A stretch of DNA of 64,000 nucleotides. Origin: Verrucomicrobiota bacterium (GTDB taxonomy: Bacteria > Verrucomicrobiota > Verrucomicrobiia > Limisphaerales > CANJXF01). The position numbers and the translations under genes were made by a program. Under the pieces are notes generated by a model. That model was not told the DNA's origin, did not search any database, and was given only the letters and a program-made list of their open reading frames with translations. The stretch is from positions 47,882 to 111,881 of the forward strand of contig JBBQRQ010000002.1 in the NCBI GenBank assembly GCA_038214755.1, written 5' to 3'. Positions within the stretch are counted from its first letter, which is position 1, and each line of letters starts with the position of its first letter. Shown in pieces: positions 1-64,000 of the stretch.

Positions 1-138
1 AAAAATTCATGGTTGAACGAATTGCTGGAAACGGTGGAAACGCTGGAAATTGTTTCGGACGCAAACGCGATGAAGGCCATTCAGGACGCCGAGGCTGGCC
101 GTGGAAAAGTATATGACGTAAAGGATTTGCCGGAGTGA
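1..138 (+). CDS. Phd/YefM-type antitoxin, C-terminal fragment (5' end outside window)
   Basis: Frame 1 is open from base 1: ...NELLETVETLEIVSDANAMKAIQDAEAGRGKVYDVKDLPE, with TGA at 136-138. The tail resembles Phd/YefM antitoxin C-termini. No toxin ORF follows. Confidence 0.45.
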   Translation, partial: KNSWLNELLETVETLEIVSDANAMKAIQDAEAGRGKVYDVKDLPE

Positions 139-222
139 ATTACCGGGTCAAAGTTTGGGAGCAGGTCTGGGAATTTGGTTCTTCGACATTTTCAGTGGAA
201 CAGAGTCCGGTTGTTCCCAAAA

Positions 223-320
223 AGCGGTGGAGGGCCACCGCAGTCCAAGACGCTCTCGCGCGATTGATGCGCCATCGAAATTCGCGCGAGCGTCTTGGAC
301 TGCGGTGGCCCTCCACCGCT
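223..320. repeat. Palindromic repeat pair (about 40-nt arms, 18-nt spacer), non-GTAG family
   Basis: The arm agcggtggagggccaccgcagtccaagacgctctcgcgcga (223-263) is near-perfectly complementary to 282-320. This explains the mutually antisense ORFs 135..413, 140..367 and 148..339. Confidence 0.85.
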
Positions 321-409
321 CTGGCCACGACGACCGCAAAGCTCCGCCGACCTAACCTTTGGATCATTGAGCAAAGGCTCGGGACTCTTTTTCAGAGGCG
401 CACACGGAG

Positions 410-1018
410 ATGATTTCCGAAACGGAATTAATCAGGCGCTGCCGGCAAGGAGAGTCAGCGGCGTGGGATGAATTGTTTGATCGGCATTACGCCGCAACCG
501 CGCGGTTTATTTTCCAGTTGTCTCCTGATGTTTCGCGCGAAGACGCCGAAGAAATTTGTCAGGAAGTTTTTTTGTCCGTCATAAAAAATCTCGCGACCTT
601 TCATGGCGGGAGCCAATTGCAAACCTGGATTTTTCGCATCGCGTCGAACAAAACGCGGGACTTTCGCGAGAAACAGCGAGCGGCTAAAAGAGGCGGAGGC
701 GTCGCGCCCATTTCGTTGCAGGCCGAAAATATTGAAACAGGATTAACGCTTGATCCGGCAAGTTTGTTGCCCGGCCCCGATGAAATTTTGTCGAGCGCCG
801 AACAAGCGCGACAGGTCACCGCCGCTCTGGAAAAGCTGGAGCAACCTTGCCACGAAATTATTCATCTGCGTTACTTCGCCGACTTGAGCTACCAGGAGAT
901 TTCCTGCGAGTTGAAGTTGAACGAAAAAACGGTCAGCTCGCGTTTGAGCAAGTGCCTTGATCAATTGGAAAAAATTCTTCTCTCCAGCGAGGAGAGGAAA
1001 ACCAGTTTTCCCGTCTAA
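410..1018 (+). CDS. ECF-type RNA polymerase sigma-70 factor
   Basis: ATG at 410 after GGAGA. Region 2 motifs (AWDELFDRHY, FIFQL) and region 4 HTH (YFADLSYQEISCELKLNEKTVSSRLSK). Confidence 0.85.
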   Translation: MISETELIRRCRQGESAAWDELFDRHYAATARFIFQLSPDVSREDAEEICQEVFLSVIKNLATFHGGSQLQTWIFRIASNKTRDFREKQRAAKRGGGVAPISLQAENIETGLTLDPASLLPGPDEILSSAEQARQVTAALEKLEQPCHEIIHLRYFADLSYQEISCELKLNEKTVSSRLSKCLDQLEKILLSSEERKTSFPV

Positions 1019-1024
1019 CTTGAT

Positions 1025-2128
1025 ATGCCAGAGGAGCCGAACAAAAAAATGGAGGAGTTGCTCAAGCGCCACGCGCAGGAGCTTCGCGAAAAAGCGACGG
1101 CTGATTTCGAGTTGCATCCGGCGACGCGCAGAATTTTGCAGGACGAAGCGTCGCGAGTTTATCCGAGCGAGATCGCGAAACCTTCGCGAAAAAATTTCGT
1201 TTGGTTCTGGCCGCGGCTCGCTGTCGCCGGTGTTTTTACCGCTTTGTTTGCGGTGATGTTGCTGCAATTGAACTCGCCCAGAAATCGTTCGCTCCCATCC
1301 GTTTCTTCAATGCGAAAGGCAAAGGATTTCTCCGGTGCGCCCGTACTGGAACAGCCAGGAGAAGGGCCAAAAAGGTTTTTCTCTGCGGCTGCCGATAAAG
1401 CGGAATTGTCACAGATTTCTCCCGCGACTCCTCCGTCAAGTTCTTTAGCCACGCGTCGGGAATTTGGCGCAGTCGGGGGTGTCAGCGGATTGGCCACGGA
1501 GGCGAATCAGGCGAAGCAATCGTCGGATGATGCGAATCGCTCAATTACTGCCTCTAGCGAACTTGACACTTTGGCCGCAACCAAATCTGTCCCACGCGGA
1601 GACACAGCGGAAAATTCTTCGCTCCCAGCGCCCGCGTCCACGATAAATCCAAGGCAGGCGGCCCCGGACAAGTCTGACACCAATGCTTTGTTGCCTAATC
1701 GACGCCAATTTGTGCGCCAGGATCTGCGCGCCAGCTATCGACAAAATCTTTTGTCCCCAGCGCAACCAAAAATTCTGGAGACGTTTGAACTGGCGCAAGC
1801 GGGAAATAAAATTCAATTGATCGACAGTGACGGTTCGGTTTACGAGGGAGAAATCGTTGACGCGAGCGCAGACGTTTCATCCGGCAGCGAGTTGAAAAGA
1901 AAGGAACCCTCGCGATTCGGCTTTCGAGTTTCTGGAAAAAACCTTCATCTCAATCAGACGGTGACTTTCAGTGGGAGGCTTGAGGAAACAACCAAGGCTT
2001 CGACGAAAGACAGATCGAAAATTTCAGAGGAATTTAAAACAGGACAAACAAATAGAACGCTTCACGGAAAGATTTCTATTGGCGGAACAAACGAGTTTGA
2101 AATCCAGGCTATCGAATTGCCGCGATGA
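1025..2128 (+). CDS. Putative anti-sigma factor / single-pass membrane protein
   Basis: Starts 7 nt after the sigma gene. One TM helix (FVWFWPRLAVAGVFTALFAVMLLQL). The low-complexity Ser/Ala/Pro-rich extracytoplasmic part has no recognisable domain. Confidence 0.45.
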   Translation: MPEEPNKKMEELLKRHAQELREKATADFELHPATRRILQDEASRVYPSEIAKPSRKNFVWFWPRLAVAGVFTALFAVMLLQLNSPRNRSLPSVSSMRKAKDFSGAPVLEQPGEGPKRFFSAAADKAELSQISPATPPSSSLATRREFGAVGGVSGLATEANQAKQSSDDANRSITASSELDTLAATKSVPRGDTAENSSLPAPASTINPRQAAPDKSDTNALLPNRRQFVRQDLRASYRQNLLSPAQPKILETFELAQAGNKIQLIDSDGSVYEGEIVDASADVSSGSELKRKEPSRFGFRVSGKNLHLNQTVTFSGRLEETTKASTKDRSKISEEFKTGQTNRTLHGKISIGGTNEFEIQAIELPR

Positions 2129-2148
2129 CTTGCAGACATTCCGAGCGA

Positions 2149-2223
2149 GGTAGGGCGGGCCAGTCCTCTGCCCGCCGCTATTTTAAGGCGAGACAAGGCG
2201 GCAGAGGACTGACCCGCCCTACC
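2149..2223. repeat. REPIN-like inverted REP pair (GTAG-headed)
   Basis: ggtagggcgggccagtcctctgcccgcc (2149-2176) pairs with ggcggcagaggactgacccgccctacc (2197-2223). Confidence 0.85.
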
Positions 2224-2281
2224 TTTTGGTTTGCAAAAAATGGTTTGCCTCACCAGCGGTTCAGTTGGAAAATATTTTCCC

Positions 2282-2956
2282 ATGGCGAAGCTTCTAAAAA
2301 TTCCGCGACGATTTCGTTTCGAGCATGGCCTGTTGCAAAATGGCATCACACAAATCGCCGGCATCGACGAAGCGGGCCGCGGGCCACTGGCCGGGCCAGT
2401 GGTGGCGGCGGCGGTTCTTCTGCCGGTGGATTGGATTCTTGGCGGCCTTCCGAAGAAGTTGAAAAAGACCAACGACTCCAAACAACTCAATCATCAGGAG
2501 CGTGAAAATCTTTTCGCCGAACTCACGGCGCATTCTGCGATTCGCTACGGCGTCGGGCATGTTGATGAACGGATGATCGATCAAATCAATATTTTGCAAG
2601 CGACCCATCGCGCCATGAATTTCGCGCTGGCGCAACTCGATCCTTTTCCGCAGCACGCGCTGGTCGATGGCTTGCCCGTCAAAACTCTCTGTTGTCCGCA
2701 AACGGCGATTGTCGATGGCGATTGCCTCAGCTACTCCATCGCGGCGGCGAGCATCATCGCGAAAGTCACGCGCGACCGGATGATGATCGCGTATCACGAA
2801 GCTTTTCCGCTCTACGGTTTTCACGAGCACAAAGGGTATGGGACGCCGGAGCATGTCGCCGCTCTCAAACAGCACGGGCCATGTCCGATTCATCGAATGA
2901 CATTTTCTCCAATTCGACCGGAGCAAACGGAATTTTACGGGCAGAACGAAATCTGA
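2282..2956 (+). CDS. rnhB: Ribonuclease HII
   Basis: IAGIDEAGRGPLAGPVVAAAV catalytic motif, DSKQL, and AASIIAKVTRD...GYGT. The ATG at 2282 is chosen over the TTG at 2231. Confidence 0.9.
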   Translation: MAKLLKIPRRFRFEHGLLQNGITQIAGIDEAGRGPLAGPVVAAAVLLPVDWILGGLPKKLKKTNDSKQLNHQERENLFAELTAHSAIRYGVGHVDERMIDQINILQATHRAMNFALAQLDPFPQHALVDGLPVKTLCCPQTAIVDGDCLSYSIAAASIIAKVTRDRMMIAYHEAFPLYGFHEHKGYGTPEHVAALKQHGPCPIHRMTFSPIRPEQTEFYGQNEI

Positions 2957-2969
2957 TTCGAGGGAAGGA

Positions 2970-3059
2970 GTAGTGGGGCAGTGCTTCCAGCCTGCCATCT
3001 TTAAAAATTTTTGGTCAGGTCACAAAACAAAAGTCAGGCTGGAAGCTCTGCCCCACTAC
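2970..3059. repeat. REPIN-like inverted REP pair (GTAG-headed)
   Basis: gtagtggggcagtgcttccagcctgcc (2970-2996) pairs with gtcaggctggaagctctgccccactac (3033-3059). It fills the rnhB-yraN spacer. Confidence 0.85.
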
Positions 3060-3067
3060 TTTCTTCC

Positions 3068-3496
3068 ATGAATTTTCTCCAACAAATGAAATCGTTGTTC
3101 GCCGGAAAAATTTTGCCGGAACATTTGCGGCGTGGCGCGCTCGGCGAAAAGGCGGCAAAAAAATATTTGCAGAAAAACGGATTGAAATTTCTTTGCGCCA
3201 ATTACCGCTCCGCTCGCGGCGAAATGGATTTGGTTTTTCGCGAAGGCGATTGCCTGGTGTTCGTCGAAGTAAAAACTCGTTCCTCAGAAGGTTGGACCCG
3301 CCCCGCTGCCGCCGTGAACGCGCGTAAGCGAAAACTTCTTTCCGGCTGCGCGCTGGATTATTTGCAACTGCTGAAAAATCCCGAGCTGAAATTGCGTTTC
3401 GACATTGTGGAAGTTTTGTTGAGCGACGGCGCGGTGCGCGAGATTCGCCATTTGCCGAATACGTTCACGCTCTCAAAACCGTATCGTTACGGATAA
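3068..3496 (+). CDS. yraN: YraN-family (UPF0102) endonuclease-like protein
   Basis: GEKAAKKYLQKNGLKFLCANYRSARGEMDLVFREGDCLVFVEVKTR is the typical YraN core. ATG at 3068. Confidence 0.8.
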   Translation: MNFLQQMKSLFAGKILPEHLRRGALGEKAAKKYLQKNGLKFLCANYRSARGEMDLVFREGDCLVFVEVKTRSSEGWTRPAAAVNARKRKLLSGCALDYLQLLKNPELKLRFDIVEVLLSDGAVREIRHLPNTFTLSKPYRYG

Positions 3497-3520
3497 AAAT
3501 CTTAAAAACATCTTCACCTT

Positions 3521-3606
3521 GTAGGAGACGACGTGAGGAGTCTCTGACTAAAATTGGCCGATCCTGCGCTTCGTAAAAATCAGAGTCTTTTCACGTCGTC
3601 TCCTAC
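3521..3606. repeat. REPIN-like inverted REP pair (GTAG-headed)
   Basis: gtaggagacgacgtgaggagtctctga (3521-3547) pairs with tcagagtcttttcacgtcgtctcctac (3580-3606). Confidence 0.85.
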
Positions 3607-3664
3607 GGTGAGAAATTCGGGATCGTTGAAAATAGAAATAGGCGCGGAAGAGCATGATGCTACG

Positions 3665-6121
3665 ATGCCAGCCATGAAACCTTTCCCCAATAAAGTTACG
3701 CTCCTGCTATTTACCTTTGTCCTGCTCCTGACGGGCGGCGCGGAAGCGGTGCGCGGGCAATCCGCCCTCGACGGTTTCGACCCGAACGCCAACGGCGAGG
3801 TCCGCGTCGTCGTCGTCCAACCGGACGGCAAGATTCTTCTCGGCGGCGATTTTACCACCCTCTCACCAAACGGCGGGGCGGCGGTCACGCGCAACCGCAT
3901 CGCGCGTTTCAACCCGGACGGAACGCTCGACACGGCTTTTAACCCGAACGCGAGCAATAATGTCTATTCAATCGCGTTGCAGTCGGACGGCAAGATTCTG
4001 GTCGGCGGCTTATTCGGCGGCGCGAACAGCATCGGCGGGGCGACGCGCAATTATATCGCGCGACTCAATGCGACAACCGGATTGGCTGATTCGTTTAACC
4101 CGAACGCGAACAATTCTGTCAATTCAATCGTGGTGCAGTCGGACGGGAAGATTCTGGTCGGCGGCGCATTCGGCGGCGCAAACGGCATCGGCGGGGCGAC
4201 GCGCAATCGTATCGCGCGACTCAGTGCCACAACCGGATTGGCTGATTCGTTTGACCCGAACGCGAACAATGTTGTCAATTCAATCGCGGTGCAGTCGGAC
4301 GGCAAGATTCTAGCGGGCGGCAATTTCTTCGGCGCAAACAGCATCGGTGGGGCGACGCGCAATCGTATCGCGCGACTCGATGCGGTGACCGGGTTGGCTG
4401 ATTCGTTTGACCCGAACGCGAACAGCACTGTCAATTCAATCGCGTTGCAGTCGGACGGGAAGATTCTCGTTGGCGGCTTTTTCAACGGCGCAAACAGCAT
4501 CGGCGGGGAAGCGCGCAATCGTATCGCGCGACTCAGTGCGACAACCGGATTGGCTGATTCGTTTGACCCGAACGCGAACAATGCTGTCGAATCAATCACG
4601 GTGCAGTCGGACGGGAAGATTCTCGTCGGCGGCTTTTTCATCGGCGCAAACAGCATCGGCGGGGCGACGCGCAATCGTATCGCGCGACTCGATGCGACAA
4701 CCGGATTGGCAGATTCGTTTGACCCGAACGCGAACAGTGTTGTCTATTCAATCGCGGTGCAGTCGGACGGCAAGATTCTGGTCGGCGGCTTATTCGTCGG
4801 CGCAAACGGCATCGGCGGAGCAACGCGTAATTATATCGCCCGACTCGAACGCGACGGTACGCTCGACAAGACGCTCGATCCGAATACGGTCGGCACTTTT
4901 GTTACCGCCACCGCCGTTCAGCCGGACGGCAAAGTCATCATCGGCGGCGATTTTACAAGCGTTCTCGGACAACCGCGCAATCGCATCGCCCGTTTGAACG
5001 CCGACGGAACGCTCGACACGGTTTTCAACCCGAACGCGAACAGTTCTGTCAATTCAATCGCGGTGCAGTCGGACGGCAAGATTCTGGTCGGGGGTACTTT
5101 CAGCGGCGCAAACAGCATCGGCGGAGCGACGCGCAATTATATCGCGCGACTCAGTGCGACAACCGGATTGGCTGATTCGTTTAACCCGAACGCGAACGAC
5201 ACTGTCTATTCAATCGCGGTGCAGTCGGACGGCAAGATTCTGGTCGGCGGCGTATTCGTCGGCGCAAACAGCATCGGCGGGGCGACGCGCAATCGTATCG
5301 CGCGAATAGATGCGGTGACCGGGTTGGCTGATTCGTTTGACCCGAACGCGAACGGCGTTGTCATATCAATCGCGGTGCAGTCGGACGGCAAGATTTTAGT
5401 GGGCGGCTTATTCAACGGCGCAAACGGCATCGGCGGAGCAACGCGCAATCGTATCGCGCGAATAGATGCGACAACCGGATTGGCTGATTCGTTTGACCCG
5501 AACGCGAACGCCATTGTCTATTCAATCGCGTTGCAGTCGGACGGCAAGATTCTGGCGGGCGGCGAATTCACCAACATCGGCGGACAGACGCGCAGCCTTT
5601 TCGCACGTTTGAGTAACGACACCGCCGCGCTGCAAAACCTCGCCGTGACCCAAACCACCATTACCTGGACGCGCGGCGGCTCCAGCCCGAAATTCGCGCG
5701 GGTTACCTTTGAGTATTCAACCGACAATGTGAACTACACTCCCTTGGGCAACGGCACGGCAGCCGGGAGCAACTGGACCCTGACAGGTTTGAGCCTCTCC
5801 ACCGGACAGAACATCTACCTCCGCGCGCGCGGTTATTATCGCAGCGGCTACCTCAACGGCTCGGAGAGCATCACGGAATCGGTGCGGAATGCGTTTCTGA
5901 GCGCGACGCTACAGCCGCTCTTGAATATCCAACGCAGCGCGAACACGAATGTCGTGCTGTCGTGGGCGACGAACTTCACCGGCTTCACCCTGGAGTCCAA
6001 CACCAACCTCAACACGAATGTCTGGAGCGTCGTCTCGCCCGCGCCCACTGTCAGCGGCACGAACAACGTTGTGACGAATGCCATCGGCGGATCGACGCGC
6101 TTCTACCGCTTGCGCCAATGA
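3665..6121 (+). CDS. Secreted delta-60 repeat domain protein
   Basis: Signal peptide MPAMKPFPNKVTLLLFTFVLLLTGGAEA. Twelve units of the type ARLxATTGLADSFDPNANxxVxSIAVQSDGKILVGGxFxGANSIGGATRNRI. C-terminal beta-rich domain ending ...STRFYRLRQ. The TTG at 3554 lies in a REP and is rejected as the start. Confidence 0.8.
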   Translation: MPAMKPFPNKVTLLLFTFVLLLTGGAEAVRGQSALDGFDPNANGEVRVVVVQPDGKILLGGDFTTLSPNGGAAVTRNRIARFNPDGTLDTAFNPNASNNVYSIALQSDGKILVGGLFGGANSIGGATRNYIARLNATTGLADSFNPNANNSVNSIVVQSDGKILVGGAFGGANGIGGATRNRIARLSATTGLADSFDPNANNVVNSIAVQSDGKILAGGNFFGANSIGGATRNRIARLDAVTGLADSFDPNANSTVNSIALQSDGKILVGGFFNGANSIGGEARNRIARLSATTGLADSFDPNANNAVESITVQSDGKILVGGFFIGANSIGGATRNRIARLDATTGLADSFDPNANSVVYSIAVQSDGKILVGGLFVGANGIGGATRNYIARLERDGTLDKTLDPNTVGTFVTATAVQPDGKVIIGGDFTSVLGQPRNRIARLNADGTLDTVFNPNANSSVNSIAVQSDGKILVGGTFSGANSIGGATRNYIARLSATTGLADSFNPNANDTVYSIAVQSDGKILVGGVFVGANSIGGATRNRIARIDAVTGLADSFDPNANGVVISIAVQSDGKILVGGLFNGANGIGGATRNRIARIDATTGLADSFDPNANAIVYSIALQSDGKILAGGEFTNIGGQTRSLFARLSNDTAALQNLAVTQTTITWTRGGSSPKFARVTFEYSTDNVNYTPLGNGTAAGSNWTLTGLSLSTGQNIYLRARGYYRSGYLNGSESITESVRNAFLSATLQPLLNIQRSANTNVVLSWATNFTGFTLESNTNLNTNVWSVVSPAPTVSGTNNVVTNAIGGSTRFYRLRQ
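3758..5601 (+). repeat. Twelve tandem coding repeats of about 156 bp (141-156 bp) inside the delta-60 gene
   Basis: Strings such as gattggctgattcgtttgacccgaacgcgaaca and gcagtcggacggcaagattct recur about every 156 bp with high nucleotide identity. Confidence 0.9.
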
Positions 6122-6124
6122 AAA

Positions 6125-6224
6125 GTAGGGCAGCGCGTCTCGCCTGCCCAGCTGAACGCGTCAGCGTGAGCGTAATGAAATTTTGTTTCCCACATGGGAA
6201 GGCAGGCTGGAAGCACTGCCCTAC
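6125..6224. repeat. REPIN-like inverted REP pair (GTAG-headed)
   Basis: gtagggcagcgcgtctcgcctgcc (from 6125) pairs imperfectly with ggcaggctggaagcactgccctac (6201-6224). It sits between two convergent genes. Confidence 0.75.
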
Positions 6225-6225
6225 T

Positions 6226-7266
6226 TTACAAATGTTCCCCCGCCATCACGTCAGTTTCTTTTAATGCGAGTGCGAATGGTTCCAATGGCATTGGCTCATC
6301 GTGCTCTAAAAACTTTTTGCAGAGTTGGAAAAAATCGCGCTCCGTGGTCACGCGGCGAATCGCGTGGAGAAATTCTCCGGTTGGCTCGATTCCCATGCCG
6401 ATGTAGTTCATGTATTTTTTCATTTTCTGGACGTGCGCGTTCTCGCTGATTTGCGGCGGACGAACCGTTTCAAATAAGTCGCGCAAATAATTTAGAACCT
6501 CAAAACCTTTCGGAACAAACAGCGCTTCGCCCTTTTGCTGTTGCCGAATTTGTCGAAACAACCACGGATTGCGAATTGCCCCCCGCCCAATCATCAGACC
6601 GCGCGCGCCGGTGTTTTTTAAAACTTCATCCGCCTTTTTTGCGGAATAAATATTTCCATTCGCGAGCACCGGGAATGGCAGTTCTGCCACGGCGCGCGCG
6701 ATAAAATCGTAATGCACTTCGCTGCGATACATTTCCTTCACCGTGCGTCCATGCACCGTCAGCAAATCAATTTTGTGTTTCGCAAAAATCGGGAGCAACT
6801 CGTCGAACACGTCGGATGAATCAAATCCGAGCCGTGTCTTGACCGTGAACTTGATGGAAATCGCCTCGCGCAATGCGCCGAGAATTGAATCGACTTTTTG
6901 TGGTTCGCGCAACAAACCGCCGCCCGCGCATTTCCGATAAACCACTGGCGCGGGACAACCGAGATTCAAATCAATCGCCGCGATGGGATATTGCTGGAGT
7001 TCTTTCACCGTGCGAATGAGCGACGGAATATCATTGCCAATCATTTGTGCTACGACCGGTTTGCCCGTGGGATTTCTTGTGATCGATTCGAGAATCCATT
7101 TCTCAAGATTGGAAGTTGGATGAACGCGAAAATATTCTGTGTAATAAACATCCGCGCCACCATAGCGCGTCATCAATTTCCAGAACGGCAAATCGGTCAC
7201 GTCCTGCATCGGCGCGAGCGCGAGGATCGGCGCGGGATTTTTTAGAATGGAATCGAAATTATTCAT
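6226..7266 (-). CDS. dus: tRNA-dihydrouridine synthase (Dus family)
   Basis: LAPMQDVTDLPFW, DLNLGCPAPVV and VHGRTVKEMY motifs. ATG at 7266. Confidence 0.85.
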   Translation of the reverse strand: MNNFDSILKNPAPILALAPMQDVTDLPFWKLMTRYGGADVYYTEYFRVHPTSNLEKWILESITRNPTGKPVVAQMIGNDIPSLIRTVKELQQYPIAAIDLNLGCPAPVVYRKCAGGGLLREPQKVDSILGALREAISIKFTVKTRLGFDSSDVFDELLPIFAKHKIDLLTVHGRTVKEMYRSEVHYDFIARAVAELPFPVLANGNIYSAKKADEVLKNTGARGLMIGRGAIRNPWLFRQIRQQQKGEALFVPKGFEVLNYLRDLFETVRPPQISENAHVQKMKKYMNYIGMGIEPTGEFLHAIRRVTTERDFFQLCKKFLEHDEPMPLEPFALALKETDVMAGEHL

Positions 7267-7297
7267 CGGGATTTCTTAAACTGGACTCTGGAAGAGT

Positions 7298-7364
7298 CCG
7301 CAACCTGCACGCAAGATGCGTGCGCTACGTTGGTAGCGCAGGCTTCCCAGCCTGCAGGTTGCGG
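7298..7364. repeat. Inverted REP pair with GTAG heads facing inward
   Basis: ccgcaacctgca...gcgctac (7298-7328), then gttg, then gtagcgcaggcttcccagcctgcaggttgcgg (7333-7364). Confidence 0.75.
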
Positions 7365-7395
7365 GGGCTTCCAGCCGCCAGTGAAAAAAAGTTTC

Positions 7396-8322
7396 TCAGA
7401 ATTGCGGATGACTTTGCAACTTCTCCCACGTTTCCTCCGACAATGGCGCTTGCCGATAAATCGCTGTCCGCATTGGTTCAGCGCTAGTCGAATTTCGCAC
7501 CCGCTCCAGCCATTTTTTTTCAAGTGGTTCTTCAATCAATTCCATTGTGTTCGCGGCAATCGTGGTTTCTTCTTTTTCGCCAGTGGCGTGACCGACACCG
7601 ACAAAAAATCCGGCGAGCAGTAAAGTCACTCGCAACATGGTCGCGCGCGAATACGTCGGCATCGCGCACGGTTTTTGTGGATCGAGCAGACGAAATAAAT
7701 TTGTGAAAAGCGGCAGTGTCCACATCGCCGGATTTTTCGCGGGAGAAAAAGCGTCGAACAAAATCGCGTGGGGCGCGGGGAAAGAGCGAGTGGGTAAGTG
7801 AGAAAGTGCGCGGGTGAGAAGCGAAGGAAAATTGGCGAGATGAAATTCCCAGATCACGAGTTGTTTTTCATTGCTGAAATTAATTCGTCCATGCTCGATC
7901 AATGCTCTCACCTTCGTCTCATAATCGGCAAGGTAGCCGAGGTCTTCCGCATGATTCATCGCAAATTCCAGAGGAGAAAGGGTGTAATCAAAACTCACAA
8001 TCCGAACCGTCGATGGAACATTTTTTGTTTCGCGTAAAACGGTCAGCACATTCGCCGCCGCACCGAGGCCAACGTCCCAAATGACAAATTCGCCGATGTG
8101 TTTCGCGAGGCGTTCGCGTAATTGGAGTTGCCTGACGTAAAGCGCTTCAGCTTCGGCGACCGGGCCGATGACGGGATGAAACGTTTCCCGTTCAGCGAGC
8201 GAATGGATGCTGTAAGTTCCATTCGCCAGTTGCACGATCTTGTAGTCGCCAGATTGCACCGCCAATTCTTGCCACAAAAAAAAGAAAAAAACACAGAGAG
8301 GAAAACGAAAGCCGGGTAGCAT
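7396..8322 (-). CDS. MnmD/DUF752-like SAM-dependent tRNA methyltransferase
   Basis: IWDVGLGAAANVL and ILFDAFSPAKNPAMWT motifs. The ATG at 8322 lies inside a REP, so the true start may be a downstream TTG/GTG near 8240-8275. Confidence 0.7.
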   Translation of the reverse strand: MLPGFRFPLCVFFFFLWQELAVQSGDYKIVQLANGTYSIHSLAERETFHPVIGPVAEAEALYVRQLQLRERLAKHIGEFVIWDVGLGAAANVLTVLRETKNVPSTVRIVSFDYTLSPLEFAMNHAEDLGYLADYETKVRALIEHGRINFSNEKQLVIWEFHLANFPSLLTRALSHLPTRSFPAPHAILFDAFSPAKNPAMWTLPLFTNLFRLLDPQKPCAMPTYSRATMLRVTLLLAGFFVGVGHATGEKEETTIAANTMELIEEPLEKKWLERVRNSTSAEPMRTAIYRQAPLSEETWEKLQSHPQF

Positions 8323-8383
8323 CGGCCTCCGGCGGGTGCGAAGTGACGATGATTTTTTCGCACCCGCCGGAGGCCGATGCTAC
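8316..8383. repeat. REPIN-like inverted REP pair (GTAGCATCGGCCTCCGGCGGGTGCGA family)
   Basis: gtagcatcggcctccggcgggtgcgaa pairs with ttcgcacccgccggaggccgatgctac across a short spacer. Confidence 0.9.
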
Positions 8384-8438
8384 TCCACGCCTGGTTATTT
8401 TCTTTGTGCCTTTGTGCCTCAGTGGTAAAAACTCCGGG

Positions 8439-8918
8439 ATGGATCCGCTCTTAAAACTTTTGCATGACAACGCCGCGCTCAAACCGGCGCAACTCGCGTC
8501 GATGTTGAATCAGTCCGAAGCCGAAGTGGCCGCAAAAATAAAAACGTATGAAGCCGACCACGTCATTCTCGGCTACCGCACGGTTTTGAATGAAGAAAAA
8601 ATTGGCGTGGACATCGTGCGCGCTGTGATCGAAGTGAAAATTACGCCCGAACGCGGTGGCGGTTTCGATCGGCTGGCAGAGCGCATCGCAAAATATTCCG
8701 AAGTTCGTTCCTGTTATTTGATGTCTGGCGGCTACGATTTACTCGTCATCGTTGAAGGCAATAACCTTCGCGAAGTGGCGGCGTTCGTCTCCGAAAAGCT
8801 GGCGACCATTCAAGGCGTCGTTTCGACGGCCACGCATTTCATGCTTAAGCCTTACAAAGAGCAGGGTGTCCTGATGCAGCGCGAAAAGAATGAGGAACGG
8901 CTGGCGATTTCGCCGTGA
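8439..8918 (+). CDS. Lrp/AsnC family transcriptional regulator
   Basis: ATG at 8439 (MDPLLKLLHDNAALKPAQLASMLNQSE, an HTH). C-terminal AsnC-type domain (VIEVKITPE...CYLMSGGYDLLVIVEG). Confidence 0.8.
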   Translation: MDPLLKLLHDNAALKPAQLASMLNQSEAEVAAKIKTYEADHVILGYRTVLNEEKIGVDIVRAVIEVKITPERGGGFDRLAERIAKYSEVRSCYLMSGGYDLLVIVEGNNLREVAAFVSEKLATIQGVVSTATHFMLKPYKEQGVLMQREKNEERLAISP

Positions 8919-9008
8919 GGGGAGCGGGGCCAACTGCCGGTGGGTAAGAAATATCTCGTGTTGAGGAATATTCCGACCCGTCAAATTCACCAGCAAACTG
9001 GCGCGAAA

Positions 9009-10133
9009 TCAAATCAGCTTCTTGTACCTTTTATCTTCGGACATTTTTTTCACCAGCTCTTTGACTTTTTGCGCCTGACTTTTGTGCGCGAGCAAAACGG
9101 CGTCGTCGGTTTGCACCAGGATTGAATCGCGCAAACCGACCACCGCTATCGGCGTGCGATTTTTGGTGCGCGCGTCGAAAATAATATTTCGCGCAGCATC
9201 GACGTGGATAAAATCGCCCACGGCGCAGTTGCCTTCCGCATCGGATTTCAAGTGGCGGGCGAGGGCGTTCCAGGAACCGAGGTCGTCCCACTCAAAACTG
9301 CCATCGGCGACGACGACGTTTTGCGCCTGCTCCATCAGCGCGAAGTCGATGGAGATTTTTTTTATTTCGGGATATTCCTTCGCCAAAACTTTTTCGAGTT
9401 TCGGTGTCCCCGCCGCTTTGAACCAACGTTGACACGCCTCCGCCATTTCAGGCTGATGTTTTTCCAGACCTTGCGTGATGGTGACGAACGACCAGATAAA
9501 CATCCCGGCGTTCCAGCGATAATTTCCGCTGTTCACATATTCGACGGCGCGGTCGTGATACGGTTTCTCGACGAACTGTTCCGCTTTGAAAAAAGTTGTC
9601 TTGTAAGGTTTGACTCCGCTCGGAGGCGGCAATGCGTTGCCCGTCCGAATGTAGCCGTAACCGGTCGCAGGTTCGGTCGGTTTGATTCCAAGCGTGACGA
9701 TGACTCGTCCGCGACTGGCGAGATCAAAAGCATCGGCGAGAACCTGCTGAAATTTTTTCTCATCGGGAATGACGTGATCGGCGGGCAAGACGGCCATGAC
9801 CGCATTCGTCGAACGTTGTCCAACCATCGCCGCGCCGAGCGTGACTGCGGCGCAAGTGTCGCGGCCAATCGGCTCACCAATGACATTTTCTTTTGGCAAT
9901 TTGGGAATCTGTTTTCGCACGGCATCCGCCTGCACCGTGTTGGTGATGATGAAAATATTTTTGAGCGGCACGAGCGGCAAAACACGTTCGACCGCCTGTT
10001 GTAAAAAAGATTTTCCGCCGAACAAGGTGATGAGTTGCTTCGGCATTTTCTCGCGGCTCACCGGCCAGAAACGTTCGCCTTTTCCACCGGCCATGATGAT
10101 GACGAAACGATTTTTAGTGTCCTTTGAAGTCAT
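9009..10133 (-). CDS. manC: Mannose-1-phosphate guanylyltransferase
   Basis: IMAGGKGERFWPVSR nucleotide-binding motif, PTEPATGYGYI, and a left-handed helix C-terminus. Confidence 0.85.
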   Translation of the reverse strand: MTSKDTKNRFVIIMAGGKGERFWPVSREKMPKQLITLFGGKSFLQQAVERVLPLVPLKNIFIITNTVQADAVRKQIPKLPKENVIGEPIGRDTCAAVTLGAAMVGQRSTNAVMAVLPADHVIPDEKKFQQVLADAFDLASRGRVIVTLGIKPTEPATGYGYIRTGNALPPPSGVKPYKTTFFKAEQFVEKPYHDRAVEYVNSGNYRWNAGMFIWSFVTITQGLEKHQPEMAEACQRWFKAAGTPKLEKVLAKEYPEIKKISIDFALMEQAQNVVVADGSFEWDDLGSWNALARHLKSDAEGNCAVGDFIHVDAARNIIFDARTKNRTPIAVVGLRDSILVQTDDAVLLAHKSQAQKVKELVKKMSEDKRYKKLI

Positions 10134-10207
10134 AAAGTTTTTTGCGTTGCAAAGTGGTCGGGGCTTTTAAACAACATCATAGCGAGACGAAATTAAAGGT
10201 TTTGTCG

Positions 10208-10241
10208 GGAAGCGCGTCTCAGCATTGCCCAACCTTACTAC
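10208..10241. repeat. Single REP unit (the reverse complement starts with GTAG)
   Basis: ggaagcgcgtctcagcattgcccaaccttactac. No partner arm is seen nearby. Confidence 0.5.
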
Positions 10242-10378
10242 TGCGGGCCTTGGCACTTTGACTCTTACTTGCTCGCTCAGGAAATGAATCTAAGTGAACC
10301 GCTTGCGAGGTCAAAACAAAGATATCCGGACGGTGCGGAACTTGACCCCTCGAAGCAAGGCGGGCAAGGTAGCGAGGC

Positions 10379-10621
10379 TTGAGACGGCCCACGAAATTCC
10401 ATGATACGGCTCACGCAGAAAAACGGAGAGGGGAGCGCGGGTTGTCAGTGGTGGGAATGCAGGAGGTTGTTTGCCAGGCCGACCGCTGGATCCAGCATCG
10501 GCGTGGCGAGCATGGCGGATTTGTTTATGAATTTATTCAACGGCGCGGCGACATCACCGTGACCGTAATCGCCGAAATAAAAAAATTAGACTGTTGGCTC
10601 ATTACCGGCTGGAGCGAGTGA
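10379..10621 (+). CDS. DUF4258-like small protein (putative toxin)
   Basis: FHDTAHAEKRRGERGLSVVGMQEVV resembles the DUF4258 N-terminus. TTG start only. It abuts a DUF2283 gene. Confidence 0.4.
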   Translation: MRRPTKFHDTAHAEKRRGERGLSVVGMQEVVCQADRWIQHRRGEHGGFVYEFIQRRGDITVTVIAEIKKLDCWLITGWSE

Positions 10622-10622
10622 T

Positions 10623-10937
10623 ATGAAAACCCATCACACCGAAATCATCGTAGTGAAGTGCAAGACACCGCCAACGGTCGAGATAGATACCGAGGCCTCG
10701 GCTGCTTACGTGCGCTTCAAGCGCGCGAGGGTCGCCAGGACAGAGCGGCATCGTGTGAAATGGCCAATCGTTACGCTCGACTTCGACAGTCATGGTGAAG
10801 TTATCGGGATCGAGTTCGTCGGAGTCAAAAAATTTAATTTGGGCTGGCTGCTCAAACAAGTGCCGCTCAAAGCGTCGTCCCGCGCTATTGACAAGGCCAA
10901 TTACGTTTCAGCGGAAGCGAATGGCGTCGCAGCTTGA
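10623..10937 (+). CDS. DUF2283 domain protein (putative antitoxin partner)
   Basis: EIDTEASAAYVRFKRARV...VTLDFDSHGEVIGIEFVGVK matches the DUF2283 pattern. The ATG follows the upstream stop by 1 nt. Confidence 0.6.
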   Translation: MKTHHTEIIVVKCKTPPTVEIDTEASAAYVRFKRARVARTERHRVKWPIVTLDFDSHGEVIGIEFVGVKKFNLGWLLKQVPLKASSRAIDKANYVSAEANGVAA

Positions 10938-10957
10938 AGAAAGATTTAGATATTCCT

Positions 10958-11152
10958 TCACTTTGCTAGACTATTGACTCGAAAGGCTTCTGGATTTTCG
11001 CTTAGGCGGCCGTGTGGCGTTCCTAAAGTGTAAGCTTCGAAACAAGCTTCACAAAATTTCCGGATAGAATCCGCGGGGCGCGCAACCGAAACCGCTACTC
11101 GCTTAACGGCTTCGTTGTCGCAGAACTGGTTGTCGCAAAATGTTGTTTTCAT
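10958..11152 (-). CDS. Hypothetical small Cys-rich protein
   Basis: 64 aa with an ATG start. CDNQFC...CEAC suggests a zinc-ribbon-like fold. Confidence 0.4.
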   Translation of the reverse strand: MKTTFCDNQFCDNEAVKRVAVSVARPADSIRKFCEACFEAYTLGTPHGRLSENPEAFRVNSLAK

Positions 11153-11217
11153 TTTTTCCTTCTACGTAAATATCCCTTTCAGCAATTTTTCGAGCCGCGC
11201 TGGAGTCACCCTCGAAG

Positions 11218-11532
11218 TCAGGTAATTCGGATTTCATAAGAGACCAGCCAAATATCGAGTTGCCGGAATCGTTGTTTCAAAGTGGATTTGAAGTTCGCGA
11301 AGAATTCAGCGTTTTCCGGCGTGTCCTCCACGTCCACGAAGAAGCGGACATTTTCCTCTTCGTAACGCTTTGCTTCGTGATGCCAGATGCCGCGAAGGAT
11401 TTCCGGTTGCCAGGTGATTGCCCCAAATCGTGCGACGATTTCTTCCGCCGTTTCCCAATATTTCGACGGCTCGATTGGAGCACCGTCGTTATACCGAGTG
11501 GGCAAGGTTATCTCGTAGCGCCTGAACGACAT
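11218..11532 (-). CDS. Hypothetical protein
   Basis: ATG at 11532 (MSFRRYEITLPTRYNDG...). The composition looks coding but no family is recognised. Confidence 0.5.
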   Translation of the reverse strand: MSFRRYEITLPTRYNDGAPIEPSKYWETAEEIVARFGAITWQPEILRGIWHHEAKRYEEENVRFFVDVEDTPENAEFFANFKSTLKQRFRQLDIWLVSYEIRIT

Positions 11533-11716
11533 CGTCCTGATGGAGTGTTTGCTGAAGTGTGTAGGACAAATCTTGAGAGTCCAGCCATTCGAGCGCCGCC
11601 GCAGGAACGATGAACACCTGGTCACGCAGGACTGTGACGCGGCCGCGCTGCATCATTCCCCGCAACGCGCGAGCACAGTCATCGGAGGATTCGATTCTGA
11701 TTTTGGCAAACTTCAT
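11489..11716 (-). CDS. Hypothetical protein
   Basis: ATG at 11716 (MKFAKIRIESSDDCARALRG...). It overlaps the downstream ORF by 44 nt. Confidence 0.45.
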   Translation of the reverse strand: MKFAKIRIESSDDCARALRGMMQRGRVTVLRDQVFIVPAAALEWLDSQDLSYTLQQTLHQDDVVQALRDNLAHSV

Positions 11717-11756
11717 CGCGCGAATTAAAGTAGTTATGCCGAAGTAAGCGGTCAAA

Positions 11757-12554
11757 CTATGATTTAATCGCAAGCCCAAGCGACTTCACGAATTCACTGA
11801 CGCGCTTCACAAGCTCCGGCGATTTTTCATGCTCCGCAATTTGATTCACGATTGCGCTGCCCACGACCACCGCATCGCCGTAGGTCGCAATCGTCTTCGC
11901 CTGCTCCGGCGTTGAAACACCGAACCCGATGGCAATCGGCAGGTTCGTGTGCGCGCGGATCTTCGCTGTCATCGACGAAATGGTGTCGGAAATTTTTTGC
12001 TGCATTCCGGTGACACCTTCGCGCGAGACGTAATAAATAAATCCAGTGCCGCGTTTGACGATGAGTTCGATTCGATCATCGGGCGTCGTCGGAGCAACGA
12101 GATAAATTACGCAGAGGCGAGCATCGGCCATGAGCGTTTCGTAATTTTCAGATTCTTCGGGCGGCAAATCCAGAACCAGCAAACCATCCACACCCGATTG
12201 CGCGGCGTCTTGAATAAATTTTTTCAATCCGTAGCGATGTATCAGATTGAAATAAATGTAGAGCACGATGGGAATTTGCGATTCACGACGAATGGTCGCG
12301 ACCGTGTCCAAAACTTTCGCTGGCGTTGTGCCAGAGGCCAGTCCGCGTTGCGCTGCCAGTTGATTGACCAATCCATCGGCCAGCGGATCGCTGAAGGGAA
12401 CGCCGAGTTCGAGAATATCCACGCCCGCTTTTTCGAAAGCCAAAGCAAGTTCCCGCGTCGATTTTAAATCCGGATCACCCGCGCCGATGTAAACGATGAA
12501 GCCTTTTTGCGAATTTTTTTTGAGTTGGGCGAAGCGTTCGCTGATGCGGTTCAT
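11757..12554 (-). CDS. trpA: Tryptophan synthase alpha chain
   Basis: FIVYIGAGDPD, ILELGVPFSDPLADG and YYVSREGVTG motifs. The ATG at 12554 is preferred over the TTG at 12593. Confidence 0.9.
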   Translation of the reverse strand: MNRISERFAQLKKNSQKGFIVYIGAGDPDLKSTRELALAFEKAGVDILELGVPFSDPLADGLVNQLAAQRGLASGTTPAKVLDTVATIRRESQIPIVLYIYFNLIHRYGLKKFIQDAAQSGVDGLLVLDLPPEESENYETLMADARLCVIYLVAPTTPDDRIELIVKRGTGFIYYVSREGVTGMQQKISDTISSMTAKIRAHTNLPIAIGFGVSTPEQAKTIATYGDAVVVGSAIVNQIAEHEKSPELVKRVSEFVKSLGLAIKS

Positions 12555-12600
12555 TGGCAAACGAGGATGCGGACAAATAATGTTGGAGTTCAAGCTCCGG

Positions 12601-12731
12601 GTAGCATCTGCCTCCGGCGGGTGCGAGGCATCTTCACTTCATCCGCCATGCATCCAAACTATCCACCAATCCAATCATCCAACCATTCAATCTCGGATTG
12701 TGAACTCGCACCCGCCGGAGGCAGATGCTAC
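12601..12731. repeat. REPIN-like inverted REP pair (GTAGCATCTGCCTCCGGCGGGTGCGA family) with an ATCCA-rich spacer
   Basis: gtagcatctgcctccggcgggtgcgagg (from 12601) pairs with ctcgcacccgccggaggcagatgctac (to 12731). The spacer of about 75 nt is rich in atcca/aatcc motifs. The TAG stop of the upstream gene lies in the right arm. Confidence 0.9.
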
Positions 12732-14236
12732 CCGACCGCCAGCACGCGCAAATCTTCCGGCGTTTGAGCGCGGTCGATGATCTGCGCGTAATGTGAAATT
12801 TGCATGGGAGAAAATAAATCCAGCAGAGAAATTTTTATCGGCCCCAACTCTCCCGTGAGCGTCACGTGATCCCATTGCGCGGAAATAATCGCATCGCAAA
12901 ATTTTTGCACGCACTTGCCGCGAATCAACGCGCGCGTGGTCAAGGGCGGACCGCAAATCGCCGCGCGCACCGCTCCCTCGGCCGGCACATTTTCAAAAGC
13001 GCCGGATTGTTCCAAGCCGAAATAGAGTCCTTCGTTTCGGTCGAGCCGGTGATATTCCAAGTCGAGACTTTGCAGCCACGGATCGTCGTCCCCTACATTT
13101 TGCGCGGCTTGAAATTCACGGATGAGCGCAAGTTTCGCCACCCAGTCGAGCCGGTTTCGACAGCGGAGATAATCCGTTTCCAAATCGTCGAGCACCGTTT
13201 CCCAATGGGCGACCACTTGCGCTTTGGACGAATCGGACAAATCGCAAACTTCCCGGACCGCTTGCAAATATTTTCGCTGAACTTCGACGGCGGTGGACCT
13301 TTGCGAATTTTGCAAAATCAGTTCCCAACGACATTTCGGGTCGCGCGAAATGGCCGGCAGCGCGCCGAGCGGGTCGCTCAAAATTGGATAAACTCGCTGC
13401 GGAAATCGCGTCAACGCCTCCAGCACGAGCGCCGTGGTGCCGACTTTCAACCGCGTGGCAAAGGGCGACATGTTCGCGTCGCCGATGATGACGTGAAACC
13501 GCCGATACAAATTAGGATTGGCGTGCGGTTCGTCTCGAGTGTTGACGAGCGGACGCCGCTGCATCGTGTCCACACTTTGCAGTTCGCTGAAAAAATCGCT
13601 GCGTTGAGCAATCTGAAATCCGGGCGAAACAAATTTGTCCTCGGCCTCGATGGCAAATTTCCCCGCGCCCGCGAAAATTTGCCGCGTGACCAAAAAAGCC
13701 TGGATGCTTTGCGCGAGTTTTTCCCAGGGCAAGGAGCGCGGCAGTAAATAATTTTCATGGCAACCGTAACTGTGTCCGCGAAAGTCGGTGTTGTTTTTGT
13801 AGAGGCGGACCGTCTCGCCGCGTTGCTCAGAAAGCTTGCGCGCGCAGCGCATCAAAATTCTTTCGCCGGCCCGATCTTGCGCGACGAGTTCATCGAGCGT
13901 GCTGCATTCCGGCGTGCAATATTCGGGATGAGCGTGGTCATTGTAAAAGCGCGCGCCGTTGCCGAGGATGAGGTCGCTTTTTATTTCGACGAAAGTCAAT
14001 TCGCGTTGCGCGTCCTGGGCAAAATAATTTGCTTCATCCGTATCCTGCCGAAGTTCCTCGACGTGAAAACCGCGCATGTCGGCATGTGGATCTTCGCTTT
14101 CATAATCCCAGCGCATCCAGACGCCGGGTTCCGTCGCGCTGCGCACCAGCGCGATGGATTCGGCGACGACGTCGAGTTGCTCCACGTTGTCTCGCGCGAT
14201 GCCGAATTCTGTTTCGATGCCGAATTGGATGTTCAT
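12728..14236 (-). CDS. Pup-ligase family protein (PafA/Dop-like)
   Basis: MNIQFGIETEFG start, plus FYNDHAHPEYCTPEC and GHSYGCHENYL motifs of the Pup ligase/deamidase family. The ORF-track N-terminal extension to 14428 is REP-encoded and is rejected. Confidence 0.8.
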   Translation of the reverse strand: MNIQFGIETEFGIARDNVEQLDVVAESIALVRSATEPGVWMRWDYESEDPHADMRGFHVEELRQDTDEANYFAQDAQRELTFVEIKSDLILGNGARFYNDHAHPEYCTPECSTLDELVAQDRAGERILMRCARKLSEQRGETVRLYKNNTDFRGHSYGCHENYLLPRSLPWEKLAQSIQAFLVTRQIFAGAGKFAIEAEDKFVSPGFQIAQRSDFFSELQSVDTMQRRPLVNTRDEPHANPNLYRRFHVIIGDANMSPFATRLKVGTTALVLEALTRFPQRVYPILSDPLGALPAISRDPKCRWELILQNSQRSTAVEVQRKYLQAVREVCDLSDSSKAQVVAHWETVLDDLETDYLRCRNRLDWVAKLALIREFQAAQNVGDDDPWLQSLDLEYHRLDRNEGLYFGLEQSGAFENVPAEGAVRAAICGPPLTTRALIRGKCVQKFCDAIISAQWDHVTLTGELGPIKISLLDLFSPMQISHYAQIIDRAQTPEDLRVLAVG

Positions 14237-14250
14237 TTCAGATTTGAAGG

Positions 14251-14402
14251 GTAGCACAGGCCACTGGCCTGTTCCGTCCGGCGACCCAACGGACGGAATG
14301 GTGAGAATGTCACACTGTCTAAAAAGATTTTTTTGTTCCGCGACGCCCTTCCCATTCCGCTCGGCGGGGTCGCCGAGCGGGACGGGCGAGTCGCCCGTGC
14401 TA
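14251..14402. repeat. REPIN-like inverted REP pair (GTAG-headed) in the mpa-pafA spacer
   Basis: gtagcacaggccactggcctgttccgtccggcgaccc (14251-14287) pairs with gggtcgccgagcgggacgggcgagtcgcccgtgctac (14366-14402). Confidence 0.8.
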
Positions 14403-14420
14403 CCCGTTAATTCGGCGACG

Positions 14421-16127
14421 TCAAACAATTCCTTTGCCGAACGAATCGTCTTTTCTGGGGCGAATCGGGCCGAGCTTGATCACATTCTCTGGATCGAAGT
14501 CCGTCAGCTTGAGCCAATCTTCCGTGATGTCGGTTGGCGGAAACAGGTCGTTTTCTTCGTACTCCTTTTTCAAGCCGTTCAATAAATCTTCACGCGTCAG
14601 TTGCGTTTCCTGGTTCGTTTCAATGGTGCGTTTGATGGCAAGGCTTTTCGCCCGCTCGACCACCGCCGCGATGATGGCGCCGCTGGCCAGATCGCCTCGA
14701 TGCAGAAAATCTTTTTTCCCGCTGCGATAGACAATTTCCAAAAATTGATTTTCCGGCGTGCGCGCAAAATGCGCTTCGGTGATGGCTTGCGCCAAATCTT
14801 TTTTCGGTTCGGCCAGTGGCAACGAGTCGCGCAAATAAATTTCGTAAATATTTTGCGCGCCAGTTTTGTCCGGGCGATTGACTTTTATTTTTCGATCAAT
14901 GCGGCCGGGACGCAAAATCGCCGGGTCAATCAAGTCCGCGCGGTTCGAGGCGAGAATTACGACGACGTTGTGCAGCGGCTCCAATCCGTCCATCTCGGTG
15001 CAAAACATCGGGACGAGCGTGCTCAAAATGCTGGAGTAACGCCCCGCGCGCCGCGTGCCGAGAATGGATTCCGCCTCGTCGATGAAGAGAAATGCGAGAG
15101 CGCCGTCGCTGGCCCGTTCGCGGCATTGGGAAAAAAGATCGCGCACCTGCCGTTCGGATTCGCCGACCCACATGTTCAAAATTTCCGGGCCTTTGACGTG
15201 CAGAAAAAATTCGGGGTGATCGACACCGGTTTGATTTTTAATTTGTTGACGCAGGTTGAACGCGGTCGCTTTGCCCAAAAGAGTTTTTCCGCAGCCGGGC
15301 GGGCCATGCAAAAGAAAACCTTTCGGGACGGTGTGCTGAAAACGTTTGAACAAATCACGGTGCAAGAAAGGAAGTTCGATGGTGTCGCGAATCGCTTGCA
15401 CCGCTTCTTCCTGACCGCCGACGGCAGCCCAGGGAAGTTCATCCACTTTTTCCAGCGAGCGTTCGATGCGTTTGCCGACGCCGATGACTTCGAGAGCGAC
15501 ACGCTGATTGGCGTCGAGGCGAATATCCATTCCCGGCTTCAACTTTTCTTTGGCGAGCAAGGAGGAACGAAGAAGGACGAGCGGCGAAAAGCCGGATTCC
15601 TGCCCGATGCGCAGACGTCCGTCGGAAAGCAATTCGTCGATGCGAACAATCGGGCCGTTGCGATCAAAGCCAAGTCCCTGCACGACGGCGAAAGCTTCGT
15701 TGCACAAAACGCGCTGGCCGATTTGCAAACTGGCCAGCGGGATTTGCGGGTCGAGCCGGCAAACGTAATCTGAGCCACCGACGCACACGTGCGCTTTGTC
15801 CGGATCAATCGGCATGAGAAAAGTGCCCACGCGAAAGGCGGGCGAGCGGAGTTTTTCGACAATCGCGTCGAGCTTTTCAATGGCTTGACGCGCTTGCTCA
15901 TTGATTTCTTCCATCTCAGAAATGCGGTCGCGCAAATAAATCAAATCGAGGATGGAGGTGTGGCGTGGAGGAAGTTTTTGGGCGATGAGATCGACGAGTT
16001 GCAGCGTGGAAAGGGAATCCAATTGCTCGCGGGAAAGGAAATCTCCGAGCGGCGCAACCGGCTCGGGTTTTTCGCGCGGTGTTTCCGTTGGAGGTCGGGG
16101 CGCGGGCTTTTTTTTCGGTTCCGGCAT
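14421..16127 (-). CDS. Proteasome-associated AAA ATPase (Mpa/ARC type)
   Basis: N-terminal coiled coil, an OB-like segment (VCVGGSDYVCRLDPQ...IGQRVLCNEAFAVV), Walker A GPPGCGKTLLGKA, and ASNRADLIDPAILRPGRIDRKI. Confidence 0.85.
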   Translation of the reverse strand: MPEPKKKPAPRPPTETPREKPEPVAPLGDFLSREQLDSLSTLQLVDLIAQKLPPRHTSILDLIYLRDRISEMEEINEQARQAIEKLDAIVEKLRSPAFRVGTFLMPIDPDKAHVCVGGSDYVCRLDPQIPLASLQIGQRVLCNEAFAVVQGLGFDRNGPIVRIDELLSDGRLRIGQESGFSPLVLLRSSLLAKEKLKPGMDIRLDANQRVALEVIGVGKRIERSLEKVDELPWAAVGGQEEAVQAIRDTIELPFLHRDLFKRFQHTVPKGFLLHGPPGCGKTLLGKATAFNLRQQIKNQTGVDHPEFFLHVKGPEILNMWVGESERQVRDLFSQCRERASDGALAFLFIDEAESILGTRRAGRYSSILSTLVPMFCTEMDGLEPLHNVVVILASNRADLIDPAILRPGRIDRKIKVNRPDKTGAQNIYEIYLRDSLPLAEPKKDLAQAITEAHFARTPENQFLEIVYRSGKKDFLHRGDLASGAIIAAVVERAKSLAIKRTIETNQETQLTREDLLNGLKKEYEENDLFPPTDITEDWLKLTDFDPENVIKLGPIRPRKDDSFGKGIV

Positions 16128-16215
16128 GCGAGAAGTTTAATCGCCAAAATTAGTTTTGCAAACTGCGCGAATTTTTTTTGGACACGGCGATGAGATTCGA
16201 CGCAAAGTAAAAAAT

Positions 16216-16593
16216 ATGAAAATTGCCAAAATCGTTGTCCGCCTGCTAATGGGATTGTTGTTTCTGCTTTCATCCCTTGTTGTCCTTTTTAAACTCGCGC
16301 CGCAACCGGAGTTGAAAGGCGGCGCTAAACTTTTCATGGAGGGATTGATGGCGTCGGTTTATTTTATCCCGCTGCTGAAGATCACCGAGCTCCTCTGTGC
16401 GATTGCTTTTATTTCGGGCCGGTTCGTGGCGCTCGCCACGGTGGTGATATTTCCGGTCGTCTTGAACATCGTGTTGTATCACGCCTTTCTTGATCCGAAA
16501 GGTTTGCCTGTGGCGATAGTGATTTTGCTGGCGAATTTATTCCTGGCGTTTGCCTACAGGAAAAATTACGCAACGCTACTGGCGGCGAAATAA
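16216..16593 (+). CDS. DoxX-like small membrane protein
   Basis: ATG at 16216. Four predicted TM helices across about 125 aa. Confidence 0.5.
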   Translation: MKIAKIVVRLLMGLLFLLSSLVVLFKLAPQPELKGGAKLFMEGLMASVYFIPLLKITELLCAIAFISGRFVALATVVIFPVVLNIVLYHAFLDPKGLPVAIVILLANLFLAFAYRKNYATLLAAK

Positions 16594-16759
16594 TTGTTAC
16601 GGGAAGAATGCCTCTGAAGAATCCAATTGCGAAAGTGGAGGCGAAAGTCGGGATTGATCCAAAACGCAGTGATCTTGGAAACAAACTACGTAGTTTACGA
16701 TTTTTTGATTGCGTGTCGACCCTATCAGAAATCATTTCTTTTTCATTTTCAATGAGCGA

Positions 16760-18162
16760 GTTGCCTCATAAATAAAGACACCGAGGGGAAGCTTGGGAGA
16801 GGGGGAAAAACAATACGTTGCCTCACGGGAAAATGACACCGACAAACTGGAGGATGAAAATGAAAAAGAGCAGTTGTCGGCAAGAAGAGTTGGAGCGGTT
16901 GCAGCGGCGTTATGAAGGTCGCGGCAAGGAAGGCAAGACGCGCTTGCTCGACGAGTTTTGCGAGCAGCACGGCTACGAGCGCAAACATGCGATCAAGCTC
17001 CTGGGTGATCAATTGCCCAAAGGCAAAGGCGTGGCGCGCGTGGGAGCCGAACCGGTCTATGAACCGGTGCGGGAAGTCATCGAACAGATCTGGAAAGCCA
17101 GCGAACAACTTTGCGGCAAGCGGCTGGAACCGGCGCTGGAACTGTGGCTGCCGCATTACGGCAAACATTATGGAAGCCTGTGGCCGACGCAAAAGAAGCT
17201 CTTAAAAGAAGTCAGCGCGGCGACGTTGGATCGGATGCTGGCCGGGTTGAAAACGGAAGTGCCACGGCGTTTGTGCGGCACACGCCCGGGGACATTGTTG
17301 CGCCAACAGATTCCGATTCAAGGGGAAGTGTGGGATGAAAAGCGGGCGGGATTTCTGGAAGCCGACAGCGTGGCCCACTGCGGGTCGAGTCTGGCCGGAG
17401 ATTTTATTTGGAGCCTGACCTATACGTGTTTGGGCAGCGGCTGGACCGAAGGCCGGGCGGTGTGGAACAAGGGCGCGCACGGGGTGGTGGAGCAAACCAA
17501 AGACGTGGAGGAGAATCTGCCCTTTCCATTGTTGGGGATGGATTTTGACAACGGCAGCGAATGGCTCAACTGGCATCTGGTGCATTATTTGCAGGAGCGG
17601 GTGGCGCCGGTGAAGCTGACGCGCTCGCGTCCCTATCACAAGGATGACAACGCGCATGTGGAACAGAAGAACTGGATGTGGCCGCGCCAGGTGTTGGGTT
17701 ACAGCCGGCTGGAGAAAGCCGAAGCCGTGCCGTTAATCAACCGGCTCTACAAAGAAACGTGGGGGCCGTTGCAGAACTTTTTTCTGCCCTCGGCCCGGCT
17801 GGTGGAAAAGCATCGGGAAGGCAGCCGTTGGGTGCGGCGGCTGATCGTCCGCAAACGGCGTATTAACGATTGGCGCAGGGCGGGCAGTTGAGTAAAAAAG
17901 AGGCGAGGCGATTGCAGGATTGGAAAGAGTCGTTGGATCCCTTTGAACTGGCGGGCAAACCGATCTGCAACTCAAACCGATATTAAGATGAAGCAAAAAG
18001 AAATCAGTCGCCAAATTTTTTGCTCCTGCTGCTGCGCAGCAGCAGGGGCCAAACCCCCTCCTGACGGAGGCGAAAACAAAAAACCCGTCGGTGTCATTTA
18101 ACGTGAGGCAACGATTACCCTAAATTACCAAAATTCTCGGTGTCATTTATCCTTGAGGCAAC
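16760..18162 (+). mobile_element. Insertion sequence with two nested pairs of terminal inverted repeats and a decayed rve/DDE transposase
   Basis: Outer IRs are at 16760-16785 and 18136-18162; inner IRs are at 16816-16843 and 18087-18113. All share the core GTTGCCTCA-N8-9-GACACCGA. No target-site duplication is evident. Confidence 0.8.
16854..17986 (+). pseudogene. DDE (rve-type) transposase, frameshifted with a premature stop
   Basis: DDE contexts EADSV, DFDNGSE and HVEQKN. The frame breaks near 17840 (..RWVRR, then DRPQTAY in another frame). TAA at 17864-17866, then RLAQGGQLSKKEARRLQDWKESLDPFELAGK runs to 17986. Confidence 0.7.
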
Positions 18163-18259
18163 AGGTTCCTCATGTCCAATTGATTTCGATTACGGGCGGC
18201 GCGCGCGATTTTTAAAATTGCGAAACGGTTTTTTTCGTCTGACTGTTTGGGGCGTCCGC

Positions 18260-20899
18260 ATGAATTTATATTCCCCCAAAGCTGCCACGCTGATTCAACT
18301 GGCGTTGCTTTTTTTTGTCGGCATCAACGCCAAGGCTCAATTCATTCCACCGCGCGCCGACGTGATTTTGATTTCGGGAATGGCCGGTGATCTGGAAACG
18401 GAAAAGGAATATCGCGACCAACTCCATTCGTGGCTGGAATTTCTCGCGACGCAAAAACCTGCGGGCGGCATCACGGTTCTCGCGGATGTCGATCTGGAAA
18501 ATGTTCCCGTCGATTTACCGGTGAAAAAACTCAAAGCCACGCGGGAAGCATTCCTCGCGGTGGGCAAAACGCTCGCTGCTTCGACGAACAAACTATTCGT
18601 CGTGGCGTGGGGACACGGCGGTTTGCAAGGACGCACTCCGGTTTTTCACGTCCGCGGGCCGCGCCTGACGCCCGCCGATTTCAAGGCTCTCGCCGAAAGC
18701 ACGAAAGCGCCTTCCGATTGGATTTTATATTTTCGCAGCAGCGGAAATTTTGCGCAAGAACTCGCCGCGCCCGATCGCAAAATTATTTCTTCCGAAAACG
18801 AAACGATTTATGCCAGTGATCCGGTCGGCCTTTCCGTTTTGTTGAAAAAACTGAACGCCGATCCCTCGCTGGATTTTGCGAAAGGCGCCAGCGAACTCGG
18901 CTTCGGCGTCGCCAGTTGGTATCGCGACCGAAATCTTGCCCGCACTGAAGAACCAACGCTTTGGCTGGGCTCGGAAAAACCGCTGACGTTGATTTCCACG
19001 GAATCCGCAGCGCAAACCAATTCAGTTCCAAACTTAAAATCTCCGCTCCCGCTCACCAAGGATTTGCCCGCCGCCTGGAAAGAAATTCAACGCGTCGAAG
19101 CGCAAAAATTTCCCGACGCGGACGCGGTGGTGCTGAATGCCCGCCAGGTTTATACGTTGGGAAATCGTCCCGCGCTTTCCGTCGAGGAAGAACAATTCAT
19201 CCAGATTCTCACCGAGGAAGGCAAAAGGTTTGGCGATTTCGATTTCAATTATTCACCGCCGTTTGAAGACATCAATTTTTTAACGTGCGAAGTGTTGCGC
19301 CCGAACGGCGAATTGGCGCGACTCGATCCCGAGGCGATTCGCGATGCTTCCGATTCCTCTTTGCGCGATTACAAAACGGGTCAGCGAAAAATGTTCTCGC
19401 TTCCACAAGTCGGTCCCGGCGCGATTTTGCACATTCATTACACGCGAACCTGGCAGAGCTTCCCGCTGCCGCATGTCTCCACAAAAATTTCGCTGGCCGG
19501 AGAATCGCCGATCTTGCAGGAAACCATTCGCGTCAGCGTTCCGCGAAATGCGGCATTTAATTTTTCGTTCGAGAACATGGATTCGCGCGATCCTGAACTG
19601 AAACAAACCCAATACGGCACGACGTATATCTGGAATTTTAAAAATCTCGACGCTCACACGCGAGAAGCCCTTTCCCCGCTGGACGGCGAGCCGCAACTGT
19701 TGATTTCAACGTTCCCCGACTGGGCTGCCTTCACCGGCTGGTATGCGCGCCTCTGTAAATTGTCGGATGAAATCACACCGGAGATTTCCGAGAAAGCTGC
19801 CGAGTTGACGCGCGCTTGCAAAAGCGATCAGGAAAAAATCGCCGCGCTCTACAATTACGTGACCGGCTTGCGCTACGTCGCAGTGGAAATGGGCGTGAAT
19901 TCTTTTCGCCCGCCCGCCGCCGCCAATGTTTTGCAAAATCAATTTGGCGATTGCAAAGACAAGGCGAATTTTTTCAACACACTCATTCGCTCGTTGAAAA
20001 AGGAAAATCTGAATGCGCATCTCGTTCTTGTTCCGCGGTTCACTCAAGCCAACGAAGCAATGCCCGGGCTTGCGTTCAATCACGCCATTTCGCGAGTCAA
20101 ATTGGGTGACGAAGTCTTTTGGATCGACACGACCGATGATGTTTGTCGTTTCGGAATGTTGCCCCCCGGCGACTCGGGCAGAAAAGTGTTGGTCATCGAC
20201 GAACAGACCACCGCCCTGGCGCAACTGCCCAAACCGCAGGCGCGCGATCATCAACTGGTTCTTCGCGCCAAAGTGAACTGTTCCGCGCTGAACGAAAGCG
20301 AACTGCCTTTCGCAGCGGACATTTCCGGCCTCGGCTACGTCGATTACGAACTTCGCTCGCTGGCCCGTCATTTCAAAACCCATTCGGCCAATGTGCCGTT
20401 GCTGTCCGCAAAGTTTCGCATGGCCAACTCCAGTTTCAGTTTGGACAAACAAACTTATTCGCCTATTTCCGCGTTGAGCAAAAATTTCAATTTGCAAATG
20501 GATGGAAAAATTATCGGCGGGAATTCTGTTTTGCCGGCGGGAAAATCTTTCCTGTTGAAAGCGCCGTTTTGGATTCCGACCGAATGGGATGTCGCATTGC
20601 ATCGCCGGAGCGCCGGACTTTTTTTGAACCAGGGCTATCCCCTCGGACTCGAAGAATCCGTGGAGTTTGAATTGCCGCCCAATCTTAAAAATATTTCGAC
20701 GCCTGCCTCCCGCGAAAACAAGGAAGCGCCGCTGAAGTGGAAAGTCGATTGGCAACGCAACGGCACACATTTAATTGCGAAACTAAATGCGGAATTGGCG
20801 AGCGGCGAAATTTCCGCCAAAGAAGTTCCCGCGTTCCAAAATCAAATTCGTAATCTGCTTTCCGCGCTCGCCGTTGGCGCGGAGATCTCGTTACCTTGA
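18260..20899 (+). CDS. Secreted DUF3857/transglutaminase-like protein
   Basis: ATG at 18260 gives a signal peptide (MNLYSPKAATLIQLALLFFVGINAKAQ). Transglutaminase-core Cys context QNQFGDCKDKANFF. The ORF-track start at 18140 lies in the IS inverted repeat. Confidence 0.6.
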   Translation: MNLYSPKAATLIQLALLFFVGINAKAQFIPPRADVILISGMAGDLETEKEYRDQLHSWLEFLATQKPAGGITVLADVDLENVPVDLPVKKLKATREAFLAVGKTLAASTNKLFVVAWGHGGLQGRTPVFHVRGPRLTPADFKALAESTKAPSDWILYFRSSGNFAQELAAPDRKIISSENETIYASDPVGLSVLLKKLNADPSLDFAKGASELGFGVASWYRDRNLARTEEPTLWLGSEKPLTLISTESAAQTNSVPNLKSPLPLTKDLPAAWKEIQRVEAQKFPDADAVVLNARQVYTLGNRPALSVEEEQFIQILTEEGKRFGDFDFNYSPPFEDINFLTCEVLRPNGELARLDPEAIRDASDSSLRDYKTGQRKMFSLPQVGPGAILHIHYTRTWQSFPLPHVSTKISLAGESPILQETIRVSVPRNAAFNFSFENMDSRDPELKQTQYGTTYIWNFKNLDAHTREALSPLDGEPQLLISTFPDWAAFTGWYARLCKLSDEITPEISEKAAELTRACKSDQEKIAALYNYVTGLRYVAVEMGVNSFRPPAAANVLQNQFGDCKDKANFFNTLIRSLKKENLNAHLVLVPRFTQANEAMPGLAFNHAISRVKLGDEVFWIDTTDDVCRFGMLPPGDSGRKVLVIDEQTTALAQLPKPQARDHQLVLRAKVNCSALNESELPFAADISGLGYVDYELRSLARHFKTHSANVPLLSAKFRMANSSFSLDKQTYSPISALSKNFNLQMDGKIIGGNSVLPAGKSFLLKAPFWIPTEWDVALHRRSAGLFLNQGYPLGLEESVEFELPPNLKNISTPASRENKEAPLKWKVDWQRNGTHLIAKLNAELASGEISAKEVPAFQNQIRNLLSALAVGAEISLP

Positions 20900-20924
20900 A
20901 AAAAACACCCAATGAAAGGTCACC

Positions 20925-21992
20925 ATGTTGGACAATGAAATCGTTGTTCCGCCCGAAATAAGCGCGCCGCCCGTTTCCCGTCCGCCGCCGCTTCCGCCGG
21001 TCATCAACCCCGATCCCACGGCTGTTTTGGAAAAACTTCCGGCCAAGGTCAAAGCCATTCAAAACGAAATCTCCAAAGTCGTCGTCGGCCAGGACAACAC
21101 GGTGGAGGCGATGCTCAACGCGCTGTTTACGCGTGGCCATTGTTTGATCATCGGCGTTCCGGGACTGGCGAAAACTTTGCTCGTCCATGCGCTGGCGCGA
21201 TTGCTCAATCTGCCGTTTTCGCGAATTCAATTTACGCCGGACCTGATGCCGTCGGACATCACCGGCACGGAAATTCTCGAAGAAGATTTGGCGACAGGCC
21301 GGCGGCAATTCGTCTTCACGCGCGGACCGGTTTTCACGCAGGTTTTGCTGGCGGATGAAATCAATCGCACGCCGCCGAAAACGCAGGCCGCTTTGCTGGA
21401 AGCGATGCAGGAAAAAACAGTGACCGTCGCCGGGAAAAGTTATCGCCTCGAAGAACCATTCATCGTTCTTGCGACACAAAATCCAATTGAACAGGAAGGA
21501 ACTTATCCATTGCCCGAAGCGCAGCTCGACCGATTTTTATTTGAGTTGCCGATTGAATATCCGACGGCCGCCGACGAGTTTCGCATCGTCGAGCAACATT
21601 CATTCACGCCGCTAACCAAGCTGGAGCCGATTCTTAGTCGCGAAGATATTTTGCAATGGCGTGAAGCGATTGCGCAAATTCCCGCCGCGCCGAATGTGAT
21701 TCAATACGCGGTGAATCTTGCGCGCGCCACGCGGCCAAATGATCCGAAGTCGCCCGATTACATCAAGCGGTGGATTCGCTGGGGCGCAAGCCCGCGCGCC
21801 AGCCAATATCTCATCATCGCTGGTCGTGCCCGCGCCGCGATGCAAGGCCGATTCAACGTCGCGTGCGAAGATGTCGCCGCGCTCGCGCCCATTGTTTTCC
21901 GTCATCGTTTGATTCGCAGTTTTCAAGCGGACGCTGACGGAAAAACGAACGAAGAAATCATCACTAAACTTTTGCAGGACATTTCGCGCTAA
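20925..21992 (+). CDS. MoxR-family AAA+ ATPase
   Basis: Walker A GVPGLAKT, Walker B LLADEINRTPPKTQAALLEAMQE, and ATQNPIEQEGTYPLPEAQLDRF. Confidence 0.9.
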   Translation: MLDNEIVVPPEISAPPVSRPPPLPPVINPDPTAVLEKLPAKVKAIQNEISKVVVGQDNTVEAMLNALFTRGHCLIIGVPGLAKTLLVHALARLLNLPFSRIQFTPDLMPSDITGTEILEEDLATGRRQFVFTRGPVFTQVLLADEINRTPPKTQAALLEAMQEKTVTVAGKSYRLEEPFIVLATQNPIEQEGTYPLPEAQLDRFLFELPIEYPTAADEFRIVEQHSFTPLTKLEPILSREDILQWREAIAQIPAAPNVIQYAVNLARATRPNDPKSPDYIKRWIRWGASPRASQYLIIAGRARAAMQGRFNVACEDVAALAPIVFRHRLIRSFQADADGKTNEEIITKLLQDISR

Positions 21993-22092
21993 AAACATTT
22001 TCCTGTGCAGATCGCGTCCAAACACCTGGCGAAGTGCGCCGTGAAAATCGAAGAAAAATCCCATTGCGAAATGAGAAGTGGGAAGGCGTGGT

Positions 22093-22416
22093 ATGAAGCC
22101 TTTTGACCTTTTAAAATTTCGAGAGTTCGTTACGGCGGAAAAAATCGAATGGCGGAAGCACGTTCTGCAAAAGCTGGCCGAACGCGCTATCCCCCAGCAA
22201 TTCGTTCGCGATGTATTGCTGGCCGGCGAACGAATTCGGGACTACGCGGATGACAAACCTTTTCCGAGCGCGCTTTTTCTAGGGTATGTTTCCGGCAAGC
22301 CGCTTCATGTGGTGGCAGCTTGTGATGAAACGCAAGGACAGGTGTTCATCATTACGGCTTACGAACCGTCGCTCGAAATTTTTGAACCGGATTATAAAAC
22401 AAAACGAAAATTATGA
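22093..22416 (+). CDS. DUF4258 domain protein (putative toxin)
   Basis: DDKPFPSALFLGYVSGKPLHVVAACDETQGQVFIITAYEPS is a typical DUF4258 core. ATG at 22093. Confidence 0.75.
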   Translation: MKPFDLLKFREFVTAEKIEWRKHVLQKLAERAIPQQFVRDVLLAGERIRDYADDKPFPSALFLGYVSGKPLHVVAACDETQGQVFIITAYEPSLEIFEPDYKTKRKL

Positions 22417-22646
22417 ACGCGAAAGACAATCAATGCCCGCTGTGCGGCGGTAGGAAAACAAACGGCGAAACCACTTTCACGGCGGATTTAGGAAGCGGCG
22501 TGGTCGTCGTGCGGCGCGTCCGCGCCACGGTTTGCGCGCAATGCGGCGAAGAATGGATTGATGATGCGACCGCCCGCCGCCTGGAGCAGGTCGTCAACGA
22601 AGCGCGGTTAAAACACAGTGAAGTGGAAGTGACGGCCTTTGCATGA
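22413..22646 (+). CDS. YgiT/MqsA-type zinc-finger antitoxin-like protein
   Basis: CPLCGG...TTFTADLGSGVVVVRRVRATVCAQCGEEW. ATGA overlap with the upstream gene. Confidence 0.75.
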   Translation: MNAKDNQCPLCGGRKTNGETTFTADLGSGVVVVRRVRATVCAQCGEEWIDDATARRLEQVVNEARLKHSEVEVTAFA

Positions 22647-22799
22647 CTCAATCTTGAAACCAAAAACGCCCGGCGATTACGCCAGCCGATAAAGACCAAG
22701 CCTGATCTAAAAACAAATGAGTTTGTCGGCCCACTACAAGTCCGATCTAACCGACAAACCAACACCCTCATCGTTTCACGTCGTTAAAATTTTGAAACC

Positions 22800-23717
22800 G
22801 TGCAAAACGCATCCAATCGAAGTCTGGCCGATCAATTTGATCCGCGCGCGCTCGCTGCGCTGGAAGGATTGGATTTCAAAGCTCGTTATGTGATGGAAGG
22901 TTTTTTGAGCGGCTTGCACGAAAGTCCCTTTCACGGTTACAGCGTCGAGTTCAGCGATTATCGAAATTATCAACCGGGTGATGATCTGCGCCATTTGGAT
23001 TGGAAACTTTATGCGCGCACTGACCGCCTTTGCATCAAGCGCTACCTGCTGGAAACCAACGTGCAATTTTACGTCGTTTGCGACACGAGCGCGTCGATGG
23101 GCTATCGCGGTTCGCGCGCGTGGGAAACAAAACTTGGTTGCGCGCGGATAATTTCTGCGGCGATGACCTGGTTTCTGCTGAACCAAAACGACGCGGCGGG
23201 ATTGATTGCGTTCGACGAAAAAAACGAAACGCGTTTTGTCCGTCCCTCTTCGCGTTCCACCCAATTTGGTTTGATGCTCCGCGAGATGGAAAAATTGCAA
23301 CCCGCTGGCGGCGCGAGTCTCGTGAATTTGCTCACCCAAACCGCGCGTCTGGTGCATCGGCGCAGCGTGATTTTGTTTTTTTCCGATTTGCTGGAGCCGA
23401 GCGCGGAAGTCGAACTTTATTTCAAACAGCTTCGTTTTCACGGCCATGAGTGTCTTGTGTTTCAAGTGCTCGATCCTGATGAAATTGATTTTCCGTTCAC
23501 TGAATCGCATTTGTTCGAGGACATGGAGACCGGCGCGCGCCGACAGGTTTCGCCGGCGAACGCGCGGGGAAAATATCTGGAACGGTTCAACGGTTTCATG
23601 GACGACCACCGCAAATTTTTTCAAAGTTTGGAGATTCCTTTTTGCGTCATCCGCAACGACGAAAATCCGTGGCGCGCTTTAGCCCTGTTTCTTTCGGAAC
23701 GAAAAAGGCTGAAATGA
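22800..23717 (+). CDS. DUF58 domain protein
   Basis: GLHESPFHGYSVEFSDYRNYQPGDDLRHLDWK is the hallmark motif. GTG start. Confidence 0.85.
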   Translation: MQNASNRSLADQFDPRALAALEGLDFKARYVMEGFLSGLHESPFHGYSVEFSDYRNYQPGDDLRHLDWKLYARTDRLCIKRYLLETNVQFYVVCDTSASMGYRGSRAWETKLGCARIISAAMTWFLLNQNDAAGLIAFDEKNETRFVRPSSRSTQFGLMLREMEKLQPAGGASLVNLLTQTARLVHRRSVILFFSDLLEPSAEVELYFKQLRFHGHECLVFQVLDPDEIDFPFTESHLFEDMETGARRQVSPANARGKYLERFNGFMDDHRKFFQSLEIPFCVIRNDENPWRALALFLSERKRLK

Positions 23718-25750
23718 ATTTCTCATTTCTCAATCCGCTGTTCTGGATTGGCGCACTGGCGCTGGGCGCGCCGATCTATCTGCATCTCCGACGCAAGCAG
23801 CCCCAAAATCTTTTACCATTTTCCACACTCCGTTTTCTCGACGACCAACCGCAGCCGAAACAAAGTCCGCGCCATCTTCGCGATTTGTTTTTGCTGGCCT
23901 TGCGCGCGCTCGCCTTGCTGCTCTTGATTGGCGCTTTTGCGTGGCCGTTTATTCGTGAGGCGACCACCGTCGTCGTGAAAGAAAGTCGCGTTTACATTCT
24001 GGATAATTCTCTCAGCCATCAGGTTGATGATGGATTTCAAAAGGATCGAGAGCGTTTGTTGAAAGAGTTCGGCCAAGCGGGCAAGGAAACGCAAATCGCT
24101 GTCGTCGAACTTACAGCCAATCCGCGCGCCATCGTCAGTTTCGGCGACGACCACGCCGCTGCCGCGCAAAAAATTCAGCAGCTTCAACCCTCATTTCAAC
24201 GCGGCTCTTACCTTGCGGCCTTTCGGCAAGCGAACACCTTGTTGGCAAACTCACTCGGCGAGAAAAAGAAAATTATTTTGCTCGGTGACAATCAGGAAAA
24301 TCAGTGGGCGGACAATTTGAACACGCCGGCATTTCTTGAGGACGTTGAAGTCGAAATTCCTAAGACCAAATCAACGGCGCGTTCAAACGTCTCCGTGTCG
24401 GATGCGCGCGCCGAACGGATTTTTCTCGGCGATAAATCGCTCGTGCATTTTACCGCGCAAATCATTCACAAGGGAAAATTTGCTTCGGCGAAAATGTTTT
24501 TACGCGTCAACGGACAGGAATTGCTCGCGCGCGAGATCGATTTTACTGACAAAGGGGAGAACATTGTTTTTCAAACGGAATGGGAAGCTGAACCGTCGTT
24601 GCAATTGAGCGGCGAATTGAGCGTGCAAGCGGAGGGCGATTCTCTTGCTGGCGACAACAACGTCTTCTTTTCGCTCGCGCCGGTGCAGGAGGGAAAAGTC
24701 GCCATGCTGGCGCAATCTTCTTTTTTGAAACTCGCTTTGTCGCCGGAAATCATGCGTGGCCATTGGGCGGCGCGGTTTATCGAGCCAACGAAAGTTTCCA
24801 GCGAACTCGACGCGAACAACGACGCCGAAGTGCTCTGCATCGAAGCGAGCTATCTGCAATCCAGCGATGCGCGAAAATTGCTCTGGCGTTATCTCAGCAA
24901 TGGCCGTGGCGTTTTTCTGATGGTCAATCGCGTCAATCCTTCCACGAAAGGTTTTCTCAAGGAATTGGGTTTTGAAATTTTGTCGCCGGATCCGGCCAAA
25001 GCGGGCGCGGCGACTTTCCAATATATTTTTGCAAACCACCCCGTGTTCCACCCCTTCACTTCGCCGGACTACGGAAATCTTCTGGAAATAAAAGTCATCG
25101 ATCCGGTTCGCCTGCGCAGCAAACAGGCCGTGCCGCTGGTCTATTCTGACAAAGGCGAGCCGGTGTTTTTTCAAAATCTAAAACAGCCGGGGAAAATGTT
25201 TGTGTCCGCGTTCGGTTTTGAGCGCGCGCAAACTTCCTGGCCGGTGCATTCAACCTTCATTCCGTTTCTCGATCTCTGTTTGCAAAATGCGCGGCCCGCC
25301 GACACCACGCCCACGAGTTTTGAACCGGGCGATGCTTTCGCGCAAAGTTTTCCTACCAATTCCACAGTCAAGACGCTGTTGTTGCTGAAGGATCAAAAAG
25401 AACTGGACCGCGCGCCGGTGAGGAATGGAAAAGCGCAACTGCGTTTGCCGGATCAGCCGGGACTTTACCGTCTGGTTTGTGAAGGTGGAGTAGAACCGGA
25501 AAAAATCATTTCCATCAATCCGTCGCCCAAGGAATCGCAATTGATTTACGCCGCCGCGCCTCCCGCATTACAGGCGTGGCAGCTTCCGGCCAGCGCTAAA
25601 TCGTCTCCCGCAGTGCAGACAAAAACCATGGGCGCGGCCAGTTTTGCCAGCATCCGGCAACAGCGCCTCTGGTGGTGGCTTCTGCTCATCGCGCTTGCGG
25701 GATTGTTTTGTGAAACGACTTGGACAAATATTAAACGGAGGATCGCATGA
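23714..25750 (+). CDS. BatA-N-terminal-domain (aerotolerance regulator N-terminal) membrane protein
   Basis: MNFSFLNPLFWIGALALGAPIYLHLRRK. ATGA overlap with the DUF58 gene. Confidence 0.7.
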   Translation: MNFSFLNPLFWIGALALGAPIYLHLRRKQPQNLLPFSTLRFLDDQPQPKQSPRHLRDLFLLALRALALLLLIGAFAWPFIREATTVVVKESRVYILDNSLSHQVDDGFQKDRERLLKEFGQAGKETQIAVVELTANPRAIVSFGDDHAAAAQKIQQLQPSFQRGSYLAAFRQANTLLANSLGEKKKIILLGDNQENQWADNLNTPAFLEDVEVEIPKTKSTARSNVSVSDARAERIFLGDKSLVHFTAQIIHKGKFASAKMFLRVNGQELLAREIDFTDKGENIVFQTEWEAEPSLQLSGELSVQAEGDSLAGDNNVFFSLAPVQEGKVAMLAQSSFLKLALSPEIMRGHWAARFIEPTKVSSELDANNDAEVLCIEASYLQSSDARKLLWRYLSNGRGVFLMVNRVNPSTKGFLKELGFEILSPDPAKAGAATFQYIFANHPVFHPFTSPDYGNLLEIKVIDPVRLRSKQAVPLVYSDKGEPVFFQNLKQPGKMFVSAFGFERAQTSWPVHSTFIPFLDLCLQNARPADTTPTSFEPGDAFAQSFPTNSTVKTLLLLKDQKELDRAPVRNGKAQLRLPDQPGLYRLVCEGGVEPEKIISINPSPKESQLIYAAAPPALQAWQLPASAKSSPAVQTKTMGAASFASIRQQRLWWWLLLIALAGLFCETTWTNIKRRIA

Positions 25751-28314
25751 GCGCGCCAAAATCCAAAATCATCGAGGCGAATCTGGGCAGGGCGGGCGCA
25801 AAATGGAAATGGCTGCGCTTTTTCCAACAGCTCGGAACGTTGGGTAGCGTGCTCACTTTGCTCGTGTTCCTGCTCGGCCTCGCGATGCAACGAGGCTGGA
25901 TCGCTTCGCGTGCTTCGGCCATCGGGGTCGTCGTCTTGATTGTTCTCGGGGGCGGGACCGCTTTTCTGTTCATCATCGCGTTGGTCGCGAGCAAATTTCT
26001 GGCGCGCCCGTGGCTGGCGGAAAAAATTGAGCAAGGCGAACCCACCTTGCTTGATCGTCTGAACACGCTCGTTTTTTTGGAAAAACTTCCTGATAATTTC
26101 GATTCGCCATTGCAGTGGTTTCAGAAACGCATCTCCAATCAAGCGGCAGCCGTGCTTTCCGAAAAAACGCCGCGAATTCCTTTTCCCGCTCGCGCTGCGC
26201 TCATTCATAACGCCGTTTTTGTCGCCGTGCTCGTCGGCACAATTTATTTTTTCCATCGCTTTGCACCTTGGGAACAATTGCGCTCCAATGTCGAAACGAG
26301 GAACGCGTCGAGCGAACGCGATCCCGGCAATCTCGCATTGCCCGATGCCAATGCCGTCGAAGCAAAAAAAGAGTGGGGCGAAGTGCGCATCACTGATCCC
26401 GCGCAAGATTTGAAAGTGACGAAAGTGGATGCCGTGCAATTGCAAATCGAAGCAGCGGCCAGCCGGCAATTGACCAGCAATTTTTGGTTCAGCACGGTGA
26501 ATGGTCTCGCCGAAGTGTCGCACGTTTTGCCCGCATCCCCCGACCCGAAATACGCCGTGTATCAGCCGGTGATTTATGTGGATGAATTTCATTTGAGCGA
26601 CTGGGACGTGATGACTTATTACGCGCAAGCCCGCACTGGCAGCGATCAAACTTATGGCTCGGAAGTTTACTTTCTCGAAGTACGCCCATTTCGCGAAGAC
26701 ATTTTGAAAATGCCCGGTGGCGAAAGCGGTTCGGCGTATCAATGTTTGAACCAACTCACGCAACTCATCAATCGCCAGCAACATGTCGTGCGGCAGACGC
26801 ACCACTTTTTGCAAACGCCTCCCGACGCGGAAAAAATGCAGGAACAGGACCGCGAAAAACTGGCCGAGGCGGAAAAAGATTTAAGTGAAGCGACGCAGCA
26901 CCTTTACGCCGAGATGACTGTAAAAATGGAAAACAAACCGATTGGCGAAGTGCTGGATCAATTGGCCCTCGCGGAAAAAACTTTGATCAAAGCCTCTGGG
27001 TCGTTGCGGCAAAATCAAATGCCCGTGGCGAAAAATGAGGAGCGCGAGGCCTTGAAGCAATTGATCGAGACGCGGAAAATTTTTCAGAAAACGGTTTCGG
27101 ATCATCCCGACGCGTTCGACGATAAAAAAGAAAATTCTGATGATGACGCCAGCCCGATTGCCGATGATGCAAAAGACAAGTTGAAAGAAATGGCGGAGTT
27201 CCGCAACGAAGAGAAAGCGACGAAGGAATTCGTCAAACAAACTTTGGAAAAACAACAAGCGCTGGCGGCGAAAGCCCGCAAGGCGCGTGCGACGAATTAC
27301 ACTGCGCTTGCCCAACAGCAACGCGATTTGAAAACGGAACTCGAACAATTCCAAGCGCAGCATCCGCAGGTTTTCAAGCAGGTAACGAATGAATCAGCGC
27401 AAGCCACCAGCGCCATGGAAAAAGCCGCAGCTGATTTGGAAAAGAAAGTGCCTTCCGCGAAAAAGCAACCGCAAGTTGCTTCAGAAAAACTGGAGGAATT
27501 GAGCAAGGCTCTTGATGAGGAAATGTCCAATCAGCAATTAAGCAGCGCTTACAAGTTGAAAAAACTTTTAGACCAGCAGATTGGAAAACTGGAAAAGGCG
27601 GCGGAGCAACCGGACTTGCGGGAATTGAAAAAAACTGCGCAACAAGCGAAGGAGACAACGGATCAATTGAAGCAAACCGCCGAACAAAAACCGACGAGCG
27701 ATTTGTTTGGCCCTGAATTGGCGAAGTCTTTGAACAAGGAAAATAAAAACACGCTCGATAAAAAATTGGATGATCTCGCGCACGCCAGTTCGCCGGAAAA
27801 TCAGCAGGCTCTGGCGGTCAAGGCCAAGGAAAGTTTGCAGCAAGTCAGCAAAGCTTTTGAACAAAGCCAGCCGCAGGCGATGCAGCAGGCCAAGAAAAAT
27901 GATGCGCTCAAAGAAGGCGATCAAAACACTTTTGAAAAAGGGATGGCGCAATTGCAAGGACTTTTGAATCGCCTGCAAAATAACAAGCCGCTTTCGCCGG
28001 AGGATTTAAAAAAATTGCAGCAGGAAACGAGTTTTAATTTGCAAGACGGGTTGAATTCTCTTTATGGCTCGAAGGAAAATTCCAAAAAAATGTTGCTGAT
28101 GATCGAGCAGGAATTGAAGGAGAAAGGACATCCCCTCGATATCGAAGGCGTAAAAAAATTGATGGCCGAGCTGGAACATTTTTCCGCCGAAGTCAAAGAC
28201 CCTTCCAAAAAATCCGACGATCCAGTGGTGACGAATATTGACCCGACCCGTTTACCGCCAGCTTATCGCGGTCGCGTGGAAAAATATTTTCGCAAATTGT
28301 CCGAAGCCAAATAG
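25747..28314 (+). CDS. Membrane protein with a long K/E/Q-rich coiled coil
   Basis: ATGA overlap with the upstream gene. Three to four N-terminal TM helices, then about 500 aa of heptad-like charged sequence. Confidence 0.6.
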   Translation: MSAPKSKIIEANLGRAGAKWKWLRFFQQLGTLGSVLTLLVFLLGLAMQRGWIASRASAIGVVVLIVLGGGTAFLFIIALVASKFLARPWLAEKIEQGEPTLLDRLNTLVFLEKLPDNFDSPLQWFQKRISNQAAAVLSEKTPRIPFPARAALIHNAVFVAVLVGTIYFFHRFAPWEQLRSNVETRNASSERDPGNLALPDANAVEAKKEWGEVRITDPAQDLKVTKVDAVQLQIEAAASRQLTSNFWFSTVNGLAEVSHVLPASPDPKYAVYQPVIYVDEFHLSDWDVMTYYAQARTGSDQTYGSEVYFLEVRPFREDILKMPGGESGSAYQCLNQLTQLINRQQHVVRQTHHFLQTPPDAEKMQEQDREKLAEAEKDLSEATQHLYAEMTVKMENKPIGEVLDQLALAEKTLIKASGSLRQNQMPVAKNEEREALKQLIETRKIFQKTVSDHPDAFDDKKENSDDDASPIADDAKDKLKEMAEFRNEEKATKEFVKQTLEKQQALAAKARKARATNYTALAQQQRDLKTELEQFQAQHPQVFKQVTNESAQATSAMEKAAADLEKKVPSAKKQPQVASEKLEELSKALDEEMSNQQLSSAYKLKKLLDQQIGKLEKAAEQPDLRELKKTAQQAKETTDQLKQTAEQKPTSDLFGPELAKSLNKENKNTLDKKLDDLAHASSPENQQALAVKAKESLQQVSKAFEQSQPQAMQQAKKNDALKEGDQNTFEKGMAQLQGLLNRLQNNKPLSPEDLKKLQQETSFNLQDGLNSLYGSKENSKKMLLMIEQELKEKGHPLDIEGVKKLMAELEHFSAEVKDPSKKSDDPVVTNIDPTRLPPAYRGRVEKYFRKLSEAK

Positions 28315-28317
28315 GTG

Positions 28318-30543
28318 ATGCGCTCGATCATTTTTGATTTTCCCTTGGCGCTGCCGATTGGTTTGGCTTTGACGCTCGGCTTGCTGGGATGGTCGATTCG
28401 GAGTTTTCGGAAACACGGGTTGTCGAAATCACGCATCGCATTGTTAACGACGTTGCGTGGCGCGACTTTGCTTCTCCTGGTTTTTCTCGGGGCGCGTCCG
28501 GTGTGGGTCGAGAAACAGCGCGAGCAAAAGGAGAGAAGAAATATTCTGTTGCTCATGGACAAAAGCGAAAGCATGTCGCTTCAGGAAAATGAGCAAACGC
28601 GTTACGCACGCGCCATCGCCTTTACTCGCGAACATCTTTTGCCGGGCTTCGAAGAAGCAAAATTGAAAGTGCAGCCGTTTCTTTTTGCTGAAGATGCCGA
28701 GCCGGTCGATGGGCCGAAACTGGTCGCGGCAAAAGCTGACGGCAAACGATCCAATCTCGGACGTGCCATCGCTCGCGCGTTGGAAAGTTCGCCCAACGCG
28801 CTGGCGGTGATCGCGTTGACCGATGGCGCGGCGAACGAAAAATCCGACAACATGCGCGCGCTTTCCGCCTTGCTCGATTCCCATGTGCCGTTCATCGGCA
28901 TTGGCTTCGGCAGTGACACAGGAGTAAAAATGTTGTCGTTGCAACAAGTTGAAGCGCCGCCGATTGCCGCGCCGAACACGCGCTTTGAAATAACCGCGCA
29001 CCTGGAAACAATGAACGTGAATGATCTGCCCGCGTTCGATCTGGTTTTGTTGCGCGACGGACATTTTCTGCAAAAGAAAACGGTGGTGGCCAGCAGCGGT
29101 TCGCGATTCTGGCTGGAAAGTTTTCGGGTCGAAGAAAAATCTGAAGGCGCGCACAACTACGAAATTCAACTTGCGCCGCCCAATCTTCCGGGACTCGCCA
29201 GAGCAGGGACGACGGGCAGCGTGGCGGTGCGCATCGCGTCCGAGCGCGAGTTGCGGGTGTTGTATGTGCAAGGCGCGTTGACGTGGGATTACAAGTTTAT
29301 CGCCATGGCGTTGCACGGTGACCCGACGATCAAACTCACTGGCCTGACGCGCACTTCGAGCAAATCAGTTTTTCGCCAGAACGTGGAGAACGCAGGCGAA
29401 TTGCTGGAGGGTTTTCCAAAAACGATTGAAGGCATCGCGCCTTTTCGCGTGATTGTGCTTTCCAATTTGCGGCCAGTGGATCTTTCGACTGAGCAACAGG
29501 AGTTGCTGGCAAAATTTTCCGGCGAACTGGGCGGTGGCGTGCTGATGATCGGCGGCCCGGAAACTTTTGATTCATCGTGGCGCGACAGCCGGTTGGAAAA
29601 ATTGTTGCCGGTTATTTTTTCTGAAAACGGCGGCGTGCAAGGTCTGGATCGCCCTTTTCAACTCGAACTGACAGACGAAGCTTTGCAACATCCGGTTTTT
29701 CAAATCAGCGACGGCGGCGCGTTGCGGCGCACGTGGAACGCTTTGCCGAAATTCCACCAATACGGCCGCGTTGATTCTGCGAAGCCGGGCGCGCAAGTCT
29801 GGGCGTTGCATCAAACGGATGAAGGCCCGAAAGGCCGGCGCATTTTGATGGCGTCGCAACATTATGGTTCTGGATTGAGCGCGATTTTGACGGTGCAAAA
29901 TTTTTGGTTGTGGCGTCTGGCGAAGGATTCCGAGCCGCAGGAGTTCGACCGTTTTTGGCGGCAACTGTTTCGTTTTCTCGCGGAATCGAGCCGGCAGGAT
30001 GTCGCGATTCATATCGCCGATCAGGAACTTCGGCCTGATGTGGATATTCGATTGGTTCTAGAAAAAGAGCCGAGTCCAAAAGATGTCACCACTTCGAAGG
30101 CAAAATTTACGGCGCGGGTGGAAGATGCGCAGAAAAAAATTCTCGCTGAACAAACTTTGGAATTGCCCACGGGGCGTCCGGTTGATTTTTCATTTCATCC
30201 AAAGAACGCAGGACTTTACACCGTCTCGATTTTGAATGAGTTGAAACAGCCGGTTGCGACGCGTTCGATTGAAATTCGCGAGTTGAATGTGGAGTTGCAA
30301 AATTCGGCGCGGAACATGGAGAACCTGCAACAATGGGCTTCACTCAGCGATGGACTGGCTTTGCGCGCGGAAGATTGTCGCGACGGCGCAGAACTTCTGG
30401 CGCAATTGAAACCGAAGCTGGAACAGGCACGGCAGTCGCCCAAAGTGCGCGCGCCGATTGGCGTCAACGGCTGGACGTTTGCCTTTTTGCTGGGCTGCTT
30501 GAGTTTGGAATGGGGTTTGCGCAAACGATTTGGCATGGCCTGA
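28318..30543 (+). CDS. Membrane vWA / glutamine-amidotransferase-like protein
   Basis: N-terminal TM helices, MIDAS-like LLLMDKSESMS, a central segment LRVLYVQG...FRVIVLSNL...GGGVLMIGG, and a C-terminal TM helix. Confidence 0.6.
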   Translation: MRSIIFDFPLALPIGLALTLGLLGWSIRSFRKHGLSKSRIALLTTLRGATLLLLVFLGARPVWVEKQREQKERRNILLLMDKSESMSLQENEQTRYARAIAFTREHLLPGFEEAKLKVQPFLFAEDAEPVDGPKLVAAKADGKRSNLGRAIARALESSPNALAVIALTDGAANEKSDNMRALSALLDSHVPFIGIGFGSDTGVKMLSLQQVEAPPIAAPNTRFEITAHLETMNVNDLPAFDLVLLRDGHFLQKKTVVASSGSRFWLESFRVEEKSEGAHNYEIQLAPPNLPGLARAGTTGSVAVRIASERELRVLYVQGALTWDYKFIAMALHGDPTIKLTGLTRTSSKSVFRQNVENAGELLEGFPKTIEGIAPFRVIVLSNLRPVDLSTEQQELLAKFSGELGGGVLMIGGPETFDSSWRDSRLEKLLPVIFSENGGVQGLDRPFQLELTDEALQHPVFQISDGGALRRTWNALPKFHQYGRVDSAKPGAQVWALHQTDEGPKGRRILMASQHYGSGLSAILTVQNFWLWRLAKDSEPQEFDRFWRQLFRFLAESSRQDVAIHIADQELRPDVDIRLVLEKEPSPKDVTTSKAKFTARVEDAQKKILAEQTLELPTGRPVDFSFHPKNAGLYTVSILNELKQPVATRSIEIRELNVELQNSARNMENLQQWASLSDGLALRAEDCRDGAELLAQLKPKLEQARQSPKVRAPIGVNGWTFAFLLGCLSLEWGLRKRFGMA

Positions 30544-30552
30544 AAATTTTTA

Positions 30553-31242
30553 ATGAAGAATTCGCTTATGAAAAAATTAAAAATCCTGCTCGCGATTATG
30601 TGCTGCGGCTTCCTGGCGCGCGCGGAAAATCCGCCCAAGCGTGAGGACAGGCTCGCCACATTTTTTATGGGCCGCGTCAAATATGCGAGCAACGACGGGC
30701 GCGATTGTGGCGGGGTGGGAGAAGATTTAATGAAGCTCGTTTCACGCGCCTCGACGATTAAGATTCAGGAAGAACGGCAGGTAAAATTGGCCGAGGCGCT
30801 TCTTTTTGAAACGCCGTTTGTGTTTATGAATGGCCACGACGATTTCGTTTTGACTGAAGCCGAGTTGCAAAATCTGCGTAAATATTTGAGCCACGGCGGA
30901 TTTATTTTTGGCTCCGGTTGTTGCACGAATCCTAATTTCCCAAAAGCGTGGCGGCGCGAATTCAGTCGTGTTTTTGCAGGGGAGTCGGTCAAAGCGTTGA
31001 GCTATGACCATTTGATTTACCGTTCGTTCTACAAAGTTGATCGCGTGAAATGCCTCGATAAACCGCGCAACATCCAGCTTGAAGGTTTATTTTACCAGGG
31101 AAATCTCGTCGCGGTGATGTGCGAAGATGGCCTCTGCTGTTCCTTCAGCGCGAACAACACTTGCAACGACGGTAAAGGAATAAGCCCGAACGATGGACAG
31201 AAACTCGCGTTGAACATCGCGGTGTTCGCGCTGACGCATTAA
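30553..31242 (+). CDS. DUF4159 domain protein
   Basis: FFMGRVKY...FVFMNGHDDFVLTEAELQNLRKYLSHGGFIFGSGCC is a typical DUF4159 pattern. Has a signal peptide. Confidence 0.6.
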   Translation: MKNSLMKKLKILLAIMCCGFLARAENPPKREDRLATFFMGRVKYASNDGRDCGGVGEDLMKLVSRASTIKIQEERQVKLAEALLFETPFVFMNGHDDFVLTEAELQNLRKYLSHGGFIFGSGCCTNPNFPKAWRREFSRVFAGESVKALSYDHLIYRSFYKVDRVKCLDKPRNIQLEGLFYQGNLVAVMCEDGLCCSFSANNTCNDGKGISPNDGQKLALNIAVFALTH

Positions 31243-31265
31243 TCAGGTTGGCGAATGGTTCAAAT

Positions 31266-32660
31266 TCAGTCTTCAGCGCGCTCGCCATGCGGCGCCATCT
31301 TCACGAGCTTCGGATCGAATTGGCCGATCGTTTCCACCAAGTCGGATTGCGCAGCCATGACCGTATGAATGTCTTTGTAAACCATCGGCGCTTCGTCAAG
31401 GCCAGCGGAAATGAGCGTCACTCCGCGTTCGCGCAGAAATTGATTCACTGCTTTCCAATTGAAAGTTTGCGACGCGCGAGTGCGGCTCATGACACGTCCC
31501 GCTCCATGCGAAGCAGAATGCAAAGATTCAGCATTCCCTTTTCCACGAACAACAAATCCGGGGGTCGCCATTGAGCCAGGGATTATTCCCAACACACCCG
31601 TGCCCGCTGGCGTGGCACCTTTGCGATGCACCACGACCTCACGCTCTACGCCCTCGATAACGTGCTTTTCTTTCCAGGCAAAGTTGTGGTGGTTTTCCAG
31701 ATCGAGCAAGACCTGCGCGCCGAGATTTTCCGCGATGTGTTTATGAATGCAGGCGTGATTCGCGGCGGCGTATTGTCCCATCAATTCCATCGCGTTCCAA
31801 TACTCCTGCCCTTCCTGCGAATCGAGCGACAACCACGCGAGCCGCTTCAATTCGCTCGGCAAATCGGGAAACTGGCTGAACGCGATCTTGCTGTAGTAAT
31901 CGCAGACCGACGCGCCTGTGCCGCGACTCCCGCTGTGTGACAGCAACGCCACATAAGTGCCCGGTTCCAATTCGTTGATTTTCGAGTGCGCCGTGAATAG
32001 ACCAAACTCGACAAAATGATTGCCGCTGCCGCTCGTGCCGAGTTGCGACCACGCGCGGTCTTTGTTTTGTTTCGTAATTGGACTGACCGACCAGTCCGCG
32101 TCGAGCACGCCGTGGTGGCGACGCTCCTTGAAATTCGCGCCGATGCCGAAGCGCGTCTCCGCTTCGATGGCGCGCGTGAGCCGGTCCTGCTTGCGTTCCA
32201 GATCGCGCAACGGCAGATCGAGCACCGTCATCTTCATGCGGCACGCGATGTCCACACCAACGGCGTAAGGAATCACCGCGTTCTCGGTGGCCAGCACGCC
32301 GCCGATGGGCAGGCCGTAGCCCACATGCGCGTCCGGCATGAGCGCGCCCGCCACCGAGATCGGCAACAGACACGCCTTTTCCATCTGCATCACCGCCTCA
32401 TGTTCCAAACCTTCGCCCCATTGCCGATACTTCACCGGCTCGGCGCGCGGCGGCGGTGGCGCATGGAGCAACGCCTTCGCAAGCTCGCCGCGCAATGCGT
32501 CATCCACGAACGCCGCCGGATTGGCGACAATGGCCGCGACATCTTCGTGCAACCGCGACTTGTCGCCGCCGCCGAGGATAAACTTGCAAACAAAATCCGT
32601 CGCGCGCCGGGTGGCCTCGCCGAGCGGAACTCCCGTTCGTAAAAAATCTTTCGCATTCAT
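31266..32660 (-). CDS. rtcB: RNA-splicing ligase RtcB
   Basis: MPDAHVGYGLPIGGV, GSGNHF, HSGSRGTG, NHHNFAW and HGAGR motifs. Confidence 0.92.
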   Translation of the reverse strand: MNAKDFLRTGVPLGEATRRATDFVCKFILGGGDKSRLHEDVAAIVANPAAFVDDALRGELAKALLHAPPPPRAEPVKYRQWGEGLEHEAVMQMEKACLLPISVAGALMPDAHVGYGLPIGGVLATENAVIPYAVGVDIACRMKMTVLDLPLRDLERKQDRLTRAIEAETRFGIGANFKERRHHGVLDADWSVSPITKQNKDRAWSQLGTSGSGNHFVEFGLFTAHSKINELEPGTYVALLSHSGSRGTGASVCDYYSKIAFSQFPDLPSELKRLAWLSLDSQEGQEYWNAMELMGQYAAANHACIHKHIAENLGAQVLLDLENHHNFAWKEKHVIEGVEREVVVHRKGATPAGTGVLGIIPGSMATPGFVVRGKGNAESLHSASHGAGRVMSRTRASQTFNWKAVNQFLRERGVTLISAGLDEAPMVYKDIHTVMAAQSDLVETIGQFDPKLVKMAPHGERAED

Positions 32661-32694
32661 AACAAAATTGCTTCTCCCGGTTTGAGGCGGAAAC

Positions 32695-33987
32695 TCACTT
32701 TTGCGCCTTGCTCAACTCCGATTCGATCTCCTCGACCGTCGGCAGGCTGCCCTTCAGATTCTTCGGCAGGGATTCGACGAGCTTGGTCTGCCATTGCGCG
32801 ACGCCGATGGGCTTCTTCAAATCGCGCAACGCATATTCCACCGTCAAGTTGTCGCGCTCCTTGCACAGCAACAGTCCGATAGACGGCTTGTCATCTGCGT
32901 GACGCAACTGATCGTCCACGGCGGAGAGATAGAAATTCATTTTACCGGCGAACTCCGGCTCAAAGGCTTTCATCTTCAAATCGATCACCACGTAGCTGCG
33001 CAACCGCAGATGATAGAACAACAGGTCGAGATAATAATCCTGCCCGCCAATTTCCAGGTGAAACTGCCGTCCCACGAACGCAAACCCGACGCCGAGCTGA
33101 AGCAGGAACTTCTGGATGTGATCCAGCAAACCCAATTCAAGGTCGCGCTCATGCGCGTCGGCGCGGAGCGTGAGGAAATCGAAGGTGTAAGGGTCTTTGA
33201 GCGTCTGCTCGGCCAGATCGGATTGCACCGGCGGCAACGTGCGCTGGAAGTTCGTAACCGCCTTGCCTTCGCGTTTGTGCAATTGCGCTTCGATGTGGTG
33301 CGTCAGCACCGCGCGTGACCAGCCATGCTCGACGGCTTTGCGCGCATACCAAAGGCGGTCAGCGGCGGATTCGAGTTTTTGCAGCAACACAATGTTGTGA
33401 CCCCACGGCAGCGAAGCCATTGGTTCGGGCGGAGCGGCAAATTCTGTTGCAGGCTGTGACAGTTTTTGCGCCGGGAATTCTCTTACAGCTTGTGAGAGAA
33501 TCTGCGGTTCGGATTCTCCAAGTCGCTGAGGAAGAATCGCCTCCTCCGGCAATTGTCGCACAAGCTGTGCGACAATTGCCGAACCCGACTGAGCAGCCGC
33601 CTTTTTCCCGCCGCCCGGTAATTGTCGCACAGGTTGTGCGACAATTGCGTTCGCCGGTGCATAACCCAGGAAGAACGCCCTCATGCGATAAAGATTCTTG
33701 CGAGAAAATCCTGCCATCTCGGGGAACTCCTCGGTCAAGTCATGCGAGAGGCGATCAAGCACGCGGTCGCCCCATTTGTGCGTTTTCTGTTGTTCAACGA
33801 TGGCTCTGCCAATGTCCCAATACAACGCGATCAGCTCGCGATTGACGGAAACCGCCGCGCGAAGTTGCGACGCGCGGACGCGCATCTTGAGGTCGGCGAG
33901 AATGGTGGCGTAATCGGCAGGCAATGCGCTGGACGCTTTGCCGCCGATGGCTTTTGCCAAGCTGATGGTTGATTTCTTTTTCGCCAT
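32695..33987 (-). CDS. yhcG: PDDEXK nuclease domain protein (YhcG/DUF1016 family)
   Basis: LPWGHNIVLL, then YYLDLLFYHLRLRSYVVIDLKMKAFEPEFAGKMNFYLSAVDD (PD-ExK core). Confidence 0.85.
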   Translation of the reverse strand: MAKKKSTISLAKAIGGKASSALPADYATILADLKMRVRASQLRAAVSVNRELIALYWDIGRAIVEQQKTHKWGDRVLDRLSHDLTEEFPEMAGFSRKNLYRMRAFFLGYAPANAIVAQPVRQLPGGGKKAAAQSGSAIVAQLVRQLPEEAILPQRLGESEPQILSQAVREFPAQKLSQPATEFAAPPEPMASLPWGHNIVLLQKLESAADRLWYARKAVEHGWSRAVLTHHIEAQLHKREGKAVTNFQRTLPPVQSDLAEQTLKDPYTFDFLTLRADAHERDLELGLLDHIQKFLLQLGVGFAFVGRQFHLEIGGQDYYLDLLFYHLRLRSYVVIDLKMKAFEPEFAGKMNFYLSAVDDQLRHADDKPSIGLLLCKERDNLTVEYALRDLKKPIGVAQWQTKLVESLPKNLKGSLPTVEEIESELSKAQK

Positions 33988-34151
33988 ACCCAGAGTTAGC
34001 CGGTGATTCCTGGTTGATGATGTTAAAGGTGGATTGGGTTGAAAAGCCTTTCCAAACGGGCAGCTTCACCCAGCGGCACACCGAGAGGAATAAAATCTTT
34101 AGTGTTCATGAAAAATGCGTTTCAACAGGAACAGTGCCACCACCACCAAGC

Positions 34152-35285
34152 TCACGCTATCGCTTGGCGCAATTCGCCCGGCGAAACAATTGAAAGTTTC
34201 AGCCTATCCTGAACCCGCTCATACGCCGGGCCGTTCAATGGGCTGACCACATAGTTTTTCCCTTTTGGATACTGTTCGCGAAACGCCGCCAGCCCGCGCG
34301 TTTCAAACGCATCCGCTTTCCATTTGCATTCGATGGCGTCAACGGCATCGCGGCCGCGCGGCACGACGAAGTCCACTTCGCGCTGCTGTTTGTCGCGCCA
34401 GAAATGAATCTTCGGCAGATTGGCGGCGATAAGGGTGTCCAGCACGAGATGCTCCCACAACACGCCGCAATCCTCCGTTCGCAAATGATCCCAGCCGCGC
34501 GCGTGGCAGACCAACCCCGTGTCAAAACCGAACACCTTCGGCTGCGCCACGATCTCCCGCCGCCCGCCTGCTGAAAACGGACGCACCAAATGCGCCACAT
34601 GCGTGATCTGATAAACCTCCAGCCAGTTCGTGACGGCAGGCCGGCTGATCTGGCTTTCGGCGGCCAGCTTCGTCACGTCCAGCATCCCGCCGCTTTGGCG
34701 CATCAACAATTCCAGCACGCGCAGAAAACCGGCGCGTTTCTCCAGCCGGAAAAGCTCCTGGACGTCGCGCGCGAAATAGGAATCCTGCCACTCGGCGTAG
34801 AATTCTGGATTGTGTTTCTCCGCGAGCAGCGCGGGCGGCAATCCCCCGCGCAACAAACGTTCCCGCAAATCCGTCACGCCGAACGCCGCCAATTCCTCGT
34901 GCAACACCGGCACCAGCTGCACCACCCGCTTGCGCCCCGTCAGGCTGTCGCGGAACTTTTGCGTGGCCGCGAGCGTGGACGAACCCGTCGCCAGGATTTT
35001 CAATTTGGGAAAATCATCCGCGCCAATCTTCAACAGCCGGCTTGGATCGGGAAGCTGATGCACCTCGTCGAACACCACCAGCCGCTTTTTCACGGAACGG
35101 AAAAAACTCTCCGGATCGCGCAGCCGTTCCGCCACGCTGGGCAGGTCGCAGTTGAGAAACTCCGCGTCGGGAAAGCTCTGCGCCAGCACCGTCTTGCCCG
35201 CGCGCCGCGGCCCGCTCAGCCAGACAATGGACGCCTGTTTCCACGCGGCGACGAGCCGTTCAGTCCAAAAAGGTCGGTCAATCAT
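34152..35285 (-). CDS. AAA ATPase with DUF4143 C-terminal domain
   Basis: Walker A GPRRAGKT, Walker B VVFDEVH, and C-terminus REVDFVVPRGRDAVDAIECKW. Confidence 0.8.
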   Translation of the reverse strand: MIDRPFWTERLVAAWKQASIVWLSGPRRAGKTVLAQSFPDAEFLNCDLPSVAERLRDPESFFRSVKKRLVVFDEVHQLPDPSRLLKIGADDFPKLKILATGSSTLAATQKFRDSLTGRKRVVQLVPVLHEELAAFGVTDLRERLLRGGLPPALLAEKHNPEFYAEWQDSYFARDVQELFRLEKRAGFLRVLELLMRQSGGMLDVTKLAAESQISRPAVTNWLEVYQITHVAHLVRPFSAGGRREIVAQPKVFGFDTGLVCHARGWDHLRTEDCGVLWEHLVLDTLIAANLPKIHFWRDKQQREVDFVVPRGRDAVDAIECKWKADAFETRGLAAFREQYPKGKNYVVSPLNGPAYERVQDRLKLSIVSPGELRQAIA

Positions 35286-35420
35286 GGCAGGCAGACTTTA
35301 CGTTTAGACGGCTAAAAGTAAAGTCTGGATTCGGCGCGCGGCGTTTACGCCGCTTCAACTCCCGGCTGTTGAGCGCCGCAGAGATGCCTCACGATGTCGT
35401 GCGGTGAAGCGGACTGAACT

Positions 35421-35653
35421 TTGAATCCCAACGGGATTCCAGCGTTCAGCCAAAGGTTGCGACGAAGGAGCTATCTTGGGTTCGCATCCCAAAATATCCA
35501 CAACCCCAACGCGGGTTGCATCGTTTTCATTTATCCGTTTCTGATTCACGGGCGGACGCAACTCCTTCAGAGTTGAAATTCTTTTTTCACGTTTTCCCAG
35601 GGTAGCTCGTTCCTCGCAACCTTGGGCTGACTGACGAAATCCCGTTGGGATTT
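35421..35653. repeat. MITE-like palindromic element, copy 1
   Basis: The ends are aatcccaacgggatt / aatcccgttgggatt. Subterminal arms are ggttgcgacgaaggagctatc / gtagctcgttcctcgcaacc. Internal hairpins are caaccccaacgcgggttg and caactccttcagagttg. It is homologous to 44444-44716. Confidence 0.8.
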
Positions 35654-35664
35654 TCAAAAGCATG

Positions 35665-35762
35665 AGCCGTCGCGCGCCGCGTGGCTTCACCCGGCGGCAC
35701 GTCTTGGCGCGCCGAAGTTGGACGCAAGGGGGGACGAGACGGAGAAAATCTTTGGCGTTCAT
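35665..35762 (-). pseudogene. Remnant of an rtcB-like 5' end
   Basis: atgaacgccaaagattttctccgt (MNAKDFLR) and gaagccacgcggcgcgcgacgg (EATRRAT) match rtcB codons 1-8 and 15-21 at 32660. The two matches are out of frame with each other, and the remnant is cut off by the MITE. Confidence 0.6.
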
Positions 35763-35832
35763 GTCAAACAAGGGTCGTCCTCCCATTCGAGAACTTGCGC
35801 GTTCGTCGCCCCCGTCATGTCAGCCCACGTTT

Positions 35833-36573
35833 TCACAACCAAATGTCCGTTCCTGCGGCGAGCCAGTTCGGAACCATCTTCTGATGCTGCCAGTGTTCGC
35901 TTTGCTGCACCTTCTCCACAAACTCCGGACGGACCAGTTTGGCGCGGCCTGTCACATAGCCGTCGGCCTCACTGCGAACGTAAAGTCCTTCCATCAAATT
36001 GTCGGTCTTGCCCGTGATTGGATTTTCAAAAGCGCTGTCAAACGCCGATGGCACGATGAGCGATTCCAGTTCGTCTGCCTTGGCGCGACCGCGATGAACG
36101 ATAGGCACAGTATGAAGGCCGGTTCCGTCCAACATTCGCTGACGAGCGGCGAGGTCGAGAAACTGCCCGGCGTCCTTGTCGTAAATGTCGAACTCGAAAA
36201 AGTAATGCGGTAGCTTGCAATAGTGGACGGAGTGCTTCGCGTAGAGCCATTCGCCGTAGAGGATAAACTGATTACCGAGCATTCCTTCGAGGACTGGGCG
36301 CTTCACCGAAGTCCACTGCTTGAAGAGATCATATTGCGGATGCATGCCCTCGGTAATTTCGTGACCACGGCATTGCAGCACCATGCGTCCACGGGACGTG
36401 AAATGAATTCCAACGTTCGTGCCATCAATCTTCTCCGCCACAATCAACGAAGGGTCCGCGATCAACCTCTCAGATTCTTTTTGGCCAAGATGTTTGTCGC
36501 CAGCAGTTCCCTTCGACCCGAACAGATGCGGTGTGCGTGGGTATTTGATAAAATCATCGCGGGTCGCTCCCAT
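35833..36573 (-). CDS. ATP-dependent RNA ligase family protein (nucleotidyltransferase KxDGxN)
   Basis: KYPRTPHL, then motif [14 protein letters not shown], plus [12 protein letters not shown] and FFEFDIY motifs. Confidence 0.65.
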
Positions 36574-36639
36574 AGCAGTAATCGAGTTTGGTTGAATTAA
36601 GTTGGGAGAGCGAGCTTTGACGCCCGCTCTCCCGTTGTT

Positions 36640-36735
36640 TCATTCGTTCAAGAACAGTTTCCACTCCGTGATGCCGTGGGCGTTGCGGAGGAGCGCCGTG
36701 ACCGGCAGTTTCCCGCCTTGCGCGACCGTGGTACG
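36640..36735 (-). pseudogene. 3'-terminal remnant of a second HNH endonuclease gene
   Basis: The minus strand reads ..GKLPVTALLRNAHGITEWKLFLNE*. This is about 85% nt identical to the 3' end of the HNH ORF at 38065-38160 (..ELPVTALIRNAHGIAEWKLFLNA*). Confidence 0.65.
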
Positions 36736-36738
36736 TTT

Positions 36739-37986
36739 TCACAGACAAGACCACGGGAGCGCCGTCACCTTGTCGTGTATTTGCAGCGGCTGACGGCAGC
36801 GGCAAATGATGTAGGCGTGCTTCGCGTGTTTCGGATGTTCACCCAAGAACGTCAGGAGATGACGCGCGTCGGAGAGCGTCGGGTTCTCCGTCCATTTCAC
36901 TTCAATCGGCGTCAGGCCGCCTTCGCGCTGGATGATGAAGTCCACTTCCGCGCCGTCATGGGTGCGGAGGTAATGCAACGTGCCCGTGCCAAGGTATTGC
37001 AGGCGTTTCCAAAGTTCGACTCCCACCCATTGCTCGAAGAGCGGGCCGGGATTCGCCAGCACCACATCGGTGTTGGGCCGCAACCCGGCGGCGGCGTGGC
37101 GGATGCCGAGGTCGAAGAACAGGAAGCGGTCGGTGGAGAGCAGATTTTTTCGCGGGCTGCCGGAATATGCTGGCAGACGGAAGCCGAGAAACATGTCTTC
37201 CAAAAGCTGGTAGTGGCTCTTGATGGTCGGCACGGACAGGCCTACGTCCTTGGAAATTTTGTGGTAGTTCACCATCTGCCCGGACTCGACGGCGGCGAAG
37301 CGCAGGAAGCGCACGAACGCGGGCCAGTCCTTCACCATCGCTTCGCGCCGCATTTCCTCCTCCAGATGAAGTTGCGTGTAGGCGTGCAACATCTCGGCGC
37401 GATGCGCTTCGTCAGCGGTGACGACGCCCGGGAGTTCGCCGAAGGCGAGTCGTGTGAGCAGGTCGGCGCGCGGAAATGGTTTCGTCGGGCGCTTCCCGTC
37501 CGGCCAGTCGAGCGGCAACGGCGGCGGGGCGTCAAACTCAGCGGGCGATTCGGCAGGCGGGCGTTCAGTCAGCGTGAGCGGAAAAAGGCGGTGCAAAAAG
37601 CTGCGGCCCGGCAGAAGGTTCGCGCCGGTCTGCCGCAACTTGCGCGCGGAACTGCCGCAGAGGATGAACCGCCAGCGTTTCTTGTCTCCGTCGTAAAGAT
37701 GCTGCACGGCGTCGAACAGCGCGGGCACGTTTTGCGCCTCGTCCACGAACACCCACGCGCCGCCTTCGCGCTGTCGCAGGCCACGGCAAAGTGCGATGAG
37801 GTCGTCCGGGTGGTTGAGATATTGCGCCCGCACCTTCGGAATGGAGAGGTCAATGCGCGCGGCGTGCGGCGGCAGGAGATTCTGAATGAGGGTGGATTTG
37901 CCCGTCTGCCGCGCGCCGAACACGATATGCACATACGGGGCGGCGAACTTCTTTCGCCAAAGGGATTCGGGCCAGCGGGTGAACAC
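36739..37986 (-). CDS. AAA ATPase with DUF4143 C-terminal domain (second paralog)
   Basis: Walker A GARQTGKST, Walker B VFVDEAQ, and C-terminus AEVDFIIQREGGLTPIEVKW. GTG start. Confidence 0.8.
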   Translation of the reverse strand: MFTRWPESLWRKKFAAPYVHIVFGARQTGKSTLIQNLLPPHAARIDLSIPKVRAQYLNHPDDLIALCRGLRQREGGAWVFVDEAQNVPALFDAVQHLYDGDKKRWRFILCGSSARKLRQTGANLLPGRSFLHRLFPLTLTERPPAESPAEFDAPPPLPLDWPDGKRPTKPFPRADLLTRLAFGELPGVVTADEAHRAEMLHAYTQLHLEEEMRREAMVKDWPAFVRFLRFAAVESGQMVNYHKISKDVGLSVPTIKSHYQLLEDMFLGFRLPAYSGSPRKNLLSTDRFLFFDLGIRHAAAGLRPNTDVVLANPGPLFEQWVGVELWKRLQYLGTGTLHYLRTHDGAEVDFIIQREGGLTPIEVKWTENPTLSDARHLLTFLGEHPKHAKHAYIICRCRQPLQIHDKVTALPWSCL

Positions 37987-38064
37987 GGCTTGGTTTTAAT
38001 CGCCTGTTATTGAAAGTCAACTTTCAATAACAGGCGTTTAATGAAAACGCGATTCGCGCGCACC

Positions 38065-38367
38065 TCAGGCATTGAGGAACAGTTTCCACTCCGCGATGCC
38101 GTGCGCGTTTCGGATGAGCGCCGTCACCGGCAGTTCCTTCGGCGCGCGCGGAACGTTGAGCAATTTCAATACGGCTTCGTGCGGCAGGCGGTTGCCCTTT
38201 TTCGAGTTCACCGCTTTGTTCGCCCAGACGCAATTCTCCCACGCATCTTTTCCGCCGCGCGAACGTGGCAGGATATGATCGATACTGCCTTCCTCCGGCT
38301 TCAGAATTTTGCCGGTGTATTGGACCAGCCTCCCGGAATTGAATGGTGCGGCAACCGGGAGTTGCAC
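38065..38367 (-). pseudogene. HNH endonuclease, probably 5'-truncated
   Basis: HNH core DHILPRSRGGKDAWENCVWANKAVNSKKGN. The ORF is only 100 aa with no ATG (forced GTG), and its 5' end overlaps the tRNA-like minihelix (38344-38398). Confidence 0.6.
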
Positions 38368-38398
38368 CCGGACGAACGGAAGACTTGCAGGTCGCCGC
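38344..38398 (-). ncRNA. tRNA-like minihelix (acceptor stem plus T-arm plus CCA)
   Basis: The minus strand reads GCGGCGA-(20 nt)-CCGGG TGCAACT CCCGG-TTGCCGC-A-CCA. There is no D arm, and the anticodon-like hairpin (GAC CTGCAA GTC) is degenerate. Confidence 0.35.
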
Positions 38399-38466
38399 CT
38401 GGGCTACTCGGCTAATAGGACATCAATCGTTACTCTCGGAAGTAATGATCGCGCCGACTTCCGTCA

Positions 38467-38712
38467 TAGCAGCCAGACTGCAATCAACAATTTTTGAAAG
38501 CTGCGTCCTGAGCCGCACGAACAAAGATCGTTGCGTCCGAGCTTTTCATGAAGCTCCTTAGTTCCATAAACGATGCGGGAACCTTTTTTCAAGCGAGTTT
38601 CCGATGGATACCCTTTGCGACGTTTGCTGGTGATCTCGAAAAAACGGGCTGTCTTGATGAACCGATTGATTTCCCTTACGGCCTCCGGCTTAGGGGTTGT
38701 GGTTGTGAATAA
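38467..38712 (-). pseudogene. C-terminal fragment of a SEC-C-motif protein
   Basis: Open frame without a start: ...[52 protein letters not shown]. GRNDxCxCGSGxxF is the SEC-C metal-binding motif, with the terminal Cys pair lost. Confidence 0.5.
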
Positions 38713-38890
38713 CTAATGCTTGAAATTTTTTCCTTCTAACGCGACAACAGAACTGCGCGACGAACAGCTTTGATCCAAATACCGGCTTTGAGATCTTTGT
38801 GCCGGGGCGTGGATTGCTCCTCGGAGCAGTATTCCGCTTGCGGAAGCGCCTATCTCCTTTGAGCGTTCGCCGCGCATTTACTTTTTGAAT

Positions 38891-38967
38891 TGGTCAGGAA
38901 GCCGGCATTTGCACGCGGACCGTCTCCTTCACAGGGAGAGATGCTGCTAATTACACCACGATCCTGA
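38891..38967 (-). ncRNA. Degenerate tRNA-like module (anticodon loop CTGTGAA, His-like) with encoded CCA
   Basis: About 75% identical to the module at 39065-39138. Anticodon stem TCTCC/GGAGA, T-loop TGCAAAT, eroded T stem, and an acceptor out of register by 1 nt. Confidence 0.35.
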
Positions 38968-38972
38968 TTTGA

Positions 38973-39057
38973 GCGCGGAACGCAGAACGCGGAACGCGGA
39001 AAGAAAAACTCGCGCGCGATTGATCTGATTTCCACGTTCCGCATTCCGAGTTCCGCG
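38973..39057. repeat. Long imperfect hairpin whose arms are four tandem heptamers (GCGGAAC type)
   Basis: gcggaac gcagaac gcggaac gcggaaa, a loop of about 25 nt, then tttccac gttccgc attccga gttccgc. Confidence 0.8.
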
Positions 39058-39064
39058 TTTGAAA

Positions 39065-39138
39065 TGCTCCCACGTGGACTTGCACCACGAACCTTCTCCT
39101 TCGCAGGGAGACATGCAGTTCTATTACACCTTGAGAGC
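39065..39138 (-). ncRNA. tRNA-like cloverleaf (anticodon GCG, Arg-like) with a non-canonical T-loop
   Basis: 74 nt: acceptor GCTCTCA/TGGGAGC, D stem GTGT/GCAT, D loop AATAGAACT (no GG), anticodon stem TCTCC/GGAGA with loop CTGCGAA, V loop AGGTT, T stem CGTGG/CCACG, T loop TGCAAGT. CCA is not encoded. Confidence 0.4.
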
Positions 39139-39143
39139 GGAAA

Positions 39144-39235
39144 GAAATTTACGATTTACGAATGACGATTTACGCGGGCAAATCCAAATCGTCAGCCGAC
39201 TCGTAAATCGTAAATCCAAAATCGTAAATCGAAAT
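39144..39235. repeat. Long imperfect hairpin whose arms are tandem heptamers (ATTTACG type)
   Basis: atttacg atttacg aatgacg atttacg, a loop of about 27 nt, then cgtaaat cgtaaat ccaaaat cgtaaat. Confidence 0.8.
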
Positions 39236-39263
39236 GGTATCCGTGGCCGGACTTGCACCGGCT
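39236..39263 (-). other. tRNA 3'-fragment-like sequence (T-arm, acceptor 3' strand, CCA)
   Basis: The minus strand reads GCCGG TGCAAGT CCGGC CACGGAT A CCA. No matching 5' half is present. Confidence 0.35.
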
Positions 39264-39379
39264 AGGTGGTGGAGATGAAGCGGTCGCGGAAACGTTTTAA
39301 AACGTCGCAAATAAAAGGAGCGGCATGACGGTGAATGAGTTGTTGATATTTTTCATAGCGGGAAAGTGGCCGGAACCCT

Positions 39380-39446
39380 CCACCGTTTCGAGTCTTTTCG
39401 TCGGCCTGCGCTACGCTCCGGCCTCCTCCAAGACTCGAAACGGTGG
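39380..39446. repeat. Hairpin with 17-nt arms
   Basis: ccaccgtttcgagtctt pairs with aagactcgaaacggtgg across a 33-nt GC-rich loop. Confidence 0.75.
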
Positions 39447-39457
39447 GAAGAATAAAT

Positions 39458-39498
39458 CACTGAAGGTTTGATCGCACACACTGAAGGTTTGATCGCAC
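39458..39498. repeat. Tandem direct repeat, two copies of 20 nt
   Basis: cactgaaggtttgatcgcac occurs twice, separated by 1 nt. Confidence 0.85.
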
Positions 39499-39541
39499 CG
39501 CGACAGCTACAAATCTGAGTCGTGGCGACGGCGCGCTGCTC

Positions 39542-39612
39542 GTAGCCGCCGACGTGAGGAGGCGGATTCCGATCGGAAAACCACGAAACCGCCTCCTCAC
39601 GTCAGCGGCTAC
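39542..39612. repeat. REPIN-like inverted REP pair (GTAG..GACGTGAGGAGG family)
   Basis: gtagccgccgacgtgaggaggcgg pairs with ccgcctcctcacgtcagcggctac. It is related to the pair at 3521-3606. Confidence 0.85.
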
Positions 39613-39659
39613 AACTTATGAAATTTTGATGGAGCGCGAACCAGATTTTTCCCGGAGAT

Positions 39660-40058
39660 TTATTCCTTTTTCTTTTTGAAAAATCTTGGGCCAGCCTCGC
39701 CTTGTCGTTGTTGAACTTTGAGTTGGCCAAGAATGGAGACCCAACCGATAAAAATTTTATGCCATTGATTTTCCATGCTGCGGATGACGCCATCGGCCAT
39801 TTCGCTGAGGTAGCGAATGGAGGGCGCGCTCGAGATCAGGGCGAGGACGTCTTCCTTGGTCGGGGAGGGGCATTCCACGGAAGCGAGGATCAACTCCATT
39901 TCCTGAACGATGACGCTTTTGACTTCGAGGAATTGGATCTCGTCTTCGCTGCTGAATTTTTTTGAGCGGGCGAGGTTGACGAAATAATTAAATTGCTTGA
40001 GGCATTCCAAATAATTTTCCAACTGCAGGATGAGTTGTTCGTGGTCTTGGTGGCGCAT
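39660..40058 (-). CDS. Hypothetical protein
   Basis: ATG at 40058. It is the last gene of the response-regulator operon and has a C-terminal basic tail. Confidence 0.5.
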   Translation of the reverse strand: MRHQDHEQLILQLENYLECLKQFNYFVNLARSKKFSSEDEIQFLEVKSVIVQEMELILASVECPSPTKEDVLALISSAPSIRYLSEMADGVIRSMENQWHKIFIGWVSILGQLKVQQRQGEAGPRFFKKKKE

Positions 40059-40063
40059 AAAAT

Positions 40064-40366
40064 TTAATCGTTGTAGGGCTGAAGTCCTTTTGGTTTGAGA
40101 AAAATAATGGCTCCGCCGCGAAGCTCGCGCGCGGTGATTTTAAAGCCGCCATAACGCACGATAATTTCGGACAGAGGCAAAGCGGCCTTGCGCGCATCCT
40201 GGAATACGCCCAAAACGGTGCCGCTGATCTCGCCCATGTATTTTTGGGAGAAGGAATGCGGCAAGGTCGAGGCGAGCAAACGGCCCAGCGCATCGACGGT
40301 GAAACTGCCCGAAGGCAACCGCGCCAGTTTCGGAATCGGTTTGGAAAAAATATTTAAGAAGCCCAT
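40064..40366 (-). CDS. Hypothetical protein
   Basis: ATG at 40366 (MGFLNIFSKPIPKL...). It overlaps the response-regulator stop by 13 nt. Confidence 0.5.
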   Translation of the reverse strand: MGFLNIFSKPIPKLARLPSGSFTVDALGRLLASTLPHSFSQKYMGEISGTVLGVFQDARKAALPLSEIIVRYGGFKITARELRGGAIIFLKPKGLQPYND

Positions 40367-41430
40367 TTGATTGAGATGTTTTTTAAGGTTTCGTAAAGTT
40401 GGTCCGCGCTCAACGTGCGCTTGAATCCAACGCAAAGTTCCGTGTCGCCGCGCGAGGCGATTCCTATGTGCCGCTGCAATCCCAGCCCTTCAACCTGCTT
40501 TAAATCGCCCGCCTGCAATTTTTCTCCGAGGTCGCGCAAGCGTTTTTGGGTTTGTCGGGTCCACGCCGCGACCGGGCTGGAATTTTCCAGTCCCCAGGAA
40601 TCCGGCGCGGCTTTTTGATCGGCGGGAACGGTCATGACAAATTCCACGCCATCGATGCGCGAGAGAGCGGCCAGCGGGGAGCGCGTCAAAAATTTCGTGT
40701 CGCACGCGGCGGTTTGCGCGGAGGATTCCGAACCTTTATTCTCGTCAAAGGCCTGGGCGAAATCCAGAAGCAATCCTTGATAGGGAGTTAAGATCACCCG
40801 CACATGGTCCGGTTCACCAGGCAAAATCTCGAAGCTGCCATTTTTCCACGACAAAATTTCTTTGAAAGCTGCTTCGCCACTCATGGTCAAGGTCGCCGCA
40901 TCCATCACTTCGCCATCCGTCACCCAAATATTTCCCTGCCGGCCTTCCTTCGTGATTTTCAAAACAGAGGAACTGTGCGAGAGACATTCCAATTGGATCA
41001 GATCAACCAGGCTCTTGCTTTGGATTCCGCGAAACCCGTTATCGACCTGCTGGCCGAGCAAGGATTCGATGCACTCGCGGAACAGATTTATTTCCTCTGA
41101 CGTGCTGGGCTTTTCCCAAAATAAATCGATGCCCATGGCGTAAGCGCGAGTCCGATATTGTTCATCGACCACCGCCGTCATCACGACGATTCGCAGTTGA
41201 GGAAATTTCCGGCGCACGATGGAGAGCACTTGCAGTCCATCCATCTTGGGCATCCGCAAATCAGAAATGAGCATCGTAAACGGCTCGGATTCCAGTATGG
41301 CAATGGCGCGCGCGCCGGAAGTGGAGGTGTGGATTTCCGGCTGGCTGGGCAATTGCCGGAGGACCTCCTGAAACAAATCGAGCAAGTCCTGCTCATCATC
41401 CAGCAGTAAAATTTTATGGGGTTGGGACAT
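40354..41430 (-). CDS. Response regulator (receiver domain) with a DUF4388 domain
   Basis: REC motifs KILLLDDE, ISDLRMPKMDG and VVMTA. DUF4388-like segment LVDLIQLECLSHSSSVLKITKEGRQGNIWVTDGEVMDA...GEAAFKEILSWKNGSFEI. Confidence 0.8.
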   Translation of the reverse strand: MSQPHKILLLDDEQDLLDLFQEVLRQLPSQPEIHTSTSGARAIAILESEPFTMLISDLRMPKMDGLQVLSIVRRKFPQLRIVVMTAVVDEQYRTRAYAMGIDLFWEKPSTSEEINLFRECIESLLGQQVDNGFRGIQSKSLVDLIQLECLSHSSSVLKITKEGRQGNIWVTDGEVMDAATLTMSGEAAFKEILSWKNGSFEILPGEPDHVRVILTPYQGLLLDFAQAFDENKGSESSAQTAACDTKFLTRSPLAALSRIDGVEFVMTVPADQKAAPDSWGLENSSPVAAWTRQTQKRLRDLGEKLQAGDLKQVEGLGLQRHIGIASRGDTELCVGFKRTLSADQLYETLKNISIKWAS

Positions 41431-41548
41431 TGGTCTTGAAAATCAGGACATTTTAATTTGGCGCAAAAAATGCGAACCGCACAGAACGAATGAAAATGCA
41501 ATCAGTGAAAATAACCGCGACAGCCACACTTTATTAAAGGTTAAAAAC

Positions 41549-43147
41549 ATGTTTGGATCACTCAAAAAATTATTCCGTAAGGACATGGACGCTGGCCTAG
41601 CTACTTCTATTCCAGAGACATTTCATTCCACCGCAAGCCCCTCGTGGGCGTCGCGTCCGGATGCGCCCGCCACCATGACGTTTTCTCCCGAAATTCTCGC
41701 CCCTACTCCTTCTCTTACGGGAGTGGCAAGTTCGGTCGAGATTGTGGCATTGCCGGTGAGAAGCATCCTGGCTTCGTTGCCCAGTACGCTAACTTCTCTT
41801 GTCCAATCTCAGGGCAACGGCTTTGTCAACCTGTCCGCAAAGCGGATTTTGCAAGAGCTACCTAAGGGTTCGGTAAAACTTCCTTTTGCCGAAATTCGGC
41901 ACGCCGCTCCCAATGGAACTTTTTTCGACAACGCGCGTTTCGATCAGATGCTGATCGAACTGCCGCTGGCCGAAATTTTGTCGCGGCTCCATCCTTCTCT
42001 CTTGTCGCGCCGCGCCAATCAAAAACAAACTTTTGTCTCGCTGGAAGTCACCAATATTTTCGGTCCGCGCGGTCAGGGTATTTCGATTAGCCAGCCTGAG
42101 AGATCGTTCAAGCCCGCGCCAGCAGTCGGTGAGACGACGAATGCCCACGATGCGACGCCCACCGCCATGCCGACGTTGGCCATGCCAATTGCAGTTCCAA
42201 TCGTGTCTCACGTTCCGCAACTCCGAGTGCTGCCCCCCGAACCTGCGCTCGCCGGAAATGCGGATCGGCTGGAAATCCCGATCGCCGCTCTTTTCGAAAA
42301 ATGGCCGCAAGCCATTCGGAGGGAGATAGCGGAATCTGATTTGATTCAGGCAACGATTTCTTTTCCGATGGACAAGATTGAGCCGTTACTGAAAGCCGGA
42401 AAAATTATTTTTACCTGGCAACAAATCTGCCAATGGATGCAACCGCGCGTCAAAAATGTTTCCGCCGAAGAGGATCTGCCCCTTGAGTTGCCGCTCGAAA
42501 TCGTCGCGCCCCTTTTTATGGCGCAACACCGCCCGGCCAAAGCACAGAAGAAAATTTCCATGGGCGAAATCCCGGACCTGTTCACCAACCTCAAAACGGA
42601 GCGAGTCGCCGTTTTGAAACACGAAATCACCGCGCCGGTCCTGCACCTGGAATCCATCGCGGCGCCTCCGAAAATAAAACCATTCGTGATGCCCGTGGCA
42701 GTAGAATCTGTTCCTGCGCCGGTTGAAATAGAACCGGCGGTCGCGCCGATCCAGCCAGAGAATCCGGTCGGAGAAATTTTTGGGCGCGCGGAAAAACAGG
42801 ATTGGTCACCCGGCGAGATCGTGAAAAATTTGGCGGCAATGCCCGACTTGGATGGAGCATTCATCGCCATGCAGGACGGGCTGCTGGTCGCAGCAGAATT
42901 ACCGGGGAAATTCAAAGCGGAAACGGTCGCCGCTTTTCTCCCGCAAATTTTCGGACGCATGAATCAATACGCCAAAGAGCTTCAACTAGGCGGTCTCTCC
43001 AGCCTGGCTTTCGAAGCGGAAAACATTTCCTGGCAAATCGTGAAGGCAGAAGGCGTCTATCTCGTGGTGCTGGGCAAACCGGGCCGGGATTTACCGAAGG
43101 CAACACTCAACACAATCGCGAACGCAGTCAGCAAACAGATTCAATAA
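41549..43147 (+). CDS. Protein with a C-terminal roadblock/LC7-like domain
   Basis: The last 110 aa or so (LAAMPDLDGAFIAMQDGLLVAAELPG...AFLPQIFGRM...VYLVVLGKPG) resemble roadblock/LC7. The N-terminal 400 aa are not recognised. Confidence 0.55.
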   Translation: MFGSLKKLFRKDMDAGLATSIPETFHSTASPSWASRPDAPATMTFSPEILAPTPSLTGVASSVEIVALPVRSILASLPSTLTSLVQSQGNGFVNLSAKRILQELPKGSVKLPFAEIRHAAPNGTFFDNARFDQMLIELPLAEILSRLHPSLLSRRANQKQTFVSLEVTNIFGPRGQGISISQPERSFKPAPAVGETTNAHDATPTAMPTLAMPIAVPIVSHVPQLRVLPPEPALAGNADRLEIPIAALFEKWPQAIRREIAESDLIQATISFPMDKIEPLLKAGKIIFTWQQICQWMQPRVKNVSAEEDLPLELPLEIVAPLFMAQHRPAKAQKKISMGEIPDLFTNLKTERVAVLKHEITAPVLHLESIAAPPKIKPFVMPVAVESVPAPVEIEPAVAPIQPENPVGEIFGRAEKQDWSPGEIVKNLAAMPDLDGAFIAMQDGLLVAAELPGKFKAETVAAFLPQIFGRMNQYAKELQLGGLSSLAFEAENISWQIVKAEGVYLVVLGKPGRDLPKATLNTIANAVSKQIQ

Positions 43148-43159
43148 AGGAAACAACGT

Positions 43160-43771
43160 ATGGCAATTATCAATCAGGCAACCAAAGAGCTTCAGGTAAA
43201 AATCGTTTACTACGGCCCCGGTCGCGGTGGAAAAACGACCAACCTCGAACAACTGCACAGCAATGTGCAAAACGTGCAGGAAAAAGGAAAACTCGTCTCG
43301 CTGGCGACCAGCTCCGACCGCACGTTGTTTTTCGATTTCCTCCCCATCGAAGCGATGTCGATCAAAGGTTTCAAAACCAAATTTCAACTCTACACCGTGC
43401 CGGGACAGGTCATTTATAACACGACGCGCCAACTCGTTTTGCGCGGCGTGGATGGCATCGTCTTTGTGGCCGATTCGCAATACGACAAGATGGCCGAGAA
43501 CGTGGAAAGTTTCGCCAACCTCGAAGAGAACATGAAGGCATTGAAGTTGAACCTGGGCGACATCCCGTACGTTCTGCAATACAACAAGCGCGATTTGCCC
43601 AACGTGGCGCCAGTGGAATACATGGATTTTCTTTTGAACAATCGCGACGTTCAAGTCCCGTCGTTCCCCGCCTGTGCGACCCGATGCGAGGGCGTCTTCG
43701 ACACGCTCAACATGATCACCCGGCTGTTGCTCCATAAATTTATCAACGAAGGAACGCGCAAAGTGGCTTGA
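43160..43771 (+). CDS. mglA: MglA-family Ras-like small GTPase
   Basis: P-loop GPGRGGKTTN, LYTVPGQ switch II, YNKRDL, and overall MglA-like length. Confidence 0.85.
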   Translation: MAIINQATKELQVKIVYYGPGRGGKTTNLEQLHSNVQNVQEKGKLVSLATSSDRTLFFDFLPIEAMSIKGFKTKFQLYTVPGQVIYNTTRQLVLRGVDGIVFVADSQYDKMAENVESFANLEENMKALKLNLGDIPYVLQYNKRDLPNVAPVEYMDFLLNNRDVQVPSFPACATRCEGVFDTLNMITRLLLHKFINEGTRKVA

Positions 43772-43772
43772 T

Positions 43773-44249
43773 ATGTTCAGCCTCCCCCCATTGCTCGAGG
43801 AGGACATCCAGTGCATGGAATCCGCTCTGGACGAACTGCTCCAAAAAAGCGAAGCGACCACCGCGCTGATCATCGACAAAGGCGGTCCTTTGATCACCCA
43901 GCGCGGAACGCTCAACGCTTTCGACACCACGACCATGGCCGCGCTGACGGCAGGCTCGTTTGCCGCGAGCGAAGCCATTGCAGGGTTGGTGGGCGAATCT
44001 TATTTCAGCAGTGTTTACCAACAAGGCGAGCGCCAGAGTTTATGGATCGGAAATGTTGGCTCTAATTTATTGGTGATCGTGATTTTCAAAGCCTCCCTCG
44101 GCGTCGGCGTCGTGAAATATTTCGCGGTGCAGACGACTCAACGCATCGCCGCCCAGATCAAAAAAGCCCGGTCGCGCACCGATGAAAATTTGGATTTGGT
44201 CTCGCTCAATCTCCTGGATTCTTCGGAGCTTTTTAAAAAGAAAGCTTGA
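43773..44249 (+). CDS. mglB: Roadblock/LC7 domain protein (MglB-like)
   Basis: It follows mglA by 1 nt. ALIIDKGGPLITQRG...AALTAGSFAASEAIA...LLVIVIF is the roadblock pattern. Confidence 0.65.
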   Translation: MFSLPPLLEEDIQCMESALDELLQKSEATTALIIDKGGPLITQRGTLNAFDTTTMAALTAGSFAASEAIAGLVGESYFSSVYQQGERQSLWIGNVGSNLLVIVIFKASLGVGVVKYFAVQTTQRIAAQIKKARSRTDENLDLVSLNLLDSSELFKKKA

Positions 44250-44340
44250 GCCGTCCGTTTCGTCAGCCTTCAGAAATTGATTTCCACCTGCTTTGTTGGG
44301 AGGTCTTGACGCAGCCCAATTTACACTTCTCAGGAGCGAT

Positions 44341-44792
44341 GCGGGGTGTGATTTAAACTGGCGGTCACTTGTAGCGCAGGATTGCATTCTGCCGTAGCGC
44401 AGGTTTTCAACCCTTGTCATTACCCACAATTCCTCGGCGCCTTTTCAATCCCAACGGGATTGAAATCAATCAGCCCCGCGTTGCGAGGAACGAGCTACGC
44501 TGAGTCATCGTGCAAACAAATCCTCAACCCGGAACGGGTTGCATAAAATCCCCTCTTACATCGCTACGAAATCGAATTTGATGAACGGAAGATTGGGATT
44601 AATTTCGCGATTTGATTCAACTCTTTCAGAGTTGATGCACTTTTATTGACATCCCCCAGCGTAGCTCGTTCCTCGCAACGCTGGGCTAAGTGATCCCAAT
44701 CCTTTCAGGATTGAAGAAACACGGGCTGCGATGTGGGTAATGACAAGGATGCAATCCTGCGCTACGTGACCGCCACTTGAACTCACACCCCG
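44341..44792. repeat. Nested palindrome: outer arms of about 88 nt (left, with a 24-nt insertion) and 61 nt (right) enclosing MITE-like copy 2 (44444-44716)
   Basis: The outer arm cggggtgtgatttaaactggcggtcacttgtagcgcaggattgcat...ccttgtcattacccaca pairs with tgtgggtaatgacaaggatgcaatcctgcgctacgtgaccgccacttgaactcacaccccg. The inner element is homologous to 35421-35653 in the same orientation. Confidence 0.8.
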
Positions 44793-44831
44793 GCGATGCG
44801 TCGGGGGGCCTTATTTTTTCAACGGCTCACT

Positions 44832-44866
44832 CAAATAAAAAGCCGGACTTCATCACGAAGTCCGGC
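44832..44866 (-). terminator. Rho-independent terminator of rpsB-tsf
   Basis: A 10-bp stem (gccggacttc/gaagtccggc) with a 5-nt loop, followed on the minus strand by TTTTTATTT. It lies 19 nt after the tsf stop. Confidence 0.75.
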
Positions 44867-44884
44867 TGGATCTGGCAAAGATTT

Positions 44885-45727
44885 TTATTCTGCCGGCGTT
44901 TCGCCAACTTGGAAACGCACAAAACTGCGAATGACGATGTCGTCGCCGAGTTGCTTGGTCACGGCGCCGATATGTTCCTTGACCGAAATTTCAGAATTCT
45001 TTTTCACGAAACCCTGATCGAGCAGGCAATTGGTCTGATAAAACTTTTCCAACTTGCCTTCGATAATTTTAGCGACGGCTTGCGGCGGTTTGCCTTTGAC
45101 TTGTTCCCCGGCGATTTCTTTTTCCTTCGCGATTACGACCGGATTCACGTCAGCGCGCGTGACCACGGAGGGATGAGCCGCCGCGATTTGCAACGTGATG
45201 TCGCGCACGAGTTGTTTGAATTCTTCGCTCGCCACCGTTTGCTCCTTCCCCGCGCCGACTTCCACCAGCACTCCCACTTTTGCGCCGGTGTGAATATAAG
45301 CGGCGACCAATCCGCTGCCAGTCACTTCAATGCGATGGAACCTGGAAATTTTTATGTTCTCGCCAATCTTCGCAATTTGCGCGGCGCGGTCGGCTTCCAA
45401 ATCCACCTGAGGATTGGCCGCGGTTTTTTTTGCCGCTTCATCGCAGAAGGCGCGGAAACTTTCGTTGCGCGCGACGAAATCCGTCTCGCAATTAATTTCA
45501 ACGAGCACGCCAACTTTTGCGCCGGGCTGGATGTGTTGAGCGATGACGCCTTCATGGGCGGCGCGGGTCGCTTTTTTCGCAGCGGAGGCCGCCCCGCGTT
45601 TCCGCAAGAGATCGACTGCGGTGTCCAGATCTCCTCGCGCTTCGGTCAGAGCTTTTTTGCAATCCATCAAACCGGCGTTGGTCATTTCGCGCAGCTTGCC
45701 CACTGATGCAGCAGTAATTTCAGTCAT
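44885..45727 (-). CDS. tsf: Translation elongation factor Ts
   Basis: VGKLREMTNAGLMDCKKALTEARGDLDTAVDLLRKRG N-terminal UBA-like motif. Confidence 0.92.
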   Translation of the reverse strand: MTEITAASVGKLREMTNAGLMDCKKALTEARGDLDTAVDLLRKRGAASAAKKATRAAHEGVIAQHIQPGAKVGVLVEINCETDFVARNESFRAFCDEAAKKTAANPQVDLEADRAAQIAKIGENIKISRFHRIEVTGSGLVAAYIHTGAKVGVLVEVGAGKEQTVASEEFKQLVRDITLQIAAAHPSVVTRADVNPVVIAKEKEIAGEQVKGKPPQAVAKIIEGKLEKFYQTNCLLDQGFVKKNSEISVKEHIGAVTKQLGDDIVIRSFVRFQVGETPAE

Positions 45728-45800
45728 AAAAATTTTGATCGGACGAAAATTGAAAAGCGGAATGCGCCGGAAAACTTTTCGGCATTCGCTGAAACTTTGG

Positions 45801-46604
45801 CTAAGCGGTCACGGGAGTTTCCACCGGAGCTTCCACTGTGGCGGGAGCCGGAGTCGCCGGCGTAGAGGCCGCGTCCTGAGCCGCGGCCGTTTCGGTTTTG
45901 CGACGAGCATGTTTGGAATCAAATTCCGCTTTCGCCTGAACAATCGTTTGCACGACCGTCGCCAAAATTACGCGCACGGAGCGAATCGCGTCGTCGTTGG
46001 CCGCAATGGGGTGATCAATTAAATCAGGATCACAATTGGTATCGACAATGGCGACGATGGGAATTTTCAAACGGCGCGCTTCGGCAATCGCGTTGTGTTC
46101 GCGCTTGATGTCCACGACAAACATCGCGGAAGGAAATTTGTCCATCACGCGAATGCCGTCCAAATTTTTGAAAAGGCGAACGGCTTCACGGCGGTAAACG
46201 GCCTGTTCCTGTTTGCCGTATTGATTGATGCTGCCGTCGGCTTCCATTTTCTCGATCTGTTTCATGCGAGCGATGGAGCGCTTGACCGTTTGAAAATTCG
46301 TCAGCGTGCCGCCCAGCCAGCGTTCGGTGATGTAAAGTTGTCCACAGCCTTTGGCGGATTCTTTGATCGCTTCCTGCGCCTGCTTTTTTGTGCCGACGAA
46401 CAAAATATTTCCGCCCTTGCTGATGGTCTGCTGCAAAAAATTGCAAGCCGCTTCGAGCTGCGAAAGAGTTTTACTGAGGTCGATGATGTGAATGCCGTTG
46501 CGGGCATCGAAAATGAAAGGCTTCATCTTCGGGTTCCAACGCTTTGTCTGGTGTCCGAAATGAACGCCCGCATCCAATAATTCTTTTACGCCAATACTGA
46601 TCAC
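45801..46604 (-). CDS. rpsB: 30S ribosomal protein S2
   Basis: LLDAGVHFGHQTKRWNPKM and FVVDIKREHNAIAEARRLKIPIVAIVDTNCDP. GTG start. Confidence 0.92.
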   Translation of the reverse strand: MISIGVKELLDAGVHFGHQTKRWNPKMKPFIFDARNGIHIIDLSKTLSQLEAACNFLQQTISKGGNILFVGTKKQAQEAIKESAKGCGQLYITERWLGGTLTNFQTVKRSIARMKQIEKMEADGSINQYGKQEQAVYRREAVRLFKNLDGIRVMDKFPSAMFVVDIKREHNAIAEARRLKIPIVAIVDTNCDPDLIDHPIAANDDAIRSVRVILATVVQTIVQAKAEFDSKHARRKTETAAAQDAASTPATPAPATVEAPVETPVTA

Positions 46605-46755
46605 AATTTTCCTTTGGTTAGAGACTCGGGAATTTTTCCCAAGCCATCCCGCGGAAGACGGGATTATTTTTGATGTTGTTGTGGCCGCCCGACTTCACAC
46701 GAAGACAGATTTGAAGGCCGTTTTCCTTTCCTCAACGTGGCAAACCGCGCTCTGA

Positions 46756-46809
46756 AAAGGGTGTGAAACTTACCAAGAAAAGAGACCGTAGCAACTTCTA
46801 TTTTCGACC
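46756..46809 (-). promoter_or_regulatory. Candidate sigma-70-type promoter module upstream of rpsB (conserved 54-nt block, copy 1)
   Basis: The minus strand reads cgaaaatagaag TTGCTA -16 nt- TAAGTT. The block is about 80% identical to 48137-48190. The -10 element is about 160 nt upstream of the rpsB start. Confidence 0.4.
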
Positions 46810-47094
46810 GGTCGCACGCCATTTATATATCAGGCAAAAAAAATCAGGATGACCCTGAAAATTTCGGCTCAAGAGCGGCTGGACTTTCTTTTGGGGGGCA
46901 ATTTGGTCACGCAAAAAATCGCGAATGTCATTCCCGTTTTGGCGTAGCATTCACCCCATCCGGAAAATCTGAAACCGGTGCTGCTTGGTTCCAAAATCCG
47001 GCAAATCTTTTTTCGTATAGATTGAATCTTTGGGAATAAGCCATCCGGAAATGACAATTTGCTATTTAGGGAATGCGGGTGTCATGTAAGTCTT

Positions 47095-47469
47095 ATGTCA
47101 GAAAAAAACAAAAAACGGTTCGGAGTTTGGATGGATACGCACCACGCGACCATCGTAGGCTGCAACCCCACCGCCACTGAGTTCAACGTCCTCGGTCATG
47201 CCAAGAATCCAGGTGCCGGAGCCAATTCGAACGAGAATGCCTCGAACAATCTCGAAATAACTTTGGTTCGAAAGTATTTCAAAGAGATCGGCCGCCATCT
47301 GGTGAACGCGGAGGAGGTTCACCTCACCGGCACTGGCACAATCCAAGAGCAATTCAAGCACTACCTTGCGGAAACCCCCCAGTTCAAAAGGACGGTCGTT
47401 TCCGAAAGCACCTCCAACCAAATGAGCGATGAAAAGCTGGTTGAGTTCGTAAATAGCCATTTCAACTAG
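47095..47469 (+). CDS. Hypothetical protein
   Basis: ATG at 47095 (MSEKNKKRFGVWMDTHHATIV...). The composition looks coding but no family is recognised with confidence. Confidence 0.5.
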   Translation: MSEKNKKRFGVWMDTHHATIVGCNPTATEFNVLGHAKNPGAGANSNENASNNLEITLVRKYFKEIGRHLVNAEEVHLTGTGTIQEQFKHYLAETPQFKRTVVSESTSNQMSDEKLVEFVNSHFN

Positions 47470-47768
47470 GAAGACGTCATCCAGTTTATGGCCTCAAAAC
47501 ACACCGCGCGACTCGCGTCATCGCGGTAAAATACGAGGCAGTTGCGAAATCCGTTCACGGGCAACATTCTCAGCTTTGGCAATGCCGAGTTGCGCGTGCG
47601 AAAAATCATTCCGCATTCGGGATACCGGGAAATCTGGTGAAAGGTTTCATCAATTGCGCCAAGAACCTGTTCGGCAGCGGCGGGATCATCTTTTGCAATA
47701 AAAACGTAAATTTCCGGAAGATCATCCTCGATGACGGAGGCATGCCGTTCGATTCGTTTGTCAGCCAC
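47466..47768 (-). CDS. parE: RelE/ParE-family toxin
   Basis: The GTG at 47768 overlaps the antitoxin stop by 8 nt. EDDLPEIYVFIAKDDPAAAEQVLGAIDETFHQISRYPECG...LRMLPVNGFRNCLVFYR. Confidence 0.7.
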   Translation of the reverse strand: MADKRIERHASVIEDDLPEIYVFIAKDDPAAAEQVLGAIDETFHQISRYPECGMIFRTRNSALPKLRMLPVNGFRNCLVFYRDDASRAVCFEAINWMTSS

Positions 47769-47991
47769 GTTCTTGAGAGGCCTTCCGGACGCGCTCTTTC
47801 CAATCGGGCTCGAGCGGGGAAAAGGGGCCTTTGCAACGTTCTTCCAAAACCATTTCGAGTTCGGTTTGTTCGCAATCCGCGCGCGCCAACGCGAGCAAGT
47901 ATTCTTCTTTCGAGCGAAAACCGCCCGCTTTGAAGCGGTTCTCGATTTGCGCATCCAGAGTGTCTGGCAATGAAACGGTGACGTTGCTCAT
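47761..47991 (-). CDS. parD: ParD/CopG-like antitoxin
   Basis: MSNVTVSLPDTLDAQIENRFKAGGFRSKEEYLLALAR is a ribbon-helix-helix-type N-terminus. It lies directly upstream of the toxin. Confidence 0.65.
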   Translation of the reverse strand: MSNVTVSLPDTLDAQIENRFKAGGFRSKEEYLLALARADCEQTELEMVLEERCKGPFSPLEPDWKERVRKASQERG

Positions 47992-48136
47992 ATTGAAAAA
48001 GTCTGTTTGAATTCTTCGATGACGTGCAGTGCGCTCACGGATTTAATTATGCACAAAGAATTCTTTCGGGCAAGCAACCGCATGGGGGTTGTAATTCAAC
48101 AATTCTGACGTTTGCGCGAAATCGCGGAAGACCCGT

Positions 48137-48190
48137 AAAGGGTTTGGAACTTACCAAAGAAAAAGTCCAGGGCAACTTCTATTTTCGCCC
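48137..48190 (-). promoter_or_regulatory. Candidate sigma-70-type promoter module upstream of parDE (conserved block, copy 2)
   Basis: The minus strand reads cgaaaatagaag TTGCCC -16 nt- TAAGTT. The -10 element is about 157 nt upstream of the parD ATG. Confidence 0.4.
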
Positions 48191-48307
48191 AAACGCACGT
48201 CGCAATTCGTGGCAAAAAAGGTTCAGTCTTTGCCAATAGGGGTGTAGTTGCGTTTTTTCTTCAGGCCTAGATTTAGATCAGCAAAACAATCTAAAAATTG
48301 TAAAACC

Positions 48308-48886
48308 ATGAAAACTTCCTTCAATGAATTGGAAACGTGTCTTGATGAAAAATCTCCACGGACACGGCCGTTGTTTAGAGTTTTAATTCTTTTTGAAGAC
48401 GAAGGCGTGAGTGACCGGGCGAAGCGGTTGCATGGCCATTTATTTCAAAATGTAAAAGACCATTGCCGCCTTGAGACATACCGTTGGGGAACGAAACAGC
48501 GTGGCGGAGTGGAGGAATTGGTCGAGACGATCACGATGGCGGACCTCATTATTGTCGCGGGGCGTGAGACATCGGAATTGCCAGAGGAGATTCAAACCGC
48601 GCTGAGAATTGGACTGGCGGAACGACGGCTGGAGAGCGGCGCACTCGTCGCGTTGCTGGGGAGAACAAATATCCGGGAACAAAATCCATCGGCGCTCCAT
48701 TTGTTTCTGCAAAAAGTTGCGCGAAAATCCGGGCTAAATTTCTTTCCCGGCGCGTTTGAGTTGCCACAGGACGATCACGCTTACGACATCGATTCCATTC
48801 ACGACCGAGCCGAGCGAATGACGCCGACGATGCACCGCATTCTGCACCGCAACATCACGCCTATTGGTTACGGAATTAACAAATAG
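48308..48886 (+). CDS. Hypothetical protein
   Basis: ATG at 48308. No recognised motifs. Confidence 0.5.
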   Translation: MKTSFNELETCLDEKSPRTRPLFRVLILFEDEGVSDRAKRLHGHLFQNVKDHCRLETYRWGTKQRGGVEELVETITMADLIIVAGRETSELPEEIQTALRIGLAERRLESGALVALLGRTNIREQNPSALHLFLQKVARKSGLNFFPGAFELPQDDHAYDIDSIHDRAERMTPTMHRILHRNITPIGYGINK

Positions 48887-48908
48887 AAACTCGCAACAAA
48901 ACAAATCT

Positions 48909-49208
48909 ATGAAAACTAAAAATATCTTTCTCACTCTTTCACTGGTGGCGTTTGTCGTCGGATTCAGCGACCCGGGCGAATCGGCCTTGTGGTCTGTGGG
49001 GCTTCCGGTCGGCGCGATCCTCTTTTGTCTCTTTATGATTTTCAATTTGTTAGAAAAAGAAACCGCGCTTTTGGACGATCAAAACCGCGAGGCTGCGGCC
49101 AAACGAAATCCTGCCAACGGAAAAGTTTTTTCTCCTGCTCTGGAGAAAAGCACGAAACCGGTTTATGGTTCCAGCGCCAGTGCCATTGGAAAACAAATTG
49201 CGATATGA
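48909..49208 (+). CDS. Small membrane protein
   Basis: ATG at 48909. Two TM helices (IFLTLSLVAFVVGF, VGLPVGAILFCLFMIFNLL). Confidence 0.45.
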   Translation: MKTKNIFLTLSLVAFVVGFSDPGESALWSVGLPVGAILFCLFMIFNLLEKETALLDDQNREAAAKRNPANGKVFSPALEKSTKPVYGSSASAIGKQIAI

Positions 49209-49241
49209 AGCAATAAAGGCTGATTCAGGCGAACATCTATT

Positions 49242-50531
49242 TTGAAACAATCAAAGCTTCAGCATTCCGCTACTTTTTATTTTTTGGTTGTATTGGTCTT
49301 TCTGTCTTTTAACGCACGGGCGGACGGCGATTTTCAGGGCGCGACGCATCTGGTGTCCTTCGACGAAGGCACTTTGAATTACAACAAACTGGTGCCTGAC
49401 GACCCGGTCACCCGTTTGCAACAAGCCATCGAAAAAGGCGAATCGAAACTCAACTACAATTCCGAACACGGTTTTTTGGATTCCGTCCTGAAAAAATTGG
49501 ACATTCCAAAATCGTCGCAAGTCCTTGTCTTCTCCAAAACTTCCTTCCAGCGCGACCGCATTTCGCCGCGAACGCCGCGCGCGCTCTATTTCAATGACGA
49601 CGTTTATATCGGTTTCATTCCCGGCGCACCGCTGATGGAAGTTTCCACGGCAGACCCGAAAATTGGCGGTGTTTTTTATACGCTCGATCAAAGCGGCGAC
49701 AACAAACCGAAATTCGCTCGCACCGATCAATGTCTTGAATGTCACGCGTCGGCCCGGAGCATGGGCGTGCCGGGCCATCTTTTACGCTCTTCGATGACCG
49801 ATGAATCGGGCGCGCCGGATTTGAGCAGCAGCATTTCTGACGTGAACCATCGCACGCCCATCGAGGATCGTTGGGGCGGCTGGTATGTGACTGGCAAAAG
49901 CGGCGAGCAAGCGCATCACGGCAATCTGATTGGTCAGGCCGATTTCAAGCGCGCGGAAAAAAATCCAAATTTCCTTGGCAACATTTCTGATTTGAGCCGC
50001 TTCTTTGATGTCACGCGTTATCCGGGAACGAACAGCGACATCGTCGCGCTGATGGTCTTGCAGCATCAGATTCACATGCACAATTTCATTACGCGTTTGA
50101 ATTACGAATCGACGGTGCAACTGGAGCGCTACGGGCACATCAATTACGTGACGAACATTGCGAATGCGTTTCTGAAATATCTGCTCTTTGTCGAAGAAGC
50201 GCCGATGAAAAGTTCGATGCGCGGCGACTCAACATTCACCGACGATTTCCAAAATCGCGGGCCGAAAGACAAACAAGGCCGTTCCCTTCGTGATTTTGAT
50301 TTGCAAACGCGCCTGTTCAAATATCCGTGCAGCTATTTGATTTATTCCAAGTCCTTCGACGCGCTTCCCGCGAAAATGAAAGATTATGTTTACCTGCGCC
50401 TCTGGGAAATTCTCACAGACAAAGATGATTCGCCCGACTTCGAGAAAATCGCACCGGGAACCCGACAGGCGATTTTGGAAATCATTTCCAGCACCAAACC
50501 CGGTCTGCCGGGTTATTGGAAAATGAAATAG
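49242..50531 (+). CDS. Secreted protein with a single CxxCH haem-c motif
   Basis: TTG start and a signal peptide. TDQCLECHASARS. No family assigned. Confidence 0.5.
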   Translation: MKQSKLQHSATFYFLVVLVFLSFNARADGDFQGATHLVSFDEGTLNYNKLVPDDPVTRLQQAIEKGESKLNYNSEHGFLDSVLKKLDIPKSSQVLVFSKTSFQRDRISPRTPRALYFNDDVYIGFIPGAPLMEVSTADPKIGGVFYTLDQSGDNKPKFARTDQCLECHASARSMGVPGHLLRSSMTDESGAPDLSSSISDVNHRTPIEDRWGGWYVTGKSGEQAHHGNLIGQADFKRAEKNPNFLGNISDLSRFFDVTRYPGTNSDIVALMVLQHQIHMHNFITRLNYESTVQLERYGHINYVTNIANAFLKYLLFVEEAPMKSSMRGDSTFTDDFQNRGPKDKQGRSLRDFDLQTRLFKYPCSYLIYSKSFDALPAKMKDYVYLRLWEILTDKDDSPDFEKIAPGTRQAILEIISSTKPGLPGYWKMK

Positions 50532-50537
50532 ATGGAT

Positions 50538-50933
50538 TTACGAAAACTCTAATCCTGCGGGGCGCAAGAGTCCCATCCTCAATTGAAATGTATCCGCAAT
50601 GCTCCGAGCAAAGTTCTTGGCCTCATCCGCTTTCGTTCCTGAGAAATTTTCATCCACGGTTTGGACAAACAGCGAAACCCACCGCGTAAAATGCTCTTTT
50701 TGCAGCGGCAACACGGCGTGTTTGGGAAAAGGCTGGCCCTTATAATTTTTCGTTTGGAAAAGAAGCGCGCTCCAAAAACTATAAAGCAAAGGCAGATGTT
50801 CATTCCAATCCACTTTGGCGACCTCGTTGAAAATGGGGGAAAGCGTCTCGTCCGCCTTCACTTTGTCGTAAAACAAATCTACGAGTTGCTTGATATCCTT
50901 TTCAGTTTGAATGTCCCTTTGCAAATCCATCAT
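50538..50933 (-). CDS. Truncated haemoglobin (group III-like globin)
   Basis: DIKQLVDLFYDKVKADETLSPIFN...WNEHLPLLYSFWSALLF...KGQPFPKHAVLPLQKEHFTRW. Confidence 0.6.
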   Translation of the reverse strand: MMDLQRDIQTEKDIKQLVDLFYDKVKADETLSPIFNEVAKVDWNEHLPLLYSFWSALLFQTKNYKGQPFPKHAVLPLQKEHFTRWVSLFVQTVDENFSGTKADEAKNFARSIADTFQLRMGLLRPAGLEFS

Positions 50934-51109
50934 TAAGGATACATCACCCGAGACCAGAACGAATAACAAACATCCTGCTGTTTTATAAGAAAACAACCCG
51001 TTCGGCTGCCGACAAAAAATGATGTGTATCGGACAAAATGTGTGAAGTTAGAGAAGCTCAAAGGGATGATCTATTATACGTCGGTACAAAACCAATTTAC
51101 TGAAGCGAT

Positions 51110-51619
51110 ATGAACACTGATTTAAAAAGACCGGATGAGGTCAGCCAGCTTGCCAGTAGTATTGCAGCGCATCCTTTTTTAAAAGGATTGAGCAGCCAAC
51201 ATTTGCAAGTGCTTTCGGACGCGGCGATGCTGAAGGACTTTGCGCCGGGCGAAATCATTTTTCGGGAAGGCGATCCAGCCAATCGTTTTTACCTCATCGA
51301 ATCCGGCAAAGTCATTCTGGAAACCTCTGGAAAAGACCGGGAACCGAGATTGATTCAAACCATCAGCGCCGGCGATGTTCTCGGTTGGTCGTGGCTTTAT
51401 CCGCCTTACTATTGGCATTTCAATGCGCGGACCACTGAACCCACGAAAGCGATTTTCTTTTACGGCACTCGTTTGCGTGAGAAATGCGAAGAGAATCACG
51501 ACCTCGGCTATGATCTCATGAAACGAATGGCGGGCATTGTGATCAATCGTTTGCAGGCGACCCGCCAAAAAATGTTGGAGACGCCAGAGAAAAAGGAAAA
51601 TCGTGAAAACAGACATTGA
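51110..51619 (+). CDS. Cyclic-nucleotide-binding domain protein
   Basis: FAPGEIIFREGDPANRFYLIESGKVILE...ISAGDVLGWSWL. No obvious HTH domain. Confidence 0.75.
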   Translation: MNTDLKRPDEVSQLASSIAAHPFLKGLSSQHLQVLSDAAMLKDFAPGEIIFREGDPANRFYLIESGKVILETSGKDREPRLIQTISAGDVLGWSWLYPPYYWHFNARTTEPTKAIFFYGTRLREKCEENHDLGYDLMKRMAGIVINRLQATRQKMLETPEKKENRENRH

Positions 51620-51672
51620 AAGCGGAGGCCTAGCGAAGTTGCTGTTTGCCGAATCAAGTAATCTCGTCGCTT

Positions 51673-53103
51673 TCAGAAATTAAGAGTCATCTGGAGATAA
51701 ACCCAATCGGCATCAGTCGCGCCACTGGTCGGCGATAAAGAATTTTTCACGTAATCGCCAACGAAGAAATGTCCATAACCCGCCTGTACGTTTGCTGCTT
51801 TGCATACGTTGTAAGTCGCAATCAAATCAACTTCTGAACCAACGTAACTGCCCGCGTTCGCCTTGATTCCGTAACCGCCCGTGCTGCGCGGCGCACCGCT
51901 GGCCTGATAAAATGAGTCGCTGGTGTTTGCCAGCCAGAACGCGTGGTAATCCGCAGTGAGCGTAAGATTTTTCAACGGTTTCAACGAACCGGTCACGCGC
52001 ACGTTGTGGATGTTTTGCCATGAAACGAAATCCATGTTGCCGTAAAATTTATGATTAGTCGGAAGTAAATTGTCGAAGGTTCCATGTTTGCCGTCGGTGG
52101 AATCGCTGTCGCCAGAAGCATAATTATATTCGAGTCCAGTGCGCGGTTTGCCGAAAGCATTGGTCCAGGTGTAACCGCCCGCCACATGCGCCGCGAACGC
52201 TTCGTGATCCAGTCGCTGACCCGTTCCCGATTTGAAATCACCCAACTGGCCTGCCAGTTCGGCGTCGTAATCCCACGAGCCAAATTCGCCGGGCAACGAT
52301 TTGACGCGTAGTCCAAGCGTGTAAATGTCGCGGGCTGAAGCGCCGGTCATAAACGCGGGCAATCCGGCACCGATAGCCGTGGGCGAATCAGGACTGACAT
52401 TTCGCGCGAGAAAATAAGTTTGCACTTCATTTTTCGGAACAATCGTTCTGCTCGATGCGTAAATTCCGGAAAAGAAATCGTAATCATTGGCTTCGTTAAA
52501 CTCGTCTGGATTCGTGAGAACGACGCGGCTGACAAAAGCATCAATCCAGAAATCCGAATTATCGTAGCGCAATTTCGCCGCATCGAACACGCGTCCGATG
52601 TTGCTCCAATCGAACGCGCCGATCAGTCGTTCGTCGCCATAACTCAATTCCTGCCGTCCGACTTTCAACGTGAGTGGAAATTCCTTCGCGTTGCCGAGCA
52701 GCAAATACCCCTGATGCAAATCGAGCGGATCCGTTTCGGGATGCGGTTTACGCTCGTCGCTCGCGGTTCGACTGTCACGAGCTTCCCCATAAACCGTCAG
52801 CCAATCCATTTTGTAACCGGCATGAAATTTTTCGCGGAACAAAAAATACGTGTTATCCGAATTACCGCCGCGACCCTGAAAATCAACCGTGCCTCTTCCG
52901 GGTGTGGCAAAATTTTCTTTGTGTTCCATGCGGACACGAAATTGGGCGCCTAAATCCCAGGGATCATACGCCGTCGATTGTTCACCGAGCCATTGGTTGA
53001 GCGGTGCATTGGTGTTTTTCGTTTGCGCCAATAATCCGGATTGGGCGAGAAACACCGAGAGGACGATGAAACAAATCACTTTCATGGTGTAATTGAACTG
53101 CAT
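51673..53103 (-). CDS. Outer-membrane beta-barrel (alginate-export-like porin)
   Basis: Signal peptide, alternating beta-strand pattern, terminal ...LQMTLNF. The family call is tentative. Confidence 0.5.
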   Translation of the reverse strand: MQFNYTMKVICFIVLSVFLAQSGLLAQTKNTNAPLNQWLGEQSTAYDPWDLGAQFRVRMEHKENFATPGRGTVDFQGRGGNSDNTYFLFREKFHAGYKMDWLTVYGEARDSRTASDERKPHPETDPLDLHQGYLLLGNAKEFPLTLKVGRQELSYGDERLIGAFDWSNIGRVFDAAKLRYDNSDFWIDAFVSRVVLTNPDEFNEANDYDFFSGIYASSRTIVPKNEVQTYFLARNVSPDSPTAIGAGLPAFMTGASARDIYTLGLRVKSLPGEFGSWDYDAELAGQLGDFKSGTGQRLDHEAFAAHVAGGYTWTNAFGKPRTGLEYNYASGDSDSTDGKHGTFDNLLPTNHKFYGNMDFVSWQNIHNVRVTGSLKPLKNLTLTADYHAFWLANTSDSFYQASGAPRSTGGYGIKANAGSYVGSEVDLIATYNVCKAANVQAGYGHFFVGDYVKNSLSPTSGATDADWVYLQMTLNF

Positions 53104-53188
53104 TCAAAGAAGACATCCAACCGTGTATTGTCGATCACTTCACATTTCTTGCTGTCGCGCGGTGCCGATTGGGAACTTCCCGCTTCGC

Positions 53189-53800
53189 TCAACGCTGTGG
53201 TTTAACCGAACCGGACGACTTACGTCCGGCGAAATTTTTCCAGTCAGGATTGAAATCACGTCCGCGACGTGAGGCCATTTCTCGTCCCACATCGGCAATT
53301 TGTTCTTCGTTCAAGACTTTTGCAGCAAGTGGGAAGATTTCCGTGTCCTCGATTTCGATGTGCCGCACGTAGGTTTGTTGCAGTTTGTTCAAGGTCTCGG
53401 TGAGCGCTGCGAGTTCATCCGGCGAAAGCGAATTCTCTTTCAGCCATTTCTGACCGAGTTGCTCCACAAATTCATGGCCGCGATTAGCAATTTCGTGGTC
53501 GGCTTCGAGCGCTTTGATTTTTTCCAACGCTCCTGAAAGTGAAGCGGGATCAAGCTCGCGCATTCGCGGAAAAAGCGATTCCTCCTCGTCGGCGGTGTGT
53601 TTCGGCGCGGCTTCGCGAAAATAACGGAGCGCCGTTTCCAAGCCTTCGCGTTGCTGTGAATTTAACGCGTCGCCTTGCGCTTGTTCGGCCACGAGAATCA
53701 AATCGCGCAAAAAACTCTCGATGCGACGATGGCAATCCGACAGCAATTCCAGCGGTTGCTGAAAAGTGGGCGAAGGTTTCTGTCCAATTTGAATGGCCAT
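53189..53800 (-). CDS. Hemerythrin-like domain protein
   Basis: Repeated H/E ligand contexts: DCHRRIE, HTADEEESLFP, HEIANRGH, HIEIEDTEIFP. Confidence 0.7.
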   Translation of the reverse strand: MAIQIGQKPSPTFQQPLELLSDCHRRIESFLRDLILVAEQAQGDALNSQQREGLETALRYFREAAPKHTADEEESLFPRMRELDPASLSGALEKIKALEADHEIANRGHEFVEQLGQKWLKENSLSPDELAALTETLNKLQQTYVRHIEIEDTEIFPLAAKVLNEEQIADVGREMASRRGRDFNPDWKNFAGRKSSGSVKPQR

Positions 53801-53813
53801 ATTTTAGTTTCGA

Positions 53814-55022
53814 TTAATCTTCCTTTTCCACAGTCAGAACTTTGGGAAGCACATAAACTGACCAGAGCAAAACGCCAGCGATCCAGAGAATTGCGCCGTA
53901 AATATAATGCGACTCCGTGAGCTTCGGCCAGAAGTCGCCGCTCATGCGTGTCGCCATGCCAAAGAGCATCATCCCGATCGCCACGAGCAGCCAGCGATTG
54001 CGGCCTTTCAGCAATTCGATGTTTCCGCTGTGGCCGAAGACGACGCGCGTCGCCACCACAAATGTAATGATCGCAAATCCGCCGACCAACGTGAGGTGAA
54101 GCAGGCTGACGCGATATGCCGGAAAAAATATAATCGCAAGAAATCCGGCGAGGACGCCGATGAACGCGATGCGAATGCAAATTCCCAAAGCGCTGCCGAC
54201 ATTGGGCGCGCGATGAAATGGCATTTCTAAAATTAAATAAATGAGGGTCGCGGCAAAACGAATTGCGCAGGCCGAACGGAGCCAGCCATTGGCTTCCATG
54301 CAAAAGGAAACGATGATGACCACAGCCGTCGTCAGCGCGAGCAGCGCCTTTTTCCGCCAATCTTTTGTCGGAACGAGCATCTCTGGAAAATCGTGTTGAT
54401 TCGGCATTCCGAAAAGACGCGGCAAAATAAACGGGCCGATGCCAAGAATTGGGAAGAGAACAAAACCTTGATACGAAAGCAGTCGTTGCAATGAAATCCA
54501 GAACAGGTCGATCTCTCGAAAATTTTGGATGAGCGAGAGAATTGTTCCCGACAAGACACAAAGAAACGCAACTCCCACCAGCACGAATCCGGGCGGCGGT
54601 GTGTCTTCGCGTTTCGTGGCTCGAACGGCCACACAGATGAAAAAGCCGATAAGCAACGTGAGAAACAAGACATCGCCCCAAAATATTTTTCCGGCAGCCA
54701 GCGAGAAAACCATTGCGAGATGCAGAGCGAGCAGCGGAAGGATTTCGATGAGGCGAAAGGGATTTGCGGAAAGCATTCGCGGCATGGCCGTACCGAGAAA
54801 TCCAAAAATGAAGCCACCGAACAAACCGCCTATCATGATTCGAGCATGAGTCTGGCCGGGATAAAATTGGGTAACGCCCCAGAAATAAAGCGGCCAGAGC
54901 GAAACGCCGATAATTCCGGCGAGAACTGCGGCAGGAAAGAAAATGCGAAATGGTTCTTTGCCGAAATCCTTCAGTGTAATTCGTTGTGAAGTTCTTAAGG
55001 GTTGAAAACTCAGCGGATTCAA
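53814..55022 (-). CDS. nnrS: NnrS-family haem/copper membrane protein
   Basis: PFRIFFPAAVLAGIIGVSLWPLYFWG and about 12 TM helices. The start is set at the TTG at 55022 (TTGA overlap with the upstream stop), because no ATG lies in the non-overlapping part. Confidence 0.6.
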   Translation of the reverse strand: MNPLSFQPLRTSQRITLKDFGKEPFRIFFPAAVLAGIIGVSLWPLYFWGVTQFYPGQTHARIMIGGLFGGFIFGFLGTAMPRMLSANPFRLIEILPLLALHLAMVFSLAAGKIFWGDVLFLTLLIGFFICVAVRATKREDTPPPGFVLVGVAFLCVLSGTILSLIQNFREIDLFWISLQRLLSYQGFVLFPILGIGPFILPRLFGMPNQHDFPEMLVPTKDWRKKALLALTTAVVIIVSFCMEANGWLRSACAIRFAATLIYLILEMPFHRAPNVGSALGICIRIAFIGVLAGFLAIIFFPAYRVSLLHLTLVGGFAIITFVVATRVVFGHSGNIELLKGRNRWLLVAIGMMLFGMATRMSGDFWPKLTESHYIYGAILWIAGVLLWSVYVLPKVLTVEKED

Positions 55023-55813
55023 TTCGCGACCTTGCTTAAGTTTTTCGCGCAACGAAAACCAAGGTTGTGGACAGTGTAATCCATTTGGAGACTGCTGCGA
55101 AAACCGAATCGCATGAACGCCGGATAATCGCCGCGATCTTTCGCATCTTTTGCGCCGCCGCCGCAGACTGCTTCGGCCATTCCCAGCGCAGTGTAAAAAT
55201 CTCCCGTCCATTCCCACACAAGACCGTGCAAATCCTGTACTCCGAAAATATTTGCGCGATTGCTGCCAACGTTCGGCAACGTGTCGGGTGACGGACTGGA
55301 ATACCACGCCAGAATTTGTTTTTGGAAAGCTGCGTCGTTTTTGCCGTCGGCGCGCGTGGGGCTGGCGGCACCAACGTATTCCCATTCGGCGACGGTCGGC
55401 AATCGTTTGTTGCGCCATTGCGCGTAAGCTTTGGCGGCGTAATACGAGACAAATGTCACCGGCGCATTTTTGATTTTCTCATCGAACTGCAAATCCCCTG
55501 ACCATTGCTTGAGATAAAGTTCATCGGCGGCGGCGTGGTTGACTTGCGAACGACGCCACTTCGGATTCGCCCGAACAAATTCCAAAAATCCCTCGTTGGT
55601 CACCGGGCAAATATCCAAATAAAATTCTTCGACGGGAATTTGATTGGTTGCGCTCACTTTGCGGAATGGCGGCGTGTAGATTCCTTGTGGGATAAGTGCC
55701 ATTCCAATCGGCGACAACGGCGCGACGGTTTGAGCCATCGGGCAAATCACGCCGCCCAACAAAACGAGCGCAAGAACCAGCCACCCGGTAATTTTCGTTT
55801 GCTCACTTTTCAC
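55019..55813 (-). CDS. nirV: Formylglycine-generating-enzyme-family protein (NirV-like)
   Basis: SUMF1/FGE motifs (GLVWEWTGDFY, RFGFRS, LGFRCAK). It lies immediately downstream of nirK. Confidence 0.65.
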   Translation of the reverse strand: MKSEQTKITGWLVLALVLLGGVICPMAQTVAPLSPIGMALIPQGIYTPPFRKVSATNQIPVEEFYLDICPVTNEGFLEFVRANPKWRRSQVNHAAADELYLKQWSGDLQFDEKIKNAPVTFVSYYAAKAYAQWRNKRLPTVAEWEYVGAASPTRADGKNDAAFQKQILAWYSSPSPDTLPNVGSNRANIFGVQDLHGLVWEWTGDFYTALGMAEAVCGGGAKDAKDRGDYPAFMRFGFRSSLQMDYTVHNLGFRCAKNLSKVAN

Positions 55814-55821
55814 GATTGATT

Positions 55822-57360
55822 TTACTCGAATTGGCTCGAGGCCGATGGCGGAGCGGGCGCTTCGGCGCGAATGACGCGGACTTCATTCGCGTTCACGGCA
55901 TCGCCGGAATTGCCGAAACTGTTGCGCACATAAGTCAGGACATTCGCAATATCGTCATCCGACAGATAATTTAACGGCGTCATAATTCCGTTATATTTTT
56001 TCCCATTCACCACGATTTCGCCGGAGCGTCCTTGCAACACACCGCGAATCGATCCAACTTTGTCCGCCATCAAAGCATCCGATTTCGCCAGCGGTGGAAT
56101 CTGGTTTGGAATTCCTTCTCCGTTCAGTTGGTGACAAACAAAACAAGTCTGCATGAAAACGCCTTTGCCTTTTTCCATTTGAATTTCTTTCGTCAGGCTG
56201 GCGATTTTCGGATTGCTTTGAATCTCTTCCTTGCGGGCGGCACGAAGTTCTTCCACTTTTTTCTCAGAACTGGAACCGGTTCCAGCCTGGCGTCCCAGAT
56301 AAACTGCATCCACTTCTTTGCCGGAATACGCGAGAAGATTCGGTTCGCCTTCCACTTTTAACATACCGAGCGCGCCTTTGTTGAATGCGCGAAAGATCGA
56401 GTGATCCACCAGCACATAAGTCCCCGGCACTTCGACTTTGAACTCAACGATCGCCGCGCCCCCGGAAGGAATGAGGGTGGTTTGCACATTATGTTGCGAC
56501 GGAATCATGCCGCCTTCCTGGTAAACAGTGTCGAAAATTTCGCCGATGACATGGAAGGACGAAACCAGATTTGGCCCGCCGTTGCCCACGAACAACCGGA
56601 CACGTTCACCGACTTTGGCCGTGAGAGCGCGCTCGCCCACGAGTGAATTGACCGCGCCGTTGAATACGACATACGAAGGGCGTTCATCAACGGCCTTATT
56701 CATATCGAAAATTTGCAACCCTTCTTCGCCAAACTTTCCTGCCGTGTAGAACTCGCCTTGCATCACATAATATTCCTTGTCCACCGGCGGAAGCCCTTCT
56801 TTCGGTTCGACGAGAATCAACCCATACATCCCATTGCCGATGTGCATCCCGACCGGCGCGGTGGCGCAATGATAAACGTAAAGCCCCGCATTGAGCGCTT
56901 TGAAAGAGAATTGCGAACTATGTCCCGGCGCAGTGAAAGATGACGCCGCGCCGCCGCCCGGCCCCGTCACTGCATGAAGATCAATGTTGTGCGGCATTTT
57001 ATTGTTCTGATGATTATTCAAATGGAACTCGACCTGATCGCCTTCGCGAATTCGGATAAAACTTCCCGGCACGTCACCGCCGAACGTCCAGAAAACGTAA
57101 TCCACCCCGTCGGACAATCGCTTCATCACCTCAATCACTTCCAGGGTGACGCGAACTTTGGTCGAATGAGAACGCTTGAGCGGTGGCGGAACATGCGGCG
57201 CTTGCGTCACCACAGCGACTTCCTCACCAGTGACGGAGGGATCAACCGGTTTTGCACTGGCGGAATTTGGCGATTGAGCCGCGACGTCCGCAGCGATGAG
57301 TTGAGCGGTCATTGACATCAGCGTCAGTACGCACGTGAGTCCCAGTTTTTGTTTGTTCAT
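55822..57360 (-). CDS. nirK: Copper-containing nitrite reductase with a C-terminal cytochrome c domain
   Basis: Cu ligand motifs [39 protein letters not shown] and VDHS. C-terminal CFVCHQ haem motif. Confidence 0.9.
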
Positions 57361-57674
57361 AGATGTGTGTAGTTCTTCTTCCAGTAATTGTTGGGAATAT
57401 CGTCACTCTTTGGGGAACGCCCCAGTGTGACAGCTGTTGCAAATGGCTGGGTTATATCTAAAGCAAAAATCTTATTTCCCACATACGGTGTTATACCCAT
57501 CACAAATCGCTTAAGCCCAAACCGCTCTTGGGATAAATTTGGTTTTACCTTCATTAGCATAGAATTTCTTCCAGAACGATGAGCGAAATTTGAAGTAGTC
57601 ACTAACCGTCCCTTGTTGATTCGTGAACATTTCTTGTTAGTTGCCCGAATAAAGCCGACAATCGAGGTCGAATC

Positions 57675-58562
57675 GTGCCGCAAATTCCCAACAAAAAACT
57701 CATTGAGCATTTGAGCCGCTCGAAAATCTATCAGGATTACGAACGCGCTTTCACTGAAGCTACGGGCCTTCCGCTGACCTTGCGTCCCACTGAATTGTGG
57801 CAACTCGCGCAGCACCAAAACAAAAATCAAAACGAATTTTGCTCATTAATGGCACAGCACAGTCGAACGTGTGCTGCTTGCCTGGATGTCCAACAGCAAT
57901 TAAGCGAAAACACTGCTGAAGATTCCAAAACAGTCACCTGTTTCGCCGGATTGTCTGACACCGGTGTTCCGGTTCGCGTCGGCGATCAACTCATTGGTTT
58001 CCTCCAGACCGGCCAGATTCTCCTGAAGAAACCGACGCGTGCCCAATTTGCGCGCACCACAAAACAGCTCCTTGAATGGGGATTGAAAATTGATTTGAAC
58101 AAACTGGAAGAGGCCTATTTTCACACCCGGCTTTTAACCCGCAAACAATATGAATCGATGGTGCGTTTGCTGACGATTTTCGGGCAGCACCTCTCGCTGG
58201 TGGCCAACCAGATTACCCTTCAACAGGAAAATTCTGAGACGCCCGCCATTTCTCGCGCAAAAAAATTTATCAACGAACATCAATCAGAAGATCTTTCGCT
58301 GGGACAAGTCGCGCAGGCCGTGAACACGAGCACGTTTTATTTCTGTAAAATATTCAAGAAAGCGACCGGGCTGAATTTTACCGATTACCTCTCACGTCTT
58401 CGCATCGAGAAAGCAAAAAATCTTCTACTCAATCCGAATTCACGCGTGAGCGAAATCGCGTACGAAGTCGGTTTCCAATCCCTCACCCATTTCAATCGCG
58501 TGTTCAAAAAAATCACCGGCCAATCGCCCACGAAATTTCGCGCGAAGTTATCTTCCAATTGA
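57675..58562 (+). CDS. AraC-family transcriptional regulator with an N-terminal PocR-like sensor region
   Basis: C-terminal HTH (LSLGQVAQAVNTSTFYFCKIFKKATG...EIAYEVGFQSLTHFNRVFKK). GTG start. Confidence 0.8.
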   Translation: MPQIPNKKLIEHLSRSKIYQDYERAFTEATGLPLTLRPTELWQLAQHQNKNQNEFCSLMAQHSRTCAACLDVQQQLSENTAEDSKTVTCFAGLSDTGVPVRVGDQLIGFLQTGQILLKKPTRAQFARTTKQLLEWGLKIDLNKLEEAYFHTRLLTRKQYESMVRLLTIFGQHLSLVANQITLQQENSETPAISRAKKFINEHQSEDLSLGQVAQAVNTSTFYFCKIFKKATGLNFTDYLSRLRIEKAKNLLLNPNSRVSEIAYEVGFQSLTHFNRVFKKITGQSPTKFRAKLSSN

Positions 58563-59143
58563 AGGCTCTGGTGGAAATTTGCATTCTGGCCGGCGGACTC
58601 AGTTCGCGCATGGGCCGGAATAAATCCCAACTGCGTCTGGGTGGGAAAACTTTACTCGGACACATCCGCAGAACGGCGAAAGCCTTGGATCTTCCGGTGC
58701 GCGTGATTCGACGAGATCTCGTTCCGCGTTGCGGGCCGCTCGGCGGAATTTACACCGCTTTAAAAACGACTCGCGCAGATGTTGTTCTCTTTCTGGCGTG
58801 CGATATGCCGCTGGTCAGCGAACCGCTTTTAAAAAAATTCCTGAAGCGAACGGCGCGAACAAACGCCATTTTCATCTGGAGCAACGGCGCGGCGGGATTT
58901 CCATTTCTGCTGAATAAAAACACGCTTCCGCTGGTCCAGAAGCTCATGCAAGAAAAACATTTCTCTCTTCAGACATTGGCGAGAGAAACTGGCGCGAAAC
59001 ATTTCCGGGTCAGTCGTGCCTTCGCCGACGATTTGCTCAACCTGAACACGCCCGCCGATTGGAGCAAACTCCAGAAAACTTTTCGCGAAAAAGAACTGAA
59101 CTTTGGGAAGGGCAGCTTGTCAATTGATGACGCGACAGTATGA
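58559..59143 (+). CDS. mobA: Molybdenum cofactor guanylyltransferase
   Basis: ILAGGLSSRMGRNKSQL and LFLACDMP motifs. TTG start; the exact start is uncertain. Confidence 0.7.
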   Translation: MKALVEICILAGGLSSRMGRNKSQLRLGGKTLLGHIRRTAKALDLPVRVIRRDLVPRCGPLGGIYTALKTTRADVVLFLACDMPLVSEPLLKKFLKRTARTNAIFIWSNGAAGFPFLLNKNTLPLVQKLMQEKHFSLQTLARETGAKHFRVSRAFADDLLNLNTPADWSKLQKTFREKELNFGKGSLSIDDATV

Positions 59144-59150
59144 TTCTCCT

Positions 59151-60113
59151 ATGCGATTCCTGAGTTTATTTTGTCTGATGTTGACCGGATTGCCATTCGC
59201 GAACGCAGCGACGGTTCAGTTAAAAGACAAAGCTTCCGTCACTGGAAAAATTCTCACTGAAAAACGTGATCAGGTGGTCGTTGATATTGGCTACACCGCT
59301 CTTGTCATTCCGCGCAATCAGATCGTAAAAATTTTACAAAACGATGCCGCGCTGGTTGCGACGAAAAGCGACGTGCCTGCGATTCAAGTTCCCCTCGTCC
59401 AGATCAAGCAAGGCATGTTCACCACCTCCACCAAGCCGTTGCCGGAACGCAGTGTGCGGGAGTTAGTGAACCAGCTCGGCGAATCCGTGGTGCAAGTGCG
59501 AACTCCCGGCGGACTTGGCTCGGGATTCATCATCAATGACGAAGGTTTTTTGATTACAAATTTCCACGTGATTGAAGGTGAGACGCAAATTTCCGTTGAG
59601 GTTTACCAACAGAAAAATGGCGAACTGGATCGGAGCAGTTACAAACAAGTGAGAATTATCGCGATCAACAAATTTCAAGATATTGCGCTCTTGAAAATTG
59701 AAGACAAAGACGCGCCTAAGTTTTCCCGTGTTTCGCTGGGCGATTCGGAAGCGCTCTCGGTGGGTGAACGTGTTTTCGCCATCGGCAGCCCACTTGGACT
59801 TGAACGCACGGTTACGGAAGGAATCGTCAGCACCAAGACTCGCCAACTCCAGGGCGATCTCTATTTGCAAACCACGGCGCAGATCAATCCTGGCAACAGC
59901 GGCGGACCGCTTTTCAACATGCGCGGCGAAGTGATCGGGATCACGAACATGAAAATTACTTTCGGCGAAGGTCTAGGTTTTGCGATTCCAATTGAAGCCG
60001 TTAAATTTTTCCTCAACCATCGCGACGCCTACGCTTACGACAACGACAATCCGAGCAACCCATTTCGTTATCTCGAACCGCCCAGCCGTTCCAAACAAGG
60101 CGTTGAAAAATAA
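59151..60113 (+). CDS. Trypsin-like serine protease (S1C/HtrA-like, no PDZ seen)
   Basis: GSGFIINDEGFLITNFHV, DIALLKI and NPGNSGGPLFN form the catalytic triad contexts. Has a signal peptide. Confidence 0.8.
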   Translation: MRFLSLFCLMLTGLPFANAATVQLKDKASVTGKILTEKRDQVVVDIGYTALVIPRNQIVKILQNDAALVATKSDVPAIQVPLVQIKQGMFTTSTKPLPERSVRELVNQLGESVVQVRTPGGLGSGFIINDEGFLITNFHVIEGETQISVEVYQQKNGELDRSSYKQVRIIAINKFQDIALLKIEDKDAPKFSRVSLGDSEALSVGERVFAIGSPLGLERTVTEGIVSTKTRQLQGDLYLQTTAQINPGNSGGPLFNMRGEVIGITNMKITFGEGLGFAIPIEAVKFFLNHRDAYAYDNDNPSNPFRYLEPPSRSKQGVEK

Positions 60114-60151
60114 TTCCAGCGGCGCAATCTCCGATTAACTTTTCCAAAAAC

Positions 60152-62029
60152 ATGAAACATCGCTTTTTATTCACGACGCTCCTTTTTTCTTTTCTCGCCC
60201 GCGCAATCGCTGAACTCCCGCCTGCTGAAAAATTGCTGCCGAACGACACGTTGGTTTTGCTCACGACGCCCGAAGTGACGAAGTTTTGTGACGCTTTCAA
60301 AACTTTGCCGCAAAGCCGGCTTTGGAATGACGTGGCGATGAAACCGTTTCGAGAAAAATTCACGAGCAAATTTAAAGCAGACCTGGTGGTGCCGCTGGAG
60401 AAAGAACTCGGCATTAAATTTTCCGACTACCAAAATTTGGCTCAGGGGCAATTTACTTTTGCGCTGACGCAAAACGGCTGGCAGGGAAAAACCAATGAAT
60501 CTCCGGGATGGATATTTCTCCTCGATACGAAAGACAAAAGCAGCATTTTGAAAACAAACCTGACCAGGCTGAAAGAAAAATGGGTCGAGTCCGGCAAACA
60601 AATCAAGGCGGAGAAGATTCGCGATCTGGAGTTCACCACGTTGATTACTTCGACCGATGTTCTCGCTGATCTGCTGGGAAAAATTTTGCCGAGCGGCACC
60701 GGGGAAAGCGATGAGCCAAAACCTCCTGGTCGGAAATTGGAAATCACCATTGGCCAAAGCGGTTCGCTGCTCCTCGTCGGCAACGCGCTCAACGTGATCG
60801 AAAAAGTTTTGGCTCATCAGAGCGGCGGTCTCGCGCCCTCGTTGGCGGAGGAAGCGGCCTACGCGGCGAATCACAATTCCATGTTGCGCGATGCCCCTTT
60901 TTATTTCTGGGTAAACGTGAAGCCGCTCGTGGAAATTTTTACCCGGCAGGCGGCCAACAAACCTTCCGATAATCCGCTGGCGCCCAAGCCGGAGAAACTG
61001 GTGGCCTCGACCGGCATTGGCAACTTGAAAACGATTGCGTTCAGTTATCGCATCGCGGACGCCGGAACAGCCATGCAACTTTCTCTCGGCGTTCCTGAAG
61101 CCAATCGCCAGGGCCTTTTTAAAATGCTGGTCGCGGAATCGAAGGAGGCCAGTCCGCCCACTTTTGTTCCGGCGGACGCGACGAAGTTTATTCGCTGGCG
61201 GCTCAACCTGCCAAAGGCGTGGACGGGCCTGGAGGAAATGCTGACGGATATTTCTCCCGCCGTCGGGGGCGCGTTCAAGTTGATTTTTGAATCCGCCGGA
61301 AAAGACAAGGACCCGAATTACGATTTAAAGAAAGAGTTGCTCGCCAATCTCGGTGATGACCTGATCAATTATGAAAGGAAATCGGCTGCGGGAGCGCTGA
61401 CGGATTTAGCTTCGCCGCCCTCGATTTACCTTCTGGGTTCGGCAACTCCCGACAAACTCGCCAGCGCTTTCAAAGTGGGAATGACGCTGCTTTCTCCGAC
61501 GCCATTGGAGGAACGGGAATTTCTCGGCCGAAAAATTTATAAGATGCCGCCCTCGCCGCTTTTGTCGAATGATCCAAAAAAGCCCGGTCGCAATTTGAAT
61601 TTTTCTGCGAGTGGCGGCTATCTGGCTTTCTCCAGCGACGTGGCCATGCTCGAAGAATTTTTGCGCAGCAGCGATACGAAAGCAAAGGCACTCTCCGAAA
61701 TTACCGGCTTCAAAGAGGCGGCTGAAAAAGTGGGCGGAACGGGGGCAGGTTTGTTCGGTTATCACAATCGAACGGAAGAAATGCGCGCGACCTTCACGGC
61801 CTTAAAAAATCAATCGGTCACGTTGGCTGATTTGCTAAAAAATCCCGCCATCGCCGCCAAGACTCCCGCCGAGGTGAAAAAGATTAACGAATGGGCCGAT
61901 TTTTCGCTGCTGCCCTCTTACGACAACGTTTCAAAATATTTCTATTATTCCGTTTACGGCGGCGCTTTTAACGCCAATGGATTTACGATGAAGTTTTTCT
62001 ATCCCACGCCACCGCAATTGAAGAAGTAA
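60152..62029 (+). CDS. Hypothetical secreted protein
   Basis: Signal peptide MKHRFLFTTLLFSFLARAIA. 625 aa with no recognised domain. Confidence 0.5.
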   Translation: MKHRFLFTTLLFSFLARAIAELPPAEKLLPNDTLVLLTTPEVTKFCDAFKTLPQSRLWNDVAMKPFREKFTSKFKADLVVPLEKELGIKFSDYQNLAQGQFTFALTQNGWQGKTNESPGWIFLLDTKDKSSILKTNLTRLKEKWVESGKQIKAEKIRDLEFTTLITSTDVLADLLGKILPSGTGESDEPKPPGRKLEITIGQSGSLLLVGNALNVIEKVLAHQSGGLAPSLAEEAAYAANHNSMLRDAPFYFWVNVKPLVEIFTRQAANKPSDNPLAPKPEKLVASTGIGNLKTIAFSYRIADAGTAMQLSLGVPEANRQGLFKMLVAESKEASPPTFVPADATKFIRWRLNLPKAWTGLEEMLTDISPAVGGAFKLIFESAGKDKDPNYDLKKELLANLGDDLINYERKSAAGALTDLASPPSIYLLGSATPDKLASAFKVGMTLLSPTPLEEREFLGRKIYKMPPSPLLSNDPKKPGRNLNFSASGGYLAFSSDVAMLEEFLRSSDTKAKALSEITGFKEAAEKVGGTGAGLFGYHNRTEEMRATFTALKNQSVTLADLLKNPAIAAKTPAEVKKINEWADFSLLPSYDNVSKYFYYSVYGGAFNANGFTMKFFYPTPPQLKK

Positions 62030-62042
62030 TTTTCCGCGCAGG

Positions 62043-62195
62043 GTAGCATCTGCCTCCGGCGGGTGCGACCTGAATTCGAGGTTCGATGTTGGATGTTCGA
62101 TGTTGGATGTTCGATGTTAATTGTTTTCTAAACATCGAACACTGAACATCCAACATCGAATTGGTAAATCCGCACCTGCCGGAGGCAGATGCTAT
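62043..62195. repeat. REPIN-like pair (GTAGCATCTGCCTCCGGCGGGTGCGA family) enclosing a heptamer-arm hairpin
   Basis: Outer arms are gtagcatctgcctccggcgggtgcga and cgcacctgccggaggcagatgctat. Inside, ttcgatg ttggatg ttcgatg ttggatg ttcgatg pairs with aacatcg aacactg aacatcc aacatcg. Confidence 0.85.
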
Positions 62196-62203
62196 CCTTC
62201 GTT

Positions 62204-64000
62204 TCATTCCTGGGGATAAAGTAAAATCCGATCATGCACCAAAAGAATGAGGTCGTTCTTTCCGTCGCCGGTCACGTCGGCCACGACCGCTTCCCGCGGC
62301 TCAGCCAGATCATTGCGACGGGAACGGAATGTTCGCTCTTCAAACACGGGCCACCGATTCGCCGGAACAAGCTGATGGGGCGCTTCGAACAAAACCATGT
62401 CCACGTAATTTCTGGCTGTCTCCAGAAAGACCAGGTCTTTGCGTCCGTCATTATTTAGATCTCCAGAAATCACATCATTCAATCGGCCGTCCTTGATCGG
62501 GGTTTCGTAGCCATCCAGTTCGGAAAATTCCCACGTTTGACCGGAAAGTTTCATCCACGCGACTGAATTATTTCCGAGAAAAGCGACGCTATTGGCGTTG
62601 GTCGATTTCAAACCGATACTTTGCAACTCGGCGAAATCCGTCACGGGCAGAAAAATATTTCGCAACACCTGCCACACGCCGGCCTTGTCCCGCTCCGAAA
62701 GCGTCAACGCCTTGCGTTCCGCATCGAGCAAAAACAGAGATGGAATTTTATTAGTCCCATTGAGCAAAGGAGTCGCCCCGACGATTCGCGAATTACTCGA
62801 CGCGCCGTTGATCTGTTCCTTGACTACAAACGACCACGATGGACGGGCCGCCGTGCCTTTATTTTGCGTATCGGATTTCAACACGACGGCGCGCAAGAAA
62901 TTTTTCTGGGCGAGAAGCAATTCCGGTTTGCCATCTCCATCCACGTCCGCCGCGCTCAACCACGGCTGTTCGACCGCGCCGCCCGGCGGGACAATGTCCT
63001 GCTCGTCAAAACTTTTTCCGGACACTTGCAATAAAATCTTAATTTTTTCATACGGAATTAAAATCACCACATCAGGAAGTCCATCCTGATTGACATCGTG
63101 AATGGCCATCGCGCTCGGATTGGATTTGAAAGTTTCGCTCAGACGCTGCGTGCGAATTTTTTCATCCGCTGTCCGCGTCACCAACACGCGGCGGCTGTCC
63201 TGTTCCAGAACGACGGCCAAAACCGGTTTTCCTTGCTGATCGATTTTCCCAACCGCCATGGCCAGCGGTTTTCCCTCAAACGGAAGAATGGTGGGAAAGG
63301 CAATTCGACCGCTCTTGTCCAAATGCGTCACTCCAATTTGCCGCTCGTCCGCGCTCAAAAGAAAAATCTCCATCACCCCATCTCCATCCCAATCGGCGAC
63401 GGCCAATGCGCTGACGCCCGTCAAGGTGGGAAATTTTTTCGCAGCGCCCAGCGTCCCATCGGGCTTTTGAAAATAAACGGTGAGTTGTCCGCTGTCCGGT
63501 TCGCTCACAAGCAAATCGGCCAGCTTGTCGCCGTTGATGTCCGCCCAAAGAATTCCGCGATGGGCGCGACTGGTTTTATTCAGGGGAAGAACCTGAAATT
63601 GCCCTTTGCGAAAACTTTCATTCAATGGCTCGGCTGGTTTCAAAACGAAATTGGAAACCTGCGCGCGCCCGGAATTTTGCGCGATGGTGATGATTTCCGT
63701 TTTGTGGTCTCCATCCAAATCGTCCGCCCAATACGAACGAATCGCCGGCAACGCAAAATGGATTTCTGGACCGAGTTGCCCATCCGCATTTTGCAAACGA
63801 AAACGAAATGGGTTTGGGCTGTCCCAGTTGACCAGTAACAAATCTTCGCGACCATCCCCATCGACGTCCAAAACTTGAATCGCTTTGACCACGTCAGTGA
63901 ATGGAATTTTCTCCGGTTCACCCAAAGTTTTATCCTCGTTCTGATAAAATGCGTAAATGTGACTGTCGCCGAGCAAGAGCAGATCCGTTCGGCCATCACC
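62204..64000 (-). CDS. FG-GAP/VCBS repeat protein (N-terminus outside window)
   Basis: Recurrent DxDGDGxxDLLL motifs (DVDGDGREDLLL, DLDGDHKTEIIT, DWDGDGVMEIFL, DVDGDGKPELLL, DVTGDGKNDLIL). The frame stays open to base 64000 (GDGRTDLLLL). Confidence 0.75.
   Translation of the reverse strand, partial: GDGRTDLLLLGDSHIYAFYQNEDKTLGEPEKIPFTDVVKAIQVLDVDGDGREDLLLVNWDSPNPFRFRLQNADGQLGPEIHFALPAIRSYWADDLDGDHKTEIITIAQNSGRAQVSNFVLKPAEPLNESFRKGQFQVLPLNKTSRAHRGILWADINGDKLADLLVSEPDSGQLTVYFQKPDGTLGAAKKFPTLTGVSALAVADWDGDGVMEIFLLSADERQIGVTHLDKSGRIAFPTILPFEGKPLAMAVGKIDQQGKPVLAVVLEQDSRRVLVTRTADEKIRTQRLSETFKSNPSAMAIHDVNQDGLPDVVILIPYEKIKILLQVSGKSFDEQDIVPPGGAVEQPWLSAADVDGDGKPELLLAQKNFLRAVVLKSDTQNKGTAARPSWSFVVKEQINGASSNSRIVGATPLLNGTNKIPSLFLLDAERKALTLSERDKAGVWQVLRNIFLPVTDFAELQSIGLKSTNANSVAFLGNNSVAWMKLSGQTWEFSELDGYETPIKDGRLNDVISGDLNNDGRKDLVFLETARNYVDMVLFEAPHQLVPANRWPVFEERTFRSRRNDLAEPREAVVADVTGDGKNDLILLVHDRILLYPQE

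Follow-up and report, generated by a model that had tools for sequence, protein, structure and literature searches.

A tRNA-array and RNA-repair locus of a Verrucomicrobiota bacterium, probably eroded and interrupted by three one-gene nuclease cassettes

An island of co-oriented genes occupies positions 31266-38367 of the window, by which we mean the whole 64,000-nt stretch of DNA that was analysed. The minus strand carries every listed gene, and each element of the initial annotation was located at its position (Table 1). Three further features had been overlooked: a SEC-C pseudogene, the 5´ stub of HD-Pnk and the second of two rtcB 5´ stubs. Domains were assigned with Pfam unless another source is named. 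The ATPases had been described as STAND-like; their Pfam domain is AAA_14, and STAND families gave no match. The MITE-like element has a second copy at 44443-44693 (76-79% identity). A 143-aa ORF at 35355-35786 was rejected as a gene, being just read-through of an rtcB remnant and the MITE-like element, with no Pfam match. The survey covered about 180 related loci, labelled L001 and so on, mostly on metagenome contigs.

Table 1. Genes, stubs and other features of the island and the adjoining relics
Feature	Position	Strand	Evidence
RtcB RNA ligase, 464 aa, intact	31266..32660	-	Pfam 292.9 bits
YhcG/DUF1016 PD-(D/E)xK nuclease-family protein	32695..33987	-	Pfam YhcG_C and DUF1016_N; PADLOC PDC-S02, E 1.3e-146
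rtcB 5´ remnant 2, left edge of YhcG unit, between DUF4143b and YhcG	~34055..34109	-	sequence match
DUF4143b, AAA_14-DUF4143 ATPase, PD-(D/E)xK-type C-terminus	34152..35285	-	Pfam; PADLOC PDC-S01, E 1.8e-54
MITE-like inverted-repeat element	35424..35652		57-nt arms, 82% complementary
rtcB 5´ remnant 1	~35660..35775	-	repeat D4; alignment A1
HD-Pnk, first 20 codons, overlaps ligase stop	35783..35842	-	tblastn with L001 HD-Pnk residues 1-20, 85%, E 4e-6
ATP-dependent RNA-ligase-family protein, 246 aa, intact	35833..36573	-	Pfam RNA_ligase PF09414, 117 bits
Displaced HNH 3´ end, last ~23 codons and stop	36640..36713	-	direct repeat D1; tblastn
DUF4143a cassette, discrete 1.32-kb unit	36734..38054	-	shared edges in other loci; PADLOC PDC-S01, E 7.5e-65
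HNH endonuclease gene, 5´-truncated	38065..38442	-	Pfam HNH_4/HNH_5/HNH; tblastn with HNH202, residues 83-201
SEC-C-motif small protein gene, degenerate	38464..38640	-	tblastn with L001 SEC-C residues 13-60, 79%
tRNA-His(GTG)-like	38891..38966	-	ARAGORN; weak Rfam tRNA match, only 19.2 bits
tRNA(-like), anticodon GCG (Arg), array relic	39066..39138	-	Rfam tRNA model 48.4 bits

RtcB shares 85% identity with its L001 orthologue, and its metal-ligand motifs and HGAGR histidine align with P. horikoshii RtcB; the enzyme should be able to seal 3´-P/5´-OH RNA breaks. The ATP-dependent ligase has EKIDGTN as motif I, retains all family-invariant residues and is 67-87% identical to its homologues across Verrucomicrobiota and Planctomycetota. 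HD-Pnk is its near-universal partner, encoded next to it in 71 of 78 genomes. A tblastn search of the window with the HD-Pnk of L001 gave no match beyond the 20-codon stub, and the ligase would today stand intact with no end-healing enzyme nearby, although a copy of HD-Pnk may lie beyond the window in this genome. Both ligase chemistries occur within 10 kb of each other in only 4 of 80 species-level genomes.

Related Verrucomicrobia carry an orthologous locus (L001, L002, L005, L008, L014 and L015) laid out as tRNA array, Ro60, SEC-C, tRNA array, HNH, variable slot and RtcB. The variable slot of some genomes contains the ATP-ligase/HD-Pnk pair. HNH, this pair and RtcB then follow one another in that order, beside Ro60 and long tRNA arrays. 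Each locus has 14-18 tandem tRNA genes, with Arg(GCG)...His(GTG) ahead of SEC-C and the HNH gene and RtcB alongside. These relatives have RtcB grouped with Ro60/TROVE and with Y-RNA-like RNAs that contain tRNA-like parts; even there, the Y RNA models give 39-50 bits, short of their gathering scores of 69-80. When the L001 proteins were compared with the window by tblastn, full-length matches were obtained for the ATP-dependent ligase (Rnl) and RtcB, and HNH, HD-Pnk and SEC-C matched as stubs only; a TROVE/Ro60 gene was absent. RtcA and RtcR had no match among the proteins scanned. The earlier proposal of an RNA-repair locus thus holds for the backbone, in which HNH, the ATP-ligase with HD-Pnk, and RtcB keep the same order as in related Verrucomicrobia, but not for DUF4143 and YhcG, which are not conserved members.

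The relics upstream of the island fit this layout. The tRNA-like modules noted initially are present and correspond to the Arg(GCG) and His(GTG) members of the relatives' array: the former is 85-88% identical to array members of L001 and L005, the latter 86.7% identical to L014 3551-3632, and their order is that of L014 and L095. They are the only two tRNA(-like) genes of the array retained in the window. The SEC-C relic has no ATG, and its translation lacks the final Cys pair of the zinc motif. Its ORF (38464-38640) is in frame with the HNH stub, with an in-frame stop at the HNH 5´ edge; the HNH gene is without the first ~82 of 202 codons and keeps its core in the ORF 38065-38367. The decay pattern described at the outset is real.

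These observations suggest an ancestral order of tRNA genes, a second RtcB, Y-RNA-like RNAs, SEC-C, Ro60/TROVE, more tRNA genes, HNH, a variable slot and RtcB. Some genomes have a heal-and-seal pair in the slot, with the HD-Pnk gene downstream of the ATP-ligase gene and overlapping it. One deletion may have joined the SEC-C gene to HNH codon ~83, removing Ro60 and the second tRNA block, and a second may have taken HD-Pnk and spared 20 codons. We consider it probable that the island is the eroded remnant of such a Verrucomicrobial tRNA-array/RNA-repair locus, into which three one-gene nuclease cassettes have been inserted.

The DUF4143 genes are foreign by GC3 composition (0.79 for DUF4143a and 0.75 for DUF4143b, against 0.57-0.64 in flanking genes), and the two proteins share only ~24% identity (tblastn). 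The DUF4143a cassette consists of a palindrome (37996-38041) and an AAA_14-DUF4143 gene (36739-37986). Elsewhere, units of DUF4143a or YhcG with the same edges lie in defence islands or adjoin the 5´ end of rtcB or the 3´ end of Hen1. DUF4143a recurs in L169 (85.7%), flanked by Hen1 3´ repeats and tandemly duplicated; in L167 (83.7%), in a defence island; in L176 (81.8%), flanked by rtcB 5´ repeats; and in L177 (80.8%), beside an RM system. The edges are identical and the palindrome is perfectly conserved in all contexts examined. The YhcG gene contains an internal repeat of 3 x 69-75 nt at 33471-33648 (repeats D2/I2).

In the window each cassette is flanked by diverged direct repeats of the host-gene end that it entered, the HNH 3´ end or the rtcB 5´ end. 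The displaced HNH 3´ remnant corresponds to HNH residues 180-202 (tblastn, E 4e-8), and its positions 36640-36710 are 86% identical to the HNH 3´ end at 38065-38135 (direct repeat D1). It is continuous with the native upstream region of the ligase, such that window positions 36710-35778 form a single alignment block with L001. Remnant 1 of rtcB retains its native upstream junction at the HD-Pnk end and carries an internal insert of ~38 nt, and remnant 2 is 89% identical to nt 1-47 of L008 rtcB.

An assembly artefact, that is, a chimeric contig in which reads of related strains were joined at repeats, deserves hardly any credence. The window does come from a 137-kb metagenome-type contig, assemblers can be misled by repeats, and the exact tandem duplication in L169 (98%) is possibly such a case. 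However, the repeats of the window span just 47-110 nt, and at 77-89% identity they are too diverged for collapse or a false join. Moreover, the YhcG junction at remnant 2 is common to independent samples and assemblies (L172, L173-L175 and L176), and L182-L183 also carry an rtcB fragment before YhcG.

The stubs could also be what deletions left of an HNH-ligase-RtcB operon that had long ago been duplicated whole in tandem, with DUF4143 and YhcG as bystanders. Stubs are indeed found for several operon genes, and an internal 208-nt ligase fragment in L038 resembles a second-copy relic. This history is nevertheless highly improbable. The window stubs are gene ends exactly at cassette edges, rtcB fragments across loci all begin exactly at the ATG, and a second copy of the ligase or rtcB body is absent from the window. 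Remnant 1 has the native leader, whereas remnant 2 and live rtcB follow leaders with no relation to the native junction; other genomes repeat the same cassette-plus-stub junctions behind different upstream genes.

Insertion of the cassettes beside rtcB is not confined to this locus. The interval between HNH and RtcB holds a different co-oriented gene in nearly every related locus. In L148 a Phd/PIN toxin-antitoxin pair lies between rtcB 5´ repeats, in L172 four rtcB 5´ fragments in an array separate four cargoes, and other loci have 5´ stubs of HD-Pnk, Rnl, HNH and a second RtcB. Several of the rtcB fragments stop within nt ~57-66, and these clustered ends, together with the ATG starts, could reflect a site-specific process instead of general recombination. 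As no recombinase or integrase was found among the scanned proteins of the island and its neighbours, the mechanism can only be inferred. Three foreign one-gene cassettes would have been inserted in operon orientation: DUF4143a into the last 71 nt of HNH, DUF4143b (with the MITE) into the first ~50-65 nt of rtcB, and YhcG into the same rtcB stretch. At each insertion a new copy of the gene end would restore the target frame, leaving the old end as a stub. Less certainly, the cassettes may be mobilised by recombination that uses the strongly conserved ends of repair genes as anchors, either by Campbell-type integration of a cassette circle bearing a gene-end fragment or by homology-facilitated illegitimate recombination. 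Either route would make cassettes pile up beside rtcB.

One possibility, a strong form of the proposal in the initial annotation, is that the two ligases work with the nucleases (YhcG, DUF4143, HNH) as a single system of damage and repair or of defence and counter-defence. The nucleases would cut RNA or DNA upon phage attack or stress, with self-damage reversed by RtcB or the ATP-ligase. The whole gene set is co-oriented. YhcG is directly upstream of rtcB in L173, and in L176 YhcG, DUF4143a and rtcB are consecutive, the DUF4143a stop codon overlapping the rtcB start. The rtcB-side slot gathers conflict-type genes (PIN toxins, nuclease-like orphan genes, HEAT proteins), and translational stress in Anabaena induces rtcB along with VapC toxins and a long tRNA array (PMC8421152). 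We nevertheless regard a single system as unlikely. The neighbourhood analysis that had been called for showed the ligase/HD-Pnk pair as conserved, but among 160 ligase- or RtcB-centred loci DUF4143 was present in two and YhcG in none. The distribution is patchy, in that both families are missing from the closest RtcB orthologues (86-88%) and present with more distant ones (78-83%). The DUF4143a cassette is also a unit in defence islands or beside RM genes with no ligase near, the insertion scars are specific to each gene, the locus is decaying, with HNH truncated and HD-Pnk lost, and RNase activity is not demonstrated for PD-(D/E)xK proteins of these families (PMC3424549).

Because DUF4143 and YhcG lie outside the conserved locus and each is bounded by direct repeats of a host-gene end, the interleaving of ligases and nucleases is best read, with fair though not full assurance, as the accretion of cassettes at a hot spot next to rtcB rather than as a co-evolved ligase-nuclease machine. 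The cassette proteins may act independently, as defence-type or selfish nucleases. A looser functional tie of YhcG and DUF4143a to rtcB may exist, since YhcG homologues of at least 72% identity and one DUF4143a homologue recur directly beside rtcB. Every placeable YhcG homologue at or above this identity adjoins an rtcB 5´ fragment (the window, L172, L173, L176 and L182, the last with a longer fragment of ~93 nt), which, with the stop/start overlap in L176, would also fit a working partnership.

The locus has counterparts in several known systems. [quoted passage not shown] By gene arrangement, the 71 of 78 relatives of the window ligase are alike, and the window keeps the overlapping stub, although HD-Pnk itself is deleted. 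Runella has Tpt1 and an MTase-HIT gene where the window locus has HNH and RtcB. The Runella ligase is capable of adenylylation, but no substrate offered to it was sealed (PMC6097658); "RNA ligase" is thus a family name, not a demonstrated activity. The clustering of Ro60, Y-RNA-like RNAs and RtcB in the relatives is like that of Salmonella rsr-yrlBA-rtcBA and bacterial Ro60/Y RNA loci (PMC7790460, PMC4201824), from which the window differs in its missing TROVE gene and, among the proteins scanned, RtcA and RtcR. The tandem tRNA genes beside HNH and RtcB in relatives are reminiscent of cyanobacterial L-arrays, a type whose phyla include Verrucomicrobia and Planctomycetes (PMC8421152). The window is unlike an L-array in its two tRNA(-like) genes, and by gene order the HNH gene follows the array here and precedes it in cyanobacteria.

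In orphan toxin/immunity arrays of Rhs/CDI systems, recombination of a new module into the locus leaves a short piece of the conserved main gene ahead of each cargo. The window, L172 and L176 have rtcB 5´ fragments that resemble these, and co-oriented cargo genes are arrayed as in Rhs/CDI and integron cassette arrays. Here, unlike in Rhs/CDI, the fragments derive from the 5´ end of a gene that encodes an enzyme and has no polymorphism of its own. Unlike integron arrays, the island has no integrase among the proteins scanned and no attC-type sites at the cassette edges.

Finally, the PADLOC and HMM searches suggested earlier assign both DUF4143 proteins to PDC-S01 (AAA_14-DUF4143) and YhcG to PDC-S02 (YhcG/DUF1016), phage-defence candidates proposed through "guilt by embedding" (bioRxiv 10.1101/2024.01.29.577857). 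The HMM matches are strong. As in the part of that study drawn on here, the genes are co-oriented and embedded in another multi-gene operon, which in this case is an RNA-repair operon and there an RM, BREX or DISARM operon. Duplicated host-gene ends as insertion scars are not mentioned in that part of the study. The duplicated stub of the target gene at each insertion would show how "embedded" defence-type genes can join an operon.

The tidy, co-oriented gene row at 31266-38367 may have arisen by accretion and decay and not as a designed system. Its gene order, strand and smaller elements are all present as the initial annotation had them (Pfam, repeat search), as are the tRNA-like modules said to adjoin it. 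The two ATPases had been described as STAND-like; Pfam places them in AAA_14 and weakly in AAA_22, and a STAND family of the NACHT/NB-ARC type was not among the matches up to E 0.01. A PADLOC search matched DUF4143a (E 7.5e-65) and DUF4143b (E 1.8e-54) to the candidate system PDC-S01 and the YhcG gene to PDC-S02 (E 1.3e-146). NCBIfam gave no further names to the ligase, YhcG or DUF4143, and a 143-aa ORF spanning the rtcB remnant and the MITE-like element has no Pfam family match. The island has a G+C content of 58% vs 51-53% in its flanks, and a promoter and terminator scan of 31-39.4 kb gave counts not above those of shuffled controls.

Features of the island and of related loci (L numbers) compared with the window; positions are in nucleotides of the locus named
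Feature	Locus	Position	Strand	Basis or remark
tRNA-like genes	window	39066-39138, 38891-38966		ARAGORN, Rfam
Long hairpins	window	38975-39050, 39147-39229, 39380-39446, 39542-39612		arms 28-32 nt
Folded stretch, 431 nt	window	38870-39300		first two hairpins inside; folding z = -4.9
SEC-C-motif gene relic	window	38640-38497		start and last cysteine pair lost
HNH ORF	window	38367-38065	minus	Pfam, far above threshold
DUF4143a (AAA_14-DUF4143)	window	37986-36739	minus	Pfam, far above threshold
HNH remnant	window	36640-36710	minus	86% identity to HNH 3' end at 38065-38135
RNA-ligase-family gene, PF09414	window	36573-35833	minus	Pfam, far above threshold
HD-Pnk relic	window	35842-35783		first 20 codons, overlapping ligase stop (tblastn with L001 proteins)
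rtcB-like 5' remnant (stub 1)	window	~35660-35775	minus	repeat and alignment to rtcB
MITE-like element	window	35424-35652		57-nt arms, 82% complementary
MITE-like element, one further copy	window	44443-44693		diverged (76-79%)
DUF4143b (AAA_14-DUF4143)	window	35285-34152	minus	Pfam, far above threshold
Second rtcB 5' stub (stub 2)	window	34109-34063		between DUF4143b and YhcG (blastn)
YhcG/DUF1016 gene	window	33987-32695	minus	Pfam, far above threshold
Tandem units within YhcG	window	33471-33648		three units of 69-75 nt
RtcB	window	32660-31266	minus	Pfam, far above threshold
Cassette-end repeat of rtcB start	window	36734-36745
Cassette-end repeat of rtcB start	L169	2985-2996
Cassette-end repeat of rtcB start	L176	5385-5397
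DUF4143a cassette	L169			behind Hen1; two tandem copies, 300-nt repeats between, containing Hen1 3' end (98%, 72%)
Tandem duplication of cassette	L169	1432-4849		behind Hen1; period 1559 nt
DUF4143a cassette	L176			between two rtcB 5' copies; stop overlaps rtcB start
DUF4143a cassette	L167			in defence island: AbiEii, nSTAND, kinase/TIR, methylase, helicase
DUF4143a cassette	L177			beside HTH/M78 pair and type IIG enzyme
DUF4143a cassette	L170			in unrelated neighbourhood
Ligase, Hen1-like gene and relics	L038	700-5400
tRNA arrays	L001	1-750, 2100-2610, 7760-9250
tRNA arrays	L008	27-770, 5130-6910
tRNA arrays	L014	1935-3630, 6570-8320
tRNA arrays	L095, L107
Sub-threshold Y RNA matches	L001	2348-2482, 2884-2996, 3861-3970
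Sub-threshold Y RNA matches	L008	473-607, 902-1015, 2010-2124
PolyA_pol/CCA-adding-type nucleotidyltransferase	L173	8840-10213		directly behind RtcB
Nucleotidyltransferase C-terminal fragment	L014	612-1151		judged by eye

Comparison with relatives demonstrates that the backbone is an RNA-repair/tRNA-array island, eroded in the window. Homologues of the ligase number thousands; the best 120, from Verrucomicrobiota, are 246-266 aa long (nearly all exactly 246) and 78-87% identical, and identity is 67-87% across 80 species-level genomes of Verrucomicrobiota and Planctomycetota. In ligase-centred loci with enough sequence HD-Pnk follows directly, usually overlapping, in 71 of 78, and HNH lies upstream in 5 of 66. 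The full locus (L001, L008) begins with RtcB (376 aa), tRNA genes, a 327-aa protein, SEC-C, Ro60/TROVE and (DUF5677), and continues with tRNA genes, HNH (202 aa), ligase, HD-Pnk and RtcB (464 aa); a TROVE (Ro60) gene is present in L001, L005, L008, L095 and L107. When translated L001 genes were searched against the window by tblastn, HNH, HD-Pnk and SEC-C were recovered as relics only, which bears out the decay noted initially; HNH homology starts only at residue 83, with an in-frame stop at that edge. TROVE/Ro60 had no tblastn match anywhere in the 64-kb window. One tRNA gene is called by ARAGORN in the window and one further match by Rfam, against 14-18 by ARAGORN, and more by Rfam, in relatives, and the window lacks the long tandem run typical of their arrays. 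In relatives the array ends ahead of SEC-C with Arg(GCG)...His(GTG) in this order, which identifies the two tRNA-like genes as the last members of such an array. As part of an ancestral array they were rejected as an attachment site for the island; they were also rejected as YrlA, as neither the YrlA nor the Yrn1 model matched in 38300-39800 at E up to 10.

Several further RNA features accompany these loci. Between and upstream of the two tRNA-like genes sit four near-perfect long hairpins, some built from tandem short motifs, e.g. CGTAAATCG. The relatives' repair islands contain arrays of at least 14-18 tRNA genes with many anticodons, and many of these tRNAs have the T-loop GGTGCAAATCC, with G in place of the universal U55/pseudouridine; they may constitute a spare or decoy tRNA set. 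Y-RNA/YrlA model matches in the relatives are all sub-threshold; those beside the Ro60 gene (Deinococcus Y RNA model 48-50 bits, YrlA model 39-43 bits) are probably divergent Y RNAs of Verrucomicrobia. The nucleotidyltransferase behind RtcB may be a further tRNA-end repair function of the island.

The RtcB domain of the window scores 292.9 bits against a Pfam cut-off of 27. Aligned with P. horikoshii RtcB it keeps MPDAHVGYG, GSGNHF, HSGSRG, HHN and SHGAGRV, with conservation both of the metal-binding motifs and of the histidine that becomes guanylylated (HGAGR). The PF09414 nucleotidyltransferase domain of the small ligase scores 117 bits, with EKIDGTN as its KxDGxN lysine motif and every invariant column of 23 homologues kept. 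Beyond its first 20 codons the HD-Pnk gene is gone, and the locus is left without the enzyme predicted to make 3'-OH/5'-P ends for the ligase. The PF09414 protein is named an RNA ligase by family, and its Runella counterpart appears alike by gene context; that protein adenylylates, and the substrates tested with it stayed unsealed (PMC6097658). A search of PDB sequences with the single ligase sequence gave no match, and a profile gave marginal matches only, to Rnl3 (Pab1020) and Rnl5 (Naegleria) at E 0.01-0.1. An AlphaFold2 model from a 22-sequence alignment had a mean pLDDT of 42.6 and was therefore too poor for a fold search. On these comparisons the ligase cannot be assigned to any named Rnl class and has no close solved structure. 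This small protein is among the most conserved of Planctomycetota and Verrucomicrobiota, almost always with its HD-Pnk partner, and in one clade it shares an island with RtcB, Ro60 and a long tRNA array. Such combined islands are concrete loci for seeking substrates of the PF09414 ligase.

The initial annotation was right about the RNA-repair backbone, but its further proposal that nucleases and ATPases belong to one system with it is unsupported by orthologous loci. Among 80 ligase-centred loci YhcG occurs in none and DUF4143 in two, and four carry a window-type RtcB within 10 kb. The DUF4143 genes are foreign in codon composition, with a GC3 of 0.75-0.79 compared with 0.63-0.70 in ligase and RtcB and 0.57-0.64 in flanking genes. 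An alignment of the rtcB 5' end in its three copies places stub 1 after the native junction (the HD-Pnk end), as in relatives, whereas stub 2 and the live rtcB have leaders unrelated to it. This comparison gives the layout native junction and stub 1 / MITE-like element and DUF4143b / leader and stub 2 / YhcG / leader and rtcB. DUF4143a, in turn, has a copy of the final 71 nt of HNH on either side, and the one downstream runs without a break into the native region before the ligase. We have thus demonstrated that DUF4143a, DUF4143b and YhcG each came in later, in an insertion of its own between duplicated ends of the target gene.

As units, DUF4143a and YhcG are also found outside the window. 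The best homologues of DUF4143a are 92% identical, above the figures for the core genes, and those at ~65% include proteins whose names assign them to Deltaproteobacteria and Dongiaceae. Compared with its counterparts in four other contexts, the window's cassette (palindrome and gene) shows DNA homology that begins a few bases before the palindrome and ends a few bases past the stop codon; no aligned copy differs in the palindrome core AAACGCCTGTTATTGAAAGT-N-GACTTTCAATAAC, although the gene is only ~84% identical. The same cassette is thereby seen with duplicated ends of three different invaded genes. In L169 each cassette copy is followed by a 75-aa ORF, the duplicated Hen1 C-terminus; this tandem duplication may be genuine or may stem from the assembly. 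The final bases of the cassette, ..CT[A/G]TGAACACG, equal the first 6-10 nt of rtcB even where it sits at HNH or Hen1, a hint that the cassette lineage may first have sat directly before rtcB. In L038 a frameshifted Hen1-like gene takes the place of HD-Pnk behind the ligase; after it lie a relic of DUF4143a, a VapBC pair and 208 nt from the interior of a ligase gene (90% identical to the live gene).

Although unsupported by orthologous loci, the nuclease-ATPase link has this much in its favour, that YhcG recurs beside rtcB and DUF4143a occurs there once. Homologues of YhcG at 72-79% identity lie behind an rtcB 5' fragment in L172, L173-L175 and L182-L183, as does that of L176, located via DUF4143a. 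The left YhcG junction of the window is common to L172, L173 and L176 (the L182 fragment is longer, ~93 nt), and the gene upstream of the fragment is different in every locus. A homologue at 71% in L179 is found beside a type III RM system, without rtcB. L172 holds a whole array: SEC-C protein / stub / MFS transporter / stub / toxin-antitoxin pair / stub / YhcG / truncated rtcB. In L148 and L110 a Phd/PIN pair is enclosed by an rtcB stub on one side and rtcB on the other. All rtcB fragments start exactly at the ATG and end at nt ~48 to ~109; 5' stubs in other loci derive from HD-Pnk (L012; L029 twice), ligase (L019), the second RtcB (L104) and HNH (L103). The tandem units within the window's YhcG, which also form inverted repeats, encode IVAQ-VRQLP peptide repeats just before the conserved LPWGHN motif, and homologues range from 366 to 525 aa, mostly 377-430 aa. 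A YhcG gene embedded after hsdM on a Deinococcus plasmid (L185) was set aside as an example, since it is broken by IS elements and gives no information on scars.

Scanning metagenomes with RtcB gave a set of 80 loci centred on this gene, none with YhcG or DUF4143. HNH lies within 5 kb upstream in 11 of the 17 with at least 80% identity and enough upstream sequence. The HNH-rtcB interval usually does not hold the ligase pair; nearly every locus has a co-oriented gene of its own there. These genes encode 149 to 1270 aa, most of them without a Pfam or PADLOC match and a few with SEC-C, DUF5677 or HEAT repeats. This establishes the region before rtcB as a recurrent insertion site. The slot orphans of L087-L153 are a pool of uncharacterised conflict-type genes. 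By eye, several show PD-(D/E)xK-like or DUF3800-like motifs, and one ends in a SEC-C motif.

As to the mode of entry, insertion is inferred to be anchored by homology in very conserved gene ends, either through a cassette circle that integrates by a single crossover or through homology-facilitated illegitimate recombination. Such anchoring would account for the diverged repeats (donor vs recipient sequence) and for the pile-up at rtcB. Several break points cluster at nt 57-66, as they might under a site-specific process; no recombinase domain, including the IntI-type tyrosine recombinase, was detected in the island or scanned neighbours. An integron was rejected, there being no integrase and the boundaries being rtcB or HNH fragments and not attC hairpins; by inspection, the DUF4143a palindrome has GTT 5' and AAC 3', the reverse of attC. 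Viral contigs contained no close relatives of either DUF4143 gene and a single YhcG match (62%), and thus give no sign of phage-borne cassettes.

One bolder possibility, which we consider improbable, is that in this Verrucomicrobial lineage the first ~50-110 nt of rtcB are the capture site of an integron-like, recombinase-free array of conflict genes, with the HNH and Hen1 3' ends serving likewise to a lesser degree. One-gene cassettes (PD-(D/E)xK nucleases, PIN toxins, orphan genes) would come in through recombination at a conserved gene end, each leaving a stub, and the array would lie beside rtcB because being expressed alongside an RNA ligase and a spare set of tRNAs protects the cell from the toxicity of the cargo. 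If true, this would explain how defence genes become "embedded" in operons and, in functional terms, why nucleases are linked to RNA repair.

The DUF4143 and YhcG families have PD-(D/E)xK-type domains (PMC3424549), and both are PADLOC candidates defined by embedding in other operons; the 145 PDC systems are called untested candidates by their authors (bioRxiv 10.1101/2024.01.29.577857). The scars are a readable trace of how single embedded PDC-S01 and PDC-S02 genes entered operons without breaking them and, should the pattern hold generally, could guide a systematic search for insertion events and cargo genes.

Loci of this kind are known; as far as the literature searched extends, the insertion scars and the rtcB-proximal cassette arrays have not been described. 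The island differs from the Rtc operon of E. coli and Salmonella in that the RtcA cyclase and the RtcR sigma-54 activator are absent from it and from eight neighbouring proteins scanned. The backbone of the relatives is tied by ligase/HD-Pnk to the Runella cluster (PMC6097658), and also to the Ro60/Y-RNA/RtcB operons (PMC4201824, PMC7790460) and to the long tRNA arrays that come with a conserved HNH gene and a co-regulated rtcB, which are reported from Verrucomicrobia and Planctomycetes as well (PMC8421152).

Follow-up and report, generated by a model that had tools for sequence, protein, structure and literature searches.

Long tRNA arrays (L-arrays) occur in Verrucomicrobia among other phyla, spread horizontally and are typically linked to an HNH gene and rtcB (PMC8421152). 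An example is the trn operon of Anabaena sp. PCC 7120 on pCC7120delta (Santamaria-Gomez et al. 2021, PMC8421152; Tran et al. 2016, PMC4758250), which is silent during normal growth, is induced under translational stress and has 23 of its 26 tRNAs aminoacylated (PMC8421152). Clusters of tRNA genes also accompany repair enzymes in phages, as with T4 Pnkp/Rnl against PrrC and the sets found in jumbo phages (PMC7824862). RtcB is likewise part of the Rsr (Ro60)/YrlA/RtcB operons of Salmonella and Deinococcus (Chen et al. 2014, PMC4201824; Hughes et al. 2020, PMC7790460); the tRNA-like domains within Y RNAs keep the canonical T-loop with psi55. The G18:psi55 pair is, according to reviews, the most universally conserved tRNA contact (PMC7912444). 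One bacterial tRNA without the G18/G19-U55/C56 elbow contacts is the non-proteinogenic tRNA-Gly that serves cell-wall synthesis in Staphylococcus (PMC4574755).

Here we analyse a tRNA-like locus in a 64,000-nucleotide stretch of DNA from a Verrucomicrobiota bacterium (the window), together with related loci in metagenome assemblies of related Verrucomicrobiota (L211, L212 and L219), none of which is from a very close relative. The Verrucomicrobial arrays resemble L-arrays in having dozens of tightly packed supernumerary tRNA genes that cover most amino acids, a short-arm tRNA-Leu, a linked HNH endonuclease gene with rtcB in the neighbourhood, and a patchy distribution with frequent insertions, deletions and pseudogenes; the L211 HNH retrieves the all8564 locus of the Anabaena array. 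They differ in that nearly all of their tRNAs carry A18:G55, that the L211 array forms part of a more extensive repair locus that also encodes Rsr, two RtcB proteins, a kinase, an ATP-dependent RNA ligase and Y-RNA-like RNAs, and that the copy in the window is a four-piece relic. With the phage clusters they share the combination of tRNA arrays with RtcB or RNA ligase and HNH, and A18:G55 is common in viral-classified contigs, one of which has orthologues of two of our modules (2 and 3, below) and of the HNH gene. The window, L211, L212 and L219, however, look like bacterial chromosomes and carry no virion genes. The three cultured-phage arrays that we inspected are fully canonical. L211 further resembles the Rsr operons in its TROVE protein, its RtcB and the sub-threshold Y-RNA matches beside its array, but the window has neither a TROVE gene nor a Y-RNA match, and its modules are complete tRNAs or fragments. 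The staphylococcal tRNA-Gly is also a natural bacterial tRNA that deviates at the elbow; it is, however, a single-purpose Gly donor in which the elbow pair is lost, whereas here the pair is replaced, and no Fem-type transferase is encoded near the window modules.

The four tRNA-like modules

An earlier note, made from the sequence alone, had pointed out four minus-strand modules with an odd T-arm. All four were confirmed on the minus strand, and their positions agree with the matches of R1, a covariance model built from 106 G55-type tRNAs and run unfiltered over the whole 64-kb window, in which nothing else matches at E<0.01:

39235..39263, minus strand: module 4, 3' stub of a tRNA-Glu(UUC) (R1 17.8 bits, E=0.0017)
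39065..39138, minus strand: module 3, intact tRNA-Arg(GCG) of the A18:G55 class (Rfam tRNA 48.4 bits, R1 47.7 bits)
38891..38966, minus strand: module 2, disabled tRNA-His(GUG) of the A18:G55 class (ARAGORN His(gtg), R1 35.9 bits)
38344..38421, minus strand: module 1, rearranged relic (R1 23.1 bits over the full model length)

The motif GGTGCAAVTCC occurs exactly three times in the window (38358-38368, 39076-39086 and 39249-39259), each time on the minus strand and within a span of 902 bp; by our own estimate, chance would give about 0.09 exact matches per 128 kb of two-strand sequence. Module 2, the fourth, has the T-loop TGCAAAT on a broken stem, while modules 3 and 1 have TGCAAGT and TGCAACT, and all three loops are among the commonest of the A18:G55 class. 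The D-loops lack the GG pair, as had been noticed before, and carry AG in its place (AATAG in module 3, AATTAG in module 2, AGTAG in module 1). A sigma-70 promoter scan of the region returned nothing, but is uninformative for this phylum.

Module 3 folds at minimum energy as a cloverleaf with anticodon GCG and is the only module to reach the gathering score of the Rfam tRNA model (RF00005, 29 bits), in keeping with its earlier description as a complete cloverleaf. It has A8, the D-loop AATAGAACT and the T-loop given above, and CCA is not encoded. Neither ARAGORN nor an Rfam gathering pass over the full window called it. It shares 85% identity with L211:2100-2177 and has the acceptor and T arms in common with it, the changes in the anticodon stem being compensated; in the colinear alignment, 39138-39066 corresponds to L211:2100-2173. 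A viral contig (L094:4469-4545) carries an orthologue that agrees with module 3 in A8, the D-arm and the anticodon loop. Its R1 score compares with 57-85 bits for members of the training set; because the score lies below that range and the encoded CCA has been lost, module 3 may be inactive too. At most, this tRNA-Arg(GCG) could be the one functional tRNA of the locus.

Module 2 is about 88% identical to L219:1249-1323 and differs from it without compensation only at G52>C and C61>G, which break the T-stem pairs 52-62 and 53-61; its Rfam tRNA score is just 19.2 bits. The His-like GTG anticodon proposed for it stands, but the acceptor that had been taken as slipped (CAGGATC / CTTCCTG followed by ACCA) is the native form, since the L219 orthologue has it too.

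Modules 1 and 4 are unmatched by the Rfam tRNA model. Module 1 had been described as an acceptor stem, T-arm and CCA alone; it extends to 38421 and includes a D-arm and a Cys anticodon loop. Its 5' part derives from a tRNA-Cys(GCA), with the acceptor strand, the D-arm GCCG/AGTAGCCC/AGGC and the anticodon loop CTGCAAG, and positions 38415-38385 are 87% identical to the tRNA-Cys at L211:7770-7800. The 3' part (T-arm, acceptor 3' strand and ACCA) is mismatched to the 5' acceptor strand, GTCCTAT being unable to pair with TTGCCGC. Module 4 consists of the end of the variable region, the T-arm GCCGG/TGCAAGT/CCGGC, the acceptor 3' strand CACGGAT and ACCA; the R1 match reaches 39312, where the 5' half is unrecognisable. 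The earlier reading of it as a 3' fragment with CCA is correct, and alignment with L211 identifies it as a Glu(UUC) stub: its 3'-most 32 nt align with L211:2067-2098, where the acceptor strand is likewise CACGGAT and the T-stem changes are compensated. This L211 counterpart directly precedes the tRNA-Arg(GCG). Each module is thus orthologous to a different tRNA with compensated stem changes, the exception being the two T-stem changes in module 2 relative to L219.

A tRNA class with an A18:G55 elbow

The canonical elbow (G18 G19; T54 psi55 C56) is found in none of the modules. G55 is present in all four, and the D-loops read A18 G19, so that modules 1, 2 and 3 combine A18 and G55 with a retained G19:C56 pair; module 4 has no D-arm. 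The same combination is frequent in IMG/VR tRNA arrays. Among viral tRNAs chosen solely by an A18 D-arm, 60 of 77 have N-G55-C56 and 4 have TTC. Unseeded unique tRNAs from viral-contig arrays comprise 701 with GG/T55, 17 with GG/G55, 78 with AG/G55 and 18 with AG/T55, an A18-G55 covariation with an odds ratio of 179 (p=1e-73), and a full anticodon set carries the covarying replacement with G19:C56 kept. Because the replacement covaries across hundreds of tRNAs, A18:G55 is, on sequence grounds, an alternative elbow and not a product of decay. The four modules share G55 because it is a trait of this class, paired with A18 in the D-loop, which upholds the earlier argument that the common G55 does not reflect independent decay of ordinary tRNA genes.

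The class is unevenly distributed. G55 is found in 24 of 27 tRNA matches in L211, where the three T55 matches sit in the Y-RNA-like region, and A18:G55 accounts for 24/27 in that array against 2 of about 22 in Anabaena and 0/92 in three other plasmid L-arrays, which rules out G55 as a general L-array trait. The tRNAs of the host lineage are canonical. BLAST searches of cultured phages with module 3 and with a common A18:G55 tRNA returned canonical tRNAs only, and the three isolated-phage arrays inspected were all canonical. In the literature we found no description of A18/G55, of altered phage tRNA elbows or of 18-55 covariation, and the class is apparently undescribed.

Related loci and the surrounding genes

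The genes and hairpins around the modules are listed below.

39147..39229: long imperfect hairpin of CGTAAAT-type units, between modules 4 and 3
38974..39057: long imperfect hairpin of GCGGAAC units, at the site of tRNA-Thr(CGU) in L211
38485..38705, minus strand: homologue of a small SEC-C-motif gene (blastn 73% identity to L211:4144-4363)
38065..38367, minus strand: 5'-truncated HNH endonuclease gene (Pfam HNH_4, HNH_5, HNH)
36739..37986, minus strand: DUF4143/AAA_14 ATPase gene, inserted between the HNH and RNA ligase genes
35833..36573, minus strand: RNA ligase (PF09414), intact
32695..35771, minus strand: inserted block with a second DUF4143 ATPase (34152-35285) and a YhcG/DUF1016 nuclease (32695-33987)
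31266..32660, minus strand: RtcB RNA ligase, 464 aa, intact (Pfam RtcB)

The modules had been placed downstream of nuclease and ligase genes, in a region without an intact open reading frame. On the coding strand they lie upstream of these genes, and mechanical ORFs are present in the region, including the truncated HNH gene at 38065-38367. The suspicion that the neighbouring ligase and nuclease genes matter was well founded; tRNA genes stand next to HNH, ligase and RtcB in both L211 and L212.

The L211 locus encodes RtcB, SEC-C, TROVE/Ro60, DUF5677, HNH, RNA_ligase, HD+AAA_33 and RtcB, and has about 27 tRNA matches of 46-78 bits in three dense clusters with spacers of 1-9 nt. Sub-threshold matches to YrlA and to the Deinococcus Y RNA lie beside the array, and the SEC-C gene (Pfam SEC-C) has rsr on one side and the Y-RNA-like region on the other. 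In L212, two tRNAs immediately precede the same block of HNH, ligase, kinase and RtcB, and L219 is a partly eroded version of the locus. The RNA ligase of the window shares about 85% amino-acid identity with contigs of the L211/L212/L219 type, and 78-87% identity is seen among many Verrucomicrobiota.

The minus strand of the window is colinear with L211 through Arg(GCG), SEC-C, the Cys 5' half, the HNH 3' half, ligase and RtcB, and the order Glu, Arg, (Thr), His is common to both. Nucleotide identity to the bacterial L211 and L212 is 73-87%, far above that to the viral contig L094. The RNA ligase region 36710-35778 matches L211:9864-10796, and RtcB, with which the conserved operon of HNH, Rnl, kinase and RtcB ends, is 79% identical over its full length to L211:11849-13243. 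The HNH gene covers only about residues 117-202 of its 202-aa orthologue and is 80% identical at the nucleotide level to L211:9676-9929 (window 38323-38070) and L212:672-925. A loss of zinc-binding cysteines in the window HNH was considered and dropped, as the QYTG and VWSNK motifs are also found in the full-length L211 orthologue. The SEC-C homologue has no evident start codon.

The window also departs from this arrangement. The ATPase gene at 36739..37986 is missing from L211 and L212; on each side of it lies a 71-nt direct repeat (36640-36710 and 38065-38135) duplicating the HNH 3' end. Repeats of the rtcB 5' end (35667-35771 and 34063-34109) bound the block at 32695..35771. The HD+AAA_33 kinase gene, which follows the ligase gene in L211 and L212, is deleted. 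The hairpin at 39147..39229 looks inserted, because the two orthologous tRNAs in L211 are only 1 nt apart; similar hairpins occur in intergenic regions across the whole window. The window also carries rpsB and tsf, and its GC content is higher at 32-38 kb. No integrase, recombinase or TROVE domain was found among the nine scanned genes at 31266-40435, and YrlA and Y_RNA were unmatched in 37500-40200 at E<=10; L211, by comparison, has both Rsr and Y RNA, the RNA matches lying below the gathering score.

Eight close relatives, with flanking genes 79-85% identical, have no tRNA and no G55 motif at the syntenic site, and synteny with them stops at about 39660-39709 of the window. Synteny through the response-regulator gene placed the window in the Limisphaerales lineage; the relatives have nothing comparable at the site, which shows only that the locus is variable. 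The absence from the same site in eight relatives corresponds to the patchy distribution of L-arrays, and the HNH fragment, RNA ligase and RtcB to their gene linkage, in the same order as in L211 and L212. L-arrays, however, have about 20 or more densely packed genes (up to 43), whereas the window has one intact gene and three remnants in about 1 kb. Judged by these features, the window locus is a relic of an L-array and not itself an L-array.

Origin of the locus and its implications

The reading that we favour, at a probability of roughly 0.85, is that the four modules are remnants of a long, horizontally transferred tRNA array (an L-array) that in relatives stands beside an RNA-repair operon, their G55 being a trait of the tRNA class. 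In related Verrucomicrobiota the intact locus has the array immediately upstream of an operon for HNH, RNA ligase, an HD/AAA_33 kinase and RtcB, with Rsr (Ro60) and Y-RNA-like genes next to it. Comparison suggests that deletions in the window removed half of the HNH gene, the kinase, rsr and the Y-RNA-like region together with some two dozen tRNA genes, and that ATPase and nuclease cassettes and hairpin elements were inserted. The survivors would be an intact Arg(GCG), a point-disabled His, a Glu 3' stub and a Cys 5' half joined to an unrelated 3' end, and a class-wide swap of the universal G18:psi55 elbow contact for A18:G55 would account for the odd T-loop in all of them. An alternative is that L211 gained genes; we infer loss in the window because its HNH gene is truncated and its Cys fusion mismatched. 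Locally the remnants appear to be a decaying accessory locus, with nothing to suggest a special role.

It is unlikely that the array was instead deposited by a phage and persists in this lineage as a prophage remnant, rather than having been inherited with the resident RNA-repair locus. The closest non-cellular matches do lie in one 83-kb viral-classified contig (L094), whose tRNA-Arg(GCG) resembles module 3; the contig also has a related tRNA-His, and its HNH gene shares 40% identity with the fragment in the window. IMG/VR arrays often contain A18:G55 tRNAs, and in jumbo phages tRNA arrays occur together with RtcB, Rnl, HNH and TROVE proteins (PMC7824862). The locus, however, has no phage structural genes, its RNA ligase and RtcB are 78-87% conserved in Verrucomicrobiota while cultured-phage ligases are at most 30% identical, and the window is colinear with, and far closer to, the bacterial L211 and L212. 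The contexts of the RNA ligase revealed these closer, colinear bacterial loci, and we demoted the phage reading for that reason. Exact 3'-end searches of viral contigs with modules 1 and 4 gave no match, and a pattern search of the same contigs with the HNH fragment gave no confirmed relative. A search of viral contigs for the D-arm GGTGTAATAGAACTGCA and a pattern scan of metagenomes found only the single L094 phage population, along with chance matches in coding sequence. An older phage origin of the whole L-array family is compatible with the L-array reading.

The earlier note had also proposed one diverged founder that was copied, or selection for a tRNA mimic, and the two combine in the idea that the modules are locally selected mimics, decoys or repair substrates kept to work with the ligase and nuclease genes. 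G55 in all four copies, the adjoining RNA ligase and RtcB genes and the D-stem and anticodon arm common to modules 2 and 3 would fit this, and a role as 'sponges' that absorb toxin RNases has been suggested for L-array tRNAs (PMC8421152). But each module has, outside this locus, an orthologue closer to it (85-88% identity) than any of its neighbours, these orthologues each being of a different amino-acid identity, and G55 is accounted for by A18 covariation in complete tRNA sets. The modules are orthologues of Glu, Arg, His and Cys tRNAs in the same order as in an intact array, which speaks against a single copied founder. Three of the four show visible damage (mispairs in the T-stem, an acceptor that does not pair, a missing 5' half) and the adjacent HNH gene is truncated, which speaks against selection for a mimic, and we consider the idea very improbable. 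For the ancestral system in its intact form, though not for the remnants seen here, decoys or repair substrates remain a fair hypothesis. Least probable of all is the further suggestion that the fragments are attachment-site scars (attL/attR) of elements integrating into a tRNA gene: two modules consist of the 3' end of a tRNA with CCA, synteny breaks at the locus, which adjoins the higher-GC 32-38 kb, and T-loop integration is known (PMC1762012), but no integrase or recombinase is encoded among the nine scanned genes, the relatives have no tRNA at the site, every fragment has a separate counterpart gene in the L211 array, and the 3' fragments cannot be att duplications because their T-stem and acceptor sequences differ from those of the intact tRNA (module 3).

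Returning to the L-array reading, the intact array would probably provide a second, inducible set of chargeable tRNAs, by analogy with the Anabaena L-array and phage tRNA/repair modules, with RtcB, RNA ligase and kinase probably resealing cut tRNAs during attacks on the housekeeping pool or under translational stress. An A18:G55 elbow would be unable to carry psi55 or Gm18 and, speculatively, may make a poor target for enzymes that read the canonical elbow; the tRNase CdiA-CT E479, which cleaves the T-loop beside psi55 (PMC9086364), is an example of such an elbow-reading factor. We put forward, tentatively and as the less probable case, a broader proposal: that A18:G55 tRNAs form a parallel, elbow-distinct set on mobile arrays of uncultured phages and Verrucomicrobial L-arrays, deployed with Rsr/Y RNA, RtcB, RNA ligase and kinase. 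With psi55 and Gm18 removed, they would be unseen by, or resistant to, readers of the canonical T-loop and D-loop, so that translation could continue while the housekeeping pool is cut and repaired; the window would then represent a fossil system of this kind.

The change from G18:psi55 to A18:G55 is a clean tertiary covariation across complete tRNA sets, and an elbow-orthogonal scaffold of this kind could be useful for tRNA engineering. Standard finders under-call these tRNAs. Because ARAGORN or a default Rfam pass misses such genes (ARAGORN called 17 of about 27 in L211, and both missed module 3), A18:G55-type arrays are probably under-annotated. The loci described here tie L-arrays physically to a full RNA-repair locus with Rsr, Y RNA, two RtcB genes, RNA ligase and kinase, and the idea that array tRNAs and RtcB jointly buffer attack on tRNA is now directly testable.

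T-loop class and detection of the modules

Four tRNA-like modules lie on the minus strand within window positions 39312-38344, each with the T-loop TGCAA(G/A/C)T, in which G stands at the usual T55/psi55 position (G55). The 64 kb contain exactly three copies of the 11-mer GGTGCAAVTCC, always on the minus strand and spanning 902 bp. A covariance model (R1) built from 106 G55-type tRNAs and applied unfiltered to the whole window matched the same four places only (47.7, 35.9, 23.1 and 17.8 bits for modules 3, 2, 1 and 4), confirming the array described in the earlier note:

Module 1: 38421-38344, minus strand, tRNA-Cys-derived relic
Module 2: 38966-38891, minus strand, tRNA-His
Module 3: 39138-39065, minus strand, tRNA-Arg
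Module 4: 39263-39235, minus strand, 3' fragment of tRNA-Glu

The earlier reading of module 3 as a complete cloverleaf with anticodon GCG was borne out by its fold and by an Rfam tRNA score of 48.4 bits (gathering score 29). Module 1, previously taken for a mini-helix of acceptor and T-arm, is matched by R1 as a full-length relic that retains D-arm and Cys anticodon loop. Of the standard tools, ARAGORN called module 2 as tRNA-His (only 19 bits in Rfam) but missed module 3, which scored in Rfam when searched as a 2.7 kb slice; with the whole 64 kb as query, Rfam at its default gathering threshold gave no tRNA. In the related Verrucomicrobiota contig L211, ARAGORN recovers only 17 of about 27 tRNAs; standard annotation easily loses tRNAs of the G55 type.

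A pattern search of viral contigs yielded phage-type tRNA arrays in which TGC(A/G)A T-loops go with D-loops such as AATAG, not AATGG, with A at the usual G18 (A18). In the reverse test the viral search used a common A18 D-arm (TAGCTCAATAGTAGAGC) and T-loops were inspected afterwards; of 77 unique matches, 60 had N54-G55-C56 and only four TTC. Unique tRNAs of the same loci, with seeds left out, comprised 701 with GG and T55, 17 with GG and G55, 78 with AG only and G55, and 18 with AG only and T55 (odds ratio 179, p = 1e-73). The 106 unique class members span 18 amino-acid specificities and align as a textbook cloverleaf with compensatory change in 20 of 21 pairs; their commonest T-loops include TGCAAAT, TGCAAGT and TGCAACT, exactly the three of the window, and the A18 G19 D-loop is present in modules 3, 2 and 1. 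Because the A18 D-arm is mostly accompanied by G55 and positions 18 and 55 are so strongly associated, the G18:psi55 contact, universal in tRNA (PMC7912444), is replaced in this class by A18:G55, with G19:C56 retained. No description of A18:G55 was found in the literature searched.

The tertiary pair 19:56 seems to covary as well (L115, L159, L162, L164 and L174; L219 7933-8006; L211 1-75, 173-248 and 8083-8158), T-loops TTT(G/A)A (U56) going with GA, not GG, D-loops, and some array tRNAs with A56 or G56 show matching D-loop changes. Further conserved oddities of array tRNAs are C33 instead of U33 in tRNA-His of two contigs (L211 2270-2344, L219 1250-1323) and short variable arms in all tRNA-Leu genes. 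A Gln-like array tRNA (L211 9173-9247) has anticodon loop TTCTAAC, whose anticodon CUA reads UAG; its orthologue in contig L212 (169-243) has CUG, and the CUA gene is a natural amber suppressor or else in decay.

Colinearity with an intact locus

The RNA ligase of the window (35833-36573) is 78-87% conserved in many Verrucomicrobiota, and L211 (304 kb) encodes a copy 85% identical to it. The L211 locus reads, in order: tRNA cluster; RtcB (376 aa); more tRNAs with Y-RNA-like elements; 327-aa ORF; small SEC-C gene; Rsr/TROVE; DUF5677; about 16 tRNAs; HNH (202 aa); RNA ligase; HD+AAA_33 kinase; RtcB (464 aa). R1 matched its tRNAs at 46-78 bits, with G55 in 24 of the 27 matches and the three T55 ones falling in the Y-RNA-like region; Rfam found tRNAs and sub-threshold Deinococcus_Y_RNA and YrlA matches. 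In L212 two tRNAs directly precede the HNH, ligase, kinase and RtcB block, and L219, an NCBI MAG contig, carries a partly eroded version. Window and L211 are colinear across the blocks listed below.

Colinear blocks (feature; window; L211; identity)
tRNA-Arg(GCG); 39138-39066; 2100-2173; 85%
SEC-C gene; 38705-38485; 4144-4363; 73%
tRNA-Cys 5' half; 38415-38385; 7770-7800; 87%
HNH 3' half; 38323-38070; 9676-9929; 80%
RNA ligase; 36710-35778; 9864-10796; 83%
RtcB; 32660-31266; 11849-13243; 79%

Missing from the window are the Y-RNA-like region, the 327-aa ORF, rsr, DUF5677, about 16 tRNAs, the first ~116 HNH codons and the kinase. Present in the window and absent from L211 are a YhcG nuclease gene and two genes for DUF4143 ATPases, with duplicated parts of the 3' end of HNH and the 5' end of rtcB on their flanks. 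Direct repeats of 71 nt (36640-36710 and 38065-38135, 86% identical), which are duplicates of the HNH 3' end, enclose one ATPase gene (36739-37986). The beginning of rtcB (its first ~45-100 nt) is present three times (32588-32660, 34063-34109, 35667-35771), bracketing the second ATPase and YhcG. The pattern resembles the insertion of cassettes with target duplications of unusual length. The association with repair genes raised in the earlier note is real, but for the genome of the window it is historical.

Near the TROVE/Ro60 (Rsr) gene of L211 (4559-6208), three RNAs (2348-2482, 2884-2996, 3861-3970) have sub-gathering matches to Deinococcus_Y_RNA (50 bits) and YrlA (43 and 39 bits) and are candidate Y RNAs of Verrucomicrobiota lying among the array tRNA genes; Y RNAs beside Ro60 are known from bacteria and phages (PMC4201824). 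The RNA ligase (PF09414) and HD+AAA_33 kinase are kept together across Verrucomicrobiota in otherwise unrelated neighbourhoods (L217/L218 9062-12766; L214-L216; L221/L222), sometimes accompanied by RlaP nucleotidyltransferases. They form a stand-alone RNA-repair pair, joined by array, HNH and RtcB in some genomes only.

Identity, decay and origin of the modules

Module 4 is the last 32 nt of tRNA-Glu(UUC), which directly precedes Arg(GCG) in L211; its acceptor strand CACGGAT is identical and its T-stem changes are compensated. Module 3, tRNA-Arg(GCG), has acceptor and T arms nearly identical to the L211 copy, a changed anticodon stem with compensation, and has lost the encoded CCA. Its A8 in place of U8, seemingly a defect, is conserved in three sources (window 39138-39065, L211 2100-2177, and 4469-4545 of the viral-classified contig L094). 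Module 2, tRNA-His(GUG), is about 88% identical to L219:1249-1323, unusual acceptor included, with compensated differences in the anticodon stem; pairs 52-62 and 53-61 are lost through G52>C and C61>G, neither of them compensated, which makes it a pseudogene. Module 1 is the 5' half of a tRNA-Cys(GCA), as far as the anticodon loop, followed by a 3' portion (T-arm, acceptor strand, ACCA) unable to pair with its 5' end, a fusion expected of a deletion between two tandem-array genes. The proposal of a tRNA mimic or a single copied founder is not supported, as each module is the counterpart of a different array tRNA and three of the four are broken. In the window only tRNA-Arg(GCG) could still work, and it would then be redundant with a housekeeping tRNA-Arg.

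The L211 order Glu, Arg, Thr, His corresponds in the window to Glu stub, hairpin, Arg, hairpin, His, the two hairpins standing where L211 has a 1-nt spacer or the tRNA-Thr gene. Long imperfect hairpins (22-41 nt arms), several made of short internal repeats, occur intergenically throughout the window (223-320, 2148-2224, 2956-3073, 3521-3606, 7272-7390, 8316-8383, 37996-38041, 38974-39057, 39147-39229, 39380-39446, 39542-39612, 62073-62162) and may represent mobile elements of REP/MITE type instead of simple terminators. Between two of them, upstream of the array (39458-39498), a 20-nt unit (CACTGAAGGTTTGATCGCAC) is perfectly duplicated in tandem at spacing 21.

A phage relic was our first, incomplete reading. 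The best viral match of module 3 is the tRNA-Arg(GCG) of L094 (83 kb), which agrees with it in A8 G9, the D-arm and both the anticodon and the variable loop, and whose acceptor, anticodon and T stems differ by compensated changes; L205, of the same phage population, has a tRNA-His resembling module 2, and the population also has an HNH gene (191 aa) with 40% identity to the truncated HNH ORF 38065-38367. No other island gene matched this phage, the window RNA ligase is at most 30% identical to cultured-phage ligases, and the reading was superseded by the colinear bacterial locus.

The window itself appears to be chromosome of Verrucomicrobiota, order Limisphaerales. Its response-regulator gene (40354-41430) is 79-85% identical to Limisphaerales/Verrucomicrobiota MAG genes, and from their translations we take ORFs 45801-46604 and 44885-45727 to be rpsB (ribosomal protein S2) and tsf (EF-Ts). 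Synteny with eight relatives extends from MglA-like and Roadblock genes through a 132-aa gene and ends at window ~39660-39709; their sequence beyond has no match in the window, and the site holds no tRNA and no G55 motif, which shows the locus to be variable. The host-lineage tRNAs inspected (Lys, Ala) were fully canonical, as were 27 of 27 tRNAs in 1.17 Mb of cellular loci.

Relation to transferred tRNA arrays

Long tRNA arrays (L-arrays) spread horizontally, with Verrucomicrobia among the carrier phyla, and have an HNH endonuclease gene conserved beside them and rtcB and other RNA-processing genes enriched nearby (Santamaria-Gomez et al., PMC8421152). The Anabaena array is silent until translational stress and co-regulated with rtcB and its HNH gene; aminoacylation was shown for 23 of its 26 tRNAs, and every one tested was on polysomes (PMC8421152). 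Since the Anabaena locus is recovered by a search with the HNH protein of L211 and both arrays have short-arm tRNA-Leu genes, the Verrucomicrobial locus is an L-array. The difference lies in the elbow: in the Anabaena array just two tRNAs, Glu(CUC) and Ile(GAU), have G55, and G55 is found in none of 92 tRNAs of three other HNH-linked plasmid L-arrays, nor in three cultured-phage arrays inspected. The operonic tRNA-Ile(GAU) of Anabaena is charged in vivo and has aberrant gel mobility (PMC8421152); by our reading this is a G55 tRNA. Jumbo phages also combine tRNA arrays with RtcB, Rnl, HNH and TROVE proteins (PMC7824862).

By analogy with Anabaena and the phage systems, an intact locus would provide a second set of tRNAs that can be induced, plus enzymes for resealing cut tRNAs; Rsr and Y RNA would handle damaged RNA, and HNH would promote spread of the locus. 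RtcB and array tRNAs have been suggested to maintain the tRNA pool jointly, and the array tRNAs perhaps to act as sponges for toxin RNases (PMC8421152). Speculatively, G55 could not yield psi55 nor A18 Gm18, and the altered elbow may shield against nucleases recognising the canonical T-loop; one of these, CdiA-CT E479, cleaves beside psi55 (PMC9086364). The local feature is a relic of an L-array, a kind of element already known, which appears here in a variant of which we found no description: one with A18:G55 in nearly all its tRNAs, embedded in an Rsr/RtcB/ligase locus.
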